Shown here: positions 1 through 64,000 of the stretch, one piece after another
How positions within the stretch are numbered: position 1 is the first letter of the stretch
How the letters are laid out: every line of letters starts with the position of its first letter
Assembly: GCA_903839725.1 (NCBI GenBank)
Contig: CAIMDG010000002.1
Coordinates: 135,739-199,738 of the forward strand
Length of the DNA stretch: 64,000 nucleotides
Source of the DNA: an uncultured bacterium
GTDB lineage: Bacteria; Patescibacteriota; Minisyncoccia; Phycocordibacterales; PALSA-1337
Direction of reading: 5' to 3'
Translations under genes and position numbers: made by a program
The notes under the pieces: model-generated
What the model saw: only the letters and a program-made list of their open reading frames with translations
Databases searched by the model: none
What the model was told of the DNA's origin: nothing

Positions 1-1837
1 TAGCAGGCACAGTTGCACCTTCTGTATATGTACCACTGCCGATACCTGGATTACCTGAGACATTTATTCCACTAGAGGTTATAGTTACTTTGAAATCTGT
101 TGTTACCAAATCACTGTTATATGAACCAACCACAACACTATATATTCCATTTGGAATATTACTTGGGATGACAAATGTTATGGATGTACCAGTAGTATTG
201 TCGCTCGGTATGCCAGCAATTGTGTATGCTTTACCCGGTGAAGTTGCAACCTGACCATGTGTATATGGTATGAGATTCTTGAAGAATGACCATACGCCTC
301 CAAAGAAACCTGTGATCTTTTCTGTGAAAGAATGAGGTGTTGCCACAAGTGCAGATGAGTCTTGCGCTTCAGCAGTTGCCGATGAAATCAATCTTACAGA
401 GTTACCTGTTGGGGTAAAGTTTGAACCAACCATCTTGAAAGTATTTGCTACGGAAGAATTGGTCACTTTACTCAAATTACTTGCAACAGGTTTTGCAGTA
501 ACTGCTGGTATCCCTTCTTTTATGGTATCCATGGACATACATGCGGGCCAATGAGTTTCAGCTGTATCCTGACTAATTTTCTCTCCAAGTATACCTGCAA
601 TAACATATCCGCATGAAATAACATTAAATCTCTGGTGTTCAGGATAGCCATCTGAATTCATAATACTAAAAGTACTTGGGCGATAAATCGGTGTTCCATC
701 AGTGAATTTTATATAGTTACATCCTTGTATGTTTTCTGCACCATACAGATGATTATCCTTACTACTTCTATACTGCCCATATTTCAATACGTATTCACTC
801 GCACAGTTTTCTGTACCCGGTGTACCAACATCTCCACGTTTATATTCATCGCCCAATAATCCAAAAACGTGTCCCATTTCATGGATAACAACTTCACCTA
901 ATAGATAGTTGTATGAGTCTTTTGTTAGAAATGAGACTCTATTTCCAAACGAGGTGAATCCCAACATGTACGCTTCTGTAAGGCGATTAACTTTTGACAT
1001 CACAAGATACTCACGAGCATCACTACCACAACTCGAAGAATTGATCACTGTTGTTGCGGAACTTCTGTCATATAGACCTGTTGCAGGATCTATTGGCAAT
1101 GAAGGAGCATCGAATTTATTTAAATCAATATAAAATGAAAACTTATCAATATATGCCTTGAATGGATCAATCGCCGCAAAACCCTTATAGATAATAGTAT
1201 TAATCTGACTCAAATAATCACTGAGACTTGCTGATGGAACTGCATCTGAACTTCTCATAAACACAATCTTTATAGGGCCTCCTGGTTTTCCATTCACTCC
1301 ACCCAACGACACGCAGTTTGTAGCTTTAACAAAAGTTGAAGCTGCTCTTTCTTCTTTATCTGCTGCTATAGCTTTGAAATTAAAAGTATAACCACCATTC
1401 TTTGCTATAGACTTAATTACACTATCTTCTTTGTATGTGGTTGATAGATTGGGAGTCGGATCGTTATAAGTTGTGTTAAATTCAAGATAACCATGGAATT
1501 TCTCCTTATCACCACTTCTTCCTACTTTACTTGCATCCATATCATTAACCGCAGGTAATGGTATATCACCATTTACCGTTGTCATACTCCTTAGGCCACC
1601 CCATGTCTTATTTGAATTAGGGTAGCAATTGGTTGATAAAGAAAAATCAACTATCTGCAAAATGGATGGAGGATTTTGGACTGGCAATAGATTGTTACCG
1701 ATATAAGAAAAGGCGGACAGTGATTCTGGTTGATAACTATACGAACATGCCGCATGAGCAGACTTTATTCCAGGGAGAATAATACAAGCTAACAATAGAA
1801 AAACTGAAGTTACACTAACTTTGTATATAATTCTCAT
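1..1837 (-). CDS. Secreted HExxH zinc metallopeptidase, paralog of the 3980..6898 gene; its 3' (C-terminal) end runs off the window
   Basis: Reverse translation from the ATG at 1837 gives MRIIYKVSVTSVFLLLACIILPGIKSAHAACS, near-identical to the N-terminus of the 3980..6898 protein. An HEMGHVFGLLGDEY motif lies near 850-890. Nucleotides 1-540 are highly similar to 4860-5400, including an identical 29-mer tgggatgacaaatgttatggatgtaccag. The plus-strand ORF 909..1133 is antisense to this gene and looks spurious. Confidence 0.7.
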   Translation of the reverse strand, partial: MRIIYKVSVTSVFLLLACIILPGIKSAHAACSYSYQPESLSAFSYIGNNLLPVQNPPSILQIVDFSLSTNCYPNSNKTWGGLRSMTTVNGDIPLPAVNDMDASKVGRSGDKEKFHGYLEFNTTYNDPTPNLSTTYKEDSVIKSIAKNGGYTFNFKAIAADKEERAASTFVKATNCVSLGGVNGKPGGPIKIVFMRSSDAVPSASLSDYLSQINTIIYKGFAAIDPFKAYIDKFSFYIDLNKFDAPSLPIDPATGLYDRSSATTVINSSSCGSDAREYLVMSKVNRLTEAYMLGFTSFGNRVSFLTKDSYNYLLGEVVIHEMGHVFGLLGDEYKRGDVGTPGTENCASEYVLKYGQYRSSKDNHLYGAENIQGCNYIKFTDGTPIYRPSTFSIMNSDGYPEHQRFNVISCGYVIAGILGEKISQDTAETHWPACMSMDTIKEGIPAVTAKPVASNLSKVTNSSVANTFKMVGSNFTPTGNSVRLISSATAEAQDSSALVATPHSFTEKITGFFGGVWSFFKNLIPYTHGQVATSPGKAYTIAGIPSDNTTGTSITFVIPSNIPNGIYSVVVGSYNSDLVTTDFKVTITSSGINVSGNPGIGSGTYTEGATVPA

Positions 1838-1976
1838 GTATGTATGTTATTTTATAGTGATTATATTATACGATAAAAAAATGAATTCAGACAACAAGAT
1901 GCCCCACCGAAACGGAGCTTCGAGTGGGGCAAAAAGACAACAATCACCTAAGAAGTAGGTTCCGTCAGAATAATTA

Positions 1977-3476
1977 TTATGCCTGAGGTATTACTGGAGG
2001 CACTGGTGGTATAGGCGGAATTGTCGTAACTGGTGAAGATGCTGGTGTTGGAACAATGGGAGGAACAGGTTGCTGAACACTTGGCATAACTGGATTTGTT
2101 GTGAGACTACCCTTCTTATTATGCTTAACGACGAGATAGATAATCAGAGCAACAATCACTATAAAGAATACTACCGCTCCGACAATAGTCCACAATATTG
2201 TATAGAAAATATTGCTTGCATTAGAGGTTATCGAATTGACAGTTTGAGAAATAGAATCAACTGATGGGTAGTTCTGACCAGGTTGCTGTGATGCCGTTCC
2301 TAAATTGTTTGTATCAACAGGAACAGTTCCATTCATTGGGTTTGTTGCTGTTGAAGTAACTACTGCTGAGGGACTACTGACTTTAATGGTAAAGATGTCA
2401 CTCTTAGACATTACTTGTGACTTTGAATTATCATTACCAACTAAAAAGTATATAGTCCCTGCATTTGTATCATCTATGGTTAAACTGTCACTTCTTACTT
2501 GTGAAGCTTGACCCTCATATAACCAACCAATTTGCGCTCTAGTTGCCGAATGTATTTTCATGCCCGCATAACTTCCACTGTGATTATTACCATCCTCAAA
2601 AGAATTCGTTGCTTCAATGTATTTTGGCATTGATTCTGATGACTGAATTGAGTATTTGATGACATCCCCTTCTTTCACATCCATTTTGAAATAATCATAT
2701 TGACTCCCTAACTGATAGTGACTCAAATGATACATCCCGGGAGTTATTGGTACTGCGGTACTATATCCATTTCCACCAGTGACTTCTTTCCCAAGCATTG
2801 AATCCGTATTTGTCTTATCTACAGGATGTTCGGCTTGTTGGATAGCGTTGAAACTAGCCGCGAGAGAGGTCGCATCTGTTGCATCGTAGTATGTTCCACC
2901 TCCTGCGGTAGCTATACCTGAGAGTTGAGCGCGCGTTGTAGTGTCTGCACCAAGACCGATAACATATGTTTTTACTTTTATCCCCGCTGCCTTGAGTGCA
3001 GCTGCAGCATCAGCTGGATTGCCACCACAGTTCTCTTGACCATCGGTCATGAGAATGAGCACATTGTCTGCACCTACCGTAAAATCACCTGCTGATTGCT
3101 GGAGTGTATATGCAAGTGGTGTATACGAACCTACTGCTTGCAGGGAATCTACCTGGGTTGTTATAGCATTACGATCTGTCGTGAATGATTGGAGTAAATC
3201 TGTTTTAACACAAGCACTCGCCTTCGCAGTAATCTTTTCCTGCGCAAATGCACGTAGTCCGACTGAGGTATTAGCGTCGAGCGAAGCGAGAAGATCGGTT
3301 ATTGCTGATTTTGCAACATCAATACGTGGCGATCCCCCAAATGATTCTGTCATTGATCCAGAGGCATCAAAAACGATGAGAATATTCTCGTTCGTTGCTG
3401 CCACAGCACTATTAGAGAAGCTAATAATACCAGTAATAGATACGATCAACATTAGTAAAGCTATGTATTTTTTCAT
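1977..3476 (-). CDS. Membrane-anchored von Willebrand factor A (VWA) domain protein
   Basis: A signal peptide (MKKYIALLMLIVSITG...AVA) is followed by a MIDAS motif (ILIVFDASGSM) and a later LILMTDGQENCGG motif. A C-terminal TM helix (ILWTIVGAVVFFIVIVALIIYLVV) precedes a Pro-rich tail. The start is probably the internal ATG at 3476, not the ORF-track start at 3497. Confidence 0.75.
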   Translation of the reverse strand: MKKYIALLMLIVSITGIISFSNSAVAATNENILIVFDASGSMTESFGGSPRIDVAKSAITDLLASLDANTSVGLRAFAQEKITAKASACVKTDLLQSFTTDRNAITTQVDSLQAVGSYTPLAYTLQQSAGDFTVGADNVLILMTDGQENCGGNPADAAAALKAAGIKVKTYVIGLGADTTTRAQLSGIATAGGGTYYDATDATSLAASFNAIQQAEHPVDKTNTDSMLGKEVTGGNGYSTAVPITPGMYHLSHYQLGSQYDYFKMDVKEGDVIKYSIQSSESMPKYIEATNSFEDGNNHSGSYAGMKIHSATRAQIGWLYEGQASQVRSDSLTIDDTNAGTIYFLVGNDNSKSQVMSKSDIFTIKVSSPSAVVTSTATNPMNGTVPVDTNNLGTASQQPGQNYPSVDSISQTVNSITSNASNIFYTILWTIVGAVVFFIVIVALIIYLVVKHNKKGSLTTNPVMPSVQQPVPPIVPTPASSPVTTIPPIPPVPPVIPQA

Positions 3477-3521
3477 ATAACAACAATTATACCCCATTAA
3501 AATCTCTCAATTAACAAAAAC

Positions 3522-3549
3522 AAAACACCTTATGGGGATAAGGTGTTTT
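3522..3549. terminator. Hairpin terminator between the small membrane protein gene and the VWA gene
   Basis: aaaacacctta tgggga taaggtgtttt (11 bp perfect stem), followed on the minus strand by gtttttg. Confidence 0.7.
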
Positions 3550-3567
3550 GTTCAAAATTTACAAAGA

Positions 3568-3939
3568 CTAAAACTTGAAATTATTTGCAATAGATCCAAT
3601 GAGTGGCAATTGCTTCTGTTGACCACTCGCAGCATTGATGATACCCATGATCAAACAAATCAAATTAAAGAGACTCAGGAGTGGTACCAATATCCATCCG
3701 AGGACAGGAACTACTCCTATGAACATACCAACTACCCAAGAAATGATGAGTACCAAACCTTGTTTGATGTGGAACTTAACGAAAGGATCATTCTTGGCAT
3801 CAGTTATAAATGGAACAATGATAAGAATACCTAGGTAGGCCAAAATAGCCATGAGGGTATTATTTGTCTGACCCGCAGACTGTGGAGCAACTGGCGGAAC
3901 AGGTGCTACAGGTGGAACCTGATTTTCTAGTGGAGGCAT
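3568..3939 (-). CDS. Small integral membrane protein (3 predicted TM helices) with a Pro-rich N-terminus
   Basis: 123 aa with hydrophobic segments ILAYLGILIIVPFI, LVLIISWVVGMFIGVVPVLGWILVPLLSLF and the motif FHIKQG. A strong hairpin terminator follows at 3522-3549. Confidence 0.6.
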   Translation of the reverse strand: MPPLENQVPPVAPVPPVAPQSAGQTNNTLMAILAYLGILIIVPFITDAKNDPFVKFHIKQGLVLIISWVVGMFIGVVPVLGWILVPLLSLFNLICLIMGIINAASGQQKQLPLIGSIANNFKF

Positions 3940-3979
3940 ATGATTGATTACTATTACTTTATAATGACTTTATTATACC

Positions 3980-6898
3980 CTATTTCACACACATCTTCGT
4001 GGTCGCATTCAAGGTATATCCTGTAGCACATAAATATGTGGCGGTCGCAGGCGTTACTTTGACAGCAGTTGAGTAACATTTCTGACCCTTGAGCACATAT
4101 CCAGATGAGCATGAATATACGTACGAGAATAGTCCTGTTACTGATTTTGTATATGTAGAATTTGCAACAATACCTACAGTGTCAGTACTTTCACAATTCG
4201 TACCATTCAACGTTGACCCTGAAGGACAGGTATATGACGTAGTCGCTGCGACACTAACCTGAGTAGTTTGTGTGGTTGCGGGCGTCGTAACTGTTCCTTC
4301 GCTGGTAGGATTCTCGATACACATAGAGCCGGACAGTGTGAACCCTGCTACTGTACATGCGTATATTGGAGTTGCCGGGAGAACTTGTGGAGTACATGTA
4401 CTGCCGCCTCCCATAACAGGTGTAGGTGTACATGCAACACTGATCTGTGTACACGTTGTTCCTGAGAGTGAGTAGTTCGCAGATGGACAGGTGTAACGAA
4501 TAAGTGTCGCAGGAATTGAATTGACTGGTGTTGTTGTAGTAGAGACCGGAAGAATTTTTATGGTTGGTGCGTAGAAATGGAATACACATTTTGAACCGGG
4601 GACCAAAGTGTAATAACCATTGATACCAGCAGGAACAGTAGGACATGTATAGGTCAGAGTTGCAGCTATCGCCAACGAAGTTGCTGTAATACATACATTT
4701 CCAACTGAGACTTTGCCTGCAGCACAAATGACTACTGTTCTCGTACCTGTTCCACCGGTACCCATTGTTCCAATCGGAACACACTTATTACCTACGAGGT
4801 TATAGACGAATCCACCTGGTTTTGGAGCTGGACATGTATACGCCACAGTCGCTGCTACAGTCGCACCTTCTGAGTAGGCACCACTGCCGATAGTAGGATT
4901 GCCTGAAACAGTAACCCCACTTGAATTTATCGTGACCTTAAAACTCGTTGCCGCCCATTCACTGTTAAATGAACCAACAGCGACACTGTATACCCCGTTT
5001 GGCATACTGCTTGGGATGACAAATGTTATGGATGTACCAGCTGCACTATCACTAGATATATTTCCTATAACATATGTTTTACCTATGGAATTTGTAACCT
5101 GGCCATGTGTATATGGTATGAGATTCTTGAAGAATGACCAGACGGCTCCAAAGAAACTAGAAATCTTTTCCATGAAAGAGTGCGGTGTTGCCACGAGCGT
5201 AGATGGGTCTTGCGCTTCAGCAAGTGCGGTGACGGTAAATTGGATCGAATTATTAGTTGGTGTAAAGTTTGAGCCCATCATTCTAAAGGTATTTGGTACC
5301 GATGAATTATTTACTTTACTCAAATTACTTGCAACAGGTTTTGCGGTAACTGCCGGTATCCCTTCTTTTGTAGTGTCCATGGACATACATTCCGGCCAAT
5401 GAGTTTCGGCATGCGCCTTGTCTATAGGTTCACGCAATATTGCTGAAACAAGGTAACCACAAGAAACTACATTGAATCGAGCATCAACAATTCTCTTGAA
5501 AGTACCGTCAGAAAGTATTGTCGAACTTGCCATAGGCAATATATTCATCAAACTCTTTGAACTTGGTATGTACATCTCAAGGCCTGGATCTTGTGCCTTC
5601 TGATTACTTGACATGGTACCTTTGATAGTCGTTGAACCATATAGTAAATTATTTTTACTGCTTCTAAATTCATCAATTGGGTTCACGACACAATTTTCAT
5701 CATATTTTCCAGCGTTCTGACCATCATATACACCATGATAAACGTGACTACAATTATACTCATCCGTCACCCATCCAATTGAATGACCTGATTCATGAAC
5801 TGGAACAAGGTAATAATCTTCTTTCGATTCATAATGACCATTTACTATCTCACGTATAGAGAGGTTAGGTAGGTATGTATTCGAAGTATTTCTATTGTCA
5901 AAAGTAGATCCATTCAGATGACTTGTTTTTGAACCACTGTCTATTAACATAAATATACTTTCCTTATCATCCCCGTATGGTAAGAAAGTTGTACCTGCAA
6001 CATTCCCTTCGCAACTGAAACCAGAAACAGTGGTCGATGTTAAAGGTGGTGCATCAAAAGGAACTTTAATTTGTTGCGTGGTATAAACAAGCGGGTGCAA
6101 ATCAACATAGAACGAAAACTTTGATACGTATGACTTGTATGGATCAGTATTAATAAAGACACCTATAACCTTATCAACATAATCAAGGTAGTCTTTTATT
6201 GTAGGCAATGCCAAAGACAAACTAGGTCCACGCATAAATACAACCTTAATTGATCCCTTCCCTCCTAAATAAACACAATTAGATGCCTTTACGAAGGTTG
6301 ATGATGTGTGCACTATCTTTGGTTGACTTGTTGACGTTGCAGTAAAATTAACTGTGTAACCTCCATTTTTTGCAACTGTTTCTATCAAAGCATCTTCACG
6401 CTGATTTTGTATTGAAGTAGATAATCTACTACCATTTACACTATTATCTATCGACTCTAATCCCGAATAATCTCTACTATCACCGGACCTGCCAATTTTA
6501 GAAGGATGATCTCCGCCGGTGTTATCATTAAAATTAAAACTTCCATTCAATGTTGTAATACTACCCACTGATCCATTACTTCCCCAAGTTACGGGTGGCG
6601 AAATCGTATTATCTGCGGGGAAACAATCTTTGGTATTTGTTGGATATGTAAAATGAATATTCTGAAGAATTGATGGAGGATTTTGAACAGGAAGTGTTCC
6701 TAGCCCACCACTCAAAGATGGTCCAAAAGGGATCATGTTAGAATCTACCCATTGGTCCTGCATATAACCACTAGATGTGAGTGATTTTATTTGATAACTA
6801 TACGAACATGCTGCATGAGCAGATTTGATTCCAGGGAGAATAATAGAAGCTACAAGGAGGAGAACAAAAAACGCACTAGCTTTGTATATAATTCTCAT
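3980..6898 (-). CDS. Secreted HExxH zinc metallopeptidase (972 aa) with a C-terminal array of about 25 aa Cys-containing repeats
   Basis: Signal peptide MRIIYKASAFFVLLLVASIILPGIKSAHA. Motif VPVHESGHSIGWVTDEY (HExxHxxGxxxDEY). The C-terminus has at least 7 repeats of the type (A/T)YTCPxxxxGxxLxGxxC, for example AYTCPAPKPGGFVYNLVGNKCV, TYTCPTVPAGINGYYTLVPGSKCV and SYTCPSGSTLNGTNCE. Confidence 0.8.
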   Translation of the reverse strand: MRIIYKASAFFVLLLVASIILPGIKSAHAACSYSYQIKSLTSSGYMQDQWVDSNMIPFGPSLSGGLGTLPVQNPPSILQNIHFTYPTNTKDCFPADNTISPPVTWGSNGSVGSITTLNGSFNFNDNTGGDHPSKIGRSGDSRDYSGLESIDNSVNGSRLSTSIQNQREDALIETVAKNGGYTVNFTATSTSQPKIVHTSSTFVKASNCVYLGGKGSIKVVFMRGPSLSLALPTIKDYLDYVDKVIGVFINTDPYKSYVSKFSFYVDLHPLVYTTQQIKVPFDAPPLTSTTVSGFSCEGNVAGTTFLPYGDDKESIFMLIDSGSKTSHLNGSTFDNRNTSNTYLPNLSIREIVNGHYESKEDYYLVPVHESGHSIGWVTDEYNCSHVYHGVYDGQNAGKYDENCVVNPIDEFRSSKNNLLYGSTTIKGTMSSNQKAQDPGLEMYIPSSKSLMNILPMASSTILSDGTFKRIVDARFNVVSCGYLVSAILREPIDKAHAETHWPECMSMDTTKEGIPAVTAKPVASNLSKVNNSSVPNTFRMMGSNFTPTNNSIQFTVTALAEAQDPSTLVATPHSFMEKISSFFGAVWSFFKNLIPYTHGQVTNSIGKTYVIGNISSDSAAGTSITFVIPSSMPNGVYSVAVGSFNSEWAATSFKVTINSSGVTVSGNPTIGSGAYSEGATVAATVAYTCPAPKPGGFVYNLVGNKCVPIGTMGTGGTGTRTVVICAAGKVSVGNVCITATSLAIAATLTYTCPTVPAGINGYYTLVPGSKCVFHFYAPTIKILPVSTTTTPVNSIPATLIRYTCPSANYSLSGTTCTQISVACTPTPVMGGGSTCTPQVLPATPIYACTVAGFTLSGSMCIENPTSEGTVTTPATTQTTQVSVAATTSYTCPSGSTLNGTNCESTDTVGIVANSTYTKSVTGLFSYVYSCSSGYVLKGQKCYSTAVKVTPATATYLCATGYTLNATTKMCVK

Positions 6899-6996
6899 GT
6901 ATGTATGTTATTTGATAGTAATCAAATTATACAATACGGAACAATATAAATGAAGCACAATAAAAACTCCGAAGACAAGTCGACTCGGCGTATGTC

Positions 6997-7488
6997 CTAC
7001 CGTTCTTTATTAAGCTCCTTCTCTGTACGATCAGCCAAATCCATGAGGATGGAAGTATCTTCAAGACTAAAAACTCTCGGCTTCGTATCCTTCACGCAAA
7101 AAACACCAATAGCTTTTCCTGTCTTGTGATCCAAAAGCGCAATACCGGCATAAAATCTGATAAATGGAAAACCAGTAACTAGAGGGTTGTCAGCAAAACG
7201 TTCATCCTTCAAGGTGTCGTTGACGATAAACATATCTTTTGCAAGTAGCGCGTGGCCGCAGAATGATACGGCTCTCTCCCCTTCCTTTTGATCCAAACCT
7301 ATACAAGACTTGAACCACTCTCTTTCTGAATCAAGGATACTAACCATAGAAATAGGAACTTTCAATTTCTGGACAGCTTCTCTGGTCAACACATCAAAAC
7401 GAGGTTCTGGCTTTGTGTCCAAAATGCCTATGCGATGGACGGCTTCTATTCGATCTTTTTCATCTTGTGGAATGGGGGCTAATTGCAT
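6997..7488 (-). CDS. GAF domain protein
   Basis: 163 aa with the GAF-like pattern ...RFADNPLVTGFPFIRFYAGIALLDHKTGKAIGVFCVKDTKPRVF. Confidence 0.65.
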   Translation of the reverse strand: MQLAPIPQDEKDRIEAVHRIGILDTKPEPRFDVLTREAVQKLKVPISMVSILDSEREWFKSCIGLDQKEGERAVSFCGHALLAKDMFIVNDTLKDERFADNPLVTGFPFIRFYAGIALLDHKTGKAIGVFCVKDTKPRVFSLEDTSILMDLADRTEKELNKER

Positions 7489-7516
7489 GTTATGTTATTT
7501 AAATTTAATAATACTA

Positions 7517-8059
7517 CTAAATGACACTTTCCACACCCACAAACATTTTTATTTCATTATCTGTGCCAAAAACGGGAGAAATACGAAGTTTTGCATTATA
7601 CAAGGTCCCATCTTTTTTCTTATTTTTAACCTTGACCATCACAGACTTCTTTTCTACTTTTATCACCCGCCACAACTCTCTATAAAATTCCTTGGACATC
7701 TGACTACCCCATAGCGAGGGTTTCTTACCCAAAATTTCATGAAGTGAATATCCGGTAATAGATTCAACCATTGAATTGGCATAGAGGATAACTCCATCCT
7801 GGTCAGTAATAATGATTTGCTCAGTCACCCCTTTAAAGATCGAATTCAATGACCCACACCTCGTGCACTTTATACTCAATACTAAATCTGATTCATCTGC
7901 GATTGCGAGAAGTTTGCCACAATCACTACAACGAAATTCTTCTGAACTTATTTCATTTTTTAGGATGTTTTGATCCAATGTATTTGGGATCTCGAGGACC
8001 TCTGATGCAGAAATAATACCATAAGCTCTATTTCTGAGCCAATTGAACAGAATATCCAA
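7517..8059 (-). CDS. Zinc-ribbon (Com-like CxxC...CxxC) plus PAS domain protein
   Basis: CSDCGKLL...CTRCGS is a two-CxxC zinc ribbon. It is followed by a PAS-like segment ITDQDGVILYANSMVESITGYSLHEILGKK... Confidence 0.6.
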   Translation of the reverse strand: MDILFNWLRNRAYGIISASEVLEIPNTLDQNILKNEISSEEFRCSDCGKLLAIADESDLVLSIKCTRCGSLNSIFKGVTEQIIITDQDGVILYANSMVESITGYSLHEILGKKPSLWGSQMSKEFYRELWRVIKVEKKSVMVKVKNKKKDGTLYNAKLRISPVFGTDNEIKMFVGVESVI

Positions 8060-8093
8060 ACATTACAAGCAGTACCCCTACTATCCATGCAAT

Positions 8094-8813
8094 TTACAGC
8101 TTTGAATTTACTTCTTTTGCCATCTGTTCAACTATCTGACTCGCACCAGCAACTGCAGTCGGTGTACTCAAATTTACCACAACATCATAATTTTTATTTG
8201 ATGATGCAAAAATCACTTCAGCAATTGCTTTGTCAGGACCTACTGATAGTGACCCTGTACATGTTGATGATTTGATACCGATATCCCCTGCCGTACACTC
8301 TATTCCACTTATTCCCGATGAACTATTATTTCTCACACTCATTAACATGTTATAACCAGTGATTGAATCCTGATACACAGCAGGGTCGAGAGGATATACA
8401 GTTACGAGACCTTCATAGATAATTGCTACACCTTTTGACACAGTCATCGAATCATATGCACAAATAAGATGACGACTATTCGATGCCGCACTTTTTACTA
8501 GCTTAAATTTCAGTGTTGGAAAAGCTTGATCTATTTGACTCGTTGGGAATATTTGACCACATGTTAACGTCCCAAAATTATTTGACGAATTTGATGAGCC
8601 AGGATCAACAACAATCGGCCCTCCACAAGGAGTGCTCGTAGCGTCCGTACTTGTTGCCGTAGTAACACAAGTACTTGTTGCAGTAATAGAATCCGCAACT
8701 GACGAGGTCGCAAATGGTGAACTTGATTTATATATTACAAAAATACCACCTACGACAACTACTGCTGCAATTATTACCCACACGAGTACTGATCCTTTTT
8801 GATAGTTTTTCAT
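8094..8813 (-). CDS. Membrane-anchored Ser/Thr-rich protein of unknown function
   Basis: N-terminal TM helix VLVWVIIAAVVVVGGIFVIY followed by a T/S-rich linker and no recognisable domain. Confidence 0.5.
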   Translation of the reverse strand: MKNYQKGSVLVWVIIAAVVVVGGIFVIYKSSSPFATSSVADSITATSTCVTTATSTDATSTPCGGPIVVDPGSSNSSNNFGTLTCGQIFPTSQIDQAFPTLKFKLVKSAASNSRHLICAYDSMTVSKGVAIIYEGLVTVYPLDPAVYQDSITGYNMLMSVRNNSSSGISGIECTAGDIGIKSSTCTGSLSVGPDKAIAEVIFASSNKNYDVVVNLSTPTAVAGASQIVEQMAKEVNSKL

Positions 8814-8898
8814 ATAAGTGAATTATACCAGATAATACTAACGTACGACTAATTGTACTCTGTAGACCTTGGTGAACAGCGTAAAACCATTTTTGGTC

Positions 8899-8957
8899 AA
8901 AGAAAAGACCCTCACCGTAGAAAGCATGAGGGTTGCTTTTCTACGAGAGGGTCGGTT
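8899..8957 (-). terminator. Intrinsic terminator (minus strand) after the 8968..9783 gene; copy 1 of an about 60 bp repeat
   Basis: On the minus strand: gaccctctcgtagaaaagcaaccctcatgctttctacggtgagggtc then ttttcttt. About 85% identical to 9923-9981. Confidence 0.7.
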
Positions 8958-8967
8958 TGAAATTCGA

Positions 8968-9783
8968 TCACTTCTTGACCACAACTTCTGATTCAGGAAT
9001 GGTCGTCATATTTACTGGATCGAGGTGATTTGCGAGGCTAACGATTTTCTCGAGCATGACCGTTTTCGCCGGAGAAGTAATGTCCTTGCGACCAAAATGA
9101 TGCACAAGCATGAAACGAAGTGCTCGAGCAAACTCTTGTCTGCATTTAGGATGCTGCTCCTCAACAATGGTCGCCAACGTATGAAGCAGACCGAAGAATT
9201 TTTTATAAACAAATTCCTCGCGATTATTTGGTGTAAAATGAGCATCAAAATCAGTGAATAAGGTGGCTCGCAGTCCTTCACCAGGTTCCCCTGTTTCAAG
9301 ATGCACACCACCATTCGACTGAAAATCGATAATCAATCCACGCCTACCAGCAATCTGCTGTTCAACGTTTCCAAACATCCACGCTGCTGCAAAGCATTTC
9401 GTGAACAATTCTTCAAGGCGTTGAATGAAGAAAAACCGTAGCGGATTAGTGGGACCGTCAACACATTGCCCCTGAAGAGGTGTGAGCTCCATGGCAATCG
9501 ATAATGCCCACCAACCGGTCTTCAAACGAGCTTCAATAAACTTCACCGTTTGCGGATCATCTGGATTTTCTTTATTCATGCGATTCCAAAGCGCATTAAG
9601 ATGATGTCTGGTGTGCAACATTTTTTTCCGCAAATCGATGAGATACTTGTCGAGCGGCTGCCCGTGGAATGTGCACCTTGCTGTGCCGGGACCCATACCA
9701 TAAACAGCAAATCCGCATTGTTGAACGTGAAGAGTTATAAACTCCTTTTTTTCTATTTTTTCATTAATCATATGAAACTCCAT
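8968..9783 (-). CDS. Hypothetical protein (271 aa) flanked by two copies of an about 60 bp terminator repeat
   Basis: Long ORF with coding-like composition and no family recognised by eye. See repeats at 8899-8957 and 9923-9981. Confidence 0.55.
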   Translation of the reverse strand: MEFHMINEKIEKKEFITLHVQQCGFAVYGMGPGTARCTFHGQPLDKYLIDLRKKMLHTRHHLNALWNRMNKENPDDPQTVKFIEARLKTGWWALSIAMELTPLQGQCVDGPTNPLRFFFIQRLEELFTKCFAAAWMFGNVEQQIAGRRGLIIDFQSNGGVHLETGEPGEGLRATLFTDFDAHFTPNNREEFVYKKFFGLLHTLATIVEEQHPKCRQEFARALRFMLVHHFGRKDITSPAKTVMLEKIVSLANHLDPVNMTTIPESEVVVKK

Positions 9784-9922
9784 TCAATGAACATTCACTT
9801 GGTGCTCTGTAGAGCGATTGAGGTGTAGTGACTCACCTATGATGTGAAACTAATGTAGTAATAACACTTACTACAATCATCTGTCAATATCAGTAAAATC
9901 ACACTAAAATCTCAATTCAATA

Positions 9923-9981
9923 AAAGAAAAGACCCTCACCATAGAGAGCATGAGGATTGCTTTTCTACGAGAGGGTCGGCT
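9923..9981 (-). terminator. Intrinsic terminator copy 2 (paralogous repeat), upstream of the 8968..9783 gene
   Basis: aaagaaaagaccctcaccatagagagcatgaggattgcttttctacgagagggtcggcttt. On the minus strand the hairpin is followed by ttttcttttatt. Confidence 0.65.
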
Positions 9982-10212
9982 TTAAGGTAATTTGTTGGTA
10001 ACGATTGCCGTCAATTGGGAGTGAACATACCCATTTGTGGAACATCCGCTTTGCAACCATTGAACAGTGGCGGCCGGATGAGTTTCAAGGTAACTGTTAA
10101 CTTGATTTTGCAATTTTGTTAACGCGTCATCACTGTCGATCAATTCCGAAAACAATTTAAACATATTTTTCAATTCTGGGTTTAGGTTGATACTGCCTAA
10201 AATCCTCAACAA
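9982..10212 (-). CDS. Small hypothetical ORF (76 aa), uncertain
   Basis: ORF only. Its start overlaps a 13 bp-stem nested palindrome at 10188-10238. Confidence 0.2.
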   Translation of the reverse strand: MLRILGSINLNPELKNMFKLFSELIDSDDALTKLQNQVNSYLETHPAATVQWLQSGCSTNGYVHSQLTAIVTNKLP

Positions 10213-10467
10213 TTGAGGGCTTTAGGCAGTATCAAAATAACCATACTTACTGTCGCGAAATATAGCACAATAAAATATATATGTCAAGATGTAGTGGAGA
10301 ATGGTGAGCCAAAGTTGGAACCAACTGTATCCTTGGGTATTTGAGAGCTCTGAGGCGATTGTGGGGGTTAGGGGGTATGAAAAGAGACTTAGTTTTGCTT
10401 GATAGAGTGCCCTGTTGGTATCACAAGATGGGAGTGGACTATCTATATGATGATACCATGGAAATTT

Positions 10468-10767
10468 CTATTTAAAGAGAGATGAAATTATATTATGCCC
10501 AGTAAGACTAAGAGAAACATTATTCAATAAAATTAATGCCGCTATGACATAAAAAGTCAAAATTCCAAAAAAGAAATATAGAGAGGCCTTAATTTTTGAA
10601 TTAACAATCTGACCCAAAAAATACATATTAATTGAGGTAACCAGCACAAAATAAATCACCATAACAATAATATAATTTAATACATCGAAGATTGAATAAA
10701 TAAATGAAGTGCCGTAAATAGCACTCCCAATTAGTCCAACGAGATAGTAGCTATAATATTTTCTCAT
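10468..10767 (-). CDS. Small polytopic membrane protein
   Basis: Hydrophobic throughout. The likely start is the ATG at 10767, because the longer ORF-track start (10833) would overlap the tmRNA 3' end. Confidence 0.5.
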   Translation of the reverse strand: MRKYYSYYLVGLIGSAIYGTSFIYSIFDVLNYIIVMVIYFVLVTSINMYFLGQIVNSKIKASLYFFFGILTFYVIAALILLNNVSLSLTGHNIISSLFK

Positions 10768-10791
10768 GAAATATATTGTAACATTATTCTG

Positions 10792-11180
10792 TGGAGATGC
10801 TGGGAATCGAACCCAGGTGCAATTGATATTCATCGAACGACTCTACAGCGATATCAGACCTTGTTCCACGAAGTGGATTTAATGATTGTGATCCAGAAAG
10901 TCTGAAAAACACACAATCACGATCTCATTCCGCCCGAAGACGGATTCAAGAACTGAAGTGAGAAGCTTCAATCCCCTACATCCAGATTATTACGCCAACA
11001 TCATAGTCAGGATCCCCATGAAGTAACGGCTGTCGTTAAACGAGAGCGAATGCGAAGTCCTTTTGACCAAAATATGGTGAAACGGTTGATTTTGCATTTA
11101 GAATTTCCATCAGATTTACGAGTTAATGGTGCTCGCGCTGCACGAACGAGAATGGTCAACTGTCGAAGCCGATCATCCCC
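10792..11180 (-). ncRNA. ssrA: tmRNA (SsrA), about 389 nt, CCA not encoded
   Basis: The 5' end GGGGATGATCGGCTTCGACAG matches the tmRNA consensus GGGGnUGAUnCnGGnUUCGAC. The 3' end is GCACCTGGGTTCGATTCCCAGCATCTCCA, with a T-arm and a 7 bp acceptor pairing with the 5' GGGGATG (one G-U). The gene lies directly beside smpB. A candidate tag reading frame starts at a GCA about 86 nt from the 5' end: GCAAAATCAACCGTTTCACCATATTTTGGTCAAAAGGACTTCGCATTCGCTCTCGTTTAA gives AKSTVSPYFGQKDFAFALV*. Confidence 0.8.
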
Positions 11181-11313
11181 GATTTTCCTTTCCCAGGGAA
11201 AATCGGATCGAAGATTTCTTTCGGCGTAAGCCGAGAGAAATCTGAGACCAGTCCTCCACATGTTATGTGTGAAGAAACATAATTCCCTGAGAAAAAAGTA
11301 AAAAACTCAATTA

Positions 11314-11760
11314 TCAACGATCACTAAACTCCCTTCTCACCGTCCTATCAGTTTCGCGCTTTTTGATACTTTCGCGCTTGTCATGCTGCTTTTTACCACG
11401 CACAACAGCGACAGAGACCTTGAGAAGATTACCCTTATTATATATTGAAATTGGCACTATTGTCAACCCCTTACCTCCTTCAATATCAGCCAAACGCGCA
11501 ATTTCCTTCTTGCCGAGAATGAGTCGGCGATTCCTGCGAGGTTCATAGTCTTTCGGAGTATTATTCTCCTGATACGGAGGTACAAATGTATTTACCACAT
11601 AGGCCTCTCCCCCACGAACGATGACATATGAACCATCGAGTGAGCCCTGACCTTTCTTAATCGACTTTACTTCAAGACCAATCAGCTCAATACCAGCCTC
11701 GATTTTCTCGAGGATTTCGTAGTTGAAATGCGCCTTTTTGTAGTCGATCAATGTGGGCAT
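11314..11760 (-). CDS. smpB: SsrA-binding protein SmpB
   Basis: MPTLIDYKKAHFNYEILEKIEAGIELIGLEVKSIKKG... is the canonical SmpB N-terminus. The gene is adjacent to the tmRNA. Confidence 0.9.
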   Translation of the reverse strand: MPTLIDYKKAHFNYEILEKIEAGIELIGLEVKSIKKGQGSLDGSYVIVRGGEAYVVNTFVPPYQENNTPKDYEPRRNRRLILGKKEIARLADIEGGKGLTIVPISIYNKGNLLKVSVAVVRGKKQHDKRESIKKRETDRTVRREFSDR

Positions 11761-11801
11761 GAGAATATCGTACCATATCGACTTTCATATGACGAAGCTA
11801 T

Positions 11802-12899
11802 ATGAGGTATAATAGCCCCATGAATAAAGAAACTTCTTGGCATCTCTACGCCACCAATGAAGAAGCATGGGAAGCGATGCTAAATGATTGCAGAAATGCA
11901 ACAGAGAGTATTTATATCGAGCAATTCATTTTTGTTGCCGATGAACTCGGACAAAAATTCATAGATATTTGTGTTGAACGTGCAGCAGCCGGAGTCAAAG
12001 TAAAATTCTTATGGGATGCTGCTGGCAGTTTTTCATTCTGGGGATCAACTATCGCAGAAGATCTCAAGACAAAAGGTATTGAGCTTATATTCTGGAAGAC
12101 TCTCGTCCCTTCATATACCAAACTCTCCAATTTTCGTTCATGGTACCTTCGTAACCACAGACGCACACTCGTTGTAGATGACAAGATCGCGTACACCGGT
12201 AGTATGTGCATATATAACCCCGTCAAACAGTGGCGTGACACCAACGTTCGCATCGAAGGTAATGCAGTCAGAGAAATGGCGAGTGCTTTTGATCGTATGT
12301 GGGCACGAGCCAAAGATGAAAAACTTCCCGACCGTATCCGTGCTCGAGATACCGAATTTCGCTATCTAACAAACAAGCCACGTCCCGGACAGCGACATAT
12401 TTATAGTCACCTCATCGATACGATTCGAGGCGCTCGAAAATATATTTACATAACCACTCCCTATTTCGTACCAACACATCGTCTATCTCGTGTTATCAAA
12501 CTTGCAGCTCATCGTGGAGTTGATGTGCGTCTCATTTTGCCAGAACGAAGTGATCATTACCCAACACTTGATCTTGCAGCACGATCATATTTCAAAACAT
12601 TACTTGAATCAGGTGTTCGTATATTCCTATACCAAGGAAATATGATTCATAGTAAATCCATCATCGTTGATGGCGAATGGTCTACCGTAGGCTCACTTAA
12701 CCTCGATTATGCCAGTCTGCTCTACAATTTTGAGGCCAATATTGTGACCACAAACGTCAAATTTGCCGAGGAATTATCGGCGCATTTCATTCACGACATG
12801 CATGAATCAAAGGAGGTCAGCCTCACGGAATGGAAAAACCGCTATTTTATCGAGAGAATACCTGAAATACTCATATGGCTCGTGAGGAAGTTCTTGTAA
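11802..12899 (+). CDS. Phospholipase D family protein (cardiolipin synthase-like), two HKD motifs
   Basis: HRRTLVVDDKIAYTGSMCIYN and HSKSIIVDGEWSTVGSLNLD match the HxK(R)x4Dx6G pattern. Confidence 0.75.
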   Translation: MRYNSPMNKETSWHLYATNEEAWEAMLNDCRNATESIYIEQFIFVADELGQKFIDICVERAAAGVKVKFLWDAAGSFSFWGSTIAEDLKTKGIELIFWKTLVPSYTKLSNFRSWYLRNHRRTLVVDDKIAYTGSMCIYNPVKQWRDTNVRIEGNAVREMASAFDRMWARAKDEKLPDRIRARDTEFRYLTNKPRPGQRHIYSHLIDTIRGARKYIYITTPYFVPTHRLSRVIKLAAHRGVDVRLILPERSDHYPTLDLAARSYFKTLLESGVRIFLYQGNMIHSKSIIVDGEWSTVGSLNLDYASLLYNFEANIVTTNVKFAEELSAHFIHDMHESKEVSLTEWKNRYFIERIPEILIWLVRKFL

Positions 12900-12962
12900 G
12901 TCCTGCCTCTTGCGTTCCTACCCCCTTATATGCTATAAATAGCCTCTGTAACCTTCAATTCA

Positions 12963-13472
12963 TTGAGTATTCGAGTCAAAATAAACCATCAAATCAAAGC
13001 TCCCGAACTTCGGGTAATAACCGCTGAAGGTGAAAACCTAGGCGTCATTACTACGGCGGCAGCTATTGCAGAAGCGCAAAAGCGCGGGTTAGACCTCATT
13101 GAGATCTCCCCTACCGCTTTACCGCCTATCGGCAAGATTATGGATTATGGTAAGTACTTGTACGATGAGAAGAAAAAACAGAAAGTTGCCAAAGCAAAGA
13201 CAGTCACCTCTGAACTCAAGATTGTCCAAGTCAAAATAGGCACCGGAGAGCACGATCTCGAACTCAAAGCCAAAAACGTATCCGGATGGATCGCTGAAGG
13301 TAACCGAGTCAAGATAGACCTCTACCTTATCGGACGTTCAAAATATATGGATATGAATTTCCTCAAAGAACGCCTCGATCGCATCATGAAGCTCATCACT
13401 GTTGAATACAAGATAGCTCAAGATGTTGTCAAAGGACCAAAGGGACTCAGTATCGTCATCGAAAAAAAATAA
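12963..13472 (+). CDS. infC: Translation initiation factor IF-3 (TTG start)
   Basis: IRVKINHQIKAPELRVITAEGENLGVITTAAAIAEAQKRGLDLIEISP. The TTG start fits the usual non-AUG infC start. It is followed by rpmI and rplT. Confidence 0.9.
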   Translation: MSIRVKINHQIKAPELRVITAEGENLGVITTAAAIAEAQKRGLDLIEISPTALPPIGKIMDYGKYLYDEKKKQKVAKAKTVTSELKIVQVKIGTGEHDLELKAKNVSGWIAEGNRVKIDLYLIGRSKYMDMNFLKERLDRIMKLITVEYKIAQDVVKGPKGLSIVIEKK

Positions 13473-13482
13473 CAAACATTTT

Positions 13483-13674
13483 ATGATTAAAACAAATAAA
13501 TCGTACGCAAAGCGCCTCAAAGTTACCCGTACAGGGAAGATTTTGTCACGCAAGCCAGGTCAGAACCATTTCAATGCAAAGGAGCGCACACGCGCTAGTT
13601 TGAGCAAGCGTCGCATGTCAGTTATCACTCACATGAAAAACAAGGCAAAGAGTCGCTTTTTAGTAAACCTTTAA
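13483..13674 (+). CDS. rpmI: 50S ribosomal protein L35
   Basis: MIKTNKSYAKRLKVTRTGKILSRKPGQNHFNAKERTRASLSKRRM is L35-like. The ORF-track N-terminal extension overlaps the infC end and is discounted. Confidence 0.85.
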   Translation: MIKTNKSYAKRLKVTRTGKILSRKPGQNHFNAKERTRASLSKRRMSVITHMKNKAKSRFLVNL

Positions 13675-13692
13675 TAATATAGATCAACTACC

Positions 13693-14037
13693 ATGACCCG
13701 TGTAAAGAAAGCAGTAAATGCCCTCAAGAATCGTCGTCGCGTTCTCAAAGCCGCAAAAGGTTATCGTTTTGCACGTTCACGCAAAGAAGCAGCTGCAAAT
13801 GACGCTCTCGCTCACGCAGGAGCATACGCATTCGCACACCGCCGCGACAAGAAAGGTGATCACCGCCGTCTCTGGAATGTAAAGATCAATGCAGCCCTTC
13901 GCCCACTTGGTTTTTCATATAGTAAGTTCATCGGCGCAGCAAAGGCAAAGGGTGTTCTTGTTGATCGTAAGATCATGGCTCACCTCGCAGAATTCAAGCC
14001 TGAATCATTCGCTCGTTTTGTAGCGAAGATCAAATAA
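13693..14037 (+). CDS. rplT: 50S ribosomal protein L20
   Basis: MTRVKKAVNALKNRRRVLKAAKGYRFARSR...RRDKKGDHRRLWNVKINAA is the canonical L20. Confidence 0.92.
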   Translation: MTRVKKAVNALKNRRRVLKAAKGYRFARSRKEAAANDALAHAGAYAFAHRRDKKGDHRRLWNVKINAALRPLGFSYSKFIGAAKAKGVLVDRKIMAHLAEFKPESFARFVAKIK

Positions 14038-14051
14038 TTCAAACTTTCACT

Positions 14052-14077
14052 AAAAAATCCCCTAATGGGGATTTTTT
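14052..14077. terminator. Bidirectional intrinsic terminator between rplT and the convergent ribonuclease gene
   Basis: aaaaaatcccc taat ggggatttttt: 5 bp GC stem with an A-run before and a T-run after. Confidence 0.75.
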
Positions 14078-14088
14078 ATTTATACCAC

Positions 14089-15480
14089 TTATTCCAACTC
14101 ATACCCTTTCAACCGTTCTGGCACTATTGCCTTCACACCCAACTCATTATTTAGACGCTGCGCGAGATGCATCGAAGCCCCAGGCTCACCCATCACAACG
14201 AATACCTGCTTTAGACGATCTGTACCAGTTGAAACAAATTCAACGAGGTGATCACCGTCTTTGTGTGCTGAATATCCATACAAGGTTTCAATCTTTGCTT
14301 TAACCTTAATTTCTTGACCATGAATAGTCACCTTCTTTGCACCATCAGCAAGCTTACGTCCGAGAGAACTAACTGACTGATATCCAACCAAAAGGATCGT
14401 ACTATTCGCATCAGGAAGATACTGGGCTTCATGACTTACGATACGACCACCGACAGACATACCAGAACCTGCGAGAATAATCTTTGCGCCTTTAACACGA
14501 TCAATAACCCCAGCTTCATTGCGTGACATGGTGTAATCAAGATTCTTGAATGAAAAGATATCATCCCCTTTCTTGATCTGTTGTTGTACCGCATCATTGA
14601 ACAAGAATGTACTCTCGCGATATATCTGAGTAGCGTTGATAGCCATTGGTGAATCGACGAAGACTGGCACTGAAGGAATTTTCTTCTGCTCAACCATATT
14701 ATTCAACTCATAGAGCAATACTTGTGTACGATCGATAGAAAAGGCAGGAATGACAAGCGTACCATTTCGAGCAATAGTATCTTTGATAACTTTCATGAAT
14801 TGATTGGTTCGTTCTTCACGGTCTTCATGATTACGATCACCGTACACACTTTCCATAATCATATAATCAACATCACCAACAGCTTCGGTGTCGCGCAAAA
14901 GTGGTGCGGGTGAATTGCCCAAGTCTCCTGTAAAAAGAATTTTTGTCTTATTCGCAGTATTCGCATTCATTTGTTGATTCGTAGTGATGCTAACTTCTAC
15001 CATCGCAGAACCAAGAATATGACCTGCGTCTTTCAAGAATACAGAAACATCATCAGTGACATTGAATGCGGTATGATATTCGATTGTCTTCCACAAAGGA
15101 AGTACATTCTCGACATCAGGGAGACCATACATAGGATCAATTCCCTCTTGCTGTGCCTCAGTGGCAATAATGTTAACCGCATCTTTCATAACAATTTCCG
15201 CAAGCTCTTTTGTCTGTGGTGTTGAATAGATAGGACCTGAATACCCTTCTTTGACGAGCTTGGCAATACGACCAACATGGTCAAGATGCGCATGAGTAAT
15301 GATCAACGCTGATATCTTTGAAATGTCATATGAGAATGATTCGTAATTCAATTCTGAGGCAGTGCGTTCACCTTGAACCATTCCACAGTCAATCAGTATC
15401 TTACTTCCAGCATCTGTTTCCAAAAGAAAATTGGCACCAGTGACTGTTCCAACTCCTGTGCAGCATGTAAGTGTATTCAT
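14089..15480 (-). CDS. Metallo-beta-lactamase-fold beta-CASP ribonuclease (RNase J or CPSF-like)
   Basis: HAHLDHVGRI (HxHxDH), a GHILGSAM region and a late YSAHKDGDHL motif typical of beta-CASP. 463 aa. Confidence 0.7.
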   Translation of the reverse strand: MNTLTCCTGVGTVTGANFLLETDAGSKILIDCGMVQGERTASELNYESFSYDISKISALIITHAHLDHVGRIAKLVKEGYSGPIYSTPQTKELAEIVMKDAVNIIATEAQQEGIDPMYGLPDVENVLPLWKTIEYHTAFNVTDDVSVFLKDAGHILGSAMVEVSITTNQQMNANTANKTKILFTGDLGNSPAPLLRDTEAVGDVDYMIMESVYGDRNHEDREERTNQFMKVIKDTIARNGTLVIPAFSIDRTQVLLYELNNMVEQKKIPSVPVFVDSPMAINATQIYRESTFLFNDAVQQQIKKGDDIFSFKNLDYTMSRNEAGVIDRVKGAKIILAGSGMSVGGRIVSHEAQYLPDANSTILLVGYQSVSSLGRKLADGAKKVTIHGQEIKVKAKIETLYGYSAHKDGDHLVEFVSTGTDRLKQVFVVMGEPGASMHLAQRLNNELGVKAIVPERLKGYELE

Positions 15481-15489
15481 GTATAAAAA

Positions 15490-15852
15490 CTATTTTCTAA
15501 TAAACAAAAAGGCAACAATACTTCCACCAATAATATCGTCAATCAGATCTTTTGTAGTATCTATATAATAGGCTTTGGTACCAACTGGAGCTCCAGCAAT
15601 ACCAAAATATGCTTCAAATAATTCCCAACAAACACCGACAATCAAAACACCTAACACAACATTTCGTCTATGTAACATGTGGGGCATAAATGAAGAGATG
15701 AGGGCAGAAACAAATAGTCCGATCGTTATACCACCGAGGATATGCATATAGATATCATATTGGAATACCGTGTAGTAGAAACCATCAAGTCCGGCCATAT
15801 GAGCAAGAAGCACTACTACTGCTGCAACCAAAGTATATAGATACATTTTCAT
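15490..15852 (-). CDS. Small membrane protein (4 TM)
   Basis: The likely ATG start is MKMYLYTLVAAVVVLL at 15852. The ORF-track TTG extension to 15894 runs into the palindrome element. Confidence 0.5.
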   Translation of the reverse strand: MKMYLYTLVAAVVVLLAHMAGLDGFYYTVFQYDIYMHILGGITIGLFVSALISSFMPHMLHRRNVVLGVLIVGVCWELFEAYFGIAGAPVGTKAYYIDTTKDLIDDIIGGSIVAFLFIRK

Positions 15853-15893
15853 TGCTACATTATACGTGAAGAGGTGCAATAAGACCAAAGACA

Positions 15894-16017
15894 ATCACCC
15901 CAGACAACACGGCCCCCTGAAGACTCCGTTACGAACGAGTATAAATGCCTAAAGAATCACATAATGAAACGATATCCCGCTGGGAAGTCTTCAGGGGGCC
16001 GTGTTGTCTGGGGTGAT
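15894..16017. repeat. Long-palindrome element (full-core type): 32-33 bp perfect inverted-repeat arms around a conserved core
   Basis: Arms atcaccccagacaacacggccccctgaagact (15894-15925) and agtcttcagggggccgtgttgtctggggtgat. The core ccgttacgaacgagtataaatgcctaaagaatcacataatgaaacgatatcccgctggga is related to the cores at 56423, 58796, 61435 and 63810. Confidence 0.85.
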
Positions 16018-16038
16018 TGAAAACCGAACAGACAGAAA

Positions 16039-16162
16039 GGCAGAGAGGAATATGGGCGTGGTGGGAGACTGCCCGGAGGGATATCGTCTTTTCATTTTGT
16101 ACTTTAGGCACAACTCCTCGTACGTAACGACGTCTCCAACCACGCCCATATTCCTCTCCGCC
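16039..16162. repeat. Long-palindrome element (full-core type, opposite orientation), 31 bp arms with 2 mismatches
   Basis: Arms ggcagagaggaatatgggcgtggtgggagac and gtctccaaccacgcccatattcctctccgcc. The core cccggagggatatcgtcttttcattttgtactttaggcacaactcctcgtacgtaacg is the reverse complement of the family core. Confidence 0.8.
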
Positions 16163-16425
16163 TGAAAAATGTGGAAACAAAAAACACCTCAATGAGATGT
16201 GTTTTGTTGGTTGCAAGAGTAATGTACCTGGTAGTCCAGGTGGGTGATCTCACACAGAGCACCAAGGTGCCTGCGAATTTGATCTCCCTAAAAATGTGTT
16301 TTGTAGGATTTTACTCCTGCAGCCTGAATATATTATATGCCTCGAAAAAAAGGAGTACAAGAGCACAACATAGTTGCGACACTTTTCTTGATTTCGAGCA
16401 AAGTTGACAATGGAACGATATAGCG

Positions 16426-17037
16426 CTAGTTGCCGAGGATCTCACTTAGATCAGTACCGTAGGTAATATGATCCATGAATAAATTGTAATCAAACAATTC
16501 TTCTTTTTTGAACCAATGAGCAATTTCATCTTTAGCTTCTGTGACTGAACCAGATGCATGCACCAAATTACGAACCGCACGCTTGTCACCATCACTCAGT
16601 GAATATGAATCGAGCACGAAGTCCCCGCGAATCGTACCAACATCAGAGGTGAGAGGTTCAGTTCCCCCAGTAAGCTTACGAACAATCTGAACAGCGTGAG
16701 CACCTTCCCAGACCATGACAACGATAGGTCCCTTGGTCATATAACTAATCAAATTTTTTAATACTTTTGCAGTGATTTCGAGCGGATCAGTGATAGGTGG
16801 AACAAGACCTTTGTCCTGATACCCTTTGATGGTCTTGAGACCTGTCTTCATGCGCCATTCTGGATCAAGTGTGTAGTGTTTTTCAATCAATTCCTCGGTC
16901 GGTATCATCATCTTCACGCCAACCAATTTGAGACCGACACGTTCATAACGCCCAACGATTTCGCCAATAAGTGCGCGCTGGATACCGTCTGGTTTAACGA
17001 TGATGAGTGTGCGTTCTTTCTTGGCTTGTTTATGCAT
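16426..17037 (-). CDS. ndk: Nucleoside diphosphate kinase
   Basis: ERTLIIVKPDGIQRALIGEIVGRYERVGLKLVGVKMM ... NLVHASGS. At 203 aa it is longer than the typical NDK. Confidence 0.8.
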   Translation of the reverse strand: MHKQAKKERTLIIVKPDGIQRALIGEIVGRYERVGLKLVGVKMMIPTEELIEKHYTLDPEWRMKTGLKTIKGYQDKGLVPPITDPLEITAKVLKNLISYMTKGPIVVMVWEGAHAVQIVRKLTGGTEPLTSDVGTIRGDFVLDSYSLSDGDKRAVRNLVHASGSVTEAKDEIAHWFKKEELFDYNLFMDHITYGTDLSEILGN

Positions 17038-17107
17038 GAAGGTGAATTAGTAGATTAGAGTAATGTACATATATTACTTCAAAGTGGTAGGAATTACTAA
17101 TATATGT

Positions 17108-17136
17108 AAAAACCGCCACAACTGAATGTGGCGGTT
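17108..17136 (-). terminator. Intrinsic terminator after the metallo-beta-lactamase hydrolase gene
   Basis: aaccgccaca actgaa tgtggcggtt, a 10 bp stem followed on the minus strand by ttttt. Confidence 0.7.
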
Positions 17137-17153
17137 GAATCTGAATGCCCATG

Positions 17154-18137
17154 TTACGCCGTAACAACTGACCCACCACGCTTTAACGCGGGAACATATG
17201 GAAGCTCATACACATCGTGTTCTTTGGCGAATACGACACGAGTTCCAAGGCCGGTGAGCGACTGCGTAATATCACCCTCAAACTTGAAAAGATCCTCATC
17301 AGGACGTTTGGGATCGTGATGGCCGATCAATGTCAAACGAGGTGCGTCATTCATGAGCTGATACGTCTGCTGAAGCATTGACGGAGTCGAGTGGCCCCAA
17401 TTCTTGCGCGACAGAGTCGTGTTACCAGGACCAATGGACTGAACGCCTTGATATTCGACGTCACGATATTGAACATCGAGATATGCAATTGCCGATTCTT
17501 TGATGAAGTCAGCTGTCGTTTCGCGAATATCGCCATTCGACAATTCATTGTCGGTAGCGATGACAATATCACCGCCCGGAGTCGAGATACGATATCCGAC
17601 AGAACCTCCGGCATGATTGAGGAGTATCGTTTTGACCCCGCCCATGATCGGAATCGTTTCGCCCGGATTGAATGAAATGAACGGGTGTTCAATTCTGAAC
17701 ATGCTCGGAGATACAGGCCAATACGGTGGTGCAAATAATTGTTTCATCACACCCGCGATTTCAAATTGACCGAGCTTCGGGCCGTATATTCCCTTCACCA
17801 CACTTTTGCGTAAAAGAAAGGAGTTTGTGACGAGACCGGCAATGTGGTCGAGATGATAATGCGTTTGGAAGATGAAGACCTGATTTACATCCTGCGCCTT
17901 CAACCATTCGCTCACCTGGCCAACGCCCGTGCCATTATCCACGATGATACCCGTAGAACCGACAATAATACCAATTGATGTGGTATGTGACCCAAATATT
18001 TGACGCGAGAACGGACGATTTACCACACGAGGTGTGTCATATTCCCGTAAATAACGCTCGCTACAAACAACACTGGAACCTGTTACTCCGCCCAGATATA
18101 GGCGGACCATTTTTTGATCGGGATGTTTAGTTTTCAT
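17154..18137 (-). CDS. Metallo-beta-lactamase-fold hydrolase
   Basis: IFQTHYHLDHIAGL (HxHxDH). Confidence 0.7.
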   Translation of the reverse strand: MKTKHPDQKMVRLYLGGVTGSSVVCSERYLREYDTPRVVNRPFSRQIFGSHTTSIGIIVGSTGIIVDNGTGVGQVSEWLKAQDVNQVFIFQTHYHLDHIAGLVTNSFLLRKSVVKGIYGPKLGQFEIAGVMKQLFAPPYWPVSPSMFRIEHPFISFNPGETIPIMGGVKTILLNHAGGSVGYRISTPGGDIVIATDNELSNGDIRETTADFIKESAIAYLDVQYRDVEYQGVQSIGPGNTTLSRKNWGHSTPSMLQQTYQLMNDAPRLTLIGHHDPKRPDEDLFKFEGDITQSLTGLGTRVVFAKEHDVYELPYVPALKRGGSVVTA

Positions 18138-18245
18138 ATGTCCAAATACTTGCTCATTTCTACCCTAAATTATGAGGAATGACAAGTACCTTTCTGATAT
18201 AACAGAATGTGTTCAGCATTCATAATACAATAGATTTTATCGAAA

Positions 18246-19013
18246 CTATGCCGTCAAAATCTCTGCTCCACTCTTGGTAATGAGCACGGTATGTTCAAAA
18301 TGCGCACTTGGTTTACCGTCAGCAGTGCGATAGGTGTATCCGTCTTTATCGAGTTTTATTTTCTTAGTTCCAATATTGAACATAGGTTCAATAGCAATGA
18401 CCATCCCAGGTTTCAATGTCTCCCCTATTCCCGGATCCCCATAATTTGGTACATATGGATCTTCATGAACTTCATACCCAACACCGTGACCAGCCAAATC
18501 TTCGACAATGCCATATTTGTTGGCAACACCAACACGTTCGATTGCACTACTGATGTCACCAACTCGACGACCACCTTTGGCCGCCTTTATTCCTGCTATG
18601 AGAGCTTCTTTGGTAATAACTAGTAACTTGGTGCATTCAGGAGAAATATTCCCAACAGGAACTGTAATAGCCGCATCAGTGATCATGCCTTTGTGAACCA
18701 AACCGAGATCAAGACTGACGATATCGCCCTCTTTCAATTCACGGTCATTTTCATTTGGAATACCATGAACAATCTCGTCATTAACCGAAACACAGAGAGC
18801 TGCAGGATACGGACGTTTTGCTCCATATGGCTGATAATTCAAGAATGCTGCTGTATCACCACCTTCGGCGATCAATTGCATGGCGCGGTCATTGAGTTCA
18901 CCAGTACGAACTCCCGGACGAGTCATGAGGGCCAATTCTTTGAGAATAGCTGCATGGCGCTTACCTCCTTCACGGAGAATAGCGATATCTTCCTTTTTCT
19001 TAATTCGAATCAT
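18246..19013 (-). CDS. map: Methionine aminopeptidase type I
   Basis: 255 aa. Metal-binding pattern D(103)LGL, HG...GYEVHE and HFEHTVLIT. Sits after adk as in spc/alpha operons. Confidence 0.9.
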   Translation of the reverse strand: MIRIKKKEDIAILREGGKRHAAILKELALMTRPGVRTGELNDRAMQLIAEGGDTAAFLNYQPYGAKRPYPAALCVSVNDEIVHGIPNENDRELKEGDIVSLDLGLVHKGMITDAAITVPVGNISPECTKLLVITKEALIAGIKAAKGGRRVGDISSAIERVGVANKYGIVEDLAGHGVGYEVHEDPYVPNYGDPGIGETLKPGMVIAIEPMFNIGTKKIKLDKDGYTYRTADGKPSAHFEHTVLITKSGAEILTA

Positions 19014-19022
19014 AGTAAAACA

Positions 19023-19628
19023 CTACTCCAAACCGAGCTTTTTCACAATGTCGGCATGAATGTCTTCAATCGAACGTTCACCATCAATATCCAAGAAATT
19101 CACATTCGGGTTCGTACGATAATATTCTATACTTGGCACAATATCAGCTTCGTAGGCCTTGCGTCTAACCTCAACCTGATCTTTACCATCATCTGGACGA
19201 CCACTTGAACGTGCTCGAATAGAAAGACGACTACTTGCCTCCTCATGCTCCACGTCGAGATATATGACCCAAGGTTTCTCGAGACCATAAAATGGAAAGA
19301 GTGATTCGAGCATCTGTGCCTCCATAAGTTTTCGTGGTGTTCCATCAAAAACGAGATATTCTGAACCAGTATATTTCTGAGCAATCAATCTGCCCCATAA
19401 ATAGACACACATAAATTCTGGCATAAGACGACCACTATCGATAGTTTTCTTGGTTAACGCTGCGGTATATGATGATTCTTGTGTGTACGAACGGAATTCT
19501 TGACCGGTCTGAATATACAGAGATGTTCTCGTTGTATCAATCTTCTTCAAAGCCTCTATGAGCAATGTTGATTGTGTACCCTTGCCTGACCCGTAACGGC
19601 CCATGAATATAAATGATTGAGGTTTCAT
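19023..19628 (-). CDS. adk: Adenylate kinase
   Basis: P-loop GRYGSGKGTQS. The likely start is MKPQSFIFMG at 19628. Confidence 0.88.
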   Translation of the reverse strand: MKPQSFIFMGRYGSGKGTQSTLLIEALKKIDTTRTSLYIQTGQEFRSYTQESSYTAALTKKTIDSGRLMPEFMCVYLWGRLIAQKYTGSEYLVFDGTPRKLMEAQMLESLFPFYGLEKPWVIYLDVEHEEASSRLSIRARSSGRPDDGKDQVEVRRKAYEADIVPSIEYYRTNPNVNFLDIDGERSIEDIHADIVKKLGLE

Positions 19629-19760
19629 GGGACTAGTGTACCCTGTCAGCGTAAAAAAACCAAATAATTTCAAAATTCTATCTCAATAACCTTTTCAAGA
19701 CATAATTTGAACAAAACAAAACCCCATCGCTCGCGAGCGATGGGGTGAATCAAACTGAAA

Positions 19761-20360
19761 CTACGCGACAACAGGTGTCTTGGGGCGGCAAGCCAGAGGT
19801 TCATAGGAAAACCGATTCGCTTGGCACATATCAAACCTGAGGGCAATTTCATGCATCTCAACAAATGAGTTCTGATGTTTGGAGCCACCGGAACCATGAA
19901 TTTGCCGAGCTTCTTCAAGCGCACATTCCACATACACCCACAAGACGCTGGTGTAAGGAAAGTTCGCAAGATCTTTGATCTTGAAGAGTGTCCGGAAACG
20001 ATGCCAATCATGTTCGAAGCATAAAACTTCCGGCGAAGGTCTTTTCCTAAAATGGAAGGTGAACAATGTAATCACGAACCACACGAAGGATGCACAGTCC
20101 ATAATTGCGACACCCCATAAAGAATAGAGCACCATCGGGCGATGATCAGAAAATATGTGACTGATGTGATACACAACCAAACTGACAAAAAATGCACAGA
20201 AAAGCATATTGACCGCTGCAAGCATTCGACTTCGGAGAAGTTCTTCTTGCTCCGCAATATGTGCACCGGAGACATAGTCTACGGTCACTTTATTGTGACT
20301 GGCCCATATTTTGAAAATATCTTCCAAACCCTTGATAGGTGTCATGTCTGAACGTTTCAT
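19761..20360 (-). CDS. Hypothetical membrane protein inserted between secY and adk
   Basis: 199 aa with 3-4 hydrophobic helices and no recognised domain. A perfect palindrome GGGATATCATATCCC lies 31 nt upstream. Confidence 0.5.
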   Translation of the reverse strand: MKRSDMTPIKGLEDIFKIWASHNKVTVDYVSGAHIAEQEELLRSRMLAAVNMLFCAFFVSLVVYHISHIFSDHRPMVLYSLWGVAIMDCASFVWFVITLFTFHFRKRPSPEVLCFEHDWHRFRTLFKIKDLANFPYTSVLWVYVECALEEARQIHGSGGSKHQNSFVEMHEIALRFDMCQANRFSYEPLACRPKTPVVA

Positions 20361-20390
20361 AGGTTTTCAAGGTTCAATCATTATATTCAA

Positions 20391-20405
20391 GGGATATCAT
20401 ATCCC
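20391..20405. promoter_or_regulatory. Perfect palindrome GGGATAT-C-ATATCCC overlapping the promoter region of the 19761..20360 gene; candidate operator
   Basis: Exact 15 bp palindrome. On the minus strand a TATAAT hexamer follows 8 nt downstream. The half-site GGGATATC recurs in the cores of the palindrome-element family. Confidence 0.5.
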
Positions 20406-20518
20406 ATTTCACCAAGCGAAAGCTCAGTAAAATCCATAGAACACAACGACTGAATCTACCCAGAAAACTACACCTTACCTACTCGCAAGTCAAAGGATAA
20501 AAATCCTCTTCCAGCAAA

Positions 20519-20548
20519 CAAAAAGAGCGCCTTCGCGCCCTTCTTGTT
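20519..20548 (-). terminator. Intrinsic terminator downstream of secY
   Basis: On the minus strand: aagggcgc gaag gcgctctttttg (stem with one G-U, then a T-run). Confidence 0.55.
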
Positions 20549-20579
20549 TCACTATTCCTGCATACGCAGACATGAAATC

Positions 20580-21851
20580 TTAATATTCACGCATCGAAAC
20601 CTGAGCATCAACCTTCTTCAAGAGATCAAGAACAACTGAGACAACGATGAGGAGTGCGGTACCACCGATAGCGAGAGACTTGTTCGAAGTGAATGCCTGC
20701 ATCGCAAGTGGCAACACTGCAATAATACCGAGGAACAATGCACCAAAGAGTGTGATACGAGTAACAATGTTTCCGAGATAATCGCGTGTATGATCACCTG
20801 GACGAACACCGGGAATGAATGCGCCTGAACGTTGGAGGTTCTCAGAAATTTGTTTTGGATCAAACGTAACTGCTGTGTAGAAATAGGTGAACAATACAAC
20901 GAGTATGAAGTATGATGCACCATACACTATTGGGTTATTGAAGAATACTGTAAATGATGTCGCGTAACTCGCAATGACAGCATTTGATACATGACTCAAT
21001 GAATTTGAGATGATCTGAGGGAACAAAAGGATAGAAAGCGCAAAGATGATGGGAATAACTCCTGCTTGATTCAAACGCAATGGAAGATACGTAGAAGCAC
21101 CTCCGTATACCTTGTTACCTCTCACCTGCTTGGCATATGTCACTGGAACTGAACGTTCAGCTTCAGTAATGAAGACGACGCCAGCGATAACAACGAGACC
21201 TACAACCACTGCGGCAATATACATAGGCATATTTGCCGCATCATATCCTGCAATAAATTGCATGAAATCATTTGGAAGACGAGAAACGATACCTGCGAAG
21301 ATAATCAAAGAAACACCGTTTCCGATACCAAATTCTGAGATAAGTTCACCGATCCACATGAGCAAGATAGAACCTGCAGAAACAACGATAACGTTGACGG
21401 TAAGACTAAATGGATTGAGATGTGGTAACACATTTTGTGACTGCAAGAGAAGGATAAAACCGATTGCCTGAAGGACTGCGAGAGGAGCACCCAAAAGACG
21501 TGAGTAGTTTGAAAGCTTATTGCGTCCTGCCTCACCTTCATCTTGTAACAATGCCTTCCACTTTGGGAAGATCATAGTAAGAAGTTGAATAACGATAGAG
21601 CCTGTAATAAATGGACCGACTCCCAACATAACGATAGAGAGATTTGAGACACCTCCACCAGAGAATATATTCAAAAAACCAAAAAACTGACTTGAATCAA
21701 GAAGCTTTGCGAGACTGGCAACATCCACACCAGGAATAGGAATAGTCGCTAACAAACGGAACAATACCAAAGCGCCGATAGTAAAAGCGATACGCTTGCG
21801 CAATACTTTATCCCTGAAAGCTACATTGAGTTTTTCTAAAAATGTTTTCAT
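20580..21851 (-). CDS. secY: Preprotein translocase SecY
   Basis: 423 aa, 10 TM, with typical SecY motifs (GGTALLIVVSV...). Located after rplO. Confidence 0.92.
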   Translation of the reverse strand: MKTFLEKLNVAFRDKVLRKRIAFTIGALVLFRLLATIPIPGVDVASLAKLLDSSQFFGFLNIFSGGGVSNLSIVMLGVGPFITGSIVIQLLTMIFPKWKALLQDEGEAGRNKLSNYSRLLGAPLAVLQAIGFILLLQSQNVLPHLNPFSLTVNVIVVSAGSILLMWIGELISEFGIGNGVSLIIFAGIVSRLPNDFMQFIAGYDAANMPMYIAAVVVGLVVIAGVVFITEAERSVPVTYAKQVRGNKVYGGASTYLPLRLNQAGVIPIIFALSILLFPQIISNSLSHVSNAVIASYATSFTVFFNNPIVYGASYFILVVLFTYFYTAVTFDPKQISENLQRSGAFIPGVRPGDHTRDYLGNIVTRITLFGALFLGIIAVLPLAMQAFTSNKSLAIGGTALLIVVSVVLDLLKKVDAQVSMREY

Positions 21852-21933
21852 ATCAGTTGTTTGTATATAGTATCTTATGTCTCAGACAATATCTAATGGT
21901 AAGACAAAGACTGCGTAGAGCAGTCGTTGTTCT

Positions 21934-22590
21934 TTACTTAGCTTTTACTTCCTTCTTTGCAGGAGCAACTTTCTCTTTTTTCTCTACCTTTTCAACTTTT
22001 TCAGCTTTTGGAGCTGCAGGCTTTGCTCCTGCCTGCGCAGACAGGGCCTTAGGTTTCTTTTCTGCCTTAGCAGGAGCTTCTGCTGGCATAACTTTTGCTT
22101 GAGCAACACGTGCTGCAGTTACTTTGTTTGAGGCTGTTTGAGAAGCAGTAATCTCTACTGTTCCGCCAGCTTTCTTGATCTTTTCAAGAGCTGATTCTGA
22201 GATAGCAAGACCTGAAATTTTGAAAGCTTTTGTAACTTCACCTTCTCCGAGAATCTTCATCCAAGGAACACGTCCTGAAGATGTTGAGACAATACCCTTT
22301 TCAAGAAGGATTGCTGGAGTGATAGCGTCACCTGCTGAGAATACTGCTTCGAGGACATCGACATTCACAACAACTGGCTTCTCAGCGAATGCCTTGTTTT
22401 GATTGACGCCACGACCGCGCAACTTTGGAAGTTTCTTGATGATATCGCGCCATTCTGGACGACGCTTGTTTCCGGCACGAGCAGACTGACCCTTGCCTCC
22501 ACGACCTGCAGTCTTACCGCGCTTACCACCACGAGCGACGATAACGCGCTTCATGTTAGGTGTCTTACGTTGTAGTTGATTGGTTTGCAT
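21934..22590 (-). CDS. rplO: 50S ribosomal protein L15 with a roughly 70 aa Lys/Ala-rich C-terminal extension
   Basis: L15 core (GRGGKGQSARAG...) plus the tail PAEAPAKAEKKPKALSAQAGAKPAAPKAEKVEKVEKKEKVAPAKKEVKAK. Confidence 0.9.
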   Translation of the reverse strand: MQTNQLQRKTPNMKRVIVARGGKRGKTAGRGGKGQSARAGNKRRPEWRDIIKKLPKLRGRGVNQNKAFAEKPVVVNVDVLEAVFSAGDAITPAILLEKGIVSTSSGRVPWMKILGEGEVTKAFKISGLAISESALEKIKKAGGTVEITASQTASNKVTAARVAQAKVMPAEAPAKAEKKPKALSAQAGAKPAAPKAEKVEKVEKKEKVAPAKKEVKAK

Positions 22591-22640
22591 GGAATTAAAT
22601 TAGTTAAAAGTTTACAGTGAAAAATGAAAAGTTATTTTAC
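22591..22640 (-). promoter_or_regulatory. Conserved intercistronic leader motif copy A (between rpsE stop and rplO start)
   Basis: ggaattaaattagttaaaagtttacagtgaaaaatgaaaagttattttac is 34/35 identical over its core to 27363-27410 and related to 54009-54046. Confidence 0.7.
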
Positions 22641-23345
22641 ACTTCTCTCTTTGTGAACATTGAGAGTGGCACGATTGACCTTACTCAATTTCTGGAGAGC
22701 GACGATAGCGGCACGAGCGTTATTCAAGCGATTCTTACTTCCCGAAAGAAACTTCGCACAGACATCCTTGATACCTGCAAGTTCGATAACAGCACGAGCT
22801 GATGATCCTGCAACAACTCCACGTCCACGAGCTGGAAAAATCATGATGCGAGCACTTGCATACTTTGCTTCAACAGCATGAGGAATAGTCATTTGAGCTG
22901 ACAATGGAACCTTGATGAGGTTTTTCTTTGCAGCACGAGTAGCTTTGTCGACTGCAGAAGCAGTATCGATACTCTTGCCCAAACCAACACCAACGCGACC
23001 CTTGCGATCACCTGCAACAACTGCGACACTGAAGTTCATACGGCGACCACCAGTTGTCACACGAGTAACACGGCGGATATCGATAATCTTTGAATCAAAT
23101 TCTGGCTTAACACGTTCACGATTGCCTCCCTCGCGACTTCCACCACGACTGCCGCCGCGAGCACCAGTAGGACCACTGTGACTACCACGACGAGCTGGAT
23201 CACCACGCATCTTGCGACCTGGAGTAATCTTTGAGTCAGATGTAGGCATTCCTGCTGCAGCTGTAGGATCAATGATTGTTTCAGTAACAACTCCTGTTGC
23301 TGGAATAGTTGTCTCTGTATGTATTTTTGTATCTTTTGCTGTCAT
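22632..23345 (-). CDS. rpsE: 30S ribosomal protein S5 with a roughly 75 aa Arg/Gly-rich N-terminal extension
   Basis: GRRMNFSVAVVAGDRKGRVGVGLGKS S5 core, preceded by ...RGDPARRGSHSGPTGARGGSRGGSREGGNRE. Confidence 0.9.
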   Translation of the reverse strand: MTAKDTKIHTETTIPATGVVTETIIDPTAAAGMPTSDSKITPGRKMRGDPARRGSHSGPTGARGGSRGGSREGGNRERVKPEFDSKIIDIRRVTRVTTGGRRMNFSVAVVAGDRKGRVGVGLGKSIDTASAVDKATRAAKKNLIKVPLSAQMTIPHAVEAKYASARIMIFPARGRGVVAGSSARAVIELAGIKDVCAKFLSGSKNRLNNARAAIVALQKLSKVNRATLNVHKERSVK

Positions 23346-23359
23346 ATATGTATTGAAAA

Positions 23360-23710
23360 TTAGAATTCAAGTCCTCCTTCACGAGCAGAATCAGCGACCA
23401 TCTTGATCTTGCCTGTATACAAGAAACCTCCGCGATCAAAGACAACCTTGGTAATCTTTGCTGCCTTGGCCTTCTTTGCAATCTCCATACCTACCAACTG
23501 TGCAGATTCAACAGGAGTCTTGCCTTTTGTTGAACGTGAATCAGTCGCAACAAGAGTGTGACCCTTTGTATCATCGATGATCTGAGCGTAGATATATTTG
23601 TGAGACTTGAAAACAGCCAAACGAGGACGTTCTGGTGTACCTTGAATCTTCGCGCGAATACGGATTCTGCGTCGTGCGAATACTGCTTGTTTTTTCTGGA
23701 GTGTGTTCAT
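23360..23710 (-). CDS. rplR: 50S ribosomal protein L18
   Basis: [29 protein letters not shown] is the L18 signature. Confidence 0.9.
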
Positions 23711-23732
23711 AGTAGTAGATTTGAATCAAGAA

Positions 23733-24266
23733 TTATGCAGCTTTCTTACCTTGCTTGCGTCTGATGACCTCATCTGAATAACGAATACCCTTTCCAAGAT
23801 ATGGTTCAGGTTTCTTCAAAGCACGAACGACTGCGGCAAACTGACCAACCTTTTCGCAATCAATACCAGAAACAATAACCATGTTCTTTTCGGTAGTAAC
23901 TTTGAGGTCTGTAGGAATAGGAACATTGACAGGGTGTGAAAAACCAAGAGCCAACGCAAGAGTAGTACCCTTTACATCGGCCTTGAATCCGATACCTTCA
24001 ACGATAAGTCTCTTTTCGTATGGTTTGTGAACACCAGCGAGCATATTTTTGATATGAGACGCGTATGTTCCCCAGAGAGCCGTAGTCTGAAGTGATGAAC
24101 CGTTTGGAGTGAGAGTGATCTCATTATTTGCAATCTCAACATTGATAGTTGGGCGAACAATTTTACTCAAAGAACCGAGAGGACCTTTTATAGTGATAAC
24201 ACCAGCAGCAAATGTTGCTTCTGTCTTTGCGGGTATAGCGATAGGTTTTTTAGCAATTCTTGACAT
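23733..24266 (-). CDS. rplF: 50S ribosomal protein L6
   Basis: MSRIAKKPIAIPAKTEATFAAGVITIKGPLG is L6. The start is taken at the internal ATG (24266). Confidence 0.88.
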   Translation of the reverse strand: MSRIAKKPIAIPAKTEATFAAGVITIKGPLGSLSKIVRPTINVEIANNEITLTPNGSSLQTTALWGTYASHIKNMLAGVHKPYEKRLIVEGIGFKADVKGTTLALALGFSHPVNVPIPTDLKVTTEKNMVIVSGIDCEKVGQFAAVVRALKKPEPYLGKGIRYSDEVIRRKQGKKAA

Positions 24267-24276
24267 ATAGTTATTA

Positions 24277-24675
24277 TTACCAAATTTTGAAGAGAATTTC
24301 ACCGCCGACCTTGTTTTTCTTTGCTTCTCCGTCAGTCATGATGCCTTTTGGAGTAGAAAAGAATGTATTGCCGAATCCACTGCGGTACATACGAATATCA
24401 GCCGACTTCTGATACACGCGACGTGATGATTTTGAAATGCGCTCAACTCCGTGAATGCGAGCATTGCCTTCGAGATCGTACACAAGACCCAATGTAATAG
24501 TCTTTGTGAATGATCCAACTTTCTTTTTGTCTACAGAAATGAGATATCCTGCCTTCTTGAGAGCGTGAGCAATATTCTCGGTAAGCTTCGAGTAGGTAGC
24601 ATCAACTGACGCTTTCTTGGCGTCACTTCCGTTTTTCAAGCGGATGATGAGATCTGAAATAGAATCGGTAACCAT
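24277..24675 (-). CDS. rpsH: 30S ribosomal protein S8
   Basis: MVTDSISDLIIRLKNG... is S8. The start is at 24675 (the ORF-track extension is discounted). Confidence 0.9.
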   Translation of the reverse strand: MVTDSISDLIIRLKNGSDAKKASVDATYSKLTENIAHALKKAGYLISVDKKKVGSFTKTITLGLVYDLEGNARIHGVERISKSSRRVYQKSADIRMYRSGFGNTFFSTPKGIMTDGEAKKNKVGGEILFKIW

Positions 24676-24703
24676 AATAGTGTATATAAAAATTAAACAG
24701 AAA

Positions 24704-24889
24704 TTACCATGAAGACTTCTTGATACCTGGAATTGCGCCTTCATTGGCGAATTCACGGAAACAAATACGACAGAGATCAAAATCTCTCATATAAGAACGC
24801 TTGCGACCGCAACGGAAACAACGACGAACTACACGCGACTTAAACTTCGGTGTCTTTTGTGATCTTACTATTACTGATGTTTTCGCCAT
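24704..24889 (-). CDS. rpsN: 30S ribosomal protein S14 (zinc-binding type Z, 61 aa)
   Basis: [46 protein letters not shown] with the CxxC...CxxC pattern. Confidence 0.88.
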
Positions 24890-25037
24890 AATGATTATTT
24901 GTCCAAAGAAATGAGGATTGGTTAGCTATGCCCTTTCGGGTTGTGCTTCCAATCGCTTGTTCTAAGATAACCTTGTTTTATTAAGGTATTCAAGATACTA
25001 GCAGATACATTGAATAGAGTCAACTAATTTTTATTCA

Positions 25038-25160
25038 GGAACAAGAGAGGTGGTGTGTACTCACTTTCTGCAGAATTTTGGAAACGCTTGTGACGAACTA
25101 ATATGCCACAGTGTCTCTAAAATTCTGCAGAAAGTGAGTACACACCACCTCTCTTGTTCC
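25038..25160. repeat. Long-palindrome element (short-core type): 42 bp perfect arms and a 39 nt loop, between rplE and rpsN
   Basis: Arms ggaacaagagaggtggtgtgtactcactttctgcagaatttt and the exact reverse complement at 25119-25160. The loop ggaaacgcttgtgacgaactaatatgccacagtgtctct is related to the 5' part of the family core and to the 54262 copy (shared ...agtgtctct end). Confidence 0.85.
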
Positions 25161-25182
25161 GATAACTATTATGCACGTATAC

Positions 25183-25209
25183 AAAAAATCACCCTCTCGG
25201 GTGATTTTT
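25183..25209 (-). terminator. Intrinsic terminator immediately after rplE, inside the spc r-protein cluster
   Basis: On the minus strand: aaaaatcaccc gaga gggtgatttttt, a 7 bp stem flanked by A and T runs. Confidence 0.65.
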
Positions 25210-25216
25210 CTTTGTA

Positions 25217-25771
25217 TTATTTCTTAGCTTCTTCTCTCTTCAAAGGCATTCCAAGATATTCGAGGAAAGCGAGAGTATTCTTTTTATCATTTGAAGTTGT
25301 AACGATAGTGATAGCGAAACCAAACACATCCTTCAAATCTTCATCAGCTGTTTCAGGGAAAATAGTGTGTTCCTTGATGCCCATTGTGTAGTTACCCATA
25401 GCATCAACTGAAGTTCGTGAGAGACCACGGAAGTCCTTTGTGCGAGGAAGTGCAACATTGATGAGGCGATCCAAGAATTCACACATACGCTTGCCACGGA
25501 GAGTGATCTGGTATCCAACAGCATCACCTTGGCGTGTCTTGAATGTAGCGATGGCCTTCTTTGTTACACGTGTTGCAGGCTTCTGACCGGTGATCTTTGC
25601 GAGACGATCTGCAATGAGTTCAATCTTCTTTTTATCGCGAACTGAACCAAAGCCGTTTGAAACAACAACCTTGAGCAAACGAGGAGTCTGCATAGCATTC
25701 TTCAAGCCCAAAGGAGCCTTGAGAGTAGCGTAAGAATTCTTATTGAGTTCGTATACTGTTGTGTGTTTCAT
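25217..25771 (-). CDS. rplE: 50S ribosomal protein L5
   Basis: MKHTTVYELNKNSYATLKAPLGLKNAMQTPRLLKVVVSNG is L5. Confidence 0.92.
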   Translation of the reverse strand: MKHTTVYELNKNSYATLKAPLGLKNAMQTPRLLKVVVSNGFGSVRDKKKIELIADRLAKITGQKPATRVTKKAIATFKTRQGDAVGYQITLRGKRMCEFLDRLINVALPRTKDFRGLSRTSVDAMGNYTMGIKEHTIFPETADEDLKDVFGFAITIVTTSNDKKNTLAFLEYLGMPLKREEAKK

Positions 25772-25816
25772 ATGTTTGTTTTATTCGTTGCATTCGAATT
25801 ATTCGTAGATTCGTAG

Positions 25817-26035
25817 CTATTCTGCCTTCTTTACTTTGGAAGCATACATAGGCATTGCAACTTCGACTGTCTGACCCTTCTGGCCTTCCTTACGAGGTTT
25901 CTGGTGCTTCTTGACGGTATTCATGCCTTCGATGATAACTTTGCCAGTTGCAGGAAAAGCACTGACAATTTTTCCTTTTTTGCCTTTCTCATCACCTGAG
26001 AGTATTACGACTGTGTCTCCTTTCTTTACATGCAT
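25817..26035 (-). CDS. rplX: 50S ribosomal protein L24 (short, 72 aa)
   Basis: MHVKKGDTVVILSGDEKGKKGKIVSAF is the L24 KOW domain. Confidence 0.85.
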   Translation of the reverse strand: MHVKKGDTVVILSGDEKGKKGKIVSAFPATGKVIIEGMNTVKKHQKPRKEGQKGQTVEVAMPMYASKVKKAE

Positions 26036-26056
26036 GGTAGTAGTATTAATTAAAAA

Positions 26057-26428
26057 TTATACAATCTCGGGAGCTCGTGAAGCAATCGTCTTGAATCCAG
26101 CTTCGCCGACTTCGCGTGGGATTGGGCCGAAAATACGTCCTGCAATAGGTTCCTTCTTGTCCTTTTCGATAATAACAACTGCGTTTTCATCAAAACGAAT
26201 ATATGAACCATCCTTGCGGCGTGAAGCTTTTGTCTGGCGAACTACGACTGCATGAAGAACGTCTTTCTTCTTGATAGTCTTACGAGGTTCAGCCTTTTGT
26301 ACTGAAAGAACCACAACTTCACCAAGTTCTGCATAACGCTTCTTTGAAGAACCGAGAACTTTGAAGATACGTCCGATCTTTGCACCGGAATTATCTGCGA
26401 TATTAACAATTGAACGTGGTTGAATCAT
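26057..26428 (-). CDS. rplN: 50S ribosomal protein L14
   Basis: MIQPRSIVNIADNSGAKIGRIFKVLGSS is L14. Confidence 0.93.
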   Translation of the reverse strand: MIQPRSIVNIADNSGAKIGRIFKVLGSSKKRYAELGEVVVLSVQKAEPRKTIKKKDVLHAVVVRQTKASRRKDGSYIRFDENAVVIIEKDKKEPIAGRIFGPIPREVGEAGFKTIASRAPEIV

Positions 26429-26440
26429 GGTAGTGGGAAA

Positions 26441-26701
26441 TTATGCAATGACTTTAAAAGCCTTGTTCTTTGAAATTGGGCGGCATGCCTCAATAGTTGC
26501 CTTGTCCCCTATCTTCTTTGTATTACCAACGTCGTGGGCCATAAGCTTGGTACGCTTGACCTGATACTTCTGATACTTCGCGTGCTTGACGAAACGCTCG
26601 ATCACAACGACTGTTGTGTCTTTCATCTTGTCAGAAACAACAACACCACTGAATGTCTGGCGCTTTACTTCTTTTTTTGGTTGTGTCTTTGTTGTGGTCA
26701 T
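26441..26701 (-). CDS. rpsQ: 30S ribosomal protein S17
   Basis: RQTFSGVVVSDKMKDTTVVVIERFVKHAKYQKY is S17. Confidence 0.9.
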   Translation of the reverse strand: MTTTKTQPKKEVKRQTFSGVVVSDKMKDTTVVVIERFVKHAKYQKYQVKRTKLMAHDVGNTKKIGDKATIEACRPISKNKAFKVIA

Positions 26702-26740
26702 GAGTTTCGAGTTTACTTGAAGTTGAGTACTTTGTCTAGG

Positions 26741-26932
26741 TTAGGCGTTTTTCTTTTGAGTAAGGACGGTCATTATCTGAGCGATCTCTTTTCTGATAGC
26801 ACGACCTTCTTTGACGTTCTTGGTCTTTGCTCCAGCTGTTCCGAAACGGAATGTGCGAAGTGTTTCTCGCTTTGTTGCGATGAGCTGATTCAAATCAGCA
26901 ACTGTTTTATTTGTAATATCTTTTGTCTTCAT
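26741..26932 (-). CDS. rpmC: 50S ribosomal protein L29
   Basis: 63 aa, ...ADLNQLIATKRETLRTFRFGTA... is L29-like. Confidence 0.85.
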   Translation of the reverse strand: MKTKDITNKTVADLNQLIATKRETLRTFRFGTAGAKTKNVKEGRAIRKEIAQIMTVLTQKKNA

Positions 26933-26936
26933 AAAA

Positions 26937-27362
26937 TTATACGCGACTTACGATTTTGGTTTTAACAGGAAGCTTTGTACCAGCCTTGCGGAGAGCTTCT
27001 GCGGCAACTGCATTGTCGACACCGTCGATCTCGAACATGATACGACCTGGCTTGACCTCAGCAACGAAACCGATTGGTTCACCTTTACCCTTTCCCATTT
27101 TCACTTCGGCAGGCTTCTGTGTGAAAGGCATGTCTGGGAAAATACGGATCCAAACTTTACCAGATTTTGTAGCATAACGAGCCATAACCTTACGAGCTGC
27201 CTCGATTTGGTTTGACGTGATACGTCCGTACTTCATCGCCTTGAGGCCGTATGAGCCAAAAGCGAGAGTGACGCCACGAGTTTCGGTCTTAAGCGCCTCC
27301 TTGACTGGATGCTTACGCTTAACGAAATGCTTGCGATGCTTTACTTTCTTAGGGAATAACAT
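26937..27362 (-). CDS. rplP: 50S ribosomal protein L16
   Basis: [19 protein letters not shown]...[19 protein letters not shown] is L16. Confidence 0.93.
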
Positions 27363-27410
27363 GGTAGTAAGGTTAGTTTAAAGTTTACAGTGAAAAATGA
27401 AAAGTTATTT
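27363..27410 (-). promoter_or_regulatory. Conserved intercistronic leader motif copy B (between rpsC stop and rplP start)
   Basis: ggtagtaaggttagtttaaagtttacagtgaaaaatgaaaagttatttagc. The upstream gene's TAA stop lies inside the motif, as in copy A. Confidence 0.7.
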
Positions 27411-28079
27411 AGCGGCAACATCCTTCTTAAATATCTCGCCTTTATATATCCAGACCTTGATACCAATATCTCCGTAGGTCATATGAGCCTTCTCGCGAGC
27501 GAAGTCGATATCTGCACGCAATGTCTGAAGAGGAATACGTCCTTTCTTGAGCTCTTCACTGCGGGCGATCTCAGCTCCACCCAAACGACCACCCAAACGA
27601 ATACGGATACCGAGAACTTCCTTGTTTGCCATAACCTTTTCGATGGTCTGCTTCATAACACGACGGAATGGGAGACGCTTTTCGAGAGCTTCAGCAATCA
27701 TGAGGCCAGTGATAGCGGCGTTTGATTCTGGAGTGCGGATTTCTTCGATATCGAGCTTGAGTTCCTGACCCTTGAGTTCAACCTTATTATCACGGAGGAG
27801 TTTGAGGAGCTTTTCGCGGAGCTTAACAACACCGTCACCAGCCTTACCGATGAGCATACCTGGACGTGATGTCTTCACGATGACACGGAGAGCCTTTTGA
27901 TTGCGTTCAATGTCGAGACCACCGAGATAGAATGAGCGGAGTTCTTTGTGGAGGAATTCACGGATGATGAGGTCCCCTTTCAAAGCACTACGATATGCTT
28001 TGTCAGTACCAAACCAACGACTCTTCCAGTCGCGAATGATTCCAAGTCTATGAGAATATGGGTGTACGGTGTGTGACAT
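27405..28079 (-). CDS. rpsC: 30S ribosomal protein S3
   Basis: 224 aa. KH-domain GKAGDGVVKLREKL, then LKGQELKLDIEEIRTPESNAAITGLMIAEALE and GIKVWIYKGEIF in the C-terminal domain. Sits between rplV and rplP in S10-operon order. Confidence 0.93.
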   Translation of the reverse strand: MSHTVHPYSHRLGIIRDWKSRWFGTDKAYRSALKGDLIIREFLHKELRSFYLGGLDIERNQKALRVIVKTSRPGMLIGKAGDGVVKLREKLLKLLRDNKVELKGQELKLDIEEIRTPESNAAITGLMIAEALEKRLPFRRVMKQTIEKVMANKEVLGIRIRLGGRLGGAEIARSEELKKGRIPLQTLRADIDFAREKAHMTYGDIGIKVWIYKGEIFKKDVAAK

Positions 28080-28083
28080 AGTA

Positions 28084-28455
28084 TTACTTATTGTTTTTCT
28101 TAGCTTTTACCTTTGGAGCCTTTGCTTCTGCGGCAGCAAGAGTAATAGTAACGTGACTTGTGCGCTTCTTGATAGGAAATGCTGAACCACGTGCCATTGG
28201 CTGACTGCGCTTCAAAACAAAACCCTGATCAACACGAATCTCTTTTACAAAAAGACTGTCTGCGGTGATTTTGAAATTGTGTGATGCATTTGCAACAGCT
28301 GAATCGAGCAAATCTGCCAAAGGATGCTTTGCAGCTTTTGTTGCACCAACAAGAATAATCTTGGCTTGTGCGACATTTTTGCCACGAATCATATCAGCAA
28401 CGAGACGAACCTTGCGTGGTGAAATTCTGTAATTTTTGAGAGATGCAGTAATCAT
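28084..28455 (-). CDS. rplV: 50S ribosomal protein L22
   Basis: MITASLKNYRISPRKVRLVADMIRGKNV is L22. Confidence 0.9.
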   Translation of the reverse strand: MITASLKNYRISPRKVRLVADMIRGKNVAQAKIILVGATKAAKHPLADLLDSAVANASHNFKITADSLFVKEIRVDQGFVLKRSQPMARGSAFPIKKRTSHVTITLAAAEAKAPKVKAKKNNK

Positions 28456-28464
28456 GTCAGTGTA

Positions 28465-28818
28465 TTATTTTTTTGGTGCAGTAGCTGAAGTAGCTGCTTC
28501 CTTTGCTGATTTTGCAGCATTCATTTCTGCTTCCTTGGCTTTCAATTCGAGTTCCTTTTGCATCTTACCTCCATGACGTACGAACTTGCGTGTAGGTGCA
28601 AATTCACCGAGGCGGTGTCCAACCATATCCTCGGTGACCAATACTTCTACGTGTACGCGACCATTATGAACTCCAAATGTGAATCCGACCATTTCTGGTG
28701 AAATCTGAGAACGGCGTGACCATGTCTTAATAACCCCAGCTGTTGCAGGTTTCTTGCCTGAGATTTTAGTCAGGAGTCTCTCTTCGATATAGGGTCCTTT
28801 TTTAAGCGATCGTGCCAT
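28465..28818 (-). CDS. rpsS: 30S ribosomal protein S19 with a Lys/Ala-rich C-terminal extension
   Basis: [16 protein letters not shown]...[13 protein letters not shown] is the S19 core, followed by the tail [28 protein letters not shown]. Confidence 0.92.
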
Positions 28819-28935
28819 AAAATATTATCGTAATGTTGAAAAGTAGAATAAAAGAAGCTCCGATGAGCTCGACAAGTATGCTAACAGAATGAGTATATGA
28901 AGTCAAGGATGTGGCTTGAATATAAGGCGAGAATG

Positions 28936-28975
28936 AAAAAGCCGCCCTCCATATTGCGAGGGCGGCGGTGATTTT
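28936..28975 (-). terminator. Intrinsic terminator after the LysA-like gene, immediately upstream of the rpsS leader
   Basis: gccgccctc catattgc gagggcggc, a 9 bp GC stem followed on the minus strand by ttttt. Confidence 0.7.
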
Positions 28976-28983
28976 ACGGGACG

Positions 28984-30300
28984 TTAGCCGAGGTGAATGA
29001 TGTGCTCATCTCCTTCGAGACCGAGATGGCGCGCATTCAAATCATCATACGTTTCCGCACGACAGATTCGGCGAACATTGCCGAGACCGTCGAGGAGTAA
29101 TTCCTGCGGACGACAACGGCCGTTGTAATTGAAACCCATGGCCGAGCCGTGCGCACCAGTATCGTGGGTGATAAAGAGATCCCCTTCACGAGGATCCGGC
29201 AGCATGCCCTTTTTGAGCACCAGATCACAGCCTTCGCAGATGGGGCCGGCACCAGAGACTTCAATAATTGGACGACTACCTTCGCCGATCAGAAAACCAT
29301 CTTGCTCCAACACGGTGCAGTGGTGATAGGCTTTGGAATACATACCAACACGCATGAGCGCGGGCATGGCAACTTGGAGACCGGCGAATTCGATATATTT
29401 GCGATATCGATTGATCACGCGGTTGACCAATACTCCATGGGGGCCAGTTACGAAACGGCCACTTTCCATGAAGAGAGACGGCACAAAACCGTTAAGTTCA
29501 AAAAATTGAACTGCTGATTCCTTGCACTCAGTGGCGAAGGCCTCGAGGTCGAATGGTGTATCACCGGGGCGATACGGAATACCCAAACCGCCACCAACAT
29601 TGACGAATTCGAGTTCGATACCGAGCTCGTCAAGCAAACGCTTCGCAATATCGAGAAGCAACTTATAGGTCGCGACCAAATTCGTATAATCGAGGTTATT
29701 CGAACACACCATCGTGTGTAAACCGAAACGTGTTGCGCCGGCCTGATAGGCTTGGCGATACGCTTCGACGATCAGTTCGATCGGAACACCATACTTGGAA
29801 TCAGGGTCAGCCATGCTGCGCATATCCTTCGAACCGTCAGCCGAGGAAACGCCCGGATGTAACCGAAAAGAAATGAGATTCGGAAATGGGCCGAGAGCTT
29901 GAACTTTTTTGATGTATTCAATTCCGTCGAGGTTGAGGATGCAGCCACCACAAGAACGCAGCGCTTCGATCAACTCCTCTTCCGAGGTGTCGTTCGAAGT
30001 GAACATGATATCCTCCGGTCGGGCTCCGGCGTAGCGAGCCAAACGGAGTTCAGGAATGGAGCTGCAGTCGAAGCCGCAGTCTTCAGATTTGATGATGTCC
30101 ATGATTGCCGGCTTGGGAAGCGCCTTGACCGCGTAGAACTCCTTGAAGTCCATCTGGCGGAAGCTGAATGCATTCTTCAAGGTGCGGAGTGTATCCCGGA
30201 TTCCTGGCTCATAGTAAATATGGTAGGGCGGAGCGAATTTTTTGTTGATCGCAGCGAGCTTTGGAAAAAGCGCCTGCATGAATTCTTGACTCATTGGCAT
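28984..30300 (-). CDS. PLP-dependent fold-III decarboxylase (Orn/DAP/Arg decarboxylase family; LysA-like, carboxynorspermidine decarboxylase not excluded)
   Basis: YAVKA (PLP lysine), VNVGGGLGIPY, ESGRFV, GPICEGCD and HDTGAHGSAMGFNYNGR motifs. 438 aa. Markedly GC-richer than the flanking r-protein genes. Confidence 0.6.
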   Translation of the reverse strand: MPMSQEFMQALFPKLAAINKKFAPPYHIYYEPGIRDTLRTLKNAFSFRQMDFKEFYAVKALPKPAIMDIIKSEDCGFDCSSIPELRLARYAGARPEDIMFTSNDTSEEELIEALRSCGGCILNLDGIEYIKKVQALGPFPNLISFRLHPGVSSADGSKDMRSMADPDSKYGVPIELIVEAYRQAYQAGATRFGLHTMVCSNNLDYTNLVATYKLLLDIAKRLLDELGIELEFVNVGGGLGIPYRPGDTPFDLEAFATECKESAVQFFELNGFVPSLFMESGRFVTGPHGVLVNRVINRYRKYIEFAGLQVAMPALMRVGMYSKAYHHCTVLEQDGFLIGEGSRPIIEVSGAGPICEGCDLVLKKGMLPDPREGDLFITHDTGAHGSAMGFNYNGRCRPQELLLDGLGNVRRICRAETYDDLNARHLGLEGDEHIIHLG

Positions 30301-30520
30301 AATTTTTTGTATTCAATTGTTGTAGCGATACTACTGTTTTTTGACACATATCGCCGATACTGTGTCTGAACGAAGACTACTGATAATACTGAATACTGTC
30401 AAGAAACGCCCGAAATCTGGACCCGTACTATTCTTGACACAAACTCACTCAAAAGGTAGAAATACCCCAGGACTGCCGTATTGTTACGGTAGTAGAAAAC
30501 TCAAAACCACATACTGACAC

Positions 30521-31024
30521 ATGAATACCCCTAAAAATACATTGATACGCACAGCGACCCTCGAAGTCTTTGAAATGTTCGGCCCGTTATTCGAGGACCG
30601 TTTCATTACCCAAGTTGAAGGGCGTGTGGCGGCAGTCATCACCGTTCTCAACCCGCACCACACGCGTGAAAACAGCCACCAACCGATGGTGCTCGAAAGC
30701 ATCATCCTCGGTAATAAAGATGTTTCCAAATGGCAACACCCCTACAATGAATACGCTGAAGCGAAGGCCAAGGCTGCCTGGCGGTCTGCGCGATCAAATC
30801 ACCTCATATTCGCCGGCGCTCCGCATCTGATCGAATCTGACGATTTCAAATTCGCCGGTGGCGTCTATGATGACGGTATCGTGGTTGCCACGAGCGGCCT
30901 CAAATGCTGGGAAGATGATCTGTTTGTCTCCCAAGTCGTCGCCTCGGCCATCAAAGCACACGTAATCAAGACGGCAAATCCTGTGATCAATGAGCCGAAG
31001 AAGGCTGATTTGTTTTTCCGGTAA
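30521..31024 (+). CDS. Hypothetical protein (167 aa), GC-rich
   Basis: ORF with coding-like composition and no recognised family. Confidence 0.45.
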   Translation: MNTPKNTLIRTATLEVFEMFGPLFEDRFITQVEGRVAAVITVLNPHHTRENSHQPMVLESIILGNKDVSKWQHPYNEYAEAKAKAAWRSARSNHLIFAGAPHLIESDDFKFAGGVYDDGIVVATSGLKCWEDDLFVSQVVASAIKAHVIKTANPVINEPKKADLFFR

Positions 31025-31151
31025 TCGTCATGATTACCATTGCACCGTTCCCTCTCGTAGGGAACGGTTTTTTATTTCATCATTCTTGGACAAAAAATAT
31101 ATATGAGAAACGCCGCCCAGTTGAAGCCGGGCGGCGTGCGATAGTGAACTA

Positions 31152-32357
31152 TTATTCGTAGGAAACTTTGGCGGCGGCGAAACCTGCCTCAATTTCCTCG
31201 ATCTGGGCACCAACATCCGTGGCACAAATGGCATACCGAATCCACTTGTCGAACGGGATACCGCAGAGGCCGGTATTATCCGTCATGATGTTGTTAAACT
31301 CCTCACCATTGGCGATGTCCTGACCAAATGCCTTCGTTGGGGCATCGAACAGTAAGAAGAAGCCCGCTTCCGGTTTGACGGCGAGGCGCATGCCCCGACG
31401 TTTCAAAACTGACGCGACGAGATCGAGACGTTCGGCATACACCTGATGAACTTCCTCGATACGATCGCGGTGCTTTTCGAAGACATCGAGCACGCCTGCC
31501 GCCGCAAAAGCGACGAAGCCACTGTCGAGATTACCCTTGATCTGGGTAACGTCCGCGATGAATTCGGGTGAACCCGCCATTGCCCCGACGCGCCAGCCAG
31601 TAAAGTTACCAGCCTTCGAGGCAGAGAATGCTTCGATCCAATTCAGATCGCGGAATTCAAGAGCCACATCAGTCAACGTTACCGACTCGGGGCTGTTACT
31701 CAAGATGTGATATGCCCCGTCGTTAACAAGACGGACACCACGATCAGAACAGAAACGACACAGATTCGTGAGCCAATCACGCTTGGCAATGATGCCGGTC
31801 GGATTTTCCGGGAAGTTTAAGCAAATCATGTCGCCTTCGGTGATACCGATAAGGCTCTCCGGAGAAAACAGAAATCCCTTCTTGGGATCCAGCGGTAGCT
31901 CCACCTGTTGGATGCCCTTGATGGCACCGCAGACATATGCGGGCGTCGGATAACCAGGATTCGTCATGGTATAAACTCGCGACAATGAACCGGGACGTTC
32001 CCAGGTGCCGAGAGATTCCACCAACACCTGCAACATCGGTTTGATGCCCGGAATCGGTAGGTAGCTGATGACGTCCGCAGCATAATCCTTCAAATCACGC
32101 ACGACATGACACTGCACAAAACGACGCGCGAAGTCGGGGACACCCGGCGACCCGTTGTCCTGGTATTCATGCATCGCTTCACTGTCAGACATGACTGCGG
32201 CGGCGGCGGCCATGCGGGCCTCCAAAATGGCAGGTCCAGCTGGCTGGCCGACGGTGAGGTTGATGATTTTCTTGCCGGCAGCCATAGCTTCGGCGCGCTT
32301 GGACTTCGAACGTTGAAACACGTTCGGGGGAGCACTGGATAGGAGTCTTTCTCTCAT
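31152..32357 (-). CDS. Class I/II PLP aminotransferase (LL-diaminopimelate aminotransferase DapL-like; tentative)
   Basis: Aminotransferase fold with SASKAGNFTGWRVG (PLP-lysine motif of the SxSKxxGxxGxRxG type). About 400 aa. GC-rich. The start may be the internal MAAGKK (32285). Confidence 0.6.
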   Translation of the reverse strand: MRERLLSSAPPNVFQRSKSKRAEAMAAGKKIINLTVGQPAGPAILEARMAAAAAVMSDSEAMHEYQDNGSPGVPDFARRFVQCHVVRDLKDYAADVISYLPIPGIKPMLQVLVESLGTWERPGSLSRVYTMTNPGYPTPAYVCGAIKGIQQVELPLDPKKGFLFSPESLIGITEGDMICLNFPENPTGIIAKRDWLTNLCRFCSDRGVRLVNDGAYHILSNSPESVTLTDVALEFRDLNWIEAFSASKAGNFTGWRVGAMAGSPEFIADVTQIKGNLDSGFVAFAAAGVLDVFEKHRDRIEEVHQVYAERLDLVASVLKRRGMRLAVKPEAGFFLLFDAPTKAFGQDIANGEEFNNIMTDNTGLCGIPFDKWIRYAICATDVGAQIEEIEAGFAAAKVSYE

Positions 32358-32507
32358 GTTATGTTGTCTTTCAATAGCCTAGTTATATGTGATGAACATC
32401 GAGACGGCTACCTCTCGAGATCTTGTGTAAGACTACTTGAAATCATGATTTTGTCAACTGGATACACAAAAATGCCCTCCATTGAGGGCATTATATTTCA
32501 TATTAAC

Positions 32508-33017
32508 TTATTTTGGCTGTCTTTTCTTCTTATAGAAATTCTTGGACTCTCTCGTAATGGCAAGGATAGAAATCACTGCAATATATGAACCACTTACTTC
32601 GATAGGCATACGATATGTTGGATGTGTGATCACATTCGCCACGATAATATACAAAATAAGCACAGTCCACACGATCAAATACAATTCACCTGGATGAATC
32701 GATGTATGCATGTGGTGCCAACGACGAAATTCTTTTTCTGCACTATAGATAGCTAGGGCTGCGCCGTAAATTCCTGCGATGGCCAATAAAATCTCATTAT
32801 CAGCAAGAAAATTTTCATTATAAAAATCGTACACAATAGCTACGAAGAATATAAATGTCCAGAAATTGACCAGCATGCGCCATGCCCCGAATGTACCTAT
32901 TCTGCGAATTAATTTGAATATATTAAACATGTGCATGAAGTGAATATGCTTCTCTTTATTCATGAGGTGCAATAAATAGCACTGCAATATATTCGATAAC
33001 TCCTTTAACTTTTTCAA
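32508..33017 (-). CDS. Hypothetical membrane protein (low GC)
   Basis: 169 aa with 3-4 hydrophobic helices. Confidence 0.5.
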   Translation of the reverse strand: MKKLKELSNILQCYLLHLMNKEKHIHFMHMFNIFKLIRRIGTFGAWRMLVNFWTFIFFVAIVYDFYNENFLADNEILLAIAGIYGAALAIYSAEKEFRRWHHMHTSIHPGELYLIVWTVLILYIIVANVITHPTYRMPIEVSGSYIAVISILAITRESKNFYKKKRQPK

Positions 33018-33043
33018 CTAGTTTTTCAAACATATAATGGGAT

Positions 33044-33075
33044 TAGTATAACAAAAAACAGGAAGTGGTGCTCCC
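33044..33075. terminator. Hairpin terminator between the rplB end and the membrane-protein gene start
   Basis: aaaaaacaggaag tggtgc tccctgttttttg (stem with 1 mismatch, A/T-run flanks). Confidence 0.55.
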
Positions 33076-33100
33076 TGTTTTTTGTGTAAAAGTAAATAAA

Positions 33101-33952
33101 TTAATCTGACTTTTTCTTCTTGCCAACCTGACGTCGTGACACAACAAAGATATTTGAGTACTTCTTTGGAGTACGAGTCTTCTGGCCCTTTCCTGCTGGC
33201 TTACCCCAACGAGTCTTGAGGCGGCGAAGACCACGACCCTGACGCTGTTCACCTCCACCGTATGGGTGATCCACTGGGTTCTGGGCTGTACCACGAACTG
33301 TTGGGCGAATACCCATCCAACGTGTACGACCAGCTTTACCGATGTTAACGAGGCGATTTTCTTCGTTTGAAACTGCACCGATACTTGCCCATGCATCTTC
33401 GTGAACCTTGCGAACTTCACTTGAAGGCATCTTGATGTGTGTGTAACCTGCATCGTTAGCAACAACCTGAGCAAATGAACCTGCTGAACGAACGAGCTTG
33501 GCACCACTACCTGGCTTGATTTCGATATTGTAAATAAATGTACCGACAGGAATATTCTTGAGTGGGAGGCGGTTACCTGTTTCGATAGGAGCCTTTTCTG
33601 AAGTGATGAAAGAGTTTCCAACTTTCATTGTTTTTGGAGCAAGAACGTAACGCTTTGCACCATCCTTGTATGCAACAAGAGCGATGTATCCTGTACGGAA
33701 TGGATCGTACTCAATAGTCTTTACTGTCGCAATGATATCCTTCTTGTCATACATGAAGTCGATGATGCGATAGAGCTTCTTGTGTCCTCCACCCTTGTGG
33801 CGAACAGTGATGCGACCAAAGGCGTTACGACCCATGTCACGCTTGAAACCGAGCGTCAAAGGCTTGTACGGCTCTGAGGCGGTAAGGTACTGCTTGAATG
33901 GCAATACGGTCATGTGGCGACGAGATTTTGTTGTTGGGCGGAATGATTTCAT
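33101..33952 (-). CDS. rplB: 50S ribosomal protein L2
   Basis: MKSFRPTTKSRRHMTVLPF ... HKGGGHKKLYR is L2. Confidence 0.93.
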   Translation of the reverse strand: MKSFRPTTKSRRHMTVLPFKQYLTASEPYKPLTLGFKRDMGRNAFGRITVRHKGGGHKKLYRIIDFMYDKKDIIATVKTIEYDPFRTGYIALVAYKDGAKRYVLAPKTMKVGNSFITSEKAPIETGNRLPLKNIPVGTFIYNIEIKPGSGAKLVRSAGSFAQVVANDAGYTHIKMPSSEVRKVHEDAWASIGAVSNEENRLVNIGKAGRTRWMGIRPTVRGTAQNPVDHPYGGGEQRQGRGLRRLKTRWGKPAGKGQKTRTPKKYSNIFVVSRRQVGKKKKSD

Positions 33953-33963
33953 GTGAGTAAATA

Positions 33964-34359
33964 TTATACAAAGTCTATCTTATCGCCCTTTTTGAGAGTA
34001 ACGATGGCCTTGCGAATGCCGCCGACAACTCCACGACGACCACGAATAAAAACTTTCTTTGCTGGTGAATTGACGATAGCAACCTTGACTGGAGTAACTT
34101 TGTACAAAGCTACAACAGCTTTTGCTACGAGATTCTTGTTTGCATTTGGTGCAATTTCAAATGTATATACACCTGTCTGACTCAAGAGACCTGACTTCTC
34201 AGTGATACGTGGGCGGAGAATCATGTCACTTACTGAAGCAACTACTCCTGTCGAAGCGATAACAGCTGGTGTTGCTGCTTTTACAGCCTTAACCGTCTTC
34301 ACAGCCTTGGTTGTCACCTTCTTCTCTGTCGTATTTTTTTTTGTTCCAAAGATAGCCAT
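33964..34359 (-). CDS. rplW: 50S ribosomal protein L23 with a roughly 40 aa Lys/Ala/Thr-rich N-terminal extension
   Basis: ...MILRPRITEKSGLLSQTGVYTFEIAPNANK is the L23 core, preceded by TEKKVTTKAVKTVKAVKAATPAV. Confidence 0.88.
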   Translation of the reverse strand: MAIFGTKKNTTEKKVTTKAVKTVKAVKAATPAVIASTGVVASVSDMILRPRITEKSGLLSQTGVYTFEIAPNANKNLVAKAVVALYKVTPVKVAIVNSPAKKVFIRGRRGVVGGIRKAIVTLKKGDKIDFV

Positions 34360-34363
34360 GATA

Positions 34364-35038
34364 TTAAGAAATCTTAGCGGACAAATTCTTCACTGCTGCT
34401 TCAGGATTTGAAATAATCAAATATGTAGCATTGAGAATTGATACCGGATTGATATTGCGGAACTCTTCGACTGAGACGTTACCGAAGTTACTGAAACTCT
34501 TGGTGACTGCATCTGACTTTGTATCAAGTGCAATAACTGCTGCGTTGACTTTCTTGGTAGAAAGCTTTTCAAAGCCCTTGATGCCTGCGAGTGCAGTGAT
34601 AACTGCCTGTGCATCCTTTGACTTTGGTGCTTTGAAATCAATTGAATCAACAAAAATGATTTGTCCATCCTTGAACTTACGTGACAAAACAGTAAACAAA
34701 GCCTTAATACGAACTTGCTTGTTGATCTTACGTGAAAAATTCTTGTCATTGCGTGGACCGTGTGCGACTCCTCCACCAACCCAGATAGGTGAGCGTGAAG
34801 AACCGTGACGAGCGCGACCAGTACCCTTCTGTTTCCATGGCTTCTTTCCTCCACCACTTACATCACCACGAGTCTTTGTGTGAGCAACGTTAGTACGTGA
34901 ATTTGAATTCATGAGACGAACAACTTCGTGCACGAGGTCAGCATTCCATGGCACACCGAAAATACTTTCGGGAAGTTTGATCTTTCCTGCTCCGGTACCC
35001 TTTTGATTGTATATTGTAGCTTCCATTGTAGTATTCAT
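34364..35038 (-). CDS. rplD: 50S ribosomal protein L4
   Basis: ...TRGDVSGGGKKPWKQKGTGRARHGS is the L4 signature. Confidence 0.92.
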   Translation of the reverse strand: MNTTMEATIYNQKGTGAGKIKLPESIFGVPWNADLVHEVVRLMNSNSRTNVAHTKTRGDVSGGGKKPWKQKGTGRARHGSSRSPIWVGGGVAHGPRNDKNFSRKINKQVRIKALFTVLSRKFKDGQIIFVDSIDFKAPKSKDAQAVITALAGIKGFEKLSTKKVNAAVIALDTKSDAVTKSFSNFGNVSVEEFRNINPVSILNATYLIISNPEAAVKNLSAKIS

Positions 35039-35043
35039 TGCTT

Positions 35044-35655
35044 TTATTTCTCTGAGACGACCTCAACCAAGGTACCTCTTCGACCAGGTAATGCTCCCGA
35101 AACATACATGATGTTCTCTTCTGGGTCAATATGTGCAACGTGGAGGTTTCTCACGGTAATGCGATCACTACCCATGCGACCCGCCATGCGCATACCTACT
35201 GGAACGTGTGTACGCAAACCGCCTCCGATAGAACCAGGCTCACGCTCTGAGTGCTTCTGACCGTGAGAACGAGGTCCTCCGCCGAATCCGTGACGCTTCA
35301 CAACACCTTGGAAGCCCTTACCTTTTGAGATGGCACTTACGGTAACATTTTCACCAACAGCGAACTGTGAGATTTCGATTTTGTCACCAACCTTTGCAGT
35401 TGGAGCATCGATGCGGAATTCGCGAACAGTCGCAAATGATCCCATATCTTTGAAATGACCCTTCTGAGGTTTGTTGATGCGATTTGGGTTGCGAGAACCT
35501 TCACCGATCTGAACAGCTTCATAGCCATCAACGTCTTTTGTACGAACTTGAGTAACTACATTTGCTCGCACAGAAACAGCGGTAACAGGAATAGCCGCAC
35601 CGTTGGCGGTGAAGATCTGTGTCATATTCAGCTTTCGTCCAAGAATGAATTTCAT
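35044..35655 (-). CDS. rplC: 50S ribosomal protein L3
   Basis: MKFILGRKLNMTQIFTANGAAIPVT ... GKGFQGVVKRHGF is L3. Confidence 0.93.
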   Translation of the reverse strand: MKFILGRKLNMTQIFTANGAAIPVTAVSVRANVVTQVRTKDVDGYEAVQIGEGSRNPNRINKPQKGHFKDMGSFATVREFRIDAPTAKVGDKIEISQFAVGENVTVSAISKGKGFQGVVKRHGFGGGPRSHGQKHSEREPGSIGGGLRTHVPVGMRMAGRMGSDRITVRNLHVAHIDPEENIMYVSGALPGRRGTLVEVVSEK

Positions 35656-35733
35656 GTCAGTGATTTAGAGGAATAGAGCGAAGACGCAATGAAGTGAAGA
35701 TGTTCTTCACTTCATACGTATTCACTTTTCAAT

Positions 35734-36117
35734 TTACATCATCTTTACGTCTATGTTTACGCCTGATGGCAAACTTAGATTGGTTAAAGCTTCGATAACC
35801 TTCGGATTTGGGTTGATAATGTCGATCAAGCGCTTGTGAACACGCATTTCGAACTGTTCACGAGAGTTCTTGTCGATAAATGAAGAACGGTTGACTGTGT
35901 ACTTCTTGATCTCTGTAGGCAATGGAACTGGACCGTGGATAGTTGCATCATAACGAGCAGCTGTATCCATAATCTGTTTCAAAGAAGCATCAAGAATCTT
36001 GTGTTCGTACGCACGAACGCGGATGCGTAGGTGTGGAACTTCAGTTGCAGCTTTCGCTGCGCGAGCACGAACTGGCTTTGCTGTTGCCTTTTTTGTTGTT
36101 TCTTTAGTAGTAGTCAT
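35734..36117 (-). CDS. rpsJ: 30S ribosomal protein S10 with a roughly 25 aa N-terminal K/A-rich extension
   Basis: LRIRVRAYEHKILDASLKQIMDTAARYDATIHGPVPLPT is S10. Confidence 0.92.
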   Translation of the reverse strand: MTTTKETTKKATAKPVRARAAKAATEVPHLRIRVRAYEHKILDASLKQIMDTAARYDATIHGPVPLPTEIKKYTVNRSSFIDKNSREQFEMRVHKRLIDIINPNPKVIEALTNLSLPSGVNIDVKMM

Positions 36118-36139
36118 GTTCTTTCACTTACGTGCGCAA

Positions 36140-37327
<1,188 letters not shown>

Positions 37328-37509
37328 ATGATTATTGATGTAGTGCTTTAGTTCGCATTATTTAGGCGTGAAGCCAAACAGCGAGAACCAAAGATACATT
37401 GTTAATAGTTTATAAACGACTTATAAAACGCCTAGGTAGGCGAATAGGAACCATACTATCACATAGTGAAAAGTTGTCAAATTTATGTGAGATTAGGCCT
37501 TTCATACAC

Positions 37510-37544
37510 AAAAACCACCTACCCTATCAGGAGAGGCGGTTTTA
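37510..37544 (-). terminator. Intrinsic terminator after the 771 aa surface-protein gene
   Basis: On the minus strand: aaaccgcctctcct gata gggtaggtggttttt (stem with G-U pairs, then a T-run). Confidence 0.5.
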
Positions 37545-37578
37545 GTTAAATTAATTATCTGCCCTGGAACAACAACTA

Positions 37579-39894
37579 TTATGGAATCTGTACGAATGCG
37601 TTTGCTAGACCAGAAGTTATAGATACCGAGGCATCTTGAGTTGGGCCCGGACCATCAGCTGCACCTCCTGTACCAAAACTAATTCTTACAATACTAATTT
37701 TCTTGGCTGCTGACGTACCATTTGTGTTATCAACTGTGAAGTTGTAAGTAAATGTACGTGATGAGTTGACGAGGTAAGCGGCAACTGTGTCACCGGTAAC
37801 TGAGCCGGAAGCTGTAACATATGAAACTGTTGTTGAAGCGTCTGGACCAGATGATGTCGTTGTTGCAAGAGCAACATTGGCATTCTTACTGATGTAGATA
37901 GGATTGTCTCCTGTATTCACAACTGTGAATGAAATAGCGGGATGTGCGACACTCCATACACTCGAATCAGAGGCGATGACTACATTTCCCTTAGCTGAGG
38001 TTACATTTGTGATGACTGCTGCAGATGCAACTGGATCCTGAGAAACGATAGTAAATATCGCATCACTACTATCAGTAGCTAGATTAGACTTATCATACAA
38101 TATAGCCTTCACAGTAAACGAATTGTTATTACCAGCACTCATAGCTACAGGAACGGTCCATATATATGAACCTGTATTAGGAACAACATCTTCAGCAATC
38201 AACTCAACAAAATCATTTGTCTGAGCTCCGACTTTGTAATGAAGTTCCAATAACACTCCCGCTGTTGATGGTGCTCCAGTGGTATTCCAACGAATAGTCA
38301 TGGGACCATTCTCTGTATATCTCTCTCCCCCATTTGGACTTAACAATGTGATAGTAGGCTTTGAAAAATCAACACTTACCTTAAGACTATCTACAGGATA
38401 TAGAGGAGTTCCATAGGTGCTATTGATATCCGTTCGATATATAATCTCGGTTGCTTTCGCAATATTAACACCATTTGGATTCGCAGCATTTTCTCTACTC
38501 AAAGTAGTTAGTACGGTGAAGGTACGTGATGATCCTGCTGGTACAATAAAATACGAAGATCCGTCACCGGTAAGAGTGCTTGGATTTGCTGTTGTAGATG
38601 TAATGCGTGGTAACAATTCATTTGAGAATGAAATAGAAGAAACTTGGCCTGGACTAGTAATATTTATTGGTGATTTGAAATAAATCGGAACATTACCTGC
38701 GGTCAACGTAAATTTGAAACTTGCAGGATAACTACTGATTGAACCGTCTGTTGCAAGAGTAGGATTATTCCATCCTACCGTAACAGACATATCACTTAAT
38801 CTAGGTTGAGTGGTAACTACATTACCAATAGTAAACGGAGCATCACTTATATCCTTGAATCCACCACTTTGAACGATCACACCATTTCGGTCGGCTTGAT
38901 ATAGTTCAATCAAATACTTTCCAGCGATAATATTTGCTGGTATTTTCCAAGTAAATGTACCCTTCGTAAAGTGAGCTATCCCAATCTTGGTAACAGGAGA
39001 ACCAGTATTAGGACTACTTGGTCTCAGTTCAATATATACAGAAGAATTGAGTATTGGACCAATATCTGTCACCTGATTTATTGATCTTGTCCACTTAATC
39101 ACCATATCTTGCCCAACGTTATACACTTCTCCTCCATTTGGAGTGGAAACTGTAATTGGAGATGGTGGGATTGGTTGTCCGGTGAAAGTCTTTGTAAATG
39201 TAAGATTCTCGAGACCTGCTGTAATAGTAGAGATTGTTCGCTGTTCTCCAGAATAATAATTTATTTTTGAAATTTTGAATACTTTGGTACCACGTGCAGT
39301 TATCGGTAAATTCATGAACACTGAATGAAATACAAATGTTCGTGAACTTCCTGCAGGAATAACTTTTTGATTAACAGCATCTCCCGCCAACGATGCAGGG
39401 GTTATTGTTGTAGGAGCACCTATTCCCAACATCACACCAAAATCAATAAGTGTATTCCCTGTAATAAATATATTTGTATTTGATTGATTGGATATAGTGA
39501 TAGCTATATCAGCGTTGTATCCAACAATTATATTATTAGAGATAACAGGATCACCTACAGAAATAGAACTGGCCGAGACAGTTACTGCTGTAGTCAAACT
39601 TGGAACACAGGAATATCCTACTGGACACTTTGGAACTACTGGCAGTGTTGTACACGAATATCTTTCTGGACATGTAATAGAACCGGGACCAGATGTCACT
39701 TCAACCATCCCGCTTGAAACTGGCATTGCTGAGTTCTCAACTAATGTATTGTTTAAACTATTAGCAGATGCTGCAGTGAGATTCGCGTTACCAGAAATGG
39801 CAGCGATTGATATTCTCCCCTGTGTTGGTGATGAATACACTACGAACACAAGAGCAGTAAGAACGAGGACATTGGCTATGTGGTTTTTAAACAT
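37579..39894 (-). CDS. Large secreted Ser/Thr-rich surface protein (771 aa) with SPNGGE...IxW beta-sandwich-like repeats
   Basis: The signal/anchor MFKNHIANVLVLTALVFVVYSSPTQG is paralogous to the N-terminus of the 39945..41261 protein (shared ...YSSPT...ISGNANLxAAS...NN). Repeats TVSTPNGGEVYNVGQDMVIKWTRS and LLSPNGGERYTENGPMTIRWNTTG. Low GC. Confidence 0.65.
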   Translation of the reverse strand: MFKNHIANVLVLTALVFVVYSSPTQGRISIAAISGNANLTAASANSLNNTLVENSAMPVSSGMVEVTSGPGSITCPERYSCTTLPVVPKCPVGYSCVPSLTTAVTVSASSISVGDPVISNNIIVGYNADIAITISNQSNTNIFITGNTLIDFGVMLGIGAPTTITPASLAGDAVNQKVIPAGSSRTFVFHSVFMNLPITARGTKVFKISKINYYSGEQRTISTITAGLENLTFTKTFTGQPIPPSPITVSTPNGGEVYNVGQDMVIKWTRSINQVTDIGPILNSSVYIELRPSSPNTGSPVTKIGIAHFTKGTFTWKIPANIIAGKYLIELYQADRNGVIVQSGGFKDISDAPFTIGNVVTTQPRLSDMSVTVGWNNPTLATDGSISSYPASFKFTLTAGNVPIYFKSPINITSPGQVSSISFSNELLPRITSTTANPSTLTGDGSSYFIVPAGSSRTFTVLTTLSRENAANPNGVNIAKATEIIYRTDINSTYGTPLYPVDSLKVSVDFSKPTITLLSPNGGERYTENGPMTIRWNTTGAPSTAGVLLELHYKVGAQTNDFVELIAEDVVPNTGSYIWTVPVAMSAGNNNSFTVKAILYDKSNLATDSSDAIFTIVSQDPVASAAVITNVTSAKGNVVIASDSSVWSVAHPAISFTVVNTGDNPIYISKNANVALATTTSSGPDASTTVSYVTASGSVTGDTVAAYLVNSSRTFTYNFTVDNTNGTSAAKKISIVRISFGTGGAADGPGPTQDASVSITSGLANAFVQIP

Positions 39895-39944
39895 GTGAGT
39901 TAAATAATTTGTAAAGAATCAATATAAGTATACCTCTATATGGT

Positions 39945-41261
39945 CTAGTGGAACAAAGTTGCCTTGAGTGTATTGGGGATCGCCGCGTCTCTCAACATTA
40001 TTGCGGAAAGATTCGCGGTTGATGTTCCATAATTAATTCCATACACCTGAGGATATGCTGTTGATGATGGATATGAACCAGTTGCCAAGTAATTAGCAGA
40101 GAGGAACTTTGTTTGACCTGGGGCAATGTAGAAATATGATGAGCTGTCACCTGCCGAATCAGTACTCGTCATTCCTGTAGGCATTATGGTCAAAGTTGTT
40201 GTACCAATTGTCATAGGAAAAGCGGTTGGACCATCCTTAGATATGTACATTGGATAATTTCCCGCAGTTATCGAGGCATTGAATACAAATTTTTGAGCCG
40301 CAACAGCGTCAGTCGATGAAATACTTAATGAACCATATTTTACTCCGAGATTGGAAATGATTGGTGAAGAAATGCATGCGAAATTCACCGTCTCACTTTG
40401 TCCATCAACTGTTGTGATAGGTATATCAGTATTACTACAACTGTTGTACCAATACAAACGTGTTCCTTTTGGAGCAGTTATATTAGCAACACATGATCCA
40501 ACACCTGTACAAGTAAATGTAGCAACTGTTGTTGTAGAGGTTGTAGAAGTTGGTGATGCAACTTTTGTATAACACTTTTGTTCTGTAACAGCTCCATTAA
40601 ATATACACTTCACTTGTTCCGAAGTTACCGCGGGCGCCGATGATTTAATAACAAAATAGTTATCACTGATGTCATTTAATGCAATAAATGGATTTCTATT
40701 GATTACACTCTGACATTCGGCCGCACTCACTGTTGGACACAATGAAACCATGACCTTATATTTACCAGGAGCAACAAAAGACGGAATAGACCAAGAATAA
40801 TATGTATTCAATGTTATCAATGGATAATTATTCTCACCACCATTAATTGCATTTGTGACAATTTTTCCATTTGAATCAATCAAAGTAAGAGCAAATTTTG
40901 TAATGCCCTCTTCAATAACTGGAACATAGTTCCACTTAATCTTCACCGTACCACCAACATAATATGTCTCTCCACTATCTCCATTTGGTGAAACAACTGT
41001 AATAGGTACGACTGTACATGTATATCCACTTGGACATCCCTTTGGTTGAGGTGGGATAGGTGTACATACAAGATTTGTAGGACATACAACTCTTGATGAA
41101 GTAGAAACAGTTGAATTATTTAATGCAGTAGACGCTGCAGCAAGATTCGCATTACCAGAAATACCAGCAACTACTGACGAAGAGTATGATGTTGGCGAAG
41201 AATATATTGCAAAAGCAACGAGTGTTATAGCGAGAGTGTTTACAAAATGATTTTTTAACAT
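39945..41261 (-). CDS. Secreted surface protein (438 aa), paralog of the upstream gene
   Basis: N-terminus MLKNHFVNTLAITLVAFAIYSSPTSYSSSVVAGISGNANLAAAS and repeat VVSPNGDSGETYYVGGTVKIKWNY. Cys-rich near the N-terminus (CPTNLVCTPIPPQPKGCPSGYTCT). Confidence 0.65.
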   Translation of the reverse strand: MLKNHFVNTLAITLVAFAIYSSPTSYSSSVVAGISGNANLAAASTALNNSTVSTSSRVVCPTNLVCTPIPPQPKGCPSGYTCTVVPITVVSPNGDSGETYYVGGTVKIKWNYVPVIEEGITKFALTLIDSNGKIVTNAINGGENNYPLITLNTYYSWSIPSFVAPGKYKVMVSLCPTVSAAECQSVINRNPFIALNDISDNYFVIKSSAPAVTSEQVKCIFNGAVTEQKCYTKVASPTSTTSTTTVATFTCTGVGSCVANITAPKGTRLYWYNSCSNTDIPITTVDGQSETVNFACISSPIISNLGVKYGSLSISSTDAVAAQKFVFNASITAGNYPMYISKDGPTAFPMTIGTTTLTIMPTGMTSTDSAGDSSSYFYIAPGQTKFLSANYLATGSYPSSTAYPQVYGINYGTSTANLSAIMLRDAAIPNTLKATLFH

Positions 41262-41406
41262 ATATGTTACGCGATTAATGAACTACTGATAATACTAATA
41301 AAGAGAAAAGACACACCTCGATTGAGGTAGTGCCTTGGGTAGTGAGATAAGTATAGCAATAAAATATCTTCATGCAAGAAAGGTTATCCACATAAAGACG
41401 GGTAAT

Positions 41407-41441
41407 ATAAAATCGGCACTCCACGATGTAGAGCGCCGATT
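41407..41441 (-). terminator. Intrinsic terminator after the channel-like gene
   Basis: aatcggcactc cacgatgta gagcgccgatt (11 bp stem, 1 mismatch), followed on the minus strand by tttt. Confidence 0.55.
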
Positions 41442-41471
41442 ACCATAACAAGACCAAAATCAACTTACTGA

Positions 41472-42551
41472 CTAGGTCCCGGAGACTGGGTTAAGAGCCC
41501 GCCAATCAACCACCTCATCTATCCGATGTTCCGCTATATAAAATAACGACATGCCCCCTCTGAGCATGGCATCAGCAGATGGATTAAGAATTGGCGCCGA
41601 TTCACACGACTGATCAGTTGTGTATCCAATAGCAATTGCTCGGTATTCCCCGTTGAAAATAGCGAGCACCTGACCAAACGGAATCGGCTGAACAAAGTCT
41701 GGAATGTTGATCCGGAAGTTCGTGCCCGGATGATTGATGCTCACAAGTTCCCGAATGAGCTGCGTCGAACCAGGATTGAGCGTTGCCTGAGCGATCAATG
41801 AAGACCTCAATGAAGTGACGCATTCAATGTGCGGATTGACCGCCTTGATGAAGCGCGCATATTCATGCTTCTCCAGATACACCACTATGTGGGCATCTTT
41901 GCGAGCCTTACTGTTAGCGACGATCGTTACCGCCACTGTTCGCTCATCAAGTTCGTGACCGCTAATAACAATGGTTTTCGCAGTAGACACGCAGGCCCGT
42001 TCGAGCACTTCATCCTCCGACGTATCTCCTTGAACAAACTCGACCATCCCCGGAAAAGGATTTTCCGTCACATGCCGAGTAACTAACACTATTGAATGAT
42101 TCCCGATATGGTCAGACACTAATTGTCTAACGAGGTCACCAGTTTCCCGTGGCCGATATCCGAGTAAAACAATATGATCTTTCATCTTTAATCTCACCAG
42201 ACCTTTCTTCTTTGTTTGGAATTTCTCGTGGACAACAGCGAGTGACTTGCACATGGTGGAGATAAAAAATAATCCCCCACCAAAGAAGCTCACCAATGCT
42301 GTTAAACGTCCACCAATTGTTGTGGGAGAATACCCACTATAACCACCTCGCATAACATCGTTCACGAAATACCACCAGTAAACTGATGGCGAAACAATGC
42401 TTGCGTGCGGCTCAAAATGTTCAACTGCAACCCACCCTCCAAAAAAGGAAGTGAGAAACAGAATCACGAGGTATCTCCATTTCAGGTTGATGACGAGGCT
42501 GTACACCACGTCAATAAATTTTCCTTGCACATTTTTCCTTTCATTTTTCAA
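41472..42551 (-). CDS. Ion-channel-like membrane protein with a cytoplasmic RCK/TrkA-like domain (non-canonical filter-like segment TTIGG)
   Basis: Two N-terminal TM helices flank GYSGYSPTTIGGRLTALVSFFGG. They are followed by a Rossmann-like segment IVLLGYRPRETGDLVRQL and a second RCK-like half. GC-richer than its neighbours. Confidence 0.5.
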   Translation of the reverse strand: MKNERKNVQGKFIDVVYSLVINLKWRYLVILFLTSFFGGWVAVEHFEPHASIVSPSVYWWYFVNDVMRGGYSGYSPTTIGGRLTALVSFFGGGLFFISTMCKSLAVVHEKFQTKKKGLVRLKMKDHIVLLGYRPRETGDLVRQLVSDHIGNHSIVLVTRHVTENPFPGMVEFVQGDTSEDEVLERACVSTAKTIVISGHELDERTVAVTIVANSKARKDAHIVVYLEKHEYARFIKAVNPHIECVTSLRSSLIAQATLNPGSTQLIRELVSINHPGTNFRINIPDFVQPIPFGQVLAIFNGEYRAIAIGYTTDQSCESAPILNPSADAMLRGGMSLFYIAEHRIDEVVDWRALNPVSGT

Positions 42552-42614
42552 GGTCCTACTACCCTTGCATTAAAAAACACAATAACATAGATATGTATTA
42601 TTGTAAAGATATAG

Positions 42615-42642
42615 AAAAGGGCGGTCGCAAGCGACCGCCCTG
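42615..42642. terminator. GC-rich perfect palindrome terminator at the left edge of the GC-rich block
   Basis: gggcggtcgc aa gcgaccgccc (10 bp perfect palindrome), followed on the minus strand by ttttc. Confidence 0.65.
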
Positions 42643-42658
42643 TGATAGAGACGTGTGA

Positions 42659-44272
42659 TCAATTCGACTTCCAAACCACACTCAGGTTGGAACGGACCGT
42701 TCCTTCCCAGCTCGTAACGTCGTGCGGGTTGACCCAGACAACGTTTTTGTAGAGCGCATCCGTCAGCGTCAGGTCCGGGGTGCTCCCCGCAATGAAACCC
42801 TTCTGGCCAGCGTGTTTTTTGTCCTTGTAGGTCACCACGGTGGTGAGCCAGAAAAAACGCCGTTTACCATCAATGTCCCTGACCCAGGGCCGGTTCTCGA
42901 CAGGCCTCGACTGTTCCCAGTCATACTGCTTGCGAGACTCCATGACCTTCGGAGGGATGGCACTCACACCGGTGAGTGCCTCATTGATTTTGTAATGCTG
43001 GTAGACACGCATCGGACCGATGCCGTCAGCCGGGACGAACATGCTTGTATTCAAACCCTGCTTGGTGTCGTGATACGGCTCCAAGGCGAAGTAGTGATAC
43101 AGCTTGTTCTCCGGCGAACCTTCCCGTTCAAAGCGAAAAAACGCCGTGAAGGGTTGATCGTTTTCATCACTCGGCAAATCCGGAATACGAATGTCTCCCT
43201 TGTGATACAAGGGCATCGGCGAGAAAAATCCCGCTTGGAACCGTAGCGACGCCGCAGCATACCGCGACACTTCATACGGCAGATTGTTCTGCCGCAGAAG
43301 GAACGGATGCTTGTGAATGTCAGCTGGAGAAATCCATTCCCCGTCGCCGACAAACCAGCTCTTGATCATTGCCCAAAGGGTGTCGTCTCCCTGACGAATA
43401 ACTTGGACACCACCGAATTCGGGCCAGACAAAGATGAGTCCCTTCCAGTGGATGAGCGAAACTACCTCGATCCAGTTGCCATTGTCGTCCTGAATGAACT
43501 TGATGTCGCGTGGACTGCATGAGAAGAACCTGAGAAGTCCCAACGAACGGATCGTCGAAACATCAGTATTTTTTCCCATAAGCAGATCTTCGCCGACCCT
43601 GAATGAGACCGGCACACGGTTTTGCCCAGAAAAATTCGGGCTCGCCGCAAGACCAGAAACATCCATGATTTCTTTTATGTGTCCGAAGAAGGACGGAATC
43701 GAATACGCTGGCTCGATAGCCATAGACCAACGGAACTCTTCTTTCCCGTTGTTGACGATCCGGACAAAGTCCGGCGTCGACACGCGTTCGACTTCCTTCA
43801 TTGCCTCACCGCCGAGGACCCGAATCGAATTGAGCGGTTGAATCCGCTCATGATCCGTAGTTGGCAATGTTGTGATGAAGGTTGGCTTCATCGAATGGTA
43901 ACGCAGGTAGAGCGTGATATACCTGAGTGGCGGCAACTCCATTTCGAGATGCGACACAACTCCGATAGTGGCAATCGCGATGACCGCGAAGACCAGCTTC
44001 CATTTACGACGAACCCACGCTGCGCAGAATGCCCATCCAATGATCAGCACCGAAATACATTCAGGACTGTGGACGCGGGCAATGACGATGTAGGGTTGCC
44101 AGTAAGCCCGAAAAACAAACGTCAACCATATGACCGTAGCCATGAGGATGAACGCTGCCTTGCGATGCCGACCTGACCACCCCTGAAACCGTGTTATTGA
44201 ATTACGCACCAGCCAATACAGCCAGCCGTGTTCCTTTTCGATTGGAACAGAATCTTTATTTTCTGGATCCAT
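42659..44272 (-). CDS. Hypothetical membrane-anchored protein (537 aa; 3 N-terminal TM helices plus a large soluble domain), GC-rich
   Basis: TM segments AAFILMATVIWLTFVF, VLIIGWAFCAAWV and LVFAVIAIATIGVV. No recognised family. Confidence 0.5.
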   Translation of the reverse strand: MDPENKDSVPIEKEHGWLYWLVRNSITRFQGWSGRHRKAAFILMATVIWLTFVFRAYWQPYIVIARVHSPECISVLIIGWAFCAAWVRRKWKLVFAVIAIATIGVVSHLEMELPPLRYITLYLRYHSMKPTFITTLPTTDHERIQPLNSIRVLGGEAMKEVERVSTPDFVRIVNNGKEEFRWSMAIEPAYSIPSFFGHIKEIMDVSGLAASPNFSGQNRVPVSFRVGEDLLMGKNTDVSTIRSLGLLRFFSCSPRDIKFIQDDNGNWIEVVSLIHWKGLIFVWPEFGGVQVIRQGDDTLWAMIKSWFVGDGEWISPADIHKHPFLLRQNNLPYEVSRYAAASLRFQAGFFSPMPLYHKGDIRIPDLPSDENDQPFTAFFRFEREGSPENKLYHYFALEPYHDTKQGLNTSMFVPADGIGPMRVYQHYKINEALTGVSAIPPKVMESRKQYDWEQSRPVENRPWVRDIDGKRRFFWLTTVVTYKDKKHAGQKGFIAGSTPDLTLTDALYKNVVWVNPHDVTSWEGTVRSNLSVVWKSN

Positions 44273-44292
44273 AATTCCTTTCAGTTGGCGCG

Positions 44293-44889
44293 TTAGCGCT
44301 TTTGAGTGAATTCCTTGATTCGATCTTCCGGGGATTTCCGCGGTTGCACCGGAATAACCGGAGCAGGTGCAGGAGCAGGAGTTGGTGGCGGTGTGCTTTT
44401 AGCATCCGACGATCCGTTACCATTATTCTGTGCCGCCGCTGTTCGTTTCTCGATCTCTTCATCAATTCTGTCACCAATTTTGTAAGCAATTTTACGCTTA
44501 TCCCATAATGGCCAGACGAAGTAACCGATAGCGAAGCCGAAGACCATCGCCGGAATTTCCACGAACCAAAGCACGAGCTCGACGAAAGCGTTCGAATGAA
44601 ATCCTGTGAAGTAAAACATTCCCAAGGTTTGCACTGTCGAAACTATTGTCGCAATCAGGAACTTGCGTCCCGTTGATTGTCCGTAGATGAGGCCGAATGC
44701 TTTTTCAGCTGGTTTCTTGTGCGTCAGGTCGTAGATTCCTTTCGCGATGTTCTGCAGATACTGACGATCCAAGATGTAAGTCAGGATCCCGAGTCCGAAG
44801 AAGAACAGCACCCAAGAGGTGCTATACAAGCGGGTATGTTCGATAATACTATTCATATAGGTGTGTGGTTTTGGGTTGTCGAGGTTCAA
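44293..44889 (-). CDS. Hypothetical 4-TM membrane protein with a Pro-rich C-terminus, GC-rich
   Basis: 198 aa with the tail TPPPTPAPAPAPVIPVQPRKSPEDRIKEF. Separated by 20 nt from the downstream gene, so probably co-transcribed with it. Confidence 0.5.
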   Translation of the reverse strand: MNLDNPKPHTYMNSIIEHTRLYSTSWVLFFFGLGILTYILDRQYLQNIAKGIYDLTHKKPAEKAFGLIYGQSTGRKFLIATIVSTVQTLGMFYFTGFHSNAFVELVLWFVEIPAMVFGFAIGYFVWPLWDKRKIAYKIGDRIDEEIEKRTAAAQNNGNGSSDAKSTPPPTPAPAPAPVIPVQPRKSPEDRIKEFTQKR

Positions 44890-44963
44890 CTAAATTGTTT
44901 GTTTCATGTTGAAACTCTGGCATACATATTACACATATTTGCAATATTGTCAATATTGATGCG

Positions 44964-46088
44964 TTGTGCTATTCTAGAGCCATGAAAACAACTTCCGCAC
45001 TTATTATTGGAGAAGGACACTTGGCGAATCGCGTTACAAAATTACTCGAAACAAGAGGCTGTGCCACCACACATCTTCCTGAATATAACAACGAGGCAAT
45101 TCATACATTTACAAGAATCTTCTTGCTCGATGACAAAGATGAATACAATTTGCAGACACTCATAACCCTTATATCGTTGAAAAAAGATATTCGTATCACC
45201 ACTTCACTATTCAATGAGAATATTGCTCCTCATATACGAGCAGTACATCCACATATCGAAATATTAAATCCAGCCAAAATTGCCGCACCTTCATTTGTTG
45301 ATGCTTTATATACCTCACTTGAACATAAGCTCACCTACCAAGCTACTCCACAAGAAAATATTTCACACAACACTTCTGACAATCTCATTACTATATTGAT
45401 TGGATCATTTATTGCAGTTATTGTCGCAGCGACAATATATTTTCACATAGCAGATACTCTTCCCTGGGTTGATGCTCTCTATTTCGTTATAGCAACAGTC
45501 ACTACAGTCGGCTATGGTGATATCAATCTTCTGAATTCAAGTACGTTCAGTAAAATTATCGATATTCTTCTTCTCTTGAGTTCAATGTTCTTCGTATGGA
45601 CTATATTCTCTTTGACGATAAATCATCTCATAAAAAGTCGTGAGCGTTTGGCTCTTGGTAGAAAAACATATCCATACACAAATCACGTTATTCTGTGTGG
45701 GCTCGGCAGACTCGGATACTTCATTGCACTTGAACTTATTGCGCGAAATGAAAAGATTATTGTTATAGAAAAGAATGAGAGTTCTGCGTATGCTGAAGAT
45801 ATTCGTAATCGTGGAATCCCCGTATATGTAGGTGACGCACGAATGCCTCAAGTGTTGAAAGATGTTGCAGTGAGTCGATCGAAGGCATTTATGTCTGTGA
45901 TCAACAATGACTATACCAATCTTGAAATCGGTCTCAATGCCCGCTCATTCAAACCCGGCCTTCGTCTTATTCTCAGAATATTTAATAAAGAAACAGTACA
46001 AAAAATAAAAGAAAGTTTGGATATACATCTCGCACTGAGTATGTCAGCTGTTGCTGATGAAGTATTTGCAGATACATTGAATAAATAG
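44964..46088 (+). CDS. Potassium channel (TVGYGD selectivity filter) with N- and C-terminal TrkA-N/RCK Rossmann domains
   Basis: ATVTTVGYGDINLL filter between two TM helices. HVILCGLGRLGYFIALEL and N-terminal LIIGEGHLANRV GxGxxG motifs. Low GC, like the host. Confidence 0.75.
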   Translation: MCYSRAMKTTSALIIGEGHLANRVTKLLETRGCATTHLPEYNNEAIHTFTRIFLLDDKDEYNLQTLITLISLKKDIRITTSLFNENIAPHIRAVHPHIEILNPAKIAAPSFVDALYTSLEHKLTYQATPQENISHNTSDNLITILIGSFIAVIVAATIYFHIADTLPWVDALYFVIATVTTVGYGDINLLNSSTFSKIIDILLLLSSMFFVWTIFSLTINHLIKSRERLALGRKTYPYTNHVILCGLGRLGYFIALELIARNEKIIVIEKNESSAYAEDIRNRGIPVYVGDARMPQVLKDVAVSRSKAFMSVINNDYTNLEIGLNARSFKPGLRLILRIFNKETVQKIKESLDIHLALSMSAVADEVFADTLNK

Positions 46089-46116
46089 CAGTTTGAAGAC
46101 TCATTCAAGGAAATAG

Positions 46117-46148
46117 AAAAGCCCCGTCGGAAAACCGGCGGGGCTTGA
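46117..46148. terminator. Bidirectional terminator between the K+ channel gene (+) and the AAA ATPase gene (-)
   Basis: aagccccgtcgg aaaa ccggcggggctt (stem with 1 mismatch). A second small palindrome acagacga tg tcgtctgt lies at 46155-46172. Confidence 0.6.
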
Positions 46149-46176
46149 ATGTTACAGACGATGTCGTCTGTCTCGA

Positions 46177-48135
46177 TCACGAATGTGCTTTTTTGTAGCG
46201 CTTTTCAGCCTCTACATTGACGCTGATGCGACCGACGGTCGCAGCTACATCACGCTCAAACTGAACGTTGGCGATTTGTGCCAAGGTGTCCAAATACCGC
46301 AGCGTTTCCTCGAAACGAATCGAGGCGAAGTCCAACCCTTTCATGTTGGCACGGAGGGCTTCCTTCAACATTTCGACCTTGCGGTCGTAAGGCTGCGTGT
46401 AGAACAACTTGGTGTCATCCAACCATTCGCTCGGCAAGTCGAAGTCGAAGATTCGAGCATCGATCGCAGATTGAATATTGCGAACATCGCGAGATGAGAA
46501 TCGCGGATACGATTCGCGCACATACGTGTAGAGGTGCCCGAAGAAGTCGTGTTCCGTTTTCTTCCAACCCTTGGTAGCCCGCTCAACCGCTTCGGCAATC
46601 TTCGGATCCTTGGCGACGTAAATACCACCATCTGTCTTTTGAAGCTCCGCCAAATTGTGCAGAGCCTTTTGTGCAGAGAGGTATTCATAACCCTTAGGAT
46701 CCGCCATGCCGACGAATTTCGAATCGAGCTTCGCGAGCTTGCGATGCCACATGAAGTCTTGATCGATGAAGTCCTCACGACTTTCCGCACCGTCAATCGG
46801 AAATCGAGACTGGACGCGCGAAAGCACGGCAGGATCGATGACCTCGGGCAGATTTGTGAAGAGCTCAATCACCCAATTACCGCGCTGAATGGCAGAAGCA
46901 CCTTCAGTGTTACGAAGGAATACAGAAATGACTTCCTTCACGCCCGCAGATACACCTTCGCGTGAGCGGTCCATGAAGTTATTTTCTGCATCATCAACCG
47001 GCGCATAGACGATTTTGTCGTCATCAGTCAACCGGCGCATCCAGTCTTCCATCCGTTCAGCAGAACCACCCTGGAAGGTGGAAACAACTGTTGCCGGCAT
47101 AGGCCAGAATAGGAACGGGATACTCAATCTTTCACACAACTCCTGGATCAAGGTGGCCGTCGCAGCGATCTGCAAACTTTTGCCAGTGCCAGGAAAGCCG
47201 AACCCCATCCGCGTGCCCGGGAATGAACCGAGCTCAAGAAACGGATTACGCTTGTGAATGACGTCATAGCAGCAGATCATCATCGCGAGGCGTTGAGCAT
47301 AATGCTTCGCACGCCGATTGCCGACGATGTCGCCGAAACCAACCTTGCGGAATTCGACGCTGACCGCTGCACCTTTTGACGTATTCTCGAAACCCTTGAC
47401 GATGAAGTCGGAATTTTCGAGCTTGTAGCTGACCTCGGTGAAGGGTTCGCTGAATGTCAGCGAACTTTTCTTCCCATGAATTTCATTGGTAACAGATTCG
47501 AAATACAGCAAAGCAAGCTTCACTAATTCCAAACCGTTGTTCACAATGCCGGCATCTGCTGAGCAGTAGCGAGCAAAGTAATACACCACGCTGACAAGAC
47601 CGTTTTGAGGAGTCTTATATGCAAGTTCCGGAACACCCGGAAAATCGAGTTTCATAGTCGCCACTTTATCAGCCTGATATCGTGACAATTCGTAAACGAT
47701 GTAAGACGCCGCACCGAACATTGCGATTGCAGAAGCTGTTGCTCCCTTGGCGTTGAACTCGGCCAACTGGCCATTGCCCAAGCTTTTGGAAGCATTCTGC
47801 TGTCGCATAATATCCAGGCCGGCACGTTTTTCATATTGCTGGGCCAAATAAAGTCCCATACATATGCCGTTACGAACCGTAGAGATGACAGTGTTCACCT
47901 CGGGGGTGAGAATCGCACTACTGCCACTGATTTCGTTGGCCAAGGCAAAGATACTGACCGTATCCGTGACCTGTTCTGAAGGAGGGATCGGTTTGATCGA
48001 CAGAGTTTCCCCTGAACGAATAACCGTTTTTGTAGCCCTCCACTGTGTCTGCATCATTGTTGCATCTGCCCACTTCATGAACGCCTCCATATCGGCGGAT
48101 GTAATGGGGAGATATGAGTCTGCTGCATTTGTCAT
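46177..48135 (-). CDS. Classical AAA-family ATPase (652 aa) with an uncharacterised roughly 280 aa N-terminal domain and a C-terminal extension
   Basis: GDIVGNRRAKHYAQRL...GFGFPGTGKSLQIAATATLIQEL (Walker A) and TVVSTFQGGSAERMEDWMRRL (SxxGESEK-like). The Walker B region IVYAPVDDAEN is atypical. GC-rich. Confidence 0.7.
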   Translation of the reverse strand: MTNAADSYLPITSADMEAFMKWADATMMQTQWRATKTVIRSGETLSIKPIPPSEQVTDTVSIFALANEISGSSAILTPEVNTVISTVRNGICMGLYLAQQYEKRAGLDIMRQQNASKSLGNGQLAEFNAKGATASAIAMFGAASYIVYELSRYQADKVATMKLDFPGVPELAYKTPQNGLVSVVYYFARYCSADAGIVNNGLELVKLALLYFESVTNEIHGKKSSLTFSEPFTEVSYKLENSDFIVKGFENTSKGAAVSVEFRKVGFGDIVGNRRAKHYAQRLAMMICCYDVIHKRNPFLELGSFPGTRMGFGFPGTGKSLQIAATATLIQELCERLSIPFLFWPMPATVVSTFQGGSAERMEDWMRRLTDDDKIVYAPVDDAENNFMDRSREGVSAGVKEVISVFLRNTEGASAIQRGNWVIELFTNLPEVIDPAVLSRVQSRFPIDGAESREDFIDQDFMWHRKLAKLDSKFVGMADPKGYEYLSAQKALHNLAELQKTDGGIYVAKDPKIAEAVERATKGWKKTEHDFFGHLYTYVRESYPRFSSRDVRNIQSAIDARIFDFDLPSEWLDDTKLFYTQPYDRKVEMLKEALRANMKGLDFASIRFEETLRYLDTLAQIANVQFERDVAATVGRISVNVEAEKRYKKAHS

Positions 48136-48159
48136 AAGTTAATCTTTCTTTTGGTTGAG

Positions 48160-48193
48160 AAAAGGGGCGGGAAGAAAACTTCCCGCCCCCAGT
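48160..48193 (-). terminator. Intrinsic terminator after the coiled-coil protein gene
   Basis: ggggcgggaag aaaa cttcccgcccc (11 bp perfect stem), followed on the minus strand by tttt. A second hairpin aacggca aaacaa tgccgtt at 48198-48217 overlaps the stop codon. Confidence 0.7.
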
Positions 48194-48215
48194 TTGCAAC
48201 GGCAAAACAATGCCG

Positions 48216-49625
48216 TTACGGTTTTTCGTTACCACCGCCGGGGGGCGGATTGCCGTCACCTGATGGCGGAGGAGGAGCTGAGAACAGGGAGCTTCCCGTG
48301 TTAACGCCTTCGTAACCTTCCGACATCATGGTTAGCATCGTGTCAGCGCGATCGCGTGTGCGCTTGAAGTGCTTCCTGAGCGCCTCGCAGATGACTTCGT
48401 TTTCACGAAGCAGACCCGGTTGTTCTTCCAGATCCTCCATGAGTGCATTGTCAGCCGCGACGATCGCCGCCGCACTGCGTTCCGACATGTTCCGATCGGT
48501 TGTGATACCAATCTTCTTGATCAAACCATCGAACTTTTGGTCCGCAATGGTCTGCATGTTCACCAGTGACGCCGGATACATCTTGGCGCGCTCTTCGGTG
48601 TCAGACTTGAGACGCGCAATGCGCGCCTTGTGCCGACCTTGAAGTTTGATCGCGGTGATGTGCTCCAGCTCGAGCAACTTGAGGTTCCGTTCCTTCGACT
48701 GGAAGTAGGTCAGGGCGACCTCGCGATCACTGCGGATTTGCTCCACTTGTGCCACGAGGTTCGAAATGACTTTTTCTTGAGCCGAGTAGTCCGGAGTGCC
48801 GTTGGCAAAGGTGCTGAGCGTCGCCTGCTCTGTTTCCAGGGCAGCCTCGTTCTTTTCGAGGTCAGCAGTAAGTTTCTCCATCTGCTTTGCGGCAAGTTCC
48901 TTTTCACGCAACGCCACTGTCCGGCGCTCGTCGAGAATACCGATCTGCACTTGCAGTTCTTCGACACGAACCGTCATGATTTGCACGGTCTTGTTGCTCA
49001 AGCTGACGAAGGCATCGACGGACTTCTCCATCGTTGCATCCATCAAACGTTGACGAACACGAGAGGCCATGTCAACTTCGGCCGCCGCAATCCCCTGCTG
49101 GTCGAGTTCGAGCTGCCGTTCGAGTTCGGCGGCAGCGCGATCACGAATCCCAAAGGGATTGAACCAGCTGGCTTTTTTGGATTCCAAAGCCTGTTTGGTC
49201 TTTGCGTGTTTGTTCTTGGCGTTCTGGACCAAGGCCAACTCTTCAGCGCTGGGTTCGACCAGGGCCTTGAATTGTTGGTCCATGCCTTCGGTGACCTGTT
49301 GCAAGGCTTCCATTGAGCCCGCGAAATCACGTTCATCGCGTTCGGCCTGAACCTTTACGGATTCGAATGTCGATCCCGTAATACGAGCCTGCACCGTTGC
49401 ACGATCTTGGGCACCATCCTTGATGCCTTCTTCGACGATTTCGTCGAGGCGAGCCGCCGTGCGACGACGAGTGCTTGCGACGTTTGCCCGGCTATCCGCC
49501 ATGACTTGGTTGCCCAAGTTGAGGATACCGGCCAATCCGCCACCGTCACCGTCGCCAGGGCCGCTACCATTTGTTTGGGTTGATCCAGGAGGTTTACTCC
49601 CAGGAGTTCTACGAGTTGGTGTCAT
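48216..49625 (-). CDS. Coiled-coil protein (469 aa) with Pro/Gly-rich termini; tentatively TelA-like (toxic anion resistance family)
   Basis: Long heptad-rich central region (…LQVQIGILDERRTVALREKELAAKQMEKLTADLEKNEAALETEQ…). The termini are PGSKPPGSTQTNGSGPGDGDGGG and PPPPSGDGNPPPGGGNEKP. Weak resemblance to TelA segments (KKASWFNPFG, MSERSAAAIVAADNALMEDLEE). Confidence 0.45.
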   Translation of the reverse strand: MTPTRRTPGSKPPGSTQTNGSGPGDGDGGGLAGILNLGNQVMADSRANVASTRRRTAARLDEIVEEGIKDGAQDRATVQARITGSTFESVKVQAERDERDFAGSMEALQQVTEGMDQQFKALVEPSAEELALVQNAKNKHAKTKQALESKKASWFNPFGIRDRAAAELERQLELDQQGIAAAEVDMASRVRQRLMDATMEKSVDAFVSLSNKTVQIMTVRVEELQVQIGILDERRTVALREKELAAKQMEKLTADLEKNEAALETEQATLSTFANGTPDYSAQEKVISNLVAQVEQIRSDREVALTYFQSKERNLKLLELEHITAIKLQGRHKARIARLKSDTEERAKMYPASLVNMQTIADQKFDGLIKKIGITTDRNMSERSAAAIVAADNALMEDLEEQPGLLRENEVICEALRKHFKRTRDRADTMLTMMSEGYEGVNTGSSLFSAPPPPSGDGNPPPGGGNEKP

Positions 49626-49796
49626 AATTCAATCCGTGGTTCTATGTTTGGGTTGAGAGGTTTGTGTTGCACATTCGCTTTTCAAAGGACTAAACGAACG
49701 CACTACTGGAAAAGACCATAGCAAACTTATACGCTCTTGTCAAGAGAGTCATTTACTACAGCTTTACGTCTCCCGTCGACCTCAAAAGAGGGCCTT

Positions 49797-49830
49797 GACA
49801 AAGCCGTATTTCTGTATAGTATGTTGATTG
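49797..49830 (+). promoter_or_regulatory. Near-consensus sigma70-like promoter for the 49865..50398 gene, plus a divergent -35 palindrome
   Basis: ttgacaaagccgtatttctgtatagtatg has a TTGACA -35 and a TATAGT/TATGTT -10. Upstream, the palindrome ctcttgtcaagag (49734-49746) places a TTGACA on the minus strand 17 nt from TATGGT, a candidate promoter for the coiled-coil gene. Confidence 0.5.
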
Positions 49831-49864
49831 AGTCTCAAACCTCGAACATTACCAAAACCATATT

Positions 49865-50398
49865 ATGAAAGCACTGCTCCTCACTCGGCGCACTCGTATT
49901 CCTGCATCGATTCGTCAATGCCTGAATGCCGGTGCAAGCACATTTGTCGTCACGGAAGTTACTGGCGGTAACCATTACCAAATCGCAGAATCCATTCGAA
50001 GACACATCCGGTATTCTGCTCCGACTATTATCGCCATCGATGGCGAATATGGAGCCACCGATGCGGCAGCGTGGACTCAATTGTCAAAGCTTGATCCCGA
50101 ATCACTTCGCCTGCGCATCTTGTCAGATCAAGGTCTGCCCAAAAGTCTCGAACTTCTCAAGATCGCCCACGCCGTCAAGGGAAACTTAACCGGCGTCGTG
50201 ATCTTCATTGAAAAGCCGAGCGACACACTTCGCACCGAGCTCCGTCGCATCGGCGCACTCTGGGTCTGGCCGACGTTGAACAAGCCGACCGGTCTCGAAT
50301 CTTCATTCTACAAGATCATTACCGGTATCCACCGCTTCACCGCCGGCTTCAAAGATCTCATTGATGTCGCTGTCGGCGAAATCACCGGCAAGAAATAG
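49865..50398 (+). CDS. Hypothetical protein (177 aa), GC-rich
   Basis: ORF with good coding composition. It has its own promoter-like site, and a terminator follows at 50419-50450. Confidence 0.45.
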   Translation: MKALLLTRRTRIPASIRQCLNAGASTFVVTEVTGGNHYQIAESIRRHIRYSAPTIIAIDGEYGATDAAAWTQLSKLDPESLRLRILSDQGLPKSLELLKIAHAVKGNLTGVVIFIEKPSDTLRTELRRIGALWVWPTLNKPTGLESSFYKIITGIHRFTAGFKDLIDVAVGEITGKK

Positions 50399-50418
50399 CG
50401 TCACTCATTTCCCATCAT

Positions 50419-50450
50419 CCCTCTGGAATTTTCCGGAGGGGTTTTTATTT
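50419..50450 (+). terminator. Intrinsic terminator after the 49865..50398 gene
   Basis: ccctctgg aatttt ccggaggg gtttttattt. Confidence 0.65.
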
Positions 50451-50483
50451 CACCACTATAAGAACAACAAAATATATACAAAC

Positions 50484-50518
50484 AAAAAACACCAACCCTT
50501 TATGAGCTGGTGTTTTTT
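50484..50518 (-). terminator. Intrinsic terminator after fusA
   Basis: aaaaaacacca accctttatgagc tggtgtttttt, a bidirectional A/T-flanked hairpin. Confidence 0.65.
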
Positions 50519-50532
50519 GAATAATGTAAATA

Positions 50533-52677
50533 CTATTTTCTCTTTTCAACGATAGCCTTCTCAACATTTCCTGGAACCACTTCATAGTGATCGAATTCCA
50601 TCATGGCACTTCCCTGACCTGATGTCATAGAGCGAAGTTGTGTGGTATATCCGAACATTTCTGACAATGGAACCTTGGCATGAATAGCAATCGCTTGACC
50701 ACGAGGTTCTGAACCTTCAACCTGTCCACGCTTTGAAGCAATAGAACCGTTGACGTCACCCATATACTTTTCTGGTGCGATAACTTCGAGCTTCATGATA
50801 GGTTCGAGGATAACTGGCTTCGCGCGCTTTGCAGCATCCTGGAATGCTTGTGATGCAGCGATCTTGTAGGCAATTTCTGATGAGTCAACATCGTGATACG
50901 AACCGAAAGTAAGTTCACAAGAAACATTCACCATTTTGAAACCAGCAACAATACCGCGATCGAGAGCTTCGCGAACACCCTTTTCAACTGCTGGAATGAA
51001 TTCATTTGGAATAACACCTCCCTTGATAGAGTTGATGAATTCAAAGTCATCATAACGCTTAACGTTCTTTGGAATCTTTTCACCCTCAACGAGAGGTTCC
51101 ATAGGTTTGAGGGTGAGACGGACGTGACCGTACTGACCTTTACCTCCTGTCTGCTTGATATATTTGTGTTCAGCTTCAGCAGTATTCATGATTGTCTCAC
51201 GATATGCTACCTGAGGTTCACCAACATTTGCTTCAACACCGAATTCACGCTTCATACGATCAACCATGATTTCGAGGTGGAGTTCTCCCATTCCCGAAAT
51301 AATAGTCTCGCCTGTTTCAGGGTTTGAAGTGATACGGAATGTTGGATCTTCGTTACCAAGTTTCTTCAAAGCCATACCCATTTTTTCTTGGTCAGCCTTT
51401 GTCTTTGGTTCAATGCGGAGAGAGACCACAGGTTCCATGAATTTGATAACTTCGAGAATGATAGGATTGGCTTCATCACAGAATGTGTGAGAAGTAAGAG
51501 CATCTTTCAAACCAACGGCTGCAGCAATTTCCCCCGCGAACACTTTCTTCACTTCTTCACGCTTGTCAGCCTGGAGACGAACGATACGGCCGAGACGTTC
51601 CTTCTTGCCTGTCGTAGCATTGTAAATATATGTTCCTGCTTCGATCGATCCTGAATACACACGGAAGAATGTGAGTGCTCCGACGAATGGATCGTTTTGA
51701 AGTTTGAATGCGAGAGCTGAGAAAGGTTCAGTATCAGATGCATGACGTTCGATCTCGCCTCCAGTATTTGGATCAATACCCTTGATAGCTGGCATATCGA
51801 GTGGAGATGGGAGGTAATCAACAACTGCGTCGAGAACCAACTGAACTCCAACGTTCTTCAAAGCTGAACCGGTAAAGACTGGGAAAATCTTGTTTGCAAT
51901 AACTGCTTTACGAGCAACTACTTTGAAATCTGCGATAGAAATTTCTTTACCATCAAGGAAGTTCTGCATAGCAACATCATCTGTTTCAACAACCTTTTCA
52001 ATCATTTCTGCACGATATTTCTTTGCATCTTCGAGCATATCTGCAGGAATCTCCTTTTCGATAATGTTAATACCCTTCTCACCGTCGAAGAAGTACGCCT
52101 TCATTTTCAAAAGATCAACAACACCTTCATGATTAGACTCATTTCCGATAGGAAGTTGGAAACGAACTGCATTCTTATTCAAGCGCTCAAGAATAGACTT
52201 GTATGAACGTTCGAATGATGCACCCATGCGGTCCATCTTGTTGATGAAACACAAACGAGGAACCTTGGCTTCATCGGCATAACGCCAGTTAGTCTCAGAC
52301 TGAGGTTCAACGCCGGCCACGCCGTCGAAGACCACAACCGCACCGTCGAGCACGCGGAGAGAACGCTTCACTTCTACAGTAAAGTCGATGTGTCCTGGTG
52401 TATCGATGATGTTGAAACGAACTTTCTTTGAAACATCTTCCTTGGGCATATACGAAGGATTCCAAAAACAAGTGATCGCAGCCGCAGTAATAGTAATACC
52501 GCGTTCACGTTCCTGTTCCATCCAGTCAGTAGTTGTTTCACCTTCGTGAACTTCACCAATCTTGTGGATCATACCTGTGTAATACAGGATACGTTCTGAA
52601 GTTGTAGTTTTGCCGGCATCAATGTGAGCAATGATACCGAAGTTGCGTACCTTATCGAGTGAGTAATCGCGATTCAT
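50533..52677 (-). CDS. fusA: Elongation factor G
   Basis: AHIDAGKTTTSERILYYTG, DTPGHIDF and NKMDR motifs. 714 aa. Confidence 0.95.
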   Translation of the reverse strand: MNRDYSLDKVRNFGIIAHIDAGKTTTSERILYYTGMIHKIGEVHEGETTTDWMEQERERGITITAAAITCFWNPSYMPKEDVSKKVRFNIIDTPGHIDFTVEVKRSLRVLDGAVVVFDGVAGVEPQSETNWRYADEAKVPRLCFINKMDRMGASFERSYKSILERLNKNAVRFQLPIGNESNHEGVVDLLKMKAYFFDGEKGINIIEKEIPADMLEDAKKYRAEMIEKVVETDDVAMQNFLDGKEISIADFKVVARKAVIANKIFPVFTGSALKNVGVQLVLDAVVDYLPSPLDMPAIKGIDPNTGGEIERHASDTEPFSALAFKLQNDPFVGALTFFRVYSGSIEAGTYIYNATTGKKERLGRIVRLQADKREEVKKVFAGEIAAAVGLKDALTSHTFCDEANPIILEVIKFMEPVVSLRIEPKTKADQEKMGMALKKLGNEDPTFRITSNPETGETIISGMGELHLEIMVDRMKREFGVEANVGEPQVAYRETIMNTAEAEHKYIKQTGGKGQYGHVRLTLKPMEPLVEGEKIPKNVKRYDDFEFINSIKGGVIPNEFIPAVEKGVREALDRGIVAGFKMVNVSCELTFGSYHDVDSSEIAYKIAASQAFQDAAKRAKPVILEPIMKLEVIAPEKYMGDVNGSIASKRGQVEGSEPRGQAIAIHAKVPLSEMFGYTTQLRSMTSGQGSAMMEFDHYEVVPGNVEKAIVEKRK

Positions 52678-52697
52678 ATAATCTTAAAAATTAAATA

Positions 52698-53094
52698 TTA
52701 AATCTCAAATTTTAGTAATCTTACTATTTTTCTTCATTGTAATTATACTCGCTCCCAATATATTTGATATCTCAACAGTCTCCTTAAGAATCGTTTCTGC
52801 TATGTCTTTTTGAAGCTTTCCTGTATCACGAGCCAATCCTATCCATAATTTAGACTCATTTGCAGACTTTAAACTATACGTGTAGAAATTGATGTAATCT
52901 TTTCTAGAACTTGCACCTTTAGCTTCAACAACATTCGCAACAACCGATGTTCCACTTCTTATCAACTGTCTTGCAATCACCTGACCTGAAATATCTTTAG
53001 AGAACTTATCGACGCATCTCACAATCTCAATGGCATACTTGTATAATCTTGCATCAATTTCCTTCTTCGTCATTTTTGAGATTTGAGATTTAAT
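52698..53094 (-). mobile_element. Putative mobile cassette: four-helix-bundle gene bounded by 14 bp perfect terminal inverted repeats
   Basis: attaaatctcaaat at 52698-52711 and its exact reverse complement atttgagatttaat at 53081-53094. The left repeat includes the gene's stop codon and the right repeat lies 8 nt upstream of its ATG. Extra partial tandem copies of tttgagattt occur at 53075-53091. The cassette interrupts the conserved rpsG-fusA junction. Confidence 0.55.
52705..53073 (-). CDS. Four-helix-bundle protein (TIGR02436-like; 23S rRNA intervening-sequence protein family)
   Basis: MTKKEIDARLYKYAIEIVRCVDKFSKDISGQVIARQLIRSGTSVVANVVEAKGASSRKDYINFYTYSLKSANESKLWI matches the four-helix-bundle family pattern (SxxANIAEG-like SGTSVVANVVEA, FxxFLxIAxGSxxE-like). 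Confidence 0.75.
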   Translation of the reverse strand: MTKKEIDARLYKYAIEIVRCVDKFSKDISGQVIARQLIRSGTSVVANVVEAKGASSRKDYINFYTYSLKSANESKLWIGLARDTGKLQKDIAETILKETVEISNILGASIITMKKNSKITKI

Positions 53095-53109
53095 CTTTCA
53101 GATTGAAAC

Positions 53110-53580
53110 TTACCAAGCAAAGTGAGCAAAAGCCTTGTTTGCTTCCGCCATCTTGTGAACGTTTTCACGCTTCTTAACTGCTTCTCCTTCATTCTTTGAT
53201 GCTGCGATGATTTCGTCAGCGAGTTTGAGGTGTATAGGCTTTCCCTTCTTTCCACGAGCCGCTTCAACGATCCACTTCATAGAAAGTGAATTCTTGCGTT
53301 CTGGGCGAACTTCACGAGGAACTTGGTAGTTTGCTCCACCGACACGGCGTGAACGAACTTCCATAGCTGGTGCAGTATTCTTGAGAGCCGCCTCGAAAAC
53401 TTCGAGAGGATTCTCATTTTTTGTCTGTTCTTTAATCGCAATCATACAATCAGCAACAATCTGGCGAGCAATGTTCTTCTTGCCTGACTCCATAATATAG
53501 TTAGTAAGCTTGGCGAGTTTCAATGACTGATATGTCACATCTGGCTTGAGCTCACGCTTGAGGTTTAATTTTCTTCGCAT
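53110..53580 (-). CDS. rpsG: 30S ribosomal protein S7
   Basis: 156 aa with the pattern RRVGGANYQVPREVRPERKNSLSMKWIVEAARGKKGKPIHLKLADEIIAASKNEG. Confidence 0.93.
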   Translation of the reverse strand: MRRKLNLKRELKPDVTYQSLKLAKLTNYIMESGKKNIARQIVADCMIAIKEQTKNENPLEVFEAALKNTAPAMEVRSRRVGGANYQVPREVRPERKNSLSMKWIVEAARGKKGKPIHLKLADEIIAASKNEGEAVKKRENVHKMAEANKAFAHFAW

Positions 53581-53591
53581 AGTAGTAGGGG

Positions 53592-54008
53592 TTATTTAGC
53601 TGCTTTTGGCTTCTTGTTACCATATTGACTGCGACCTTTTCTGCGCTTATCTACGCCAGCTGCATCGAGCACACCGCGAACAACTGAGTAACGGAGACCA
53701 ACGTCTTTGACGCGACCGCCACGAAGGAGGACCACTGAGTGTTCCTGGAGGTTGTGACCTTCACCTGGAATATATGCAGTAACTTCAAGACCATTTGTAA
53801 GACGAACACGAGCAATCTTGCGGATAGCTGAGTTAGGCTTCTTTGGAGTCTTTGTTGTAACTTTCACGCACACGCCGCGCTTGAATGGAGCCGGGAAGAA
53901 AACTGGTCGGTTCTTGACCGAGTTGAAGGTGCGGGTGAGCGCAATAGACTTCGACTTGCGGGTGAAGCGAGCACGATTCTTCTTGATTAACTGGTTGATT
54001 GTAGGCAT
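53592..54008 (-). CDS. rpsL: 30S ribosomal protein S12
   Basis: [10 protein letters not shown]... [18 protein letters not shown] ... [15 protein letters not shown] is the canonical S12. Confidence 0.95.
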
Positions 54009-54046
54009 GAATAAAATTAGTTTACAGTAAAAAATGAAAAGTGATT
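54009..54046 (-). promoter_or_regulatory. Conserved leader motif copy C (5' leader of rpsL)
   Basis: aataaaattagtttacagtaaaaaatgaaaagtgatta shares the core TTAGTTTACAGT(G/A)AAAAATGAAAAGT with copies A and B. Confidence 0.65.
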
Positions 54047-54261
54047 AGTTGGACGCACAGCAGCGCGCATACAACTTTGCACTTTACACTTCTAACTTTT
54101 AACTGTTATGTGGCAGTCCTGAATTATTCACCGCTTTGGGTTTGAGATATACCCTGACGATTACTCATTCTTGCCGTAATAATGTACTGGTCCAAAGTTT
54201 CCTTTAGATAGTGGAGATACCATATCATATAGATAGAGGATGTACAAGATATGAGAGTACG

Positions 54262-54375
54262 ACAGGAGGAGGGGCATTACTCATTTTCCGCACAAGTTTA
54301 GAGACACTTACATTACACAGCGTACCGCAGTGTTTACAAACTTGTGCGGAAAATGAGTAATGTCCCTCCTCCTGT
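54262..54375. repeat. Long-palindrome element (short-core type): 38 bp arms (1 mismatch) and a 38 nt loop, upstream of the rpsL leader
   Basis: Arms acaggaggaggggcattactcattttccgcacaagttt and aaacttgtgcggaaaatgagtaatgtccctcctcctgt. The loop gagacacttacattacacagcgtaccgcagtgtttac is related, as its reverse complement, to the 25038 copy's loop. Confidence 0.85.
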
Positions 54376-54401
54376 TGTGCGTATTGATTTAAATCAAGCC
54401 T

Positions 54402-55004
54402 CTAAAAACCAGTAAAAATCCTTAAAATAAATGGTATTACTGGGTATACAAATTGCCATACGATCAAAAGAGCGATCATGACAAAGAATGGAGAATACGC
54501 TTCGAGCGTCATGCGAACTCTTCCATATTGTTGTGGTAATACTGAAAAAAGAAGTTTTGAACCATCGAGAGGTGGTAAAGGAATCAAATTGAATACTGCA
54601 AGAGTAATATTGATAATCACAATATACATTGATATGTATATAAACGGTGTCATAGAACCATCAAAAGTAAAACGAATAATCGTGCCGAAAATAAAAGCGA
54701 TAATGATATTTGAAGCAGGGCCGGCAAGAGCAATCAGGAATTCTCCCCAACGTTTATTCTTGAGATTGTACGGATTGTAGATGACGGGCTTTGCCCAACC
54801 AAAAGAAAAACTAGTGAGTAGATATGTCATGATTGGTACGACGATAGAACCAACTGGATCAATGTGTTTGAGCGGATTCAAGGTCAATCTCCCCTGTAAA
54901 CGAGCGGTTGGATCACCAAGTACATCAGCCATATAGCCATGAGATACCTCATGGACAATAACTGAAAATATAAGAATGACTATAGAAAGTATCGTAATCA
55001 ACAT
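54402..55004 (-). CDS. M50 family (site-2 protease-like) membrane zinc metalloprotease
   Basis: IVHEVSHGYMADVLGD (HExxH in a TM helix). 200 aa and polytopic. Confidence 0.75.
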   Translation of the reverse strand: MLITILSIVILIFSVIVHEVSHGYMADVLGDPTARLQGRLTLNPLKHIDPVGSIVVPIMTYLLTSFSFGWAKPVIYNPYNLKNKRWGEFLIALAGPASNIIIAFIFGTIIRFTFDGSMTPFIYISMYIVIINITLAVFNLIPLPPLDGSKLLFSVLPQQYGRVRMTLEAYSPFFVMIALLIVWQFVYPVIPFILRIFTGF

Positions 55005-55080
55005 AATAGTGTGTACGTGTAGTCTATCAGAAACTTGCCAAATAGATAACTTGTGATAGTATAGTTCCTACACAACTTTT

Positions 55081-55326
55081 ATGGCACGAATCTGCGCAAT
55101 AACTAAAAAAGGATCAGTCGTCGGAGGACGATATTCGAACCGCACACGTGCGACTCAGTTCAATCCGTGCGGCAAAGTTCGCCGTCACCCAAATCTTCAG
55201 AAAAAGAAGATCTATGTTCCTGAACTCAAAAAGTCAGTGTCAGTTACTATTTCTGCACGTGGTCTTCGTACTCTCCAGAAGAATGGAGCGTATGTCACAT
55301 TGAAGAAAGCTGGTTTGATTGCATAA
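55081..55326 (+). CDS. rpmB: 50S ribosomal protein L28
   Basis: MARICAITKKGSVVGGRYSNRTRATQFNPCGKVRRHPNLQKKKIYVPELKKSVSVTISARGLRTLQK matches the L28 pattern. Confidence 0.8.
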   Translation: MARICAITKKGSVVGGRYSNRTRATQFNPCGKVRRHPNLQKKKIYVPELKKSVSVTISARGLRTLQKNGAYVTLKKAGLIA

Positions 55327-55353
55327 ATACACCCAACAATCTCTTACACGAAT

Positions 55354-55372
55354 GAGCCATTGGCTCTTTTTT
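55354..55372. terminator. Terminator after rpmB
   Basis: gagccattggctc followed by tttttt. Confidence 0.55.
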
Positions 55373-55397
55373 GTTATACGAGAATGAGTTACCACTT

Positions 55398-56351
55398 TTA
55401 TTGAATAGAAATAGTTTTTCCATCAGAAATTATTTTAACAGTCCCCTTTTCTTGAATATTGAATCTATTTTCAATAAGTATAGTTGCCAGAGGATCTTCC
55501 AACTTTTTTGTTGTAGCAGTTACCGCAGTCTTGTGTGTCTGATTCCCTCTCTGTGGCAGAATTTTTTTGTTTGAACTGGAAGAATCTGATTTTGATACAG
55601 CTTTTGAAAAAACAAAGTACTGTGGTCGCACAGCATCAATACATTGAGCAGACATATTAGACGTGGAACCGTTATTCGAAACAACGAGTACATCTGAATG
55701 GTTCAATGCCCCCTTAGTGACAAGGTATTTTTGAATCTTTGTTGATACACCACCTACTAACGATATTGTCGTGGATCCAAAAGATATATTCATTACCAAT
55801 TCTGGAGCACTTGCTTTGGAATATTGAAAATCAGTCGTTTGCGCAGGAAATATTACATTTCCACTCACGTGAGCATCAAAATCAATATGGTCGCCGGCAC
55901 CAACTTCTTGAATATCAACTTTCAAGTCATTCAGAGTTTCGATAAAAGTTTCATAGATATGATCTGTTGAACTTGCAATACCCTCACCGTCTAGTGTAAT
56001 TCGAGGAATATATGCGCGGCCAATGCGATACCGTTTGAGAACATCAATAAGACCTGAGACGTCTTTGCCTTCAGTATGAGTAGCAATCAGTGCATCTATG
56101 CGGCGTGAATAAAAAGGCAAAATCTTGGTCAACTCAGTAACAACTTCAGAATTTGCTCCACCATCAATCAGTATCCGTATATCTTCTGGTGTACGTATAA
56201 ATAAAGATCGTCCACTTTTCAAAGCGAATATGTACACTTCAAGAATATGTGGGCGATGATTCTCTTTCCATGCATATGCACCTACACCAGAAAGAGCGAG
56301 TGTTGCCGCAGCTCCAATAATGAAAGGTTTCGCTAATATGTATTTGTTCAT
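55398..56351 (-). CDS. Secreted or membrane-anchored metallo-beta-lactamase-like protein resembling the ComEC C-terminal nuclease domain (degenerate HxHxDH)
   Basis: The ATG at 56351 gives the signal/anchor MNKYILAKPFIIGAAATLALSGVGAYA. Has a ...ILIDGGANSEV...IATHTEGKDVSGLIDVL region. The ORF-track extension MFHWTSVVCRSS derives from the palindrome arm and is discounted. Confidence 0.55.
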   Translation of the reverse strand: MNKYILAKPFIIGAAATLALSGVGAYAWKENHRPHILEVYIFALKSGRSLFIRTPEDIRILIDGGANSEVVTELTKILPFYSRRIDALIATHTEGKDVSGLIDVLKRYRIGRAYIPRITLDGEGIASSTDHIYETFIETLNDLKVDIQEVGAGDHIDFDAHVSGNVIFPAQTTDFQYSKASAPELVMNISFGSTTISLVGGVSTKIQKYLVTKGALNHSDVLVVSNNGSTSNMSAQCIDAVRPQYFVFSKAVSKSDSSSSNKKILPQRGNQTHKTAVTATTKKLEDPLATILIENRFNIQEKGTVKIISDGKTISIQ

Positions 56352-56374
56352 ATACAGAAGCGTACATGAGTGAA

Positions 56375-56417
56375 ATGAAGATTCTGTGAAAAAGGAATCA
56401 ATTCCTGATGAAGATTT
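56375..56417 (-). promoter_or_regulatory. Direct repeats ATGAAGATTCT ... ATGAAGATTTT (32 nt apart), 23 nt upstream of the metallo-beta-lactamase-like gene start
   Basis: The same pair (atgaagattct N22 atgaagatttt with gaatcaa between) occurs at 58744-58787 upstream of comEC. Confidence 0.6.
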
Positions 56418-56422
56418 TATAA

Positions 56423-56556
56423 GTGAAGACCGGCACACAACACTAGTCCAATGAAACATCCGTTATGTTCTAATGTAAGTGCCTGAAGTACACTATTGAA
56501 AAAAGATATCCCGCTGGGAATTGTTTCATCGGACTAGTGTGATATGCCGGTCTTAC
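56423..56556. repeat. Long-palindrome element (full-core type) between divergent genes (metallo-beta-lactamase-like protein and sodA); 35 bp arms with 5 mismatches
   Basis: Arms gtgaagaccggcacacaacactagtccaatgaaaca and tgtttcatcggactagtgtgatatgccggtcttac. Core aacatccgttatgttctaatgtaagtgcctgaagtacactattgaaaaaagatatcccgctgggaat. Confidence 0.85.
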
Positions 56557-56629
56557 AAATACTTACAACCCCAACAAAATTCAACGAAATATCATATAAT
56601 GAACAGACCTTATAAACTAACAAACTACT

Positions 56630-57229
56630 ATGAAATCATTCACTGCAAAAACATTCACCATTCCCGCACTCAAAGGTATTTCAGCAAAAACTATCGAAGA
56701 GCACCTCAAGCTATATAACGGCTATGTAAATAACGCGAACGCCATTGTTGAAAAGATGCATGAATATAAAAAAGATCGCGAAACACATGCATACGCGCTC
56801 AGTGAATTACGTCGCCGTCTCAGTTTTGAATACAATGGCATACGCAACCATGAAGTGTATTTTTCTGCACTTGAAGGTGGACCAAAAGCATTCAACTACG
56901 ATGGCTCACTCAAAAAAGCTATTGAAGAAGATTGTGGACCAATCGAAGAATTCCTCATGGGGTTCAAAGCGATGGCAGCAAGCACACGTGGTATCGGCTG
57001 GGCTGCTCTCTGGTATGACCCACGAGACAATCGCCTTCTTGCATCATGGATCGATGAACAGCATATTGGTGAACTTAATGGATGCACGATGATTCTCGGA
57101 ATCGATATGTGGGAACACTCATATGTTGCTGACTATCAACCTTCAGGCAAGAAACAATACGTTGAAGATTTCTTCGCAAACCTCAACTGGGAGGTTATAG
57201 AAAATAATTTCGCACAAGCTTCAAAATAA
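56630..57229 (+). CDS. sodA: Fe/Mn superoxide dismutase
   Basis: ...EEHLKLYNGYVNNAN... FEYNGIRNHEVYF ... GIDMWEHSYVADYQ are canonical SOD metal-ligand regions. Confidence 0.85.
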   Translation: MKSFTAKTFTIPALKGISAKTIEEHLKLYNGYVNNANAIVEKMHEYKKDRETHAYALSELRRRLSFEYNGIRNHEVYFSALEGGPKAFNYDGSLKKAIEEDCGPIEEFLMGFKAMAASTRGIGWAALWYDPRDNRLLASWIDEQHIGELNGCTMILGIDMWEHSYVADYQPSGKKQYVEDFFANLNWEVIENNFAQASK

Positions 57230-57253
57230 CGTGTGCTTCTAGTACGAAATAAT

Positions 57254-57281
57254 AAAAAAGAGTAGGTACCTACTCTTTTTT
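57254..57281. terminator. Bidirectional terminator between sodA (+) and comEC (-)
   Basis: aaaaaagagtaggtacctactctttttt, a perfect 9 bp palindrome with A/T runs. Confidence 0.75.
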
Positions 57282-58721
57282 GTATCGCTTGATACACACG
57301 TATACAACTGTAAATAACACATAAAAACAAACAACCCACCATCCAGAAAATGCGGGTACGTGTGCAGATGCAAAAGGTACTCGAGCAAAATTTCTGACCA
57401 TCAATAATTCATATGAAAGTAATAGGTGTGAAACCCATCCAAACAAATGTGCTAATGGCATCCAAATGAAACCACTCGCTCCGGTTAGAAAAACGAATAG
57501 CATTGTCACGGGAATAAAAGGAAGCACGAGAATATTCACGACCATTCCAATAATAGAAATTTGCCCCATCATATAAAGAATGTATGGTGAAACAAATATT
57601 TGTGTGGCAATGGTAGAGGCAACGATACCGCGCATACCAAACTTTTCTGGAATAAATCCAAGCTTACCTTCAATAGGAGATGCCAGAAGAATAAGCCCGA
57701 GTGTTGCTAAAAATGAAAGTTGGAATGAAGGGTCGTGCAATAAGATCATCGGGTTTTGTATGAGCATGAGAAGAGCTGCAAAGATGAGTGCACGCGAAAC
57801 ATTGTATTCACGACGAATCAAATCAGCGGATAATGCAACACTCGCCATGAAGCACGAACGAACAACGGTTGCTCCACCACCAACGAGTACACCAAATAAG
57901 GCAATGCCAATACCTCCTACACTGATACCCCACACCCGTGGCAAGAATGAAAGAATACGCCGAAGAGCATCGCCAACCACCGTAATATTATATCCAGATA
58001 AAACCACAATATGGATCAAACCAACTGTACGAAAATCATCAAGTAAATCTTTTCCCAGTGCCGCTTTTTCACCAACAACCAAACCTGATGCAAGTGCAGC
58101 ATGCGGTTCCCCGAGAGCTTGTTCGAGATTTGATACAAACCCCTTTTTGAGGGTAAACAGCACCGATGAGACAGTATCAGAAATACCTTGAATAGAAAAC
58201 ACCGTGAAAGCTCTCTGTGAAGAGCTTTCACGGCTGTCTTTATATACAACTGTATCAATTTCTACCTCAGCACTCTTCATTTCATAAAACACACCATCCT
58301 TCGCAAGATACCCTTTATAATCAAATGAACGCCCTCCTCCACTCGAGAAATTAAATGGTTTGTTTATTTTTCCCACAAATGAAACGTGTTCTCCAAATGA
58401 AAATTGTGGATACAATTTTGTTTTTACACGAATCGATACATTACCTCCACATGCGACCATATTGTTTTGCTCAGCAAGCATAGAACTGCGCGCAGATGGT
58501 TTTGTTGATGAACTATTCACTATAAATATGCTCTCAGCATCAACCACAAATACCTGACCAGAATCTTTGCGCTCTGGTTCACCAGTAACAATTCCAAAAC
58601 CTTGTACTTCATGCTTCAAACACGCGGAAATAGGAGGTGCGTTATATTGCAACGAAGTGAATACACGAAATAATGCAGCACCAATAAACAAAGACCAAAA
58701 TATATAGACTCCTTTACTCAT
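57270..58721 (-). CDS. comEC: ComEC/Rec2-like DNA-uptake channel protein lacking the C-terminal metallo-beta-lactamase domain
   Basis: 483 aa. An N-terminal TM helix and OB-like region, then a polytopic competence domain (…GLIHIVVLSGYNITVV…). It ends in a TM helix with no beta-lactamase-like domain. Confidence 0.65.
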   Translation of the reverse strand: MSKGVYIFWSLFIGAALFRVFTSLQYNAPPISACLKHEVQGFGIVTGEPERKDSGQVFVVDAESIFIVNSSSTKPSARSSMLAEQNNMVACGGNVSIRVKTKLYPQFSFGEHVSFVGKINKPFNFSSGGGRSFDYKGYLAKDGVFYEMKSAEVEIDTVVYKDSRESSSQRAFTVFSIQGISDTVSSVLFTLKKGFVSNLEQALGEPHAALASGLVVGEKAALGKDLLDDFRTVGLIHIVVLSGYNITVVGDALRRILSFLPRVWGISVGGIGIALFGVLVGGGATVVRSCFMASVALSADLIRREYNVSRALIFAALLMLIQNPMILLHDPSFQLSFLATLGLILLASPIEGKLGFIPEKFGMRGIVASTIATQIFVSPYILYMMGQISIIGMVVNILVLPFIPVTMLFVFLTGASGFIWMPLAHLFGWVSHLLLSYELLMVRNFARVPFASAHVPAFSGWWVVCFYVLFTVVYVCIKRYKKE

Positions 58722-58743
58722 AGGAGCAGTTTAATACTGTGCG

Positions 58744-58787
58744 ATGAAGATTCTATGAAATTTGAATCAAAATAGAATGAAGATTTT
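58744..58787 (-). promoter_or_regulatory. Direct repeats ATGAAGATTCT ... ATGAAGATTTT upstream of comEC
   Basis: See 56375-56417. This is a conserved roughly 45 nt block shared by the two promoter regions. Confidence 0.6.
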
Positions 58788-58795
58788 AGATGCGC

Positions 58796-58930
58796 CCCAA
58801 GCAGCCGCACACATAGTATCCTGCCAAAACATCCGTAACGTTCTAATATAAGGGCCTAAAGTACAATATTAAAAGACGATATCCCGCTGGGAATTGTTTC
58901 GTCAGGATACTATGTGTGCGGCTGCTTGGG
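58796..58930. repeat. Long-palindrome element (full-core type); 28 bp perfect arms
   Basis: Arms cccaagcagccgcacacatagtatcctg and caggatactatgtgtgcggctgcttggg. Core ccaaaacatccgtaacgttctaatataagggcctaaagtacaatattaaaagacgatatcccgctgggaattgtttcgt. Confidence 0.9.
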
Positions 58931-58937
58931 TAACCAA

Positions 58938-59669
58938 TTATAGAAGTTGTTCAAACTCTTCAATCACTTTTTGTTCATCTACGATATCGAGAGATTTCTT
59001 GTATCGAGCACCCTTTACACCTTTGACGCGCTTCTCACATTCAGCCCAACTATGATCAACGTGAATAGCACCACCAACAGAACTGATATATGAAAATGCT
59101 TTTGCGTTTGAACGAGATGAACTCGACTTTTTTGTTTTCATGGCAACACTATCGTGTGAAACATCGAGAATATTCGGAAGATCATAGCGAGACAATGGAC
59201 CAGAATAAAGTTTCGTCGCACCATTATCGGCGAAATCCGTAGCAATGTGATCACAACGCTCATTTCCAATAATACCAACGTGTCCACCAACATATTCCCA
59301 TTTCACAGAACGATCTTTGACTGCAGCATCTAGTTTCATCCAAAGATCTTTATTGACCACATCATCTTTTGTTTTTGTGATCCAACCATTATTTTTCCAA
59401 CCTTTGATCCATAAAGTAATTCCATTGATCAGATACTTTGAGTCTGTAAACACAGTAATACCTGAATGTTTTGGTGTATGCAAAATTCCCTCAGTAGCCG
59501 CCATAAGTTCCATTCTATTGTTTGTTGTGTGCTTCTCTGCACTACCAAGTTCGGTCACCGTATCGCTCGTAACGACGACACTACCCCAACCACCTGGACC
59601 AGGATTTCCACGAGACGAACCATCAGTAAAAATTGTTATTGAATTCATAGGATGATTATACCACTTCAA
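58938..59669 (-). CDS. rnhA: Ribonuclease HI with a C-terminal extension
   Basis: ITIFTDGSSRGNPGPGGWG...TNNRMELMAA...VFTDSKYLING...GHVGIIGNERCD are RNase H1 catalytic-residue contexts (D, E, D, D). Overlaps the recJ 3' end by 14 nt. Confidence 0.8.
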   Translation of the reverse strand: MKWYNHPMNSITIFTDGSSRGNPGPGGWGSVVVTSDTVTELGSAEKHTTNNRMELMAATEGILHTPKHSGITVFTDSKYLINGITLWIKGWKNNGWITKTKDDVVNKDLWMKLDAAVKDRSVKWEYVGGHVGIIGNERCDHIATDFADNGATKLYSGPLSRYDLPNILDVSHDSVAMKTKKSSSSRSNAKAFSYISSVGGAIHVDHSWAECEKRVKGVKGARYKKSLDIVDEQKVIEEFEQLL

Positions 59670-61413
59670 TTACTCTCAGCCTCAATTCTGGTCTTCCTCG
59701 AAACATAGACTTTTCAACTGAAGCAATTAAATTTATTTTTGTATTCGCTTTGAGATTCTTGGCCCATTCAGTAGGAGCGGCAAAAAATGCAATTGCAGGA
59801 ATCTTTGCTCCACTTTTTTTCTTAAATATAATCTCCACGTGATTATTTGTTTTACCAAATATACGTACCGAATCAGCGACAATATTCTTGAACAAAAATA
59901 CTGGTCGAGGATTGCCGACACCAAATGGGGCTAGTTTCGAAATATCATCAAACAAACTCCACATCACGTCCTCAATTGATAATTCTTTATCAATAATAAT
60001 CTGACCGATTTCTTCAGCTTCTTTAACATTTTCTGCATTTGTTTGATTTAAGATTTGAGATTTTATATTTGAGATTTTCTTCGCACTTTCATTCAGGCGA
60101 CTATCTAGAAAGTGAATAGCATCATTCCCAACAGCAAACCCTCCTGAATGATGATGTCCTCCAAATTGTAAGAATGTTCCTTCAAGAGCTCCTTTCATAA
60201 TCTCAACAACATTCGAAGTACCTTCAGAACGACATGATCCTTTGATCACATCTCCACCATCTCGTCCCCAAAGGAATACCGGACGCTTAAATTCTTCAGC
60301 ACATGAATTTGCAGCGAGACCAAGGAGGGATGGTCGCCATTCGGGATTACCGAGGACGATCGCGTGAGGGATGACGTCACCGTGACGTTCATGCACTTTC
60401 TTTTTCACATCTTTAACAAGAGCAGCAACCATACCTTTTCGCTCATTATTTATTTCATCGAGATGGTCAGCAAAAAACTTCGCATCTTCTTCTGTTTGTG
60501 CAGAGAGCAGCTTGAACGCATCCATAGGAACCCCCATACGAGATGCGGCATTGATGCGTGGAGAAATCATAAAACCAATATCATCTTCGGTAATATATTT
60601 CTGTGGAATCTTTAATTTTGCCAGTAATCGCACCAAACCAAGACGCTGACTTTTTCGTAATACATTCAAGCCGTATTGTGCGAGCACTCTATTCTCGCCA
60701 ATGAGAGGTACCATATCTGAGAGTGTTGCCATGCCAACGAGATCAAGGAGCCATTTCTCCATCCCCTCTTTGAGACCGAAGCGTTCGATCTTCAGAATTG
60801 CTTGAATGAGTTTGAAAGCTACACCAGATCCGCAGAGAAATTTGTCTGGGTACATACAATCAACCTGTTTATGATCAACAATCGCATATGCAGGAGGTAC
60901 GTGTGCAGGAGCTTCATGGTGATCAGTTATGATAACTTCAAGGCCTTTTGAGTTGGCGTGCGCGACGGGTACTACATCTGAAATACCACAATCAACCGTT
61001 ACTATCAGTTTCACACCTTGTGAAACGAGTTCATTAACCGCTTCAACATTCAAACCAAAGCCTTCATCGTGGCGGTGTGGAATGTAAATAATAAAGTTCT
61101 TGAATGAAATGCGGACAAAAAAATCATTCCATATTACAGCACCAGGAATACCATCAGCGTCATAGTCTGCATATATAGCAATCTTCTCATCACTCTTGAT
61201 TGCTTGAATGATACGGCGTGCGGCCTTCTCTGCATCTTTTAATAGAAATGGATCATGTATGTCTCGATCATAGCTCGGGGTCAAAAATGTGTCAGCGGAA
61301 ACAGCATCAGTTATTCCGCGATGAAATAATAAATGTGAAACAAGGTCAGAACTGAGACCGAGTGCATTTTTTTCTTCAACAGATAATGGTTTTCGTACTG
61401 AATATGCAGGCAT
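59656..61413 (-). CDS. recJ: Single-stranded-DNA-specific exonuclease RecJ (DHH/DHHA1)
   Basis: ...IYADYDADGIPGA..., ...ITDHHE... (DHH motif), and a C-terminal OB-like region. The start is taken at the internal ATG 61413, because the longer ORF-track N-terminus is encoded by the palindrome element. Confidence 0.85.
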   Translation of the reverse strand: MPAYSVRKPLSVEEKNALGLSSDLVSHLLFHRGITDAVSADTFLTPSYDRDIHDPFLLKDAEKAARRIIQAIKSDEKIAIYADYDADGIPGAVIWNDFFVRISFKNFIIYIPHRHDEGFGLNVEAVNELVSQGVKLIVTVDCGISDVVPVAHANSKGLEVIITDHHEAPAHVPPAYAIVDHKQVDCMYPDKFLCGSGVAFKLIQAILKIERFGLKEGMEKWLLDLVGMATLSDMVPLIGENRVLAQYGLNVLRKSQRLGLVRLLAKLKIPQKYITEDDIGFMISPRINAASRMGVPMDAFKLLSAQTEEDAKFFADHLDEINNERKGMVAALVKDVKKKVHERHGDVIPHAIVLGNPEWRPSLLGLAANSCAEEFKRPVFLWGRDGGDVIKGSCRSEGTSNVVEIMKGALEGTFLQFGGHHHSGGFAVGNDAIHFLDSRLNESAKKISNIKSQILNQTNAENVKEAEEIGQIIIDKELSIEDVMWSLFDDISKLAPFGVGNPRPVFLFKNIVADSVRIFGKTNNHVEIIFKKKSGAKIPAIAFFAAPTEWAKNLKANTKINLIASVEKSMFRGRPELRLRVIEVV

Positions 61414-61434
61414 CGTTGAAGTATACCAGATGAA

Positions 61435-61561
61435 AAAGAAGTTCCCACAACAAGCCTGACGAAACAATTCCCAGCGGGATATCGTCTCATTACTTAATAC
61501 TTCAGGCACTAATAAGAGGACGTCACAGATGTTTCGTCAGGCTTGTTGTGGGAACTTCTTG
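61435..61561. repeat. Long-palindrome element (full-core type, reverse orientation) between divergent recJ and the DnaA-domain-IV-like gene; 32 bp perfect arms
   Basis: Arms aagaagttcccacaacaagcctgacgaaaca and tgtttcgtcaggcttgttgtgggaacttctt. Core attcccagcgggatatcgtctcattacttaatacttcaggcactaataagaggacgtcacaga. Confidence 0.9.
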
Positions 61562-61631
61562 AAGATTACTAGATTTGACACAATCTATTTACAATGGTAT
61601 TTTCAAATAAACACTTTTACAAAGGATTTAT

Positions 61632-62066
61632 ATGGATATACATAGACGACTTAGACTATTGGAGCACAAAGTTCGCTTTCTCGAATCATTGATGCTACCA
61701 AGAACAAACATCAAACGCACAATCACCCGCAACAGTCCCGAGCCTTTCGAAATCATACTCAATATCGTTTCAAGAATATGTGACGTCGAAAGGAAACGTA
61801 TTCTGAAGAAAGGTCGCGGCAAACAAGATGCATCATGGGCACGACAGTTGATTATGTATTTTTGCATGGAATATAAACTTGGTTCGAGCAATTATATCGC
61901 CGAATGCCTCAATCGAGATGATCACACAACTGTTTTGCATGGCAATAAACAAGTTAAGGCTATTGCGTCGCTACCCGGCAAAGACAAAGATCAATTCGAA
62001 GCATGCAAACTGGAAATTGATACGGCCTTCAACCAAAGAGCTGGCATGCTGGTTGTCGCATCGTAA
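61632..62066 (+). CDS. Small HTH protein resembling DnaA C-terminal domain IV
   Basis: ARQLIMYFCMEYKLGSSNYIAECLNRDDHTTVLHGNKQVK matches the DnaA domain IV pattern A(R)QIAMYLxxELT..S...IG..FGGRDHTTV(L/I)HA. Confidence 0.55.
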   Translation: MDIHRRLRLLEHKVRFLESLMLPRTNIKRTITRNSPEPFEIILNIVSRICDVERKRILKKGRGKQDASWARQLIMYFCMEYKLGSSNYIAECLNRDDHTTVLHGNKQVKAIASLPGKDKDQFEACKLEIDTAFNQRAGMLVVAS

Positions 62067-62079
62067 TGGCAACACTCTC

Positions 62080-62103
62080 GGCCCGACACGCATGTGTCGG
62101 GCC
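62080..62103 (+). terminator. Hairpin terminator after the DnaA-domain-IV-like gene
   Basis: ggcccgacac gcat gtgtcgggcc (10 bp perfect stem) followed by tttaa. Confidence 0.6.
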
Positions 62104-62143
62104 TTTAACTTACACACAACAATATATTTGATATACTATTCTT

Positions 62144-62503
62144 ATGAATACCTGCATCTTCTGTAAAATAGTTTCCAAAGAAATTCCCGCGCATGTTGTG
62201 TATGAAGATACTGACTTCTTGGCCTTTCTCGATATACACCCTCAGTCCCCTGGTCATGTTCAGGTTATACCCAAGAAACATTACCGCTGGGTATGGGATG
62301 TACCGCAAACCGGTGCATACTTTGAAGTGGTTACCAGAATAGCCCAGGCTCAACGAAAAGCATTCGACACTGATTGGATTCTCAGCAAGACTGTTGGTGA
62401 TGAAGTAGAGCATGCTCACATATGGGTATTTCCAAATTCAAAAGTGAGCGGAGATCGCAATGACTTTGAAACAAATACAAAGAAAATAATTGATAATCTA
62501 TAG
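62144..62503 (+). CDS. HIT family (histidine triad) hydrolase
   Basis: ...[19 protein letters not shown]... and ...[11 protein letters not shown] (HxHxHxx). Confidence 0.8.
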
Positions 62504-62529
62504 AAAAAGAGGCTTAAAGCCTCTTTTTT
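62504..62529. terminator. Bidirectional terminator between the HIT gene (+) and pgk (-)
   Basis: aaaaagaggctt aa agcctctttttt. Confidence 0.75.
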
Positions 62530-62649
62530 ATTCGATAATCAAGAACGTTAACAGGAGTAGTCCGACTTTCCAGACCAAAATAAAAAGAATTCCCGCGAAC
62601 GGAAAAAGTATATACATCTGCTTGGGCATTTTCATACGGGCAGAGAATA

Positions 62650-63786
62650 CTAATCTTGTTTAGCAGAAATTTCAAGTGCCTCTACACCCGGTAACGTTCC
62701 ATTCGCGAGAAAATCAAGCATCGCACCTCCACCTGTTGAGATGAATGTAAATTGATCTTGAACTCCTTGTGCAGCAACTGCGGCGAGCGTATCTCCCCCA
62801 CCAATGATAGTGGTTGCACCACGCTTTGTGGCTTCACTGATCAATGTTGCCAATTCTAGTGTTGCACCCTGATATCCATCTTCGTACAAACCGAGTGGAC
62901 CATTCCAAAGAATGCACTTCGCCTGAGAAATAACTTTTTTCAATTCTTCGATAGTTGCCGATCCGGAATCCATAATTTTATCAGTCTTCAAAACTGCATC
63001 AGCTTTCTTGTTTACATGATTCTGATCAACAACATCAACAGGAATCATAAGCTTTGTATTCGCAAGGAAAGAAGTAAAATCGATGTTACCTTTTGAAATG
63101 AGAGAAATTCCAATCTCATACCCTTGTGCCTTGAAAAAATCATTCGCCAATGCCCCACCAACAAAGACCGTATCAGCAATATTCAAAAACTTTTGAAGCA
63201 AAGGAAGTTTTGTCTCAAACTTTGCTCCACCAAGAATAAATAAAAATGGATGTGCAGGATTGAACGCTGTTGAAAGATGTTTTATTTCATTTTGTAACTG
63301 AATGCCCGCATAACTAGGCAAGAATTGAGGAACACCGACGATAGAAGCGTGTTCTCGGTGTGAAACAGAAAATGCATCATTTACATATATGTCGGCAAGC
63401 GAAGCGAGCGCTTTGGTGAATTCACGATCATTGTTCTTCTCCCCCTCTGAAAGACGGAGATTATTCAACAAGACACATGTGCCATTTGCTTGTTTCTCAA
63501 TAGCAGCTTGGGCATTTCTAATATTTTCAACAAAGGTAACTGTCTGACCCAATTTATTCAACGTATCAGCAACTGGCTTCAAAGAATTATTCGAACCATC
63601 ACTTGATTCGAGATGTGCGATCAAGATAACTTTGGCACCTTTGCGTGTCAAAAATTCTATTGTTGGCAATGCTGCTTTGATGCGAAAATCATCAACGACA
63701 ACACCATTCTGAATGGGAACATTGAAATCAACGCGAGTAAGTACTTTCACACCTTCAAGGTAGGTAATATCAGTAAGAGTTTTCAT
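62650..63786 (-). CDS. pgk: Phosphoglycerate kinase
   Basis: 378 aa. ...VLTRVDFNVPI... N-terminal domain and ...IIGGGDTLAAV... nucleotide-binding motif. Confidence 0.93.
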   Translation of the reverse strand: MKTLTDITYLEGVKVLTRVDFNVPIQNGVVVDDFRIKAALPTIEFLTRKGAKVILIAHLESSDGSNNSLKPVADTLNKLGQTVTFVENIRNAQAAIEKQANGTCVLLNNLRLSEGEKNNDREFTKALASLADIYVNDAFSVSHREHASIVGVPQFLPSYAGIQLQNEIKHLSTAFNPAHPFLFILGGAKFETKLPLLQKFLNIADTVFVGGALANDFFKAQGYEIGISLISKGNIDFTSFLANTKLMIPVDVVDQNHVNKKADAVLKTDKIMDSGSATIEELKKVISQAKCILWNGPLGLYEDGYQGATLELATLISEATKRGATTIIGGGDTLAAVAAQGVQDQFTFISTGGGAMLDFLANGTLPGVEALEISAKQD

Positions 63787-63809
63787 GATGGATATTATAG
63801 CAGAAGGAC

Positions 63810-63936
63810 AGGTAACCTACATATCACAGCCTGACGAAACATCCGTAACGTTCTAATATAAGTGCCTAAAGTACAATATTAAAAGACGATATCCCGCTGG
63901 GAATTGTTTCGTCAGGCTGTGATATGTAGGTTACCT
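63810..63936. repeat. Long-palindrome element (full-core type) 24 nt upstream of the pgk start; 32 bp perfect arms
   Basis: Arms aggtaacctacatatcacagcctgacgaaaca and tgtttcgtcaggctgtgatatgtaggttacct. Core tccgtaacgttctaatataagtgcctaaagtacaatattaaaagacgatatcccgctgggaat. Confidence 0.9.
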
Positions 63937-64000
63937 ATTTGAGATTACAACACGACAACATCAACCGCTTTCAACAATTCTTTGAAACCAGGAATATTGA

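Follow-up and report, generated by a model that had tools for sequence, protein, structure and literature searches.

Horizontal gene transfer in Patescibacteria is reported to take place mainly between Patescibacteria (PMC12455944). The GC-rich block located between fusA and tuf in the DNA analysed here resembles the genomic islands and inter-Patescibacteria transfers surveyed in that work (PMC12455944): it forms an accessory block of several genes, deviating in composition, within a streamlined genome of the Candidate Phyla Radiation (CPR), and its genes have their nearest relatives in other Patescibacteria. It is unlike genomic islands in lacking an integrase, a tRNA and flanking repeats, and in lying inside the str-S10 ribosomal super-operon. 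It further differs from them in being old enough for two species to share it and in having its own tightly conserved promoters.

The window, i.e. the whole stretch of 64,000 nucleotides that was analysed, comes from a low-GC, small Paceibacterota bacterium (CPR). The fusA-tuf adjacency is broken by 13,205 bp, in agreement with the figure of about 13 kb given by the first-pass annotation of this DNA. Five genes of this gap (cc469, AAA652, tm198, tm537 and rck359) form a conserved unit, called the cassette below, and p177 precedes it divergently. The features are as follows, in window coordinates.

28984-32357: second block, between rplB and rpsS, GC-rich and terminator-bounded
36140-37327, minus strand: tuf (EF-Tu), downstream flank of the insertion, with its own promoter-like TTGACA-16-TAGTAT at 37480-37453
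37579-41261, minus strand: surf438 and surf771, two surface-type proteins with Kre9_KNH Ig-like domains, GC3 0.25
41411-41441, minus strand: terminator after rck359, 14-bp stem, true left end of the cassette
41472-42551, minus strand: rck359, fifth cassette gene, 2TM, K-channel-derived, RCK/TrkA_N, intermediate GC3 of 0.48
42618-42641, minus strand: strong hairpin terminator after tm537, 10-bp stem with 8 G-C pairs, internal to the cassette
42659-44272, minus strand: tm537, three N-terminal TM helices and a beta-rich domain of about 420 aa, GC3 0.63
44293-44889, minus strand: tm198, small membrane protein with a Pro/Ala-rich tail past the last TM, GC3 0.54
44849-44988, both strands: second divergent promoter region, serving tm198 and Kch374, highly conserved
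44964-46088, plus strand: Kch374, 2TM K+ channel with RCK and TVGYGD, between the AAA gene and tm198 on the opposite strand
46177-48135, minus strand: AAA652, classical-clade AAA+ ATPase, GC3 0.58
48216-49625, minus strand: cc469, first cassette gene, soluble, Gly/Pro-rich low-complexity ends, GC3 0.62
49682-49858, both strands: divergent promoter region marked by TTGACA boxes, palindromes and sister-genome conservation
49865-50398, plus strand: p177, 177 aa, GC3 0.58, divergent from the cassette and not a cassette part elsewhere
50417-50442, plus strand (after p177), and 50519-50483, minus strand (after fusA): convergent terminator pair, right-hand edge of the GC-rich block
50533-52677, minus strand: fusA (EF-G), flanking the insertion upstream, of host composition (GC3 0.39), amino-acid identity of EF-G to the sister genome 98%

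The gap between fusA and tuf was variable throughout the phylum, which bears out the hotspot proposed by the first-pass annotation. Its length lay between 113 bp and over 9 kb (median 1.1 kb) and was below 300 bp in only 6 of 59 informative Paceibacterota species. Large low-GC3 ORFs fill the same gap in relatives devoid of the cassette, surface-protein genes being the usual content; surf438 and surf771 are the native kind of occupant and lie outside the island. At the fusA site the cassette occurs only in the window organism and its sister species, as none of 80 other Paceibacterota species representatives (EF-G 59-87% identical) has a cassette gene within 10 kb of fusA. The window contains no tRNA gene, the sole tmRNA being 30 kb off, and no integrase or transposase Pfam domain was found in it; a search for direct repeats flanking the block gave none.

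GC content was 0.512 at 42659-44889 and 0.521 at 46177-50398; the K+ channel gene stood at 0.375, the surface-protein genes at 0.389 and the remaining window at 0.414. Both the GC-richer stretches and the host-like composition of the K+ channel gene (GC3 0.31) had been recognized beforehand; the contrast was sharpest at third codon positions, and GC shifted abruptly where genes begin or end. GC3 reached 0.54-0.63 in eight genes, five in the gap (p177, cc469, AAA652, tm198 and tm537) and three in the second block, against a mean of 0.37 (sd 0.065, maximum 0.483) for the other 57 ORFs of the window (Mann-Whitney p = 2.8e-6, the 64-kb window serving as host sample). Codon usage, named in the first-pass annotation as a check on lateral origin, deviated from that of the host: the RSCU of the block correlated with that of ordinary host genes at r = 0.18, and at r = 0.65-0.72 with that of three GC-rich Paceibacterota carrying the cassette (L004, L089 and L090; genome GC 0.55-0.56), in which the cassette is compositionally native. 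The block is thus compositionally foreign to its host.

We compared the GC3 of the cassette with that of its flanks at 31 loci. Cassette GC3 followed host GC3 across the range 0.39-0.82 and exceeded the flanks mainly in low-GC hosts; where flank GC3 was below 0.40, the excess amounted to +0.14 to +0.30 in 6 of 8 hosts. It was never more than 0.09 under the flanks. The cassette was wholly host-like in three low-GC hosts (L103, L119 and L008). These fully ameliorated copies indicate that GC-rich codons are not required and, together with the dependence on host GC3, that the cassette has no intrinsic optimum. The second block encodes a PLP decarboxylase (438 aa), p167 on the plus strand and a class I/II aminotransferase (401 aa), and its RSCU correlated with that of the first block at r = 0.83. 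At the corresponding site the sister genome has a different GC-rich aminotransferase, 31% identical, indicating gene flux rather than gene-specific selection.

The sister species shows the same gene order and the same GC mosaic as the window. Divergence at four-fold sites (d4) between the two was 0.6-1.65 in the block and 0.85-1.1 in ordinary host genes, and the insertion is therefore not recent. The same 15-22 kb arrangement was found, 99.9-100% identical, in three independent assemblies; a block gene was present on 12 contigs, and the sister-species arrangement on contigs of 87-224 kb.

The cassette has a short, five-gene form here, whereas the usual form is longer, with six genes, and is spread over several phyla. 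The versions of other phyla additionally include DUF6638 and a protein some 375 aa long. Gene order is kept across phyla, where the AAA protein and tm537 are 42-50% identical. Short-form copies make up one clade, whose sister is a full-form-plus-rck copy; the remaining members of this clade sit in genomes of GC 0.47-0.56. The cassette also occurs elsewhere in GC-richer Paceibacterota, and at least four other neighbourhoods were found (argS/Zip, DEAD helicase, FKBP-LOG and S24/MacB). A database comparison of the island proteins, likewise named in the first-pass annotation, placed their closest relatives in the same phylum and not in a distant group. The cassette is widespread and entirely uncharacterised, and had been missed at first reading as a conserved multi-phylum unit. 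Four of its five proteins have no characterised homologue, and searches of Pfam, PDB, PADLOC and the literature gave no match bearing on function past the AAA domain.

The presence of an AAA ATPase in the block was borne out by a Pfam AAA match of AAA652 (E = 9e-7). In this protein a single ATPase domain (about residues 305-450) is preceded by some 300 aa of unique sequence and followed by a helical C-terminal region of about 200 aa. Its Walker A motif, GFPGTGKS (residues 313-320), was invariant across 32 homologues. The Walker B position carries an invariant D381-D382-x-E384, D382 falling at the place of the catalytic Glu in the Rpt4 alignment, and T427-N428 (sensor-1 Asn), R440 and R444 were invariant or nearly so. 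The pore loop (S352-S358, STFQGGS), invariant as well, aligned with KYIGES of Rpt4. Profile matches in PDB were to Rpt4, Cdc48 and Vps4, weak (E about 1e-3) and limited to residues 315-450. With the AF2 model (pLDDT 83.8), Foldseek retrieved p97, Cdc48, AFG2, Rpt, Msp1 and spastin, including substrate-engaged p97, Cdc48 and Rpt. AAA652 is like Cdc48/p97, Rpt, Vps4/SKD1, Msp1, spastin and the FtsH family in its single AAA domain, its Walker A motif and its aromatic pore loop, and it shares the sensor-1 Asn and the Arg residues in the second region of homology with classical-clade AAA+ ATPases. It is unlike them in having DD-x-E instead of DE in Walker B and in its N- and C-terminal regions, which match nothing. 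No NCBIfam family was matched, and a MIT domain, a double-psi-barrel N domain and a protease domain were all absent.

Orthologues of cc469, which is probably a coiled-coil protein, adjoin the AAA gene in all cassette loci. The protein had been labelled TelA-like. TelA is soluble and largely helical, and it is not known to partner an AAA ATPase. The length of cc469 is similar to that of TelA (PF05816; about 400-470 aa), but none of 10 cc469 orthologues matched the Pfam TelA profile even at E <= 1 and the label had to be abandoned; cc469 gave no match to any Pfam family and had no sequence relative in PDB. It is only 42% identical to its counterpart in the sister genome, compared with 77-86% for the AAA protein and tm537 and 98% for EF-G.

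The membrane proteins expected in the block were found, both tm198 and tm537 carrying TM helices. About three were read by eye in tm198, where a Kyte-Doolittle scan flagged one segment only. The tm198 orthologue always precedes that of tm537, which is the best-conserved cassette component besides the ATPase and whose beta-rich domain is probably outside the cytoplasm. Two further genes are related to 2TM K+ channels with RCK domains of the MthK/Kch type. Kch374 is a regular member of this group (Ion_trans_2, E = 2e-9; TrkA_N, E = 8e-22; TVGYGD). The sister genome also has it (72%), no other cassette locus does, and it is probably a later insert of host composition, not a cassette member. By contrast rck359, which adjoins tm537 in L001, L004, L095, L096 and L148, has the same layout (2TM, pore helix, RCK; weak TrkA_N match, E = 9e-6) with a different filter: the six cassette orthologues have SGYSP or close variants at the position of TVGYGD. 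With this replacement, the selectivity of rck359 and its orthologues is uncertain, and so is even their function as channels.

The first-pass annotation had described the block as bounded by terminators. The hairpins were found where it had placed them, including the right-hand edge, where the intergenic stretch 50417-50519 shares only 54% identity with the sister genome. However, the hairpin at 42618-42641 is internal and does not mark the left boundary, since the conserved cassette runs on through rck359 to the terminator at 41441-41411. The TTGACA promoters noted within 49734-49830 correspond to a divergent pair, TTGACA-17-TATGGT (minus strand, 49743-49715) upstream of cc469-AAA and TTGACA-16-TAGTAT (plus strand, 49795-49822) upstream of p177. 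Both -35 boxes are inside palindromes, CTCTTGACAAGAG and GGCCTTGACAAAGCC. Over the 177 nt of this region (49682-49858), identity to the sister genome is at least 94%, compared with 51% and 68% (nucleotides) for the flanking genes; the region had no Rfam match and its RNA fold was not unusual. The number of promoter-like sites in the region was not above that in shuffles (35 versus 30 +/- 5.5). In the second divergent region (44849-44988), TTGACA-16-TAATAT (minus strand, 44953-44926) lies upstream of tm198 and TTGTCA-17-TATTCT (plus strand) upstream of Kch374, the palindrome ATATTGTCAATAT being common to both promoters. Between tm198 and Kch374 the intergenic sequence shares 96% identity with the sister genome.

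At the level of domains, and with low confidence, the cassette would probably encode an AAA+ machine associated with the membrane. Its classical-clade ATPase would form a hexamer and act on a partner by threading or remodelling it, cc469 and the cytoplasmic tail of tm198 being the most plausible candidates. The site of action would be a tm198-tm537 complex with the large tm537 domain facing outwards, and the RCK channel-like protein would link the system to ions or ligands. By functional analogy only, the membrane remodelling pairs of the ESCRT-III/Vps4 and PspA types offer a parallel: here too a classical-clade AAA gene lies beside a protein read as helical, together with membrane proteins. 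The cassette departs from these pairs in that cc469 showed no sequence similarity to the Snf7, PspA and Vipp1 families and a MIT domain was not detected. The gene content tentatively suggests an accessory role in the envelope or in stress, not in translation. It is possible, if somewhat against the odds in our estimation, that the cassette is a horizontally mobile AAA+ machine embedded in the membrane, of a new kind and without a characterised relative; it would have a very fast-evolving partner, a K-channel-derived subunit with a rewritten filter and, in CPR bacteria, an almost invariant regulatory region driving its expression. Such a machine could serve envelope remodelling, export or conflict, as a system so far undescribed.

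As to the history of the block, we consider it fairly probable that it entered laterally, long ago and without mobility genes, at a site that is a hotspot across the phylum, and that a native K+ channel gene split it afterwards. The lateral island of the first-pass annotation stands as regards foreign composition, absence from this site in 80 relatives and mosaic structure, Kch374 having host composition and occurring in no cassette copy outside the sister pair; its boundary was wrong, and the insertion is old. The cassette would have arrived at the fusA-tuf site once, before the split from the sister species, with a GC-richer Paceibacterota as the probable donor. From sequence comparison this looks like a transfer from one CPR bacterium to another and not from a distant group; that the cassette arose at another place within this genome lineage is less likely. 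As no integrase is involved, we infer that insertion proceeded by recombination following DNA uptake. A K+ channel gene of host composition would then have been inserted, or retained, between the AAA gene and tm198, dividing the cassette into two transcription units, each of which is now predicted to begin at a tightly conserved divergent promoter region. The GC3 excess would be a signature of transfer that has still not decayed.

An old lateral insertion has to be weighed against a native, vertically inherited cluster in which high GC3 is held by selection on codon choice (for instance to slow down the synthesis of toxic or membrane proteins) or by GC-biased gene conversion. If GC3 were actively maintained, the compositional contrast would say nothing about origin. 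The GC3 excess has indeed lasted in two sister lineages that are separated, per four-fold site, by 0.6-1.65 substitutions in block genes and by about 0.9 in ordinary host genes. Four-fold sites treated with a crude two-state model predict a loss of about 56% of any GC excess in each lineage since the split; neutral decay would then require an ancestral GC4 of about 0.85-1.0, at the upper edge of the values that the cassette shows anywhere (0.78-0.88). Moreover, L095 and L090 share FKBP-LOG-cassette synteny, flanks and cassette being equally diverged, and the cassette is GC-rich in both in spite of strongly different flank GC3. In L095 it has a GC3 of 0.70 amid flanks at 0.37, as would be expected if it had been transferred separately into a homologous site or if some force held GC3 up. 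However, cassette GC3 follows the host and is host-like in L103, L119 and L008, the unrelated metabolic block at 28984-32357 has the same codon usage, and a native cluster is hard to reconcile with the absence near fusA in 80 related species. We therefore regard maintained GC3 in a native cluster as unlikely. An artefact or a mobile element is highly improbable, even if the sudden change of GC at gene boundaries speaks for such a reading. An assembly or binning chimera was rejected on the agreement of the three assemblies and on the sister contigs carrying the same arrangement. A prophage, ICE or plasmid remnant is opposed by the lack of integrase, transposase and tRNA in the window, of any PHROG match, and of relatives in 2.9 million viral contigs and 50,697 phage records; plasmid matches were only to remote, stand-alone haloarchaeal megaplasmid homologues of tm537.

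The island-like behaviour might instead reflect the role of the cassette, if this were an undescribed anti-phage or conflict system with the ATPase as sensor or motor and membrane proteins as effectors. In its parts the cassette appears to resemble the ATPase-plus-transmembrane layout of abortive-infection systems. The patchy distribution over several phyla, the repeated arrival as a GC-rich copy in low-GC hosts and the rapid divergence of cc469 next to well-conserved partners are all consistent with such a role. But PADLOC matched none of six proteins, and no defence genes, be they of restriction-modification, CRISPR or toxin-antitoxin type, were near the cassette in the loci inspected. The identity of the AAA protein and tm537 across phyla is more typical of a housekeeping-like accessory machine, and coiled-coil proteins generally diverge fast in any case. 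On this evidence an anti-phage function appears slightly less probable still than maintained GC3, and an old lateral insertion remains the preferred account.

The divergent neighbour p177 had no Pfam match and belongs to a rare family: a search of 1.84 billion proteins gave 26 representatives at E <= 1e-3. By tblastn over the cassette loci, the window organism's own L091-L093 being left out, only the sister locus L001 was matched. The sister-genome loci L002 and L094 hold a gene at the p177 position.

The gap between fusA and tuf measured 13,205 bp in the window, and the genes in and around it were ordered as follows (window coordinates).

53592-54008, minus strand, rpsL
53110-53580, minus strand, rpsG
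52705-53073, minus strand, gene for a four-helix-bundle '23S rRNA IVS' protein
50533-52677, minus strand, fusA
49865-50398, plus strand, p177, a small gene beside the cassette
48216-49625, minus strand, cc469, coiled-coil-like protein
46177-48135, minus strand, AAA652, AAA+ ATPase
44964-46088, plus strand, Kch374, K+ channel gene embedded in the cassette
44293-44889, minus strand, tm198, membrane protein
42659-44272, minus strand, tm537, membrane protein
41472-42551, minus strand, rck359, K+ channel-derived protein
39945-41261, minus strand, surface-type protein
37579-39894, minus strand, surface-type protein
36140-37327, minus strand, tuf, followed by rpsJ and the S10 operon

We refer to cc469, AAA652, tm198, tm537 and rck359 as the cassette, in its short form. 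The GC contrast reported by the first-pass annotation was real: GC content was 0.512 over 42659-44889 and 0.521 over 46177-50398, against 0.375 in the K+ channel gene, 0.389 in the surface-protein genes and 0.414 in the rest of the window. The contrast was sharpest at third codon positions. Third-position GC (GC3) was 0.54-0.63 in p177, cc469, AAA652, tm198 and tm537, and averaged 0.37 (sd 0.065) in the other 57 ORFs of the window, of which rck359 was the highest (0.483); these five genes, taken together with three genes of a second block described below, differed from the other 57 with p = 2.8e-6 (Mann-Whitney). The hairpin terminators and TTGACA promoters previously annotated around the block were likewise found in place. 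However, the terminator at 42618-42641, taken earlier as the left boundary, is not the end of the unit, because every other short-form copy sequenced beyond tm537 has rck359 next to it; rck359 also has its own terminator (41441-41411), to which the unit extends.

The same arrangement was present, 99.9-100% identical across 15-22 kb, in three separate assemblies, which rules out an assembly chimera. A sister species from other samples, which shares 98% identity in EF-G and EF-Tu and 67-79% in ordinary proteins, has the same fusA-tuf gene order and the same mosaic, with GC3 of 0.60-0.65 in the cassette and 0.37 in the K+ channel gene. Divergence at four-fold sites between the window and the sister genome was 0.6-1.65 for block genes, 0.85-1.1 for ordinary host genes and 0.2-0.35 for translation genes. 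The shared order and mosaic, and a divergence like that of ordinary genes, indicate that the block predates the species split and diverged along with the genome. Its insertion is therefore old rather than recent, and the block was carried by the common ancestor of both species. The str operon shows a further indel: the low-GC '23S rRNA intervening sequence' gene at 52705-53073, between rpsG and fusA, is absent from the sister genome.

A scan with EF-G, restricted to one genome per species, returned 80 loci from Paceibacterota, the host phylum, at 59-87% identity. None of the 80 had a gene of the cassette at 10 kb or less from fusA. Among 59 informative loci the fusA-tuf gap had a median of 1.1 kb and a largest measured value of 9.3 kb, and only six had the two genes less than 300 bp apart; six loci had no tuf within 8-10 kb of fusA. 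The gap is thus a routine insertion site across the phylum. The earlier reading of an interrupted fusA-tuf adjacency at a hotspot stands as regards the hotspot, but adjacency is not the canonical state in this phylum. Large ORFs with host-like low GC3 occupy the gap in the closest relatives; together with the low-GC3 surface-type genes of the window, this indicates that genes of the surface type are what the gap natively holds and that the cassette was added. The surface-type proteins (37579-41261) have a common N-terminal leader, M-x-KNH-x-x-N...YSSPT, and a repeat (39763-39804 and 41127-41168). The sister genome has a single counterpart, to which they show only 29-36% identity; these are fast-evolving cell-surface genes within the ribosomal super-operon.

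We found 1,747 homologues of the AAA protein. The nearest was that of the sister species (77% identity), followed by a group at 56-62%, in which the sole homologue with a named source is from Paceibacterota, and then, at about 47%, by proteins of Verrucomicrobiota, Bacteroidota, Bdellovibrionota and Deinococcota. Homologues of tm537 followed the same pattern. Outside the Candidate Phyla Radiation (CPR) the cluster takes a full form, with genes for the coiled-coil protein, a protein of about 375 aa, the AAA protein, DUF6638, a small TM protein and a TM protein of about 530 aa. The short form of the Paceibacterota clade (the window, L001, L004, L095 and L148) lacks the 375-aa protein and DUF6638 and has the rck gene attached; L089, which the trees did not cover, shows the same AAA-tm198 adjacency, and its sequence stops before rck. 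Neighbour-joining of AAA and of tm537 each time placed the short form in one clade, with a full-form copy that also carries rck as its sister. The neighbourhood of the short form differs from lineage to lineage. Only the window and the sister species have the K+ channel gene inside the cassette, and it takes exactly the position held by DUF6638 in the full form.

Some full-form cassettes lie beside translation genes: L103 589-8522 directly upstream of rpsL, L124 249-3717 (GC 0.65) about 2.7 kb upstream of tuf-rpsJ, and L121 5811-11578 near the S10 operon. A link between cassette and ribosomal operons was not significant: such neighbours occurred at about 3 of 25 informative loci, where genomes of 1 Mb would be expected to give about 1. 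Remote homologues of the outer domain of tm537 (hhalign probability 97%) were detected on haloarchaeal megaplasmids (L150 5293-6906 and L151 5233-6810). The proteins, 525-537 aa long and recorded as hypothetical or as 'ABC transporter permease', stand alone with no AAA partner nearby, and share the motifs PEFGGV, NDQPF and EPY-QGL with tm537.

In the nearest short-form carriers, genome GC is 0.47-0.56 and the cassette is compositionally native. Codon usage of the block correlated with that of these carrier genomes at r = 0.65-0.72, against r = 0.18 with its own host. When GC3 of the cassette minus that of its flanks was compared across 31 cassette loci, the difference was +0.14 to +0.30 in six of the eight hosts with flank GC3 below 0.40, was never under -0.09, and dropped with rising host GC3 (r = -0.68). 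Fully host-like copies occurred in three low-GC hosts. This pattern, host-like copies included, indicates that nothing intrinsic to the cassette calls for GC-rich codons. Low-GC genomes appear to have received the cassette repeatedly, from carriers of mid or high GC, and the source of the present copy was most likely a GC-richer member of Paceibacterota.

A minor alternative is that high GC3 is maintained rather than decaying. By a two-state calculation on ordinary host genes, each sister lineage should have shed about 56% of any excess, so that the ancestral copy would need a four-fold-site GC of about 0.85 or more. Similarly, two Paceibacterota lineages share an FKBP-LOG-cassette synteny (L095 1411-8742 and L090 8486-11974) with similar amino-acid divergence for flanks (58-73%) and cassette (60-69%). 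In L090 the flanks have GC3 of 0.62-0.66 and the cassette 0.78-0.85; in L095 the flanks are at 0.36-0.39 and the cassette at 0.65-0.72, and despite the synteny its cassette is still at 0.70 among flanks of 0.37. Both the expected decay and this contrast are in tension with simple neutral decay. Against maintenance, however, stand the three low-GC hosts with fully host-like cassettes. As the GC excess has been retained since before speciation, and in most of the low-GC hosts examined, it offers a usable clock for the amelioration of foreign DNA in CPR genomes.

We conclude that the block is real and old, and is most probably a lateral insertion, devoid of mobility genes, at a phylum-wide hotspot. 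Insertion into the hotspot would have come first, and a native K+ channel gene would have split the cassette later. The plasmid, prophage and defence-system readings were rejected; the proteins gave no PHROG or viral matches and no PADLOC match. Gene transfer between Patescibacteria has already been documented (PMC12455944), and as a genomic island the block is an ordinary example of this known phenomenon. Its cargo merits follow-up, as a widespread and wholly uncharacterised cluster whose core is an AAA+ ATPase with membrane proteins. The cluster is conserved in CPR bacteria, Verrucomicrobiota, Bacteroidota, Bdellovibrionota and Deinococcota-like genomes. No published work covers it, and of the five or six proteins it encodes, four lack a family, a structure and a name.

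Between rplB and rpsS is a second GC-rich block, also bounded by terminators (28984-32357; GC 0.516, GC3 0.57-0.61 in its three genes). It encodes a PLP decarboxylase of the Orn/DAP/Arg type, a class I/II aminotransferase and, on the plus strand, a 167-aa protein for which Pfam gave no match. The codon usage of this block resembles that of the fusA-tuf block (r = 0.83). At the corresponding rplB-tm169 site (window about 31152-32357), the sister genome L094 carries another GC-rich aminotransferase (20638-21608, GC3 0.58), only 31% identical to that of the window, which suggests gene replacement. Different aminotransferases at the same site point to ongoing gene flux at gaps of the ribosomal super-operon. 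The low-GC membrane gene beside the second block (32508-33017) is kept in relatives.

Flanking repeats or att-like sites were searched for around the fusA-tuf block and not found. A 17-nt motif, GGTTTTTATTTCAYCAY, has only two copies in the window (0.1 expected), at 31067-31083 and 50440-50456. Both lie in terminator tails, directly after the hairpins of the plus-strand genes p167 (second block) and p177. An alignment of these two convergent intergenic regions has 70 identical columns out of 135, roughly half. About 7 kb from the island is a gene for a ComEC-type competence protein (57270-58721), to which the annotation of the matching contig assigns DUF4131/Competence domains; its presence would fit gene gain through DNA uptake.

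Conservation in two intergenic regions far exceeded that of the genes they separate. Identity to the sister genome is at least 94% in the p177/cc469 region (49682-49858) and 96% in the Kch374/tm198 region (44849-44988), against 51-75% nucleotide identity for adjacent genes and 45-72% for other intergenic regions. Both contain back-to-back TTGACA promoters with -35 boxes within palindromes, and they are probably operator-promoter regions. The 177-nt region gave no sign of a structured RNA or riboswitch (no Rfam match at E <= 1; folding z-scores of -0.1 and -0.8). In the two sequences compared, the 5' UTR of cc469 has a small hairpin whose arms are conserved and whose loop has diverged. Being so much better conserved than the genes they drive, these regions are concrete candidates for regulatory DNA in CPR bacteria, whose promoters are little known.

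AAA652 has an invariant Walker A motif, an aromatic pore loop, a sensor-1 Asn and arginine fingers, with DD-x-E replacing DE at the Walker B position. Its sole relatives in sequence or fold are classical-clade AAA proteins (Rpt4, Cdc48/p97, Vps4, Msp1, spastin), and the likeness covers the ATPase domain only. The label TelA given to the coiled-coil protein was not supported: Pfam TelA matched none of ten cc469 orthologues, even at E <= 1, and only weak matches to coiled-coil families, with no family assignment, were obtained. The homologue search with cc469 yielded only four matches, since coiled-coil words swamped the candidate list, and its alignment was therefore made from locus translations. 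Its identity to the sister orthologue is 42%, against 77-86% for AAA652, tm537 and rck359 and 98% for EF-G, a divergence that may reflect either very weak constraint or diversifying selection. In rck359 the filter of the ancestral K+ channel is replaced by SGYSP. PDB profile searches gave no match for tm537, DUF6638 or the 375-aa protein, and a literature search found no mention of DUF6638 in papers. We infer that the cassette may encode a membrane-associated remodelling or threading machine. The neighbouring p177 is a member of a rare family and gave no relevant match in a PDB profile search; a CheY-like receiver domain, suspected from the alignment pattern, was rejected (hhalign probability of 0.13 against CheY). 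Elsewhere in the window, a tmRNA gene (10789-11180, minus strand) with tag peptide AKSTVSPYFGQKDFAFALV was the sole Rfam or ARAGORN match.

Follow-up and report, generated by a model that had tools for sequence, protein, structure and literature searches.

A divergent classical-clade AAA+ ATPase and a long helical protein at the core of a conserved bacterial gene cluster with a candidate role at the cell envelope

An uncharacterised AAA+ ATPase and a long coiled-coil protein (hereafter cc), encoded side by side in an uncultured member of the Patescibacteria, make up the cytoplasmic core of a gene module that is conserved, self-contained and associated with the cell envelope. In the window, by which we mean the whole 64,000-nucleotide stretch of DNA analysed, both genes lie on the minus strand: cc (48216..49625) is an open reading frame of 469 aa and the AAA gene (46177..48135) one of 652 aa, separated by a spacer of exactly 80 nt (48136..48215), as an earlier sequence-only reading of this DNA had described. 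Its view of the two genes as a linked, uncharacterised module was borne out, as their order and strand are kept across phyla. Our preferred reading, which we put at a probability of roughly 45%, is that the ATPase acts on membrane-located assemblies of cc, remodelling them or taking them apart, as part of a conserved envelope module, with gene linkage and analogy pointing to cc as the substrate. Membrane or envelope maintenance is our leading guess for the physiological output. A literature search returned nothing on the cluster.

We examined the neighbourhood of the pair in an HMM survey of 88 loci, treating a locus as testable where it offered enough flanking DNA (upstream DNA in the case of cc). 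A same-strand cc homologue lay upstream of the ATPase gene in 53 of the 54 testable loci; the pairing is thus not due to chance, and a functional link between the two proteins in a genuine module is supported. The pair was found together, with conserved order, across many bacterial phyla, including Patescibacteria, Verrucomicrobiota, Bdellovibrionota, Bacteroidota and Deinococcota, and more distant versions occur in Alpha- and Gammaproteobacteria. The latter include versions in Sinorhizobium meliloti and Vibrio parahaemolyticus, both amenable to genetics, which makes the cluster testable. Module proteins share about 40–50% identity across very distant phyla, and the cc family alone comprises 329 representative clusters.

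Three architectures were seen, and cc and AAA alone are common to all of them. The full cluster, present in most phyla, consists of cc, g370, AAA, DUF6638, tm190 (three transmembrane (TM) helices, ~190 aa) and tm530 (3-TM, ~530 aa), with identical gene order and strand in Pelagicoccus (L001) and a representative of the Bdellovibrionota (L002). Among testable loci, tm530 was detected in 48/51 and DUF6638 in 47/51, and at all 16 loci where the HMM missed tm190 a multi-TM open reading frame of 170–200 aa occupied the same position. A reduced form, cc-AAA-tm190-tm530, is found in L003 to L006, L010, L040, L041 and the window, where an RCK channel-like gene follows, and the proteobacterial form is cc-g370-AAA-DUF6638 (hhalign probabilities 99.2–100%). 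The 'two-gene module' of the sequence-only reading was accordingly drawn too small, cc and AAA being the invariant core of a cluster of four to six genes. Pfam annotation of the six families is limited to 'AAA' and a DUF, and five of the six have no characterised or structurally solved relative. Clusters so conserved usually serve basic cell biology. Here, six co-inherited families are deeply conserved and a reduced form is kept in minimal Patescibacteria genomes; retention in genomes this small would point to a basic cell-envelope function.

Judged by its motifs and profile matches, the ATPase is a divergent, single-ring member of the classical AAA+ clade and belongs to a distinct, strongly conserved family (>120 full-length homologues, 42–77% identity). 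The classical AAA core recognised at first reading was confirmed by a match of residues 312–447 to Pfam AAA (PF00004; E=9e-7; bit score 29.8, cut-off 21.2). Motif invariance was judged on an alignment of 29 homologues. The Walker A motif, G313-FPGTGK-S320 (47176..47199, minus strand), is present as first described, with G313, G316, T317, G318 and K319 invariant. The SxxGGSAER stretch, S352-TFQGGSAE-R361 (47053..47082, minus strand), had been taken for the second region of homology (SRH); it is instead pore-loop-1, aligning with 'DKYIGESAR' of Rpt4 and containing an aromatic-x-Gly motif (F354-Q-G356, opposite K-Y-I-G of Rpt4), with S352, T353, Q355, G356, G357 and S358 invariant. The true SRH is TNLPEVIDPAVLSRVQSRF (T427, N428, R440, R444), in which the sensor-1 residues T427-N428 and R440 are invariant and R444 is kept in at least 90% of the homologues. 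Walker A, the pore loop, the sensor-1 TN and the SRH arginines are also retained in the 27%-identical proteobacterial branch, the pore loop of the distant Sinorhizobium/Vibrio branch reading S(S/E)YQGKS.

The Walker B motif, V376-YAPVDDAE-N385 (46981..47010, minus strand), is indeed atypical. It aligns to MDEVD of Rpt4, and Asp-Asp replaces Asp-Glu: the Mg-binding Asp is present, and the catalytic Glu is changed to Asp in every member of the family, the proteobacterial branch included. D381 and D382 are invariant, as is E384, two residues past the Asp-Asp pair. Within the AAA+ field this invariant Asp-Asp is an uncommon form of the catalytic site, and its presence throughout the family makes it possible that the protein hydrolyses ATP slowly or acts as a switch. 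Profile searches of the PDB returned classical AAA proteins only (Rpt4, Cdc48, Vps4, FtsH, Pch2, Pex6, spastin and Msp1), all at E >= 0.0017; with E-values of 0.0017 for Rpt4, 0.009 for Cdc48, 0.015–0.1 for Vps4/SKD1 and 0.05 for FtsH, the ATPase appears equidistant from all classical subfamilies. Its N-terminal domain (residues about 1–262; 47350..48135, minus strand), a small beta-sheet plus helical bundle private to the family, was modelled with confidence and matched no solved fold, so that the novelty suggested for it was upheld and the domain appears to be a new fold. Searches of this domain found no MIT domain, and the ATPase has no helix–turn–helix (HTH), second ring, protease domain or TM anchor. 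About 200 aa follow the SRH, a longer region than the '150 aa C-terminal extension' first noted, and it includes a FSSRDVRNI motif similar to FSGADL of other AAA lids, which we take to mark a canonical lid.

The AF2 model of cc is an all-helical elongated bundle (pLDDT 71.7 overall and about 85 for the core, residues 90–370), in keeping with the coiled-coil protein first proposed, and the Gly/Pro-rich ends visible in the sequence are disordered. Hydropathy gave no hydrophobic segment or head and no signal peptide, and the only predicted membrane-binding segment is a short aromatic loop, S153-WFNPFG. A C-terminal motif is conserved, which in the window protein reads Y438-x-G440...SLF and in most relatives YGIDPxxSSFFxY (family form (Y/W)G(I/V)DPxxSSFFxY), followed by a low-complexity tail; proteobacterial cc proteins do not carry it. 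We found no sequence relative of cc in Pfam or the PDB, and fold searches returned generic long-helix matches only (TM-score <= 0.35, none at E <= 1e-3). A ClyA-family alpha-pore-forming toxin was considered and rejected, given a weak fold likeness (E 4e-3 to 5e-2, TM <= 0.35) and the lack of a hydrophobic segment.

The 'weak TelA-like segments' of the sequence-only reading were not recovered: the TelA profile (PF05816) matched neither the window protein nor 9–10 relatives at E <= 1, nor any of 109 family members at E <= 0.01. A TelA-type toxic-anion or tellurite stress module, for which that first impression spoke together with TerB and TerC genes about 9 kb from the cluster in a single locus (L002), is effectively refuted at the sequence level, and no Ter genes are among the recurrent neighbours of >80 loci. 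Homology to ESCRT-III or PspA found no more favour. Reviews describe a Vps4-type partner of ESCRT-III-like proteins as missing in bacteria (PMC7619361), and a very divergent but true ESCRT-III/PspA-superfamily filament with its Vps4-type ATPase, acting in bacterial membrane scission or repair by descent, would fill that vacant niche; the ATPase does match Vps4/SKD1 among other classical AAA proteins (E = 0.015), and the C-terminal peptide of cc recalls a MIM. However, we consider such descent very unlikely, as none of the 109 cc members matched Snf7 or PspA_IM30, no PspA, Vipp1 or ESCRT-III chain of the PDB came up with the cc profile (E <= 10), an hhalign comparison with E. coli PspA gave a probability of 9%, and ESCRT-III fold matches ranked beneath many unrelated coiled coils. 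Moreover, ESCRT-III proteins are half as large as cc, the N-domain of the ATPase is not MIT-like, and Vps4 scores no better against the ATPase than Rpt4, Cdc48 or FtsH.

Two integral membrane proteins encoded in the same cluster render a membrane connection plausible, as had been suggested at first reading. The product of tm190 (44293..44889, minus strand; 198 aa; 30% identity to L001, E=7e-26) has, by hydropathy, three hydrophobic helices and a charged, Pro-rich, predicted cytoplasmic tail that closes in a conserved basic motif. That of tm530 (42659..44272, minus strand; 537 aa; highly conserved, 47% identical to its Pelagicoccus counterpart, E=7e-166) has three N-terminal TM helices and a C-terminal domain of ~420 aa, predicted to be non-cytoplasmic from hydropathy and the positive-inside rule, and has no relative in Pfam or the PDB. 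Downstream lies rck (41472..42551, minus strand; 359 aa), whose product matches TrkA_N, Slo-like_RCK and IRK in Pfam and combines a 2-TM channel-like N-terminus with an RCK/TrkA_N region. In L005, L006 and L011 the gene after tm530 is again an rck homologue, and in L010 one follows on the opposite strand. Five loci have RCK/K+ channel-like genes attached to the cluster, and rck is a recurrent accessory gene of the reduced (CPR-type) clusters.

Under our preferred reading, the ATPase would form active hexamers of the classical AAA+ type and translocate or disassemble proteins, recognising a client by its private N-domain and pulling it past the Phe-Gln-Gly pore loop. An abundant elongated helical bundle, cc would be the client or adaptor; its conserved aromatic peptide at the C-terminus may serve for docking, and cc may assemble with tm190 and tm530 on the inner face of the membrane. 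The energy of ATP hydrolysis would serve to remodel, dismantle or recycle the cc assembly. The proteobacterial version lacks adjoining tm190 and tm530 as well as the cc C-terminal motif, so neither the membrane link nor the docking motif is universal. Other possible real clients are g370, DUF6638, the tm190 tail or a product encoded elsewhere.

The same components could serve a transport or extraction machine, in which the ATPase drives export, insertion or extraction of proteins across or out of the membrane via tm530/tm190, and cc is its chaperone, its adaptor or a secreted substrate resembling a translocator; Msp1, Bcs1 and FtsH-type extractors and, in type VII secretion, EccA would be comparable. 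Such a role would suit the two membrane proteins, both conserved and one of them with a large domain predicted to be external, the polypeptide threading implied by the pore loop, and the disordered cc termini and terminal peptide motif, of a kind that serves as targeting signals. We nevertheless regard it as unlikely, since the structural matches of cc are generic and weak, cc lacks both a hydrophobic head and a signal peptide, tm190 and tm530 do not adjoin the proteobacterial form, and no known secretion-system components were found among the neighbours.

Signals around the genes bear on the expected stoichiometry of our preferred reading. A candidate promoter (TTGACA, 17 nt, TG-n-TATGGT; 49715..49743, minus strand), found by consensus scan with 10/12 matches and an extended -10 TG, precedes the cc start codon by about 90 nt. 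The spacer between cc and AAA contains a GC-rich hairpin with a U-tract (GGGGGCGGGAAG-UUUU-CUUCCCGCCCC-UUUUCUC; 48157..48190, minus strand), the spacer folding at -42.4 kcal/mol (z = -6.4). Terminator-like hairpins directly follow cc in all eight reduced-type loci (among them L003, L004, L005, L006, L010 and L041) and in 25 of 65 distinct loci overall. As a candidate leaky terminator or attenuator, the spacer hairpin would keep expression of AAA below that of cc; such hairpins fit with cc being more plentiful than the ATPase. Past the AAA stop codon, a further terminator-like hairpin with a U-tract (46111..46146, minus strand; -33.7 kcal/mol, z = -4.2) faces a convergent K+ channel gene.

The logic of the module resembles that of Vps4 with ESCRT-III, NSF with SNAREs and PspF with PspA and PspBC, although the proteins are unrelated. 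As in Vps4 (CdvC) with ESCRT-III (CdvB, Snf7), the gene for a single-ring classical AAA+ protein with an aromatic pore loop adjoins that of a long-helical-hairpin partner, which has a short conserved C-terminal peptide and is probably in excess of the ATPase, and there is a membrane setting. The module differs in its non-MIT N-domain, which has no fold match in the PDB, in the Asp-Asp Walker B, in a cc protein about twice as large and devoid of Snf7/PspA profile signal, and in g370, DUF6638, tm190 and tm530, which have no ESCRT counterpart. If the ATPase does recycle its helical partner at the membrane, the module would be a bacterial ATP-driven scaffold-remodelling system and a possible answer to the open question of the missing partner. 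The broader proposal of an ancient, pan-bacterial and hitherto unrecognised membrane AAA+ machine of six families, which would use ATP to build and take apart a helical scaffold and would have evolved independently as the functional counterpart of the ESCRT-III/Vps4 cycle, is rather unlikely.

The PspF-PspA-PspB-PspC system likewise combines in one operon an AAA+ protein, a peripheral coiled-coil protein and small integral membrane proteins, a parallel by which cc could regulate the ATPase as well as partner it. However, PspF is a sigma54-activator-clade AAA+ protein with a DNA-binding domain, whereas the module ATPase, a classical-clade protein, has a pore loop and lacks an HTH; cc is not PspA_IM30, tm190 and tm530 are not PspB/PspC, and no cluster protein matched the Pfam families of the Psp system (PspA_IM30, sigma54-type activator, PspB/PspC). 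Archaeal 'Halo_adaptin' loci encode a MIT-less Vps4-like ATPase and, upstream, a weakly PspA-like gene (Makarova et al., 2024; PMC10936438). They share with our module a MIT-less classical AAA protein with another N-terminal substrate-recognition domain, encoded directly downstream of a helical-protein gene, but their ATPase groups with Vps4 and has a Cdc48/VAT-type double-psi barrel where the module N-domain is novel, and the accessory genes are not the same. In NSF with SNAP/SNARE bundles, Cdc48, Msp1 and FtsH, an N-domain similarly engages helical-bundle or membrane-anchored clients, which are unfolded through the central pore; only the AAA core is related to these, distantly (E >= 0.0017), and the partners are unrelated.

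Base composition and flanking genes were informative regarding a role in defence, also mooted at first reading. In the window lineage the cluster is a compositional island (GC3 0.48–0.63 against 0.25–0.42 in the flanks), which implies horizontal transfer, and a multi-gene cluster of unassigned function with an NTPase and membrane proteins might be an anti-phage or other conflict system with an AAA+ sensor or effector. We consider this highly improbable, given that there was no PADLOC match (PADLOC-DB v2) and no homologue in 50,697 phage records or among 2.9 million viral contigs, that plasmid matches were all on large, non-mobilisable replicons, and that nuclease, protease or toxin domains were not detected. 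Flanking genes are mixed housekeeping genes with no defence islands, and the high conservation (43–48% identity across phyla) is unlike that of fast-evolving defence genes. The gene at 49865..50398, singled out at first reading for a check of neighbourhood conservation, is kept only in the closest relative (62% identity) and lies outside the conserved module. It has an unusual GC3 in common with the module.

The genes of the 469 aa helical protein (cc; 48216..49625, minus strand) and the 652 aa AAA+ ATPase (AAA; 46177..48135, minus strand) are separated by exactly 80 nt, and neither product has a match in NCBIfam or PADLOC. Homologues of both lie in a six-gene, same-strand array that is identical in Pelagicoccus (Verrucomicrobiota) and Bdellovibrionota genomes, in the order cc (442 aa), g370 (372-389 aa), AAA, DUF6638 (about 420 aa) and two membrane protein genes, tm190 (~190 aa) and tm530 (~530 aa). 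Four of these six have homologues in the window: cc (30% identity, E = 2e-39), AAA (47% identity), tm190 (44293..44889, minus strand; E = 7e-26) and tm530 (42659..44272, minus strand; 47% identity, E = 7e-166), while g370 and DUF6638 were found nowhere within the 64 kb. We then searched metagenomes by alignment, which yielded 80 further loci, and scanned all of their ORFs with family HMMs. Where the sequence reached 3 kb or more upstream, cc preceded AAA in the same orientation in 53 of 54 loci; where it reached 4.5 kb or more downstream, tm530 was present in 48/51 loci and DUF6638 in 47/51. The tm190 HMM was weak and missed 16 loci; in each of these the gap holds an ORF of 170-200 aa that encodes several TM segments and a conserved basic tail at the C-terminus.

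The window shares a reduced form, cc-AAA-tm190-tm530, with Saccharibacteria, Paceibacterota and related loci (L003-L006, L010, L040, L041). A third form, present in Sinorhizobium, Rhizobium and Vibrio, consists of cc (360 aa)-g370-AAA-DUF6638 and lacks the genes of the two membrane proteins; homology of this proteobacterial form was confirmed by hhalign probabilities of 99.2-100%. Comparison of the three architectures therefore leaves cc and AAA as the sole part common to all. The sequence-only reading had proposed a two-gene module: its pairing of cc and AAA is real, being kept in order and strand across the survey of both families, and the pair is the core of a larger cluster. This cluster is conserved and self-contained, and in about 80 loci it is bordered by unrelated genes of housekeeping function. 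Among the loci with sufficient upstream sequence, only L017 (1..8053) has no cc homologue before g370-AAA, even at a relaxed HMM threshold. In Sinorhizobium meliloti (L089, 12828..15344), where an IS element and an endonuclease gene lie between AAA and DUF6638, the gene after DUF6638 encodes a protein of the DUF2333 family whose N-terminus has two hydrophobic helices, and it sits where tm190 and tm530 stand elsewhere. We rejected it as a tm530 homologue (hhalign 1.3%), and the literature on DUF2333 held nothing relevant.

The sole Pfam match of the ATPase is the AAA domain, which scores above the gathering threshold (residues 312-447, E = 9e-7). A search of the whole PDB with the ATPase family profile retrieved only classical-clade AAA proteins, all weakly (best E = 0.0017), including Rpt4, Cdc48/p97/VAT, Vps4/SKD1, FtsH, Pch2, Pex6, PAN, spastin and Msp1. 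The protein belongs to the classical AAA clade, outside every described subfamily. In an alignment of 29 full-length homologues, the Walker A motif (G313-x-x-G-T-G-K), the segment S352-T-F/Y-Q-G-G-S, a Walker B variant (D381-D382-x-E384), T427-N428 and R440 are invariant, and R444 is kept in at least 90%. The catalytic Glu of Walker B is replaced by Asp in every family member, including the 27%-identical proteobacterial branch. The motif 'SxxGGSAER', previously taken for the second region of homology (SRH), proved to be something else: in the profile alignment 'STFQGGSAER' falls on the pore-loop-1 segment 'DKYIGESAR' of Rpt4 and is therefore a substrate-contacting pore loop, and the true SRH, with the arginine fingers, is TNLPEVIDPAVLSRVQSRF. 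The ATPase carries every motif that a ring translocase requires except the canonical Walker B Glu, and its N-domain, private to the family, is predicted by modelling to be well folded.

The partner protein cc has no Pfam match, and its family, as delimited by exhaustive profile search, comprises 329 representative clusters, nearly all of 430-480 aa. The structural model is all-helical, with a moderately confident core (residues 90-370, about 85) containing a very long hairpin (H200-270 and H278-372) between disordered ends. Conserved positions include an aromatic loop at W154, R193-L194, an FQSKE motif, L-x-S-D-T-E-E-R and a C-terminal motif, (Y/W)G(I/V)DPxxSSFFxY, which is followed by a low-complexity tail. 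The sequence-only reading had noted a resemblance to TelA and an analogy with ESCRT-III/PspA filaments. None of 109 family members matched the Pfam TelA profile, so that a TelA-type module is hardly credible and we rejected TelA identity of cc. Nor did any of the 109 match PspA_IM30 or Snf7; hhalign against E. coli PspA gave a probability of 9%, and the 109-sequence profile retrieved only coiled-coil noise from the PDB. Fold searches were uninformative on this question, since a long antiparallel bundle of helices, whatever its family, matches chains by the hundred. Foldseek with the cc model returned nothing at E <= 1e-3, its weak matches being mostly ClyA-family toxins and F-BAR domains, and cc could not be placed among the ClyA toxins. 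PspA/ESCRT-III homology of cc thus finds no sequence or profile support, and true ESCRT-III homology of the system is very improbable.

Based on hydropathy and the positive-inside rule, tm530 is predicted to have three N-terminal TM helices and a conserved domain of ~420 aa outside the cytoplasm, and tm190 to have three TM helices and a cytoplasmic tail. Profiles of g370, DUF6638 and tm530 found no relative among PDB sequences; cc and the four other cluster proteins are outside any characterised family. The earlier description of an uncharacterised, possibly membrane-related module holds, now on much stronger evidence. We infer that the cluster belongs to an established type of machine, in which an AAA+ remodeller acts on a helical client at a membrane. 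An ATPase hexamer would engage cc via the N-domain, probably contacting the cc C-terminal motif, and would then remodel or disassemble cc assemblies at the membrane; we give this reading a probability of about 0.45. The C-terminal motif is kept in most reduced clusters, which are without g370 and DUF6638, and its receptor should therefore be AAA, tm190 or tm530. tm190 itself ends in a conserved basic motif (44293..44340, minus strand, in the window; also L037, L048, L052 and others). Marine loci have it as ...KSARDR(L/F)KDKG(M/L)IK, whereas the window has ...SPEDRIKEFTQKR and Pelagicoccus ...REMIRRYTKR. It is a further candidate, after the cc motif, for a peptide that docks a cytoplasmic component. 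An ATPase with ring-translocase motifs encoded beside membrane proteins might instead belong to a transport or extraction machine, which we consider unlikely.

The proposed remodelling cycle follows the same logic as Vps4 with ESCRT-III, NSF with SNAREs and PspF/PspA/PspBC, and there is an archaeal precedent, a Vps4-like ATPase lacking the MIT domain whose gene has a weakly PspA-like one upstream of it (PMC10936438). Bacteria, according to recent reviews, apparently have no Vps4-like ATPase (PMC7619361). The cluster could be assigned to none of the Vps4/ESCRT-III, Psp and TelA systems, the ClyA toxins or the defence systems of PADLOC, and full-text searches of the literature, on DUF6638 among other subjects, gave no account of it. 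There is an appreciable chance that it represents a genuinely new pan-bacterial machine. A defence role, which had also been suggested, is very improbable, as PADLOC, phage records and 2.9 million viral contigs yielded no instance and neighbourhood analysis was negative.

Channel-like genes accompany the module. An RCK/TrkA_N gene often follows the reduced form; in the window (rck; 41472..42551, minus strand) it encodes a 2-TM channel-like N-terminus and an RCK domain, with 'GGYSGYS', by eye, at the position of the K+ selectivity filter and not TVGYG. A gene of this kind also follows tm530 in four other loci (L005, L006, L010 and L011), one of them a six-gene-type cluster, and its recurrence hints that the module is connected with ion or osmotic homeostasis. 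A second gene, for a 374 aa K+ channel (44964..46088, plus strand; Ion_trans_2 and TrkA_N) with the canonical TVGYGD filter, lies between AAA and tm190 on the opposite strand and so divides what was ancestrally one operon into two transcription units; this insertion is present only in the window and its closest relative, L005.

A promoter-like site (TTGACA, 17 nt, TGnTATGGT) stands about 90 nt upstream of cc. The 80-nt spacer (fold -42.4 kcal/mol, z = -6.4) contains, directly after the cc stop codon, a strong GC-rich hairpin followed by a U-tract, UUUUCUC (48157..48190, minus strand). Such a hairpin and U-tract follow cc in all eight reduced-type loci and also in many six-gene clusters whose spacers measure 60 nt or more, which makes 25 of 65 distinct loci overall. 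Across the eight reduced-type clusters (window, L003, L004, L005, L006, L010, L040 and L041) its position is conserved and its sequence partly so (GGGGCGGGGGAG...CUCCCGCCCC-UUUUUCUU), L040 and L041 having different stems. It may act as a leaky terminator through which cc would come to outnumber the ATPase. After the AAA stop codon stands another terminator-like hairpin, which faces the convergent K+ channel gene; Rfam found nothing in the region.

The module genes and a divergent 177 aa gene form a compositional island (41472..50398), with GC3 of 0.62 in cc, 0.58 in AAA, 0.54 in tm190, 0.63 in tm530, 0.48 in rck and 0.58 in the 177 aa gene, against 0.25-0.42 in the neighbours (fusA 0.39, inserted K+ channel 0.31). 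The same contrast is seen in L005 and not in L006, L001 or L007, which suggests horizontal acquisition from a higher-GC donor; the island persists in two lineages although their ATPases are only 77% identical. The 177 aa gene (49865..50398), to which the sequence-only reading had drawn attention, is conserved in the closest relative only and was rejected as a module member. In the lineage of the window the whole cluster sits inside the str/S10 ribosomal-protein region (39945..54008; L005). The order in L005 is rpsL-rpsG-fusA, a 223 aa homologue of the 177 aa gene, cc, AAA, Kch, tm190, tm530, rck, two further ORFs and tuf-rpsJ-rplC, and that of the window is the same, reversed. Between rpsG and fusA, the window has a 122 aa ORF (52705..53073, minus strand) that matches PF05635 (E = 4e-20), the four-helix-bundle family of the '23S rRNA-intervening sequence protein', and has no counterpart between S7 and EF-G in L005. 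Downstream of the module (37579..41261, minus strand) lie two ORFs of 771 aa (Kre9/KNH Ig-like domains) and 438 aa, Ser/Thr-rich, AT-rich and alike in their N-termini; they lie outside the module and probably encode surface proteins that belong to the host genome.

Follow-up and report, generated by a model that had tools for sequence, protein, structure and literature searches.

A four-helix-bundle gene enclosed by complementary heptamer arrays in the str operon spacer of Patescibacteria

How does a gene for a small four-helix-bundle (4HB) protein come to lie between rpsG and fusA in the str operon, and what are the inverted repeats that flank it? We addressed these questions in a 64-kb stretch of DNA with a G+C content of 43% (hereafter the window). 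On its minus strand, the window carries, in this order, rpsL (53592-54008), rpsG (ribosomal protein S7; 53110-53580, with its stop codon at 53110-53112), the 4HB ORF (52705-53073) and fusA (EF-G; 50533-52677); these positions come from the list of ORFs, and the identity of rpsG was confirmed by matches to Pfam PF00177 on identical contigs. A first-pass annotation of this DNA had proposed that the 4HB gene and its repeats form a selfish mini-cassette. The inverted-repeat-bounded unit is real, far from chance and more general than was first proposed.

The product of the gene, a protein of 122 aa, is a member of the PF05635/TIGR02436 (S23p) family. It scores above both curated HMM cut-offs over nearly its full length (PF05635: E=3.9e-20, 72.5 bits against a cut-off of 33.8, residues 11-107; TIGR02436: E=1e-23, 83.6 bits against a cut-off of 24, residues 9-113), and its nearest solved structure is PDB 2rld (E=4.5e-14). 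A total of 535 homologues were retrieved. The gene is present as a single copy within the 64-kb window, and the protein recurs unchanged on 17 metagenome contigs, every one of which has the order rpsL-rpsG-4HB-fusA. The closest named homologues of S7 and of the 4HB protein are annotated as Candidatus Taylorbacteria, Paceibacterota, Pacebacteria or Patescibacteria, while PADLOC and PHROGs returned no match for the 4HB protein. PF05635 resembles Avd of diversity-generating retroelements (PMC10053308). The 4HB protein shares its fold and superfamily with Avd, a nucleic-acid-handling accessory protein, but no reverse transcriptase and no TR/VR repeats adjoin the 4HB gene, whose neighbours are the S7 and EF-G genes on every contig.

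Within the str operon spacer, the 4HB gene lies in sense orientation and is enclosed by two complementary arrays of 7-nt units. The upstream ('A-type') arm (53074-53109, minus strand) fills the rpsG-4HB spacer and reads GTTTCAATCTGAAAGATTAAATCTCAAATCTCAAAA on the mRNA strand: about five heptads with the consensus [C/T]AAATCT, running up to the 4HB ATG and containing no Shine-Dalgarno sequence. Its best-pairing run (53075-53104) begins with a paired base 4 nt from the rpsG stop codon and has pair probabilities that are mostly >0.9; the arm is also kept in relatives. The downstream ('T-type') arm (52678-52712, minus strand) extends from the last codons and stop of the 4HB gene to the fusA ATG, which is flush against it, and therefore constitutes the complete 5' leader of fusA. 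It reads AAAATTTGAGATTTAATATTTAATTTTTAAGATTAT on the mRNA strand (about five heptads of AGATTTN; best-pairing run 52680-52709), and the 4HB stop codon (TCA at 52705-52707) is buried inside it. Tandem Repeats Finder reported a period of 7 at 52680-52714 (5 copies), at 53075-53091 and at 60045-60077.

The two arms form an inverted repeat that is longer than had been claimed for this locus. At its centre is the perfect 14-bp repeat described in the first-pass annotation, ATTTGAGATTTAAT at 53081-53094 with its complement at 52697-52710; the placement of the right-hand copy and of the stop codon inside the left-hand one stood, whereas the left-hand copy had been put one position off, at 52698-52711. 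The repeat grows to 30 nt with 27 pairs (87% complementary; 52680-52709 with 53075-53104), and at 41 nt it is 73% complementary. The flanks of the 4HB gene received a complementarity score of 20 (z=12.1), a value reached by 0 of 100 shuffles. The duplex energy of the 70-nt flanks was -30.9 kcal/mol (z=-5.5), and that of arm segments of 38/40 nt was -20.8 kcal/mol. In a model transcript of 541 nt, the mean pair probability of the 30 arm positions was 0.81. The arm stem was present in the MFE structure as well as in the centroid. Folded as a whole (466 nt), the sequence was no more stable than its shuffles (z=0.21); the terminal stem alone stands out.

The 10-mer TTTGAGATTT occurs five times in the window (at 52700 on the minus strand, and at 53075, 53082, 60054 and 60068). 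Dinucleotide shuffles gave an expectation of 0.49, and 0 of 100 reached five occurrences; the earlier figure of 0.1 for the chance expectation was too low, but the excess is still real. Two of the copies do lie in recJ, as had been reported, with starts 14 nt apart and not 17. They belong to an A-type heptad array within recJ (60045-60080, minus strand; period 7, 4.7 copies). This orphan array is in frame with the ORF (…AKKISNIKSQILNQ…) and identical at 28/28 nt to the upstream arm of a distant locus (L037), and it has no partner arm that we could find. The idea that TTTGAGATTT serves as an insertion target site gained no support, the recJ copy being an in-frame orphan arm, and the weaker copy that had been pointed out at 63937 is present (9/10 bases) and unremarkable. 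The window holds one cassette and one orphan arm; an Rfam scan of it returned tmRNA only.

The arms travel with the 4HB gene and not with the rpsG-fusA junction. A metagenome scan yielded 58 loci encoding 4HB relatives, and at 24 of these the gene lies between S7 and EF-G (54-85% and 61-85% identical, respectively, to those of the window), with an A-type arm (…TCAATCTnAAATCTCAAATnTAAAATCTCAAATCT) after the rpsG stop and a T-type arm (…AGATTTGAGATTTGAGATTTAATTTTTGAGATTGAAAC) before the fusA ATG. At the other 34 loci the 4HB homologue is found elsewhere, at about ten other intercistronic sites, and is likewise bracketed by arms. These sites, named from neighbour proteins that were read directly (one was confirmed by Pfam), include leuC-leuD, purF-purM, trpS-ftsH, gyrB-Mur ligase, pilus genes (pilB), ABC-transporter genes, the spacer before efp, and rpsN-rpsH. 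The unit recurs at many unrelated intercistronic sites of Patescibacteria.

Complementarity was scored as the best ungapped match between the 70-nt flanks of a gene, with control genes taken from the same DNA. The median score was 15.5 for 39 distinct Patescibacteria 4HB genes versus 7 for 197 controls (Mann-Whitney p=4.5e-14). Scores of ≥15 were obtained for 56% of the 4HB genes versus 3.6% of the controls, and for 25 of the 39 the observed score was not reached by any of 100 shuffles. At most of the low-scoring 4HB loci, the outer upstream arm is separated from the 4HB gene by one or two additional small ORFs; at str loci of this kind, the arms lie at the outer edges, beside rpsG and fusA. 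The neighbours shared the orientation of the 4HB gene in 39 of 39 cases, versus a baseline of 86% (p about 0.003). When about 230 kb were scanned for the motifs, nearly all matches fell immediately upstream (A-type) or immediately downstream (T-type) of 4HB genes.

Close relatives that lack the gene at the str locus lack the arms as well. Two of them (L064 and L066) carry other cargo in the rpsG-fusA spacer and have no arms. The first, L064, is the closest relative of the window by nucleotide sequence (rpsG 85%, fusA 86%), and its homology to the window is interrupted precisely between the rpsG stop and the fusA ATG. Another relative (L065), with 82% identity throughout, has the cassette and its arms, and the contig that carries the S7 protein P0133 has a gene list without a 4HB gene. 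Empty rpsG-fusA junctions had been envisaged among relatives: junctions without the gene do lack arms, but no clean empty site was found, the cassette-free relatives carrying other cargo, with homology that breaks at gene boundaries.

The arms co-vary across clades and phyla. Between clades, the heptad unit changes (AAATCTC; AAATCAA / AAGATCA; TATCTAA; and AAATCCG in a distant paralogue) and complementarity is kept. When arms were cross-paired, combinations that were cognate or from the same motif clade had a mean score of about 20, versus 10.5 for combinations across clades. A tblastn search against plasmids returned 31 records, mostly cyanobacterial and annotated as "four helix bundle protein". 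At 10 of the 14 plasmid loci examined, perfect or near-perfect tandem heptamers lie upstream of the gene and a reverse-complement array lies downstream (z=8.5-27); the heptamers are AATTCGC, AATTCGT, AATTCAA, CGTAATT with TGGAATT, AATCCCC with AATCGTA, ATTTTAG, ACCAGTG and GAGGTCG. Flank scores of all 14 plasmid 4HB loci ranged from 10.5 to 35, versus a maximum of 10 for 28 neighbouring genes. The plasmid heptamers differ case by case, and thus the sequence of the unit is free, whereas its period of 7 and the complementarity of the arrays are not. Some of the plasmid copies lie between convergent or opposite-strand genes, as in cas2-4HB-cas1. The anatomy of the locus, the other sites and these plasmid copies all support its description as a compact unit that is bounded by inverted repeats and has the 4HB gene as its only gene.

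Within the AAATCTC clade, RNAalifold applied to eight mini-elements detected a compensatory change in 2 of 21 pairs (covariation term +0.95). Alignment covariation is uninformative in this clade because the arms are too conserved and their register is ambiguous, and it was superseded by the between-clade cross-pairing and the comparison of plasmid heptamers. The conservation of the main-clade arms goes far beyond the needs of pairing, which hints at sequence-specific recognition by a protein.

In a neighbor-joining tree, the 4HB proteins of the str locus form one clade, and those of other site types also cluster by site. Distances among 4HB proteins correlate with those among S7 proteins (Mantel r=0.58, p=0.001) and EF-G proteins (r=0.56, p=0.0015); the corresponding value for S7 against EF-G is 0.73. 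The dN/dS values of the 4HB gene, 0.03-0.09 (0.09 against L065), are in the range of S7 and indicate that the protein is under strong purifying selection. Between the window and L065, dS is about 1.1 and thus near saturation, yet the downstream arm is identical at 34/34 nt. Together, the single clade, the co-divergence with the host, the low dN/dS and the identity of the downstream arm argue that the cassette is old, mostly vertically inherited and functional. It would have entered the str spacer long ago, in a Parcubacteria/Paceibacteria-type lineage, and since then would have passed mostly by vertical inheritance, with occasional loss, replacement or relocation, while purifying selection kept the protein. 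No support was obtained for a currently selfish cassette, or for recent or active selfish mobility at the str locus: besides this history, the protein is constrained, and no transposase, target-site duplication or clean empty site was found.

Intervening sequences (IVS) of rRNA genes, known since about 1990, provide the closest comparison. ORF-containing IVS of 23S rRNA occur in Leptospira, Coxiella burnetii, Brucella and Xanthomonas, with helix 25 or 45 as the classical sites; to our knowledge, neither the spread of IVS nor the role of their four-helix-bundle ORF has so far been explained. In the 23S rRNA IVS of Coxiella, terminal inverted repeats pair into a 28-bp stem, the loop contains an S23p (PF05635) ORF, and three to four tandem heptamers (GACAGAT) come right before the ATG; RNase III excises this IVS by cutting inside the stem (PMC4990558). 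In CPR bacteria, too, insertions in 16S and 23S rRNA are reported to contain 23S_rRNA_IVP ORFs (PMC11270868). The str cassette resembles 23S IVS in its stem of about 28-30 bp formed by a terminal inverted repeat, in a loop that consists of a PF05635 ORF, in tandem heptamers directly 5' of the ATG, in its apparent reliance on read-through transcription by the host, and in its sporadic distribution (PMC4990558).

The cassette differs from a 23S IVS in its position, an mRNA spacer that separates the rpsG stop from the fusA start, and is therefore no rRNA IVS in the strict sense. Its arms, again unlike those of the 23S IVS, double as leaders, one for the 4HB ORF and one for the gene that follows. 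Whereas the ORF of the Coxiella IVS is decaying and probably untranslated, the ORF here is under strong purifying selection and is clearly functional, and the cassette is therefore not a mere spacer. Most probably, the str cassette works like an rRNA IVS.

We consider the prospects about even that this is an IVS-type cassette in the full sense of its mechanism, namely one whose arms make an RNA-level stem around the 4HB ORF, most likely as a substrate of RNase III. Such a cassette would be transcribed by read-through from rpsL-rpsG. In the read-through transcript, the arms would pair into a stem of about 30 bp with the 4HB ORF looped out, and this would bring the rpsG stop codon beside the fusA start codon. 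RNase III would probably then cut the stem, by analogy with ORF-carrying 23S rRNA IVS; excision by this enzyme is a feature of the Coxiella IVS that we extend to the str cassette. Cleavage would free the 4HB message and split the rpsL-rpsG message from that of fusA. Given the lack of Shine-Dalgarno sequences, and with the arms as the sole leaders of the 4HB ORF and fusA, pairing or cleavage would also have to set translation. Pairing in vivo, cleavage by RNase III and any effect on translation are what we infer.

A promoter and terminator scan of 52400-54500 found 8 promoter-like sites versus 4.6 expected, which is not convincing. One promoter-like match (9/12) lies inside the downstream arm, immediately 5' of the fusA ATG. 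No RNase III gene or signature motif was seen within the 64-kb window, which is too small a piece to be informative on this point.

The arms could also act at the level of DNA, as terminal inverted repeats of a non-autonomous, MITE-like mobile cassette whose RNA stem is incidental; the heptamer arrays would then bind a recombinase supplied in trans or the 4HB protein itself. We think this unlikely, although several observations would suit it. The unit occupies about ten or more different intercistronic sites, and like MITEs and other elements with terminal inverted repeats (TIRs) it is compact, has short inverted ends and leaves ORF-less derivatives. One locus (L019) nests in the str clade and sits between rpsN and rpsH, with its left end unchanged (GTTCCC, a GC mini-hairpin, TCAATCT…) and directly 3' of the S14 stop codon, which supports a single relocation of the whole cassette, with identical ends, from the rpsG-fusA spacer to the rpsN-rpsH spacer. 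At another (L006), a 51-nt remnant of the 5' end of a foreign fusA lies between the cassette and the resident fusA. ORF-less two-arm hairpins are found in other spacers (L039 and L132), and the loop of the latter is just ATG-GTT-TAA. To judge from these sequences, the relocation, the ORF-less hairpins and the replaced junctions show past mobility.

Features of the arms themselves also fit a constraint on DNA. Their sequence is conserved past the needs of pairing, and mismatches on the sense strand comprise 31 G:U and 42 A:C, a difference that is not significant and leaves no excess of G:U; nothing in the mismatches accordingly points to RNA in particular, and a constraint on the DNA would account for them just as well. 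The arrays on the two sides of the cyanobacterial copies are equally long and perfect, which speaks for concerted evolution of the arms and would also suit a DNA-level process or a protein that reads the heptamers. Some cassettes also have an extra ORF with a D...EVK-like motif (seen by eye only). That the extra ORFs between the arms encode homing nucleases is a mere guess, as they had no Pfam, NCBIfam or PDB match.

Several results speak against mobility at the DNA level. No transposase or recombinase was found in or beside any cassette examined, and neither a known family nor a solved structure was matched by the extra ORFs. No target-site duplication and no clean empty site were seen, and no direct repeat flanks the arms at the window locus. 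The copies group by locus and have diverged together with the genes of their hosts, which makes movement rare, and the strict sense orientation and flush fit of stop and start codons are what a constraint on the transcript would predict. In these respects, and in having tandem heptamers and not unique TIRs as arms, the cassettes, which are not known to have a transposase partner, are unlike MITEs.

Doubtful, too, is the view that the stem acts without being cleaved, as a device for translational control or coupling that hides the leaders of the 4HB ORF and fusA, both of which lack a Shine-Dalgarno sequence. Ribosomes ending rpsG or the 4HB ORF would melt such a stem, and fusA would be coupled to rpsG across an insert of 400 nt while the output of 4HB protein is throttled. 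The geometry is well suited to this: the arms are exactly the two leaders, and the stem runs from 4 nt past the rpsG stop to the fusA ATG with the 4HB stop inside. No Shine-Dalgarno sequence was found upstream of the genes examined in the window, so that unstructured leaders would matter. At many loci, moreover, the innermost pairs join AAATCTT, immediately 5' of the ATG, to AAGATTT, which makes up the last codons and the stop. Heptamer direct repeats before start codons are a published candidate translational signal (PMC4679880), and in other phyla, too, start codons are found right after an (AAATCTC)n run. However, the argument for coupling is wholly inferential and is compatible with RNase III cleavage, and it leaves unexplained the ORF-less hairpins and the plasmid arrays between convergent or opposite-strand genes (cas2-4HB-cas1). 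A G:U bias is also lacking.

It is highly improbable that the inverted repeat belongs to the rpsG-fusA junction, as an attenuator or S7 regulatory hairpin into whose loop the 4HB gene happened to land. The str loci in which extra ORFs separate the gene from arms next to rpsG and fusA could be read in this way, but 4HB-free junctions are without arms, and arms flank 4HB genes at the leuC-leuD, purF-purM, pilB, trpS-ftsH, gyrB-mur, ABC-transporter and rpsN-rpsH sites, which contradicts it. Chance complementarity between AT-rich, low-complexity spacers, to which the A/T-richness of these spacers and the spread of (GAGATTT)n as a simple repeat in many phyla might point, has a negligible probability and is refuted by dinucleotide-preserving shuffles that never match the observed scores and by dozens of independent loci with unrelated, partly GC-containing heptamers.

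The heptad word occurs well beyond cassettes. A scan for TTTGAGATTTGAGATTT in one genome per species gave at least 120 loci, and the phyla among the matches listed include Cyanobacteria, Planctomycetota, Verrucomicrobiota, Acidobacteriota, Bacteroidota and CPR bacteria. Among these listed matches, a 4HB ORF was detected nearby by HMM at 1 of 120 loci, and an array of the opposite type lay ≤1.5 kb away at 16 of 120. Most of the listed loci are solitary runs at gene starts, some of which encode an in-frame KSQISNL extension. The solitary TTTGAGATTTGAGATTT runs resemble published heptamer repeats (PMC4679880, PMC4692102), and the in-frame recJ array of the window is an orphan of this kind. Because heptad runs without 4HB genes occur in many phyla, the word alone is not diagnostic. 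We rejected it as a mark of cassettes outside CPR bacteria on the count of 1/120 listed loci with a 4HB ORF; runs of (GAGATTT)n are present in many phyla with no 4HB gene nearby.

The heptanucleotide repeats of cyanobacteria are another bacterial heptameric simple-sequence repeat. GGGAATC / GGGGATT arrays have been described in Xanthomonas and Nostoc, with 70-75 arrays per genome in Xanthomonas that occur as convergent inverted pairs (PMC4692102), and TAACTGA repeats in Beggiatoaceae, Cyanobacteria and Bacteroidetes (PMC4679880). Like these repeats, the arms of the cassette are tandem 7-nt units between co-oriented genes that often end a few nt before a start codon; unlike them, two arrays enclose a gene, and the sequence of the unit differs. 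The terms "S23" and "helix bundle" have 0 occurrences in the text of PMC4692102 and PMC4679880. In the literature searched, we found no description of a link between four-helix-bundle genes and heptamer arrays, nor of heptamer-armed 4HB cassettes in protein-coding operons.

A broader proposal, which we offer tentatively and with more doubt than confidence, is that PF05635 genes and complementary heptamer arrays together make up one widespread, unrecognised class of element. This class would extend over CPR bacteria, cyanobacteria, Bacteroidota and proteobacteria, with the rRNA IVS as its best-known special case. Its protein would recognise its own 7-nt-periodic arms, and orphan heptamer repeats (the cyanobacterial heptanucleotide repeats, GGGAATC, TAACTGA and (GAGATTT)n) would be ORF-less derivatives, footprints or landing sites.

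The design of stem, ORF and heptamers is now seen in protein-coding operons and in at least two distant phyla, with a protein that is strongly selected, and this puts the IVS in a new light, as one habitat among others of a more general cassette. The cassettes provide many independent natural variants for direct tests of pairing, RNase III cleavage and recognition of the repeats by the protein, and they offer a concrete lead on the over-represented heptameric repeats of bacteria (PMC4692102, PMC4679880). For annotation, operon-internal genes labelled "four helix bundle protein" would be better regarded as inserts with defined ends than as members of the operons in which they lie.

In the four-helix-bundle (4HB) cassette, the gene lies between two complementary arms of 7-nt units. 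At many metagenome loci (e.g., L009, L023, L025, L026 and L039), the final codons of the 4HB ORF form a heptad, ending in AAG ATT TGA/TAA, and this terminal heptad is complementary to the AAATCTT located directly before the ATG. The two pair, and the stem therefore closes exactly on the start and stop codons of the gene. Leaders of the 20 long ORFs whose upstream regions we examined in the window are A/T-rich, and no Shine-Dalgarno-like sequence precedes any of them.

The strand carrying the A-type repeat is open in all three reading frames, and the T-type strand contains TGA in all three. At other loci, an ORF upstream of the cassette terminates within the arm as …KISNLKSQK. An orphan A-type heptad array lies inside the window's recJ (59656-61509, minus strand) at positions 60045-60080, where its in-frame translation is AKKISNIKSQILNQ; all 28 of 28 nt match the cassette arm at L037, a distant locus.

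Some cassettes carry additional ORFs within their arms (L011 2455-2958, L037 1312-1818, L019 1181-1714, and L016 2810-2974 and its relatives). These include a conserved protein of 167 aa whose IPDF…D…FVEVKFR motif, by eye, looks PD-(D/E)XK-like, an unrelated 177-aa protein, and 54-aa transmembrane peptides. None of the three had a match in Pfam, NCBIfam or PDB.

Two loci preserve what appear to be traces of cassette movement or loss. At L006, a metagenome locus, the cassette's downstream arm is directly followed (region 2521-2726) by a 51-nt piece of the 5' end of a foreign fusA (MNRDYPLEQVRNFGVIA), which shares ~65% nucleotide identity with the resident copy, then by ~155 nt of GC-rich sequence, and only then by the resident fusA start. 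This arrangement points to arrival of the cassette by recombination, with a piece of a donor's fusA in tow. The second locus, L132 from a Candidatus Paceibacterota MAG, has an ORF-less hairpin (4250-4345) built from both cassette arms, which occupies the whole spacer between two co-oriented genes beside a putative VirB4-like ORF (read from its translation). The loop of this hairpin is ATG-GTT-TAA, and it looks as if a 4HB ORF had been deleted exactly from its start codon to its stop codon.

Heptamer arms are also found where no 4HB gene is present. In L006 (around 1000-1620), rpsL has short-loop hairpins built from (GTACCTA)n/(TAGGTAC)n on both sides, and (GTAGGTT)n/(AACCTAC)n bracket a putative NUDIX-like gene, judged from sequence, in L015 (4952-5423, minus strand). 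Our heptamer-word scan of one genome per species (L067-L186) revealed (GAGATTT)n/(AAATCTC)n runs in many phyla (e.g., L074, L086, L095, L104 and L108). These runs are placed immediately 5' of start codons, within the coding sequence of Rossmann-fold enzymes (where they add an in-frame KSQISNL extension to the N terminus), after stop codons (at least 10 units), and, in a Prevotella MAG, as a short-loop hairpin.

The window contains other hairpins. One intergenic family has three members (58796-58930, 61436-61560 and 63810-63936), with arms of 31-36 nt that are 94-100% complementary, a loop of ~63 nt, a common inner stem (CCTGACGAAACA…TGTTTCGTCAGG) and differing outer stems. Two of the members are inverted copies, since 61453-61543 is 85% complementary to 63828-63918; the family has no match in Rfam. 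Two adjoining hairpins (15892-16019 and 16038-16163; arms of 32-34 nt, 94-100% complementary; loops of ~60 nt) resemble this family in geometry but differ from it in sequence. A further near-perfect pair, ~120 nt each (25038-25160 and 54259-54378), has 50-nt arms that are 90-94% complementary, loops of ~20 nt and the common sequence …TACTCAyTTTCyGCAsAA…; the second member sits in the gap between rpsL and an M50 peptidase gene, immediately ahead of the str operon. The window also encodes a tmRNA (10789-11180; Rfam, 99 bits) with the tag peptide AKSTVSPYFGQKDFAFALV.

On cyanobacterial plasmids, 4HB genes are housed in defence loci (L191, L198 and L200 from Nostoc, Anabaena and Pseudanabaena; also L190, L192 and L194). 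The gene pairs that flank them include cas2 and cas1 (on the opposite strand), csx2 and cas1, DUF1156 and HEPN genes, and helicase and methyltransferase genes.

The rpsG-fusA spacer itself accommodates other cargo. In the closest relatives, represented by L064 (3972-5607) and the contig carrying the S7 protein P0133, other genes take up 1.6 kb of this spacer, among them an opposite-strand YtxH-like gene, small ORFs and an ORF6N-domain protein; at L066, another junction without the cassette, the spacer holds one 144-aa ORF. The rpsG-fusA junction is a hot spot for variable cargo.
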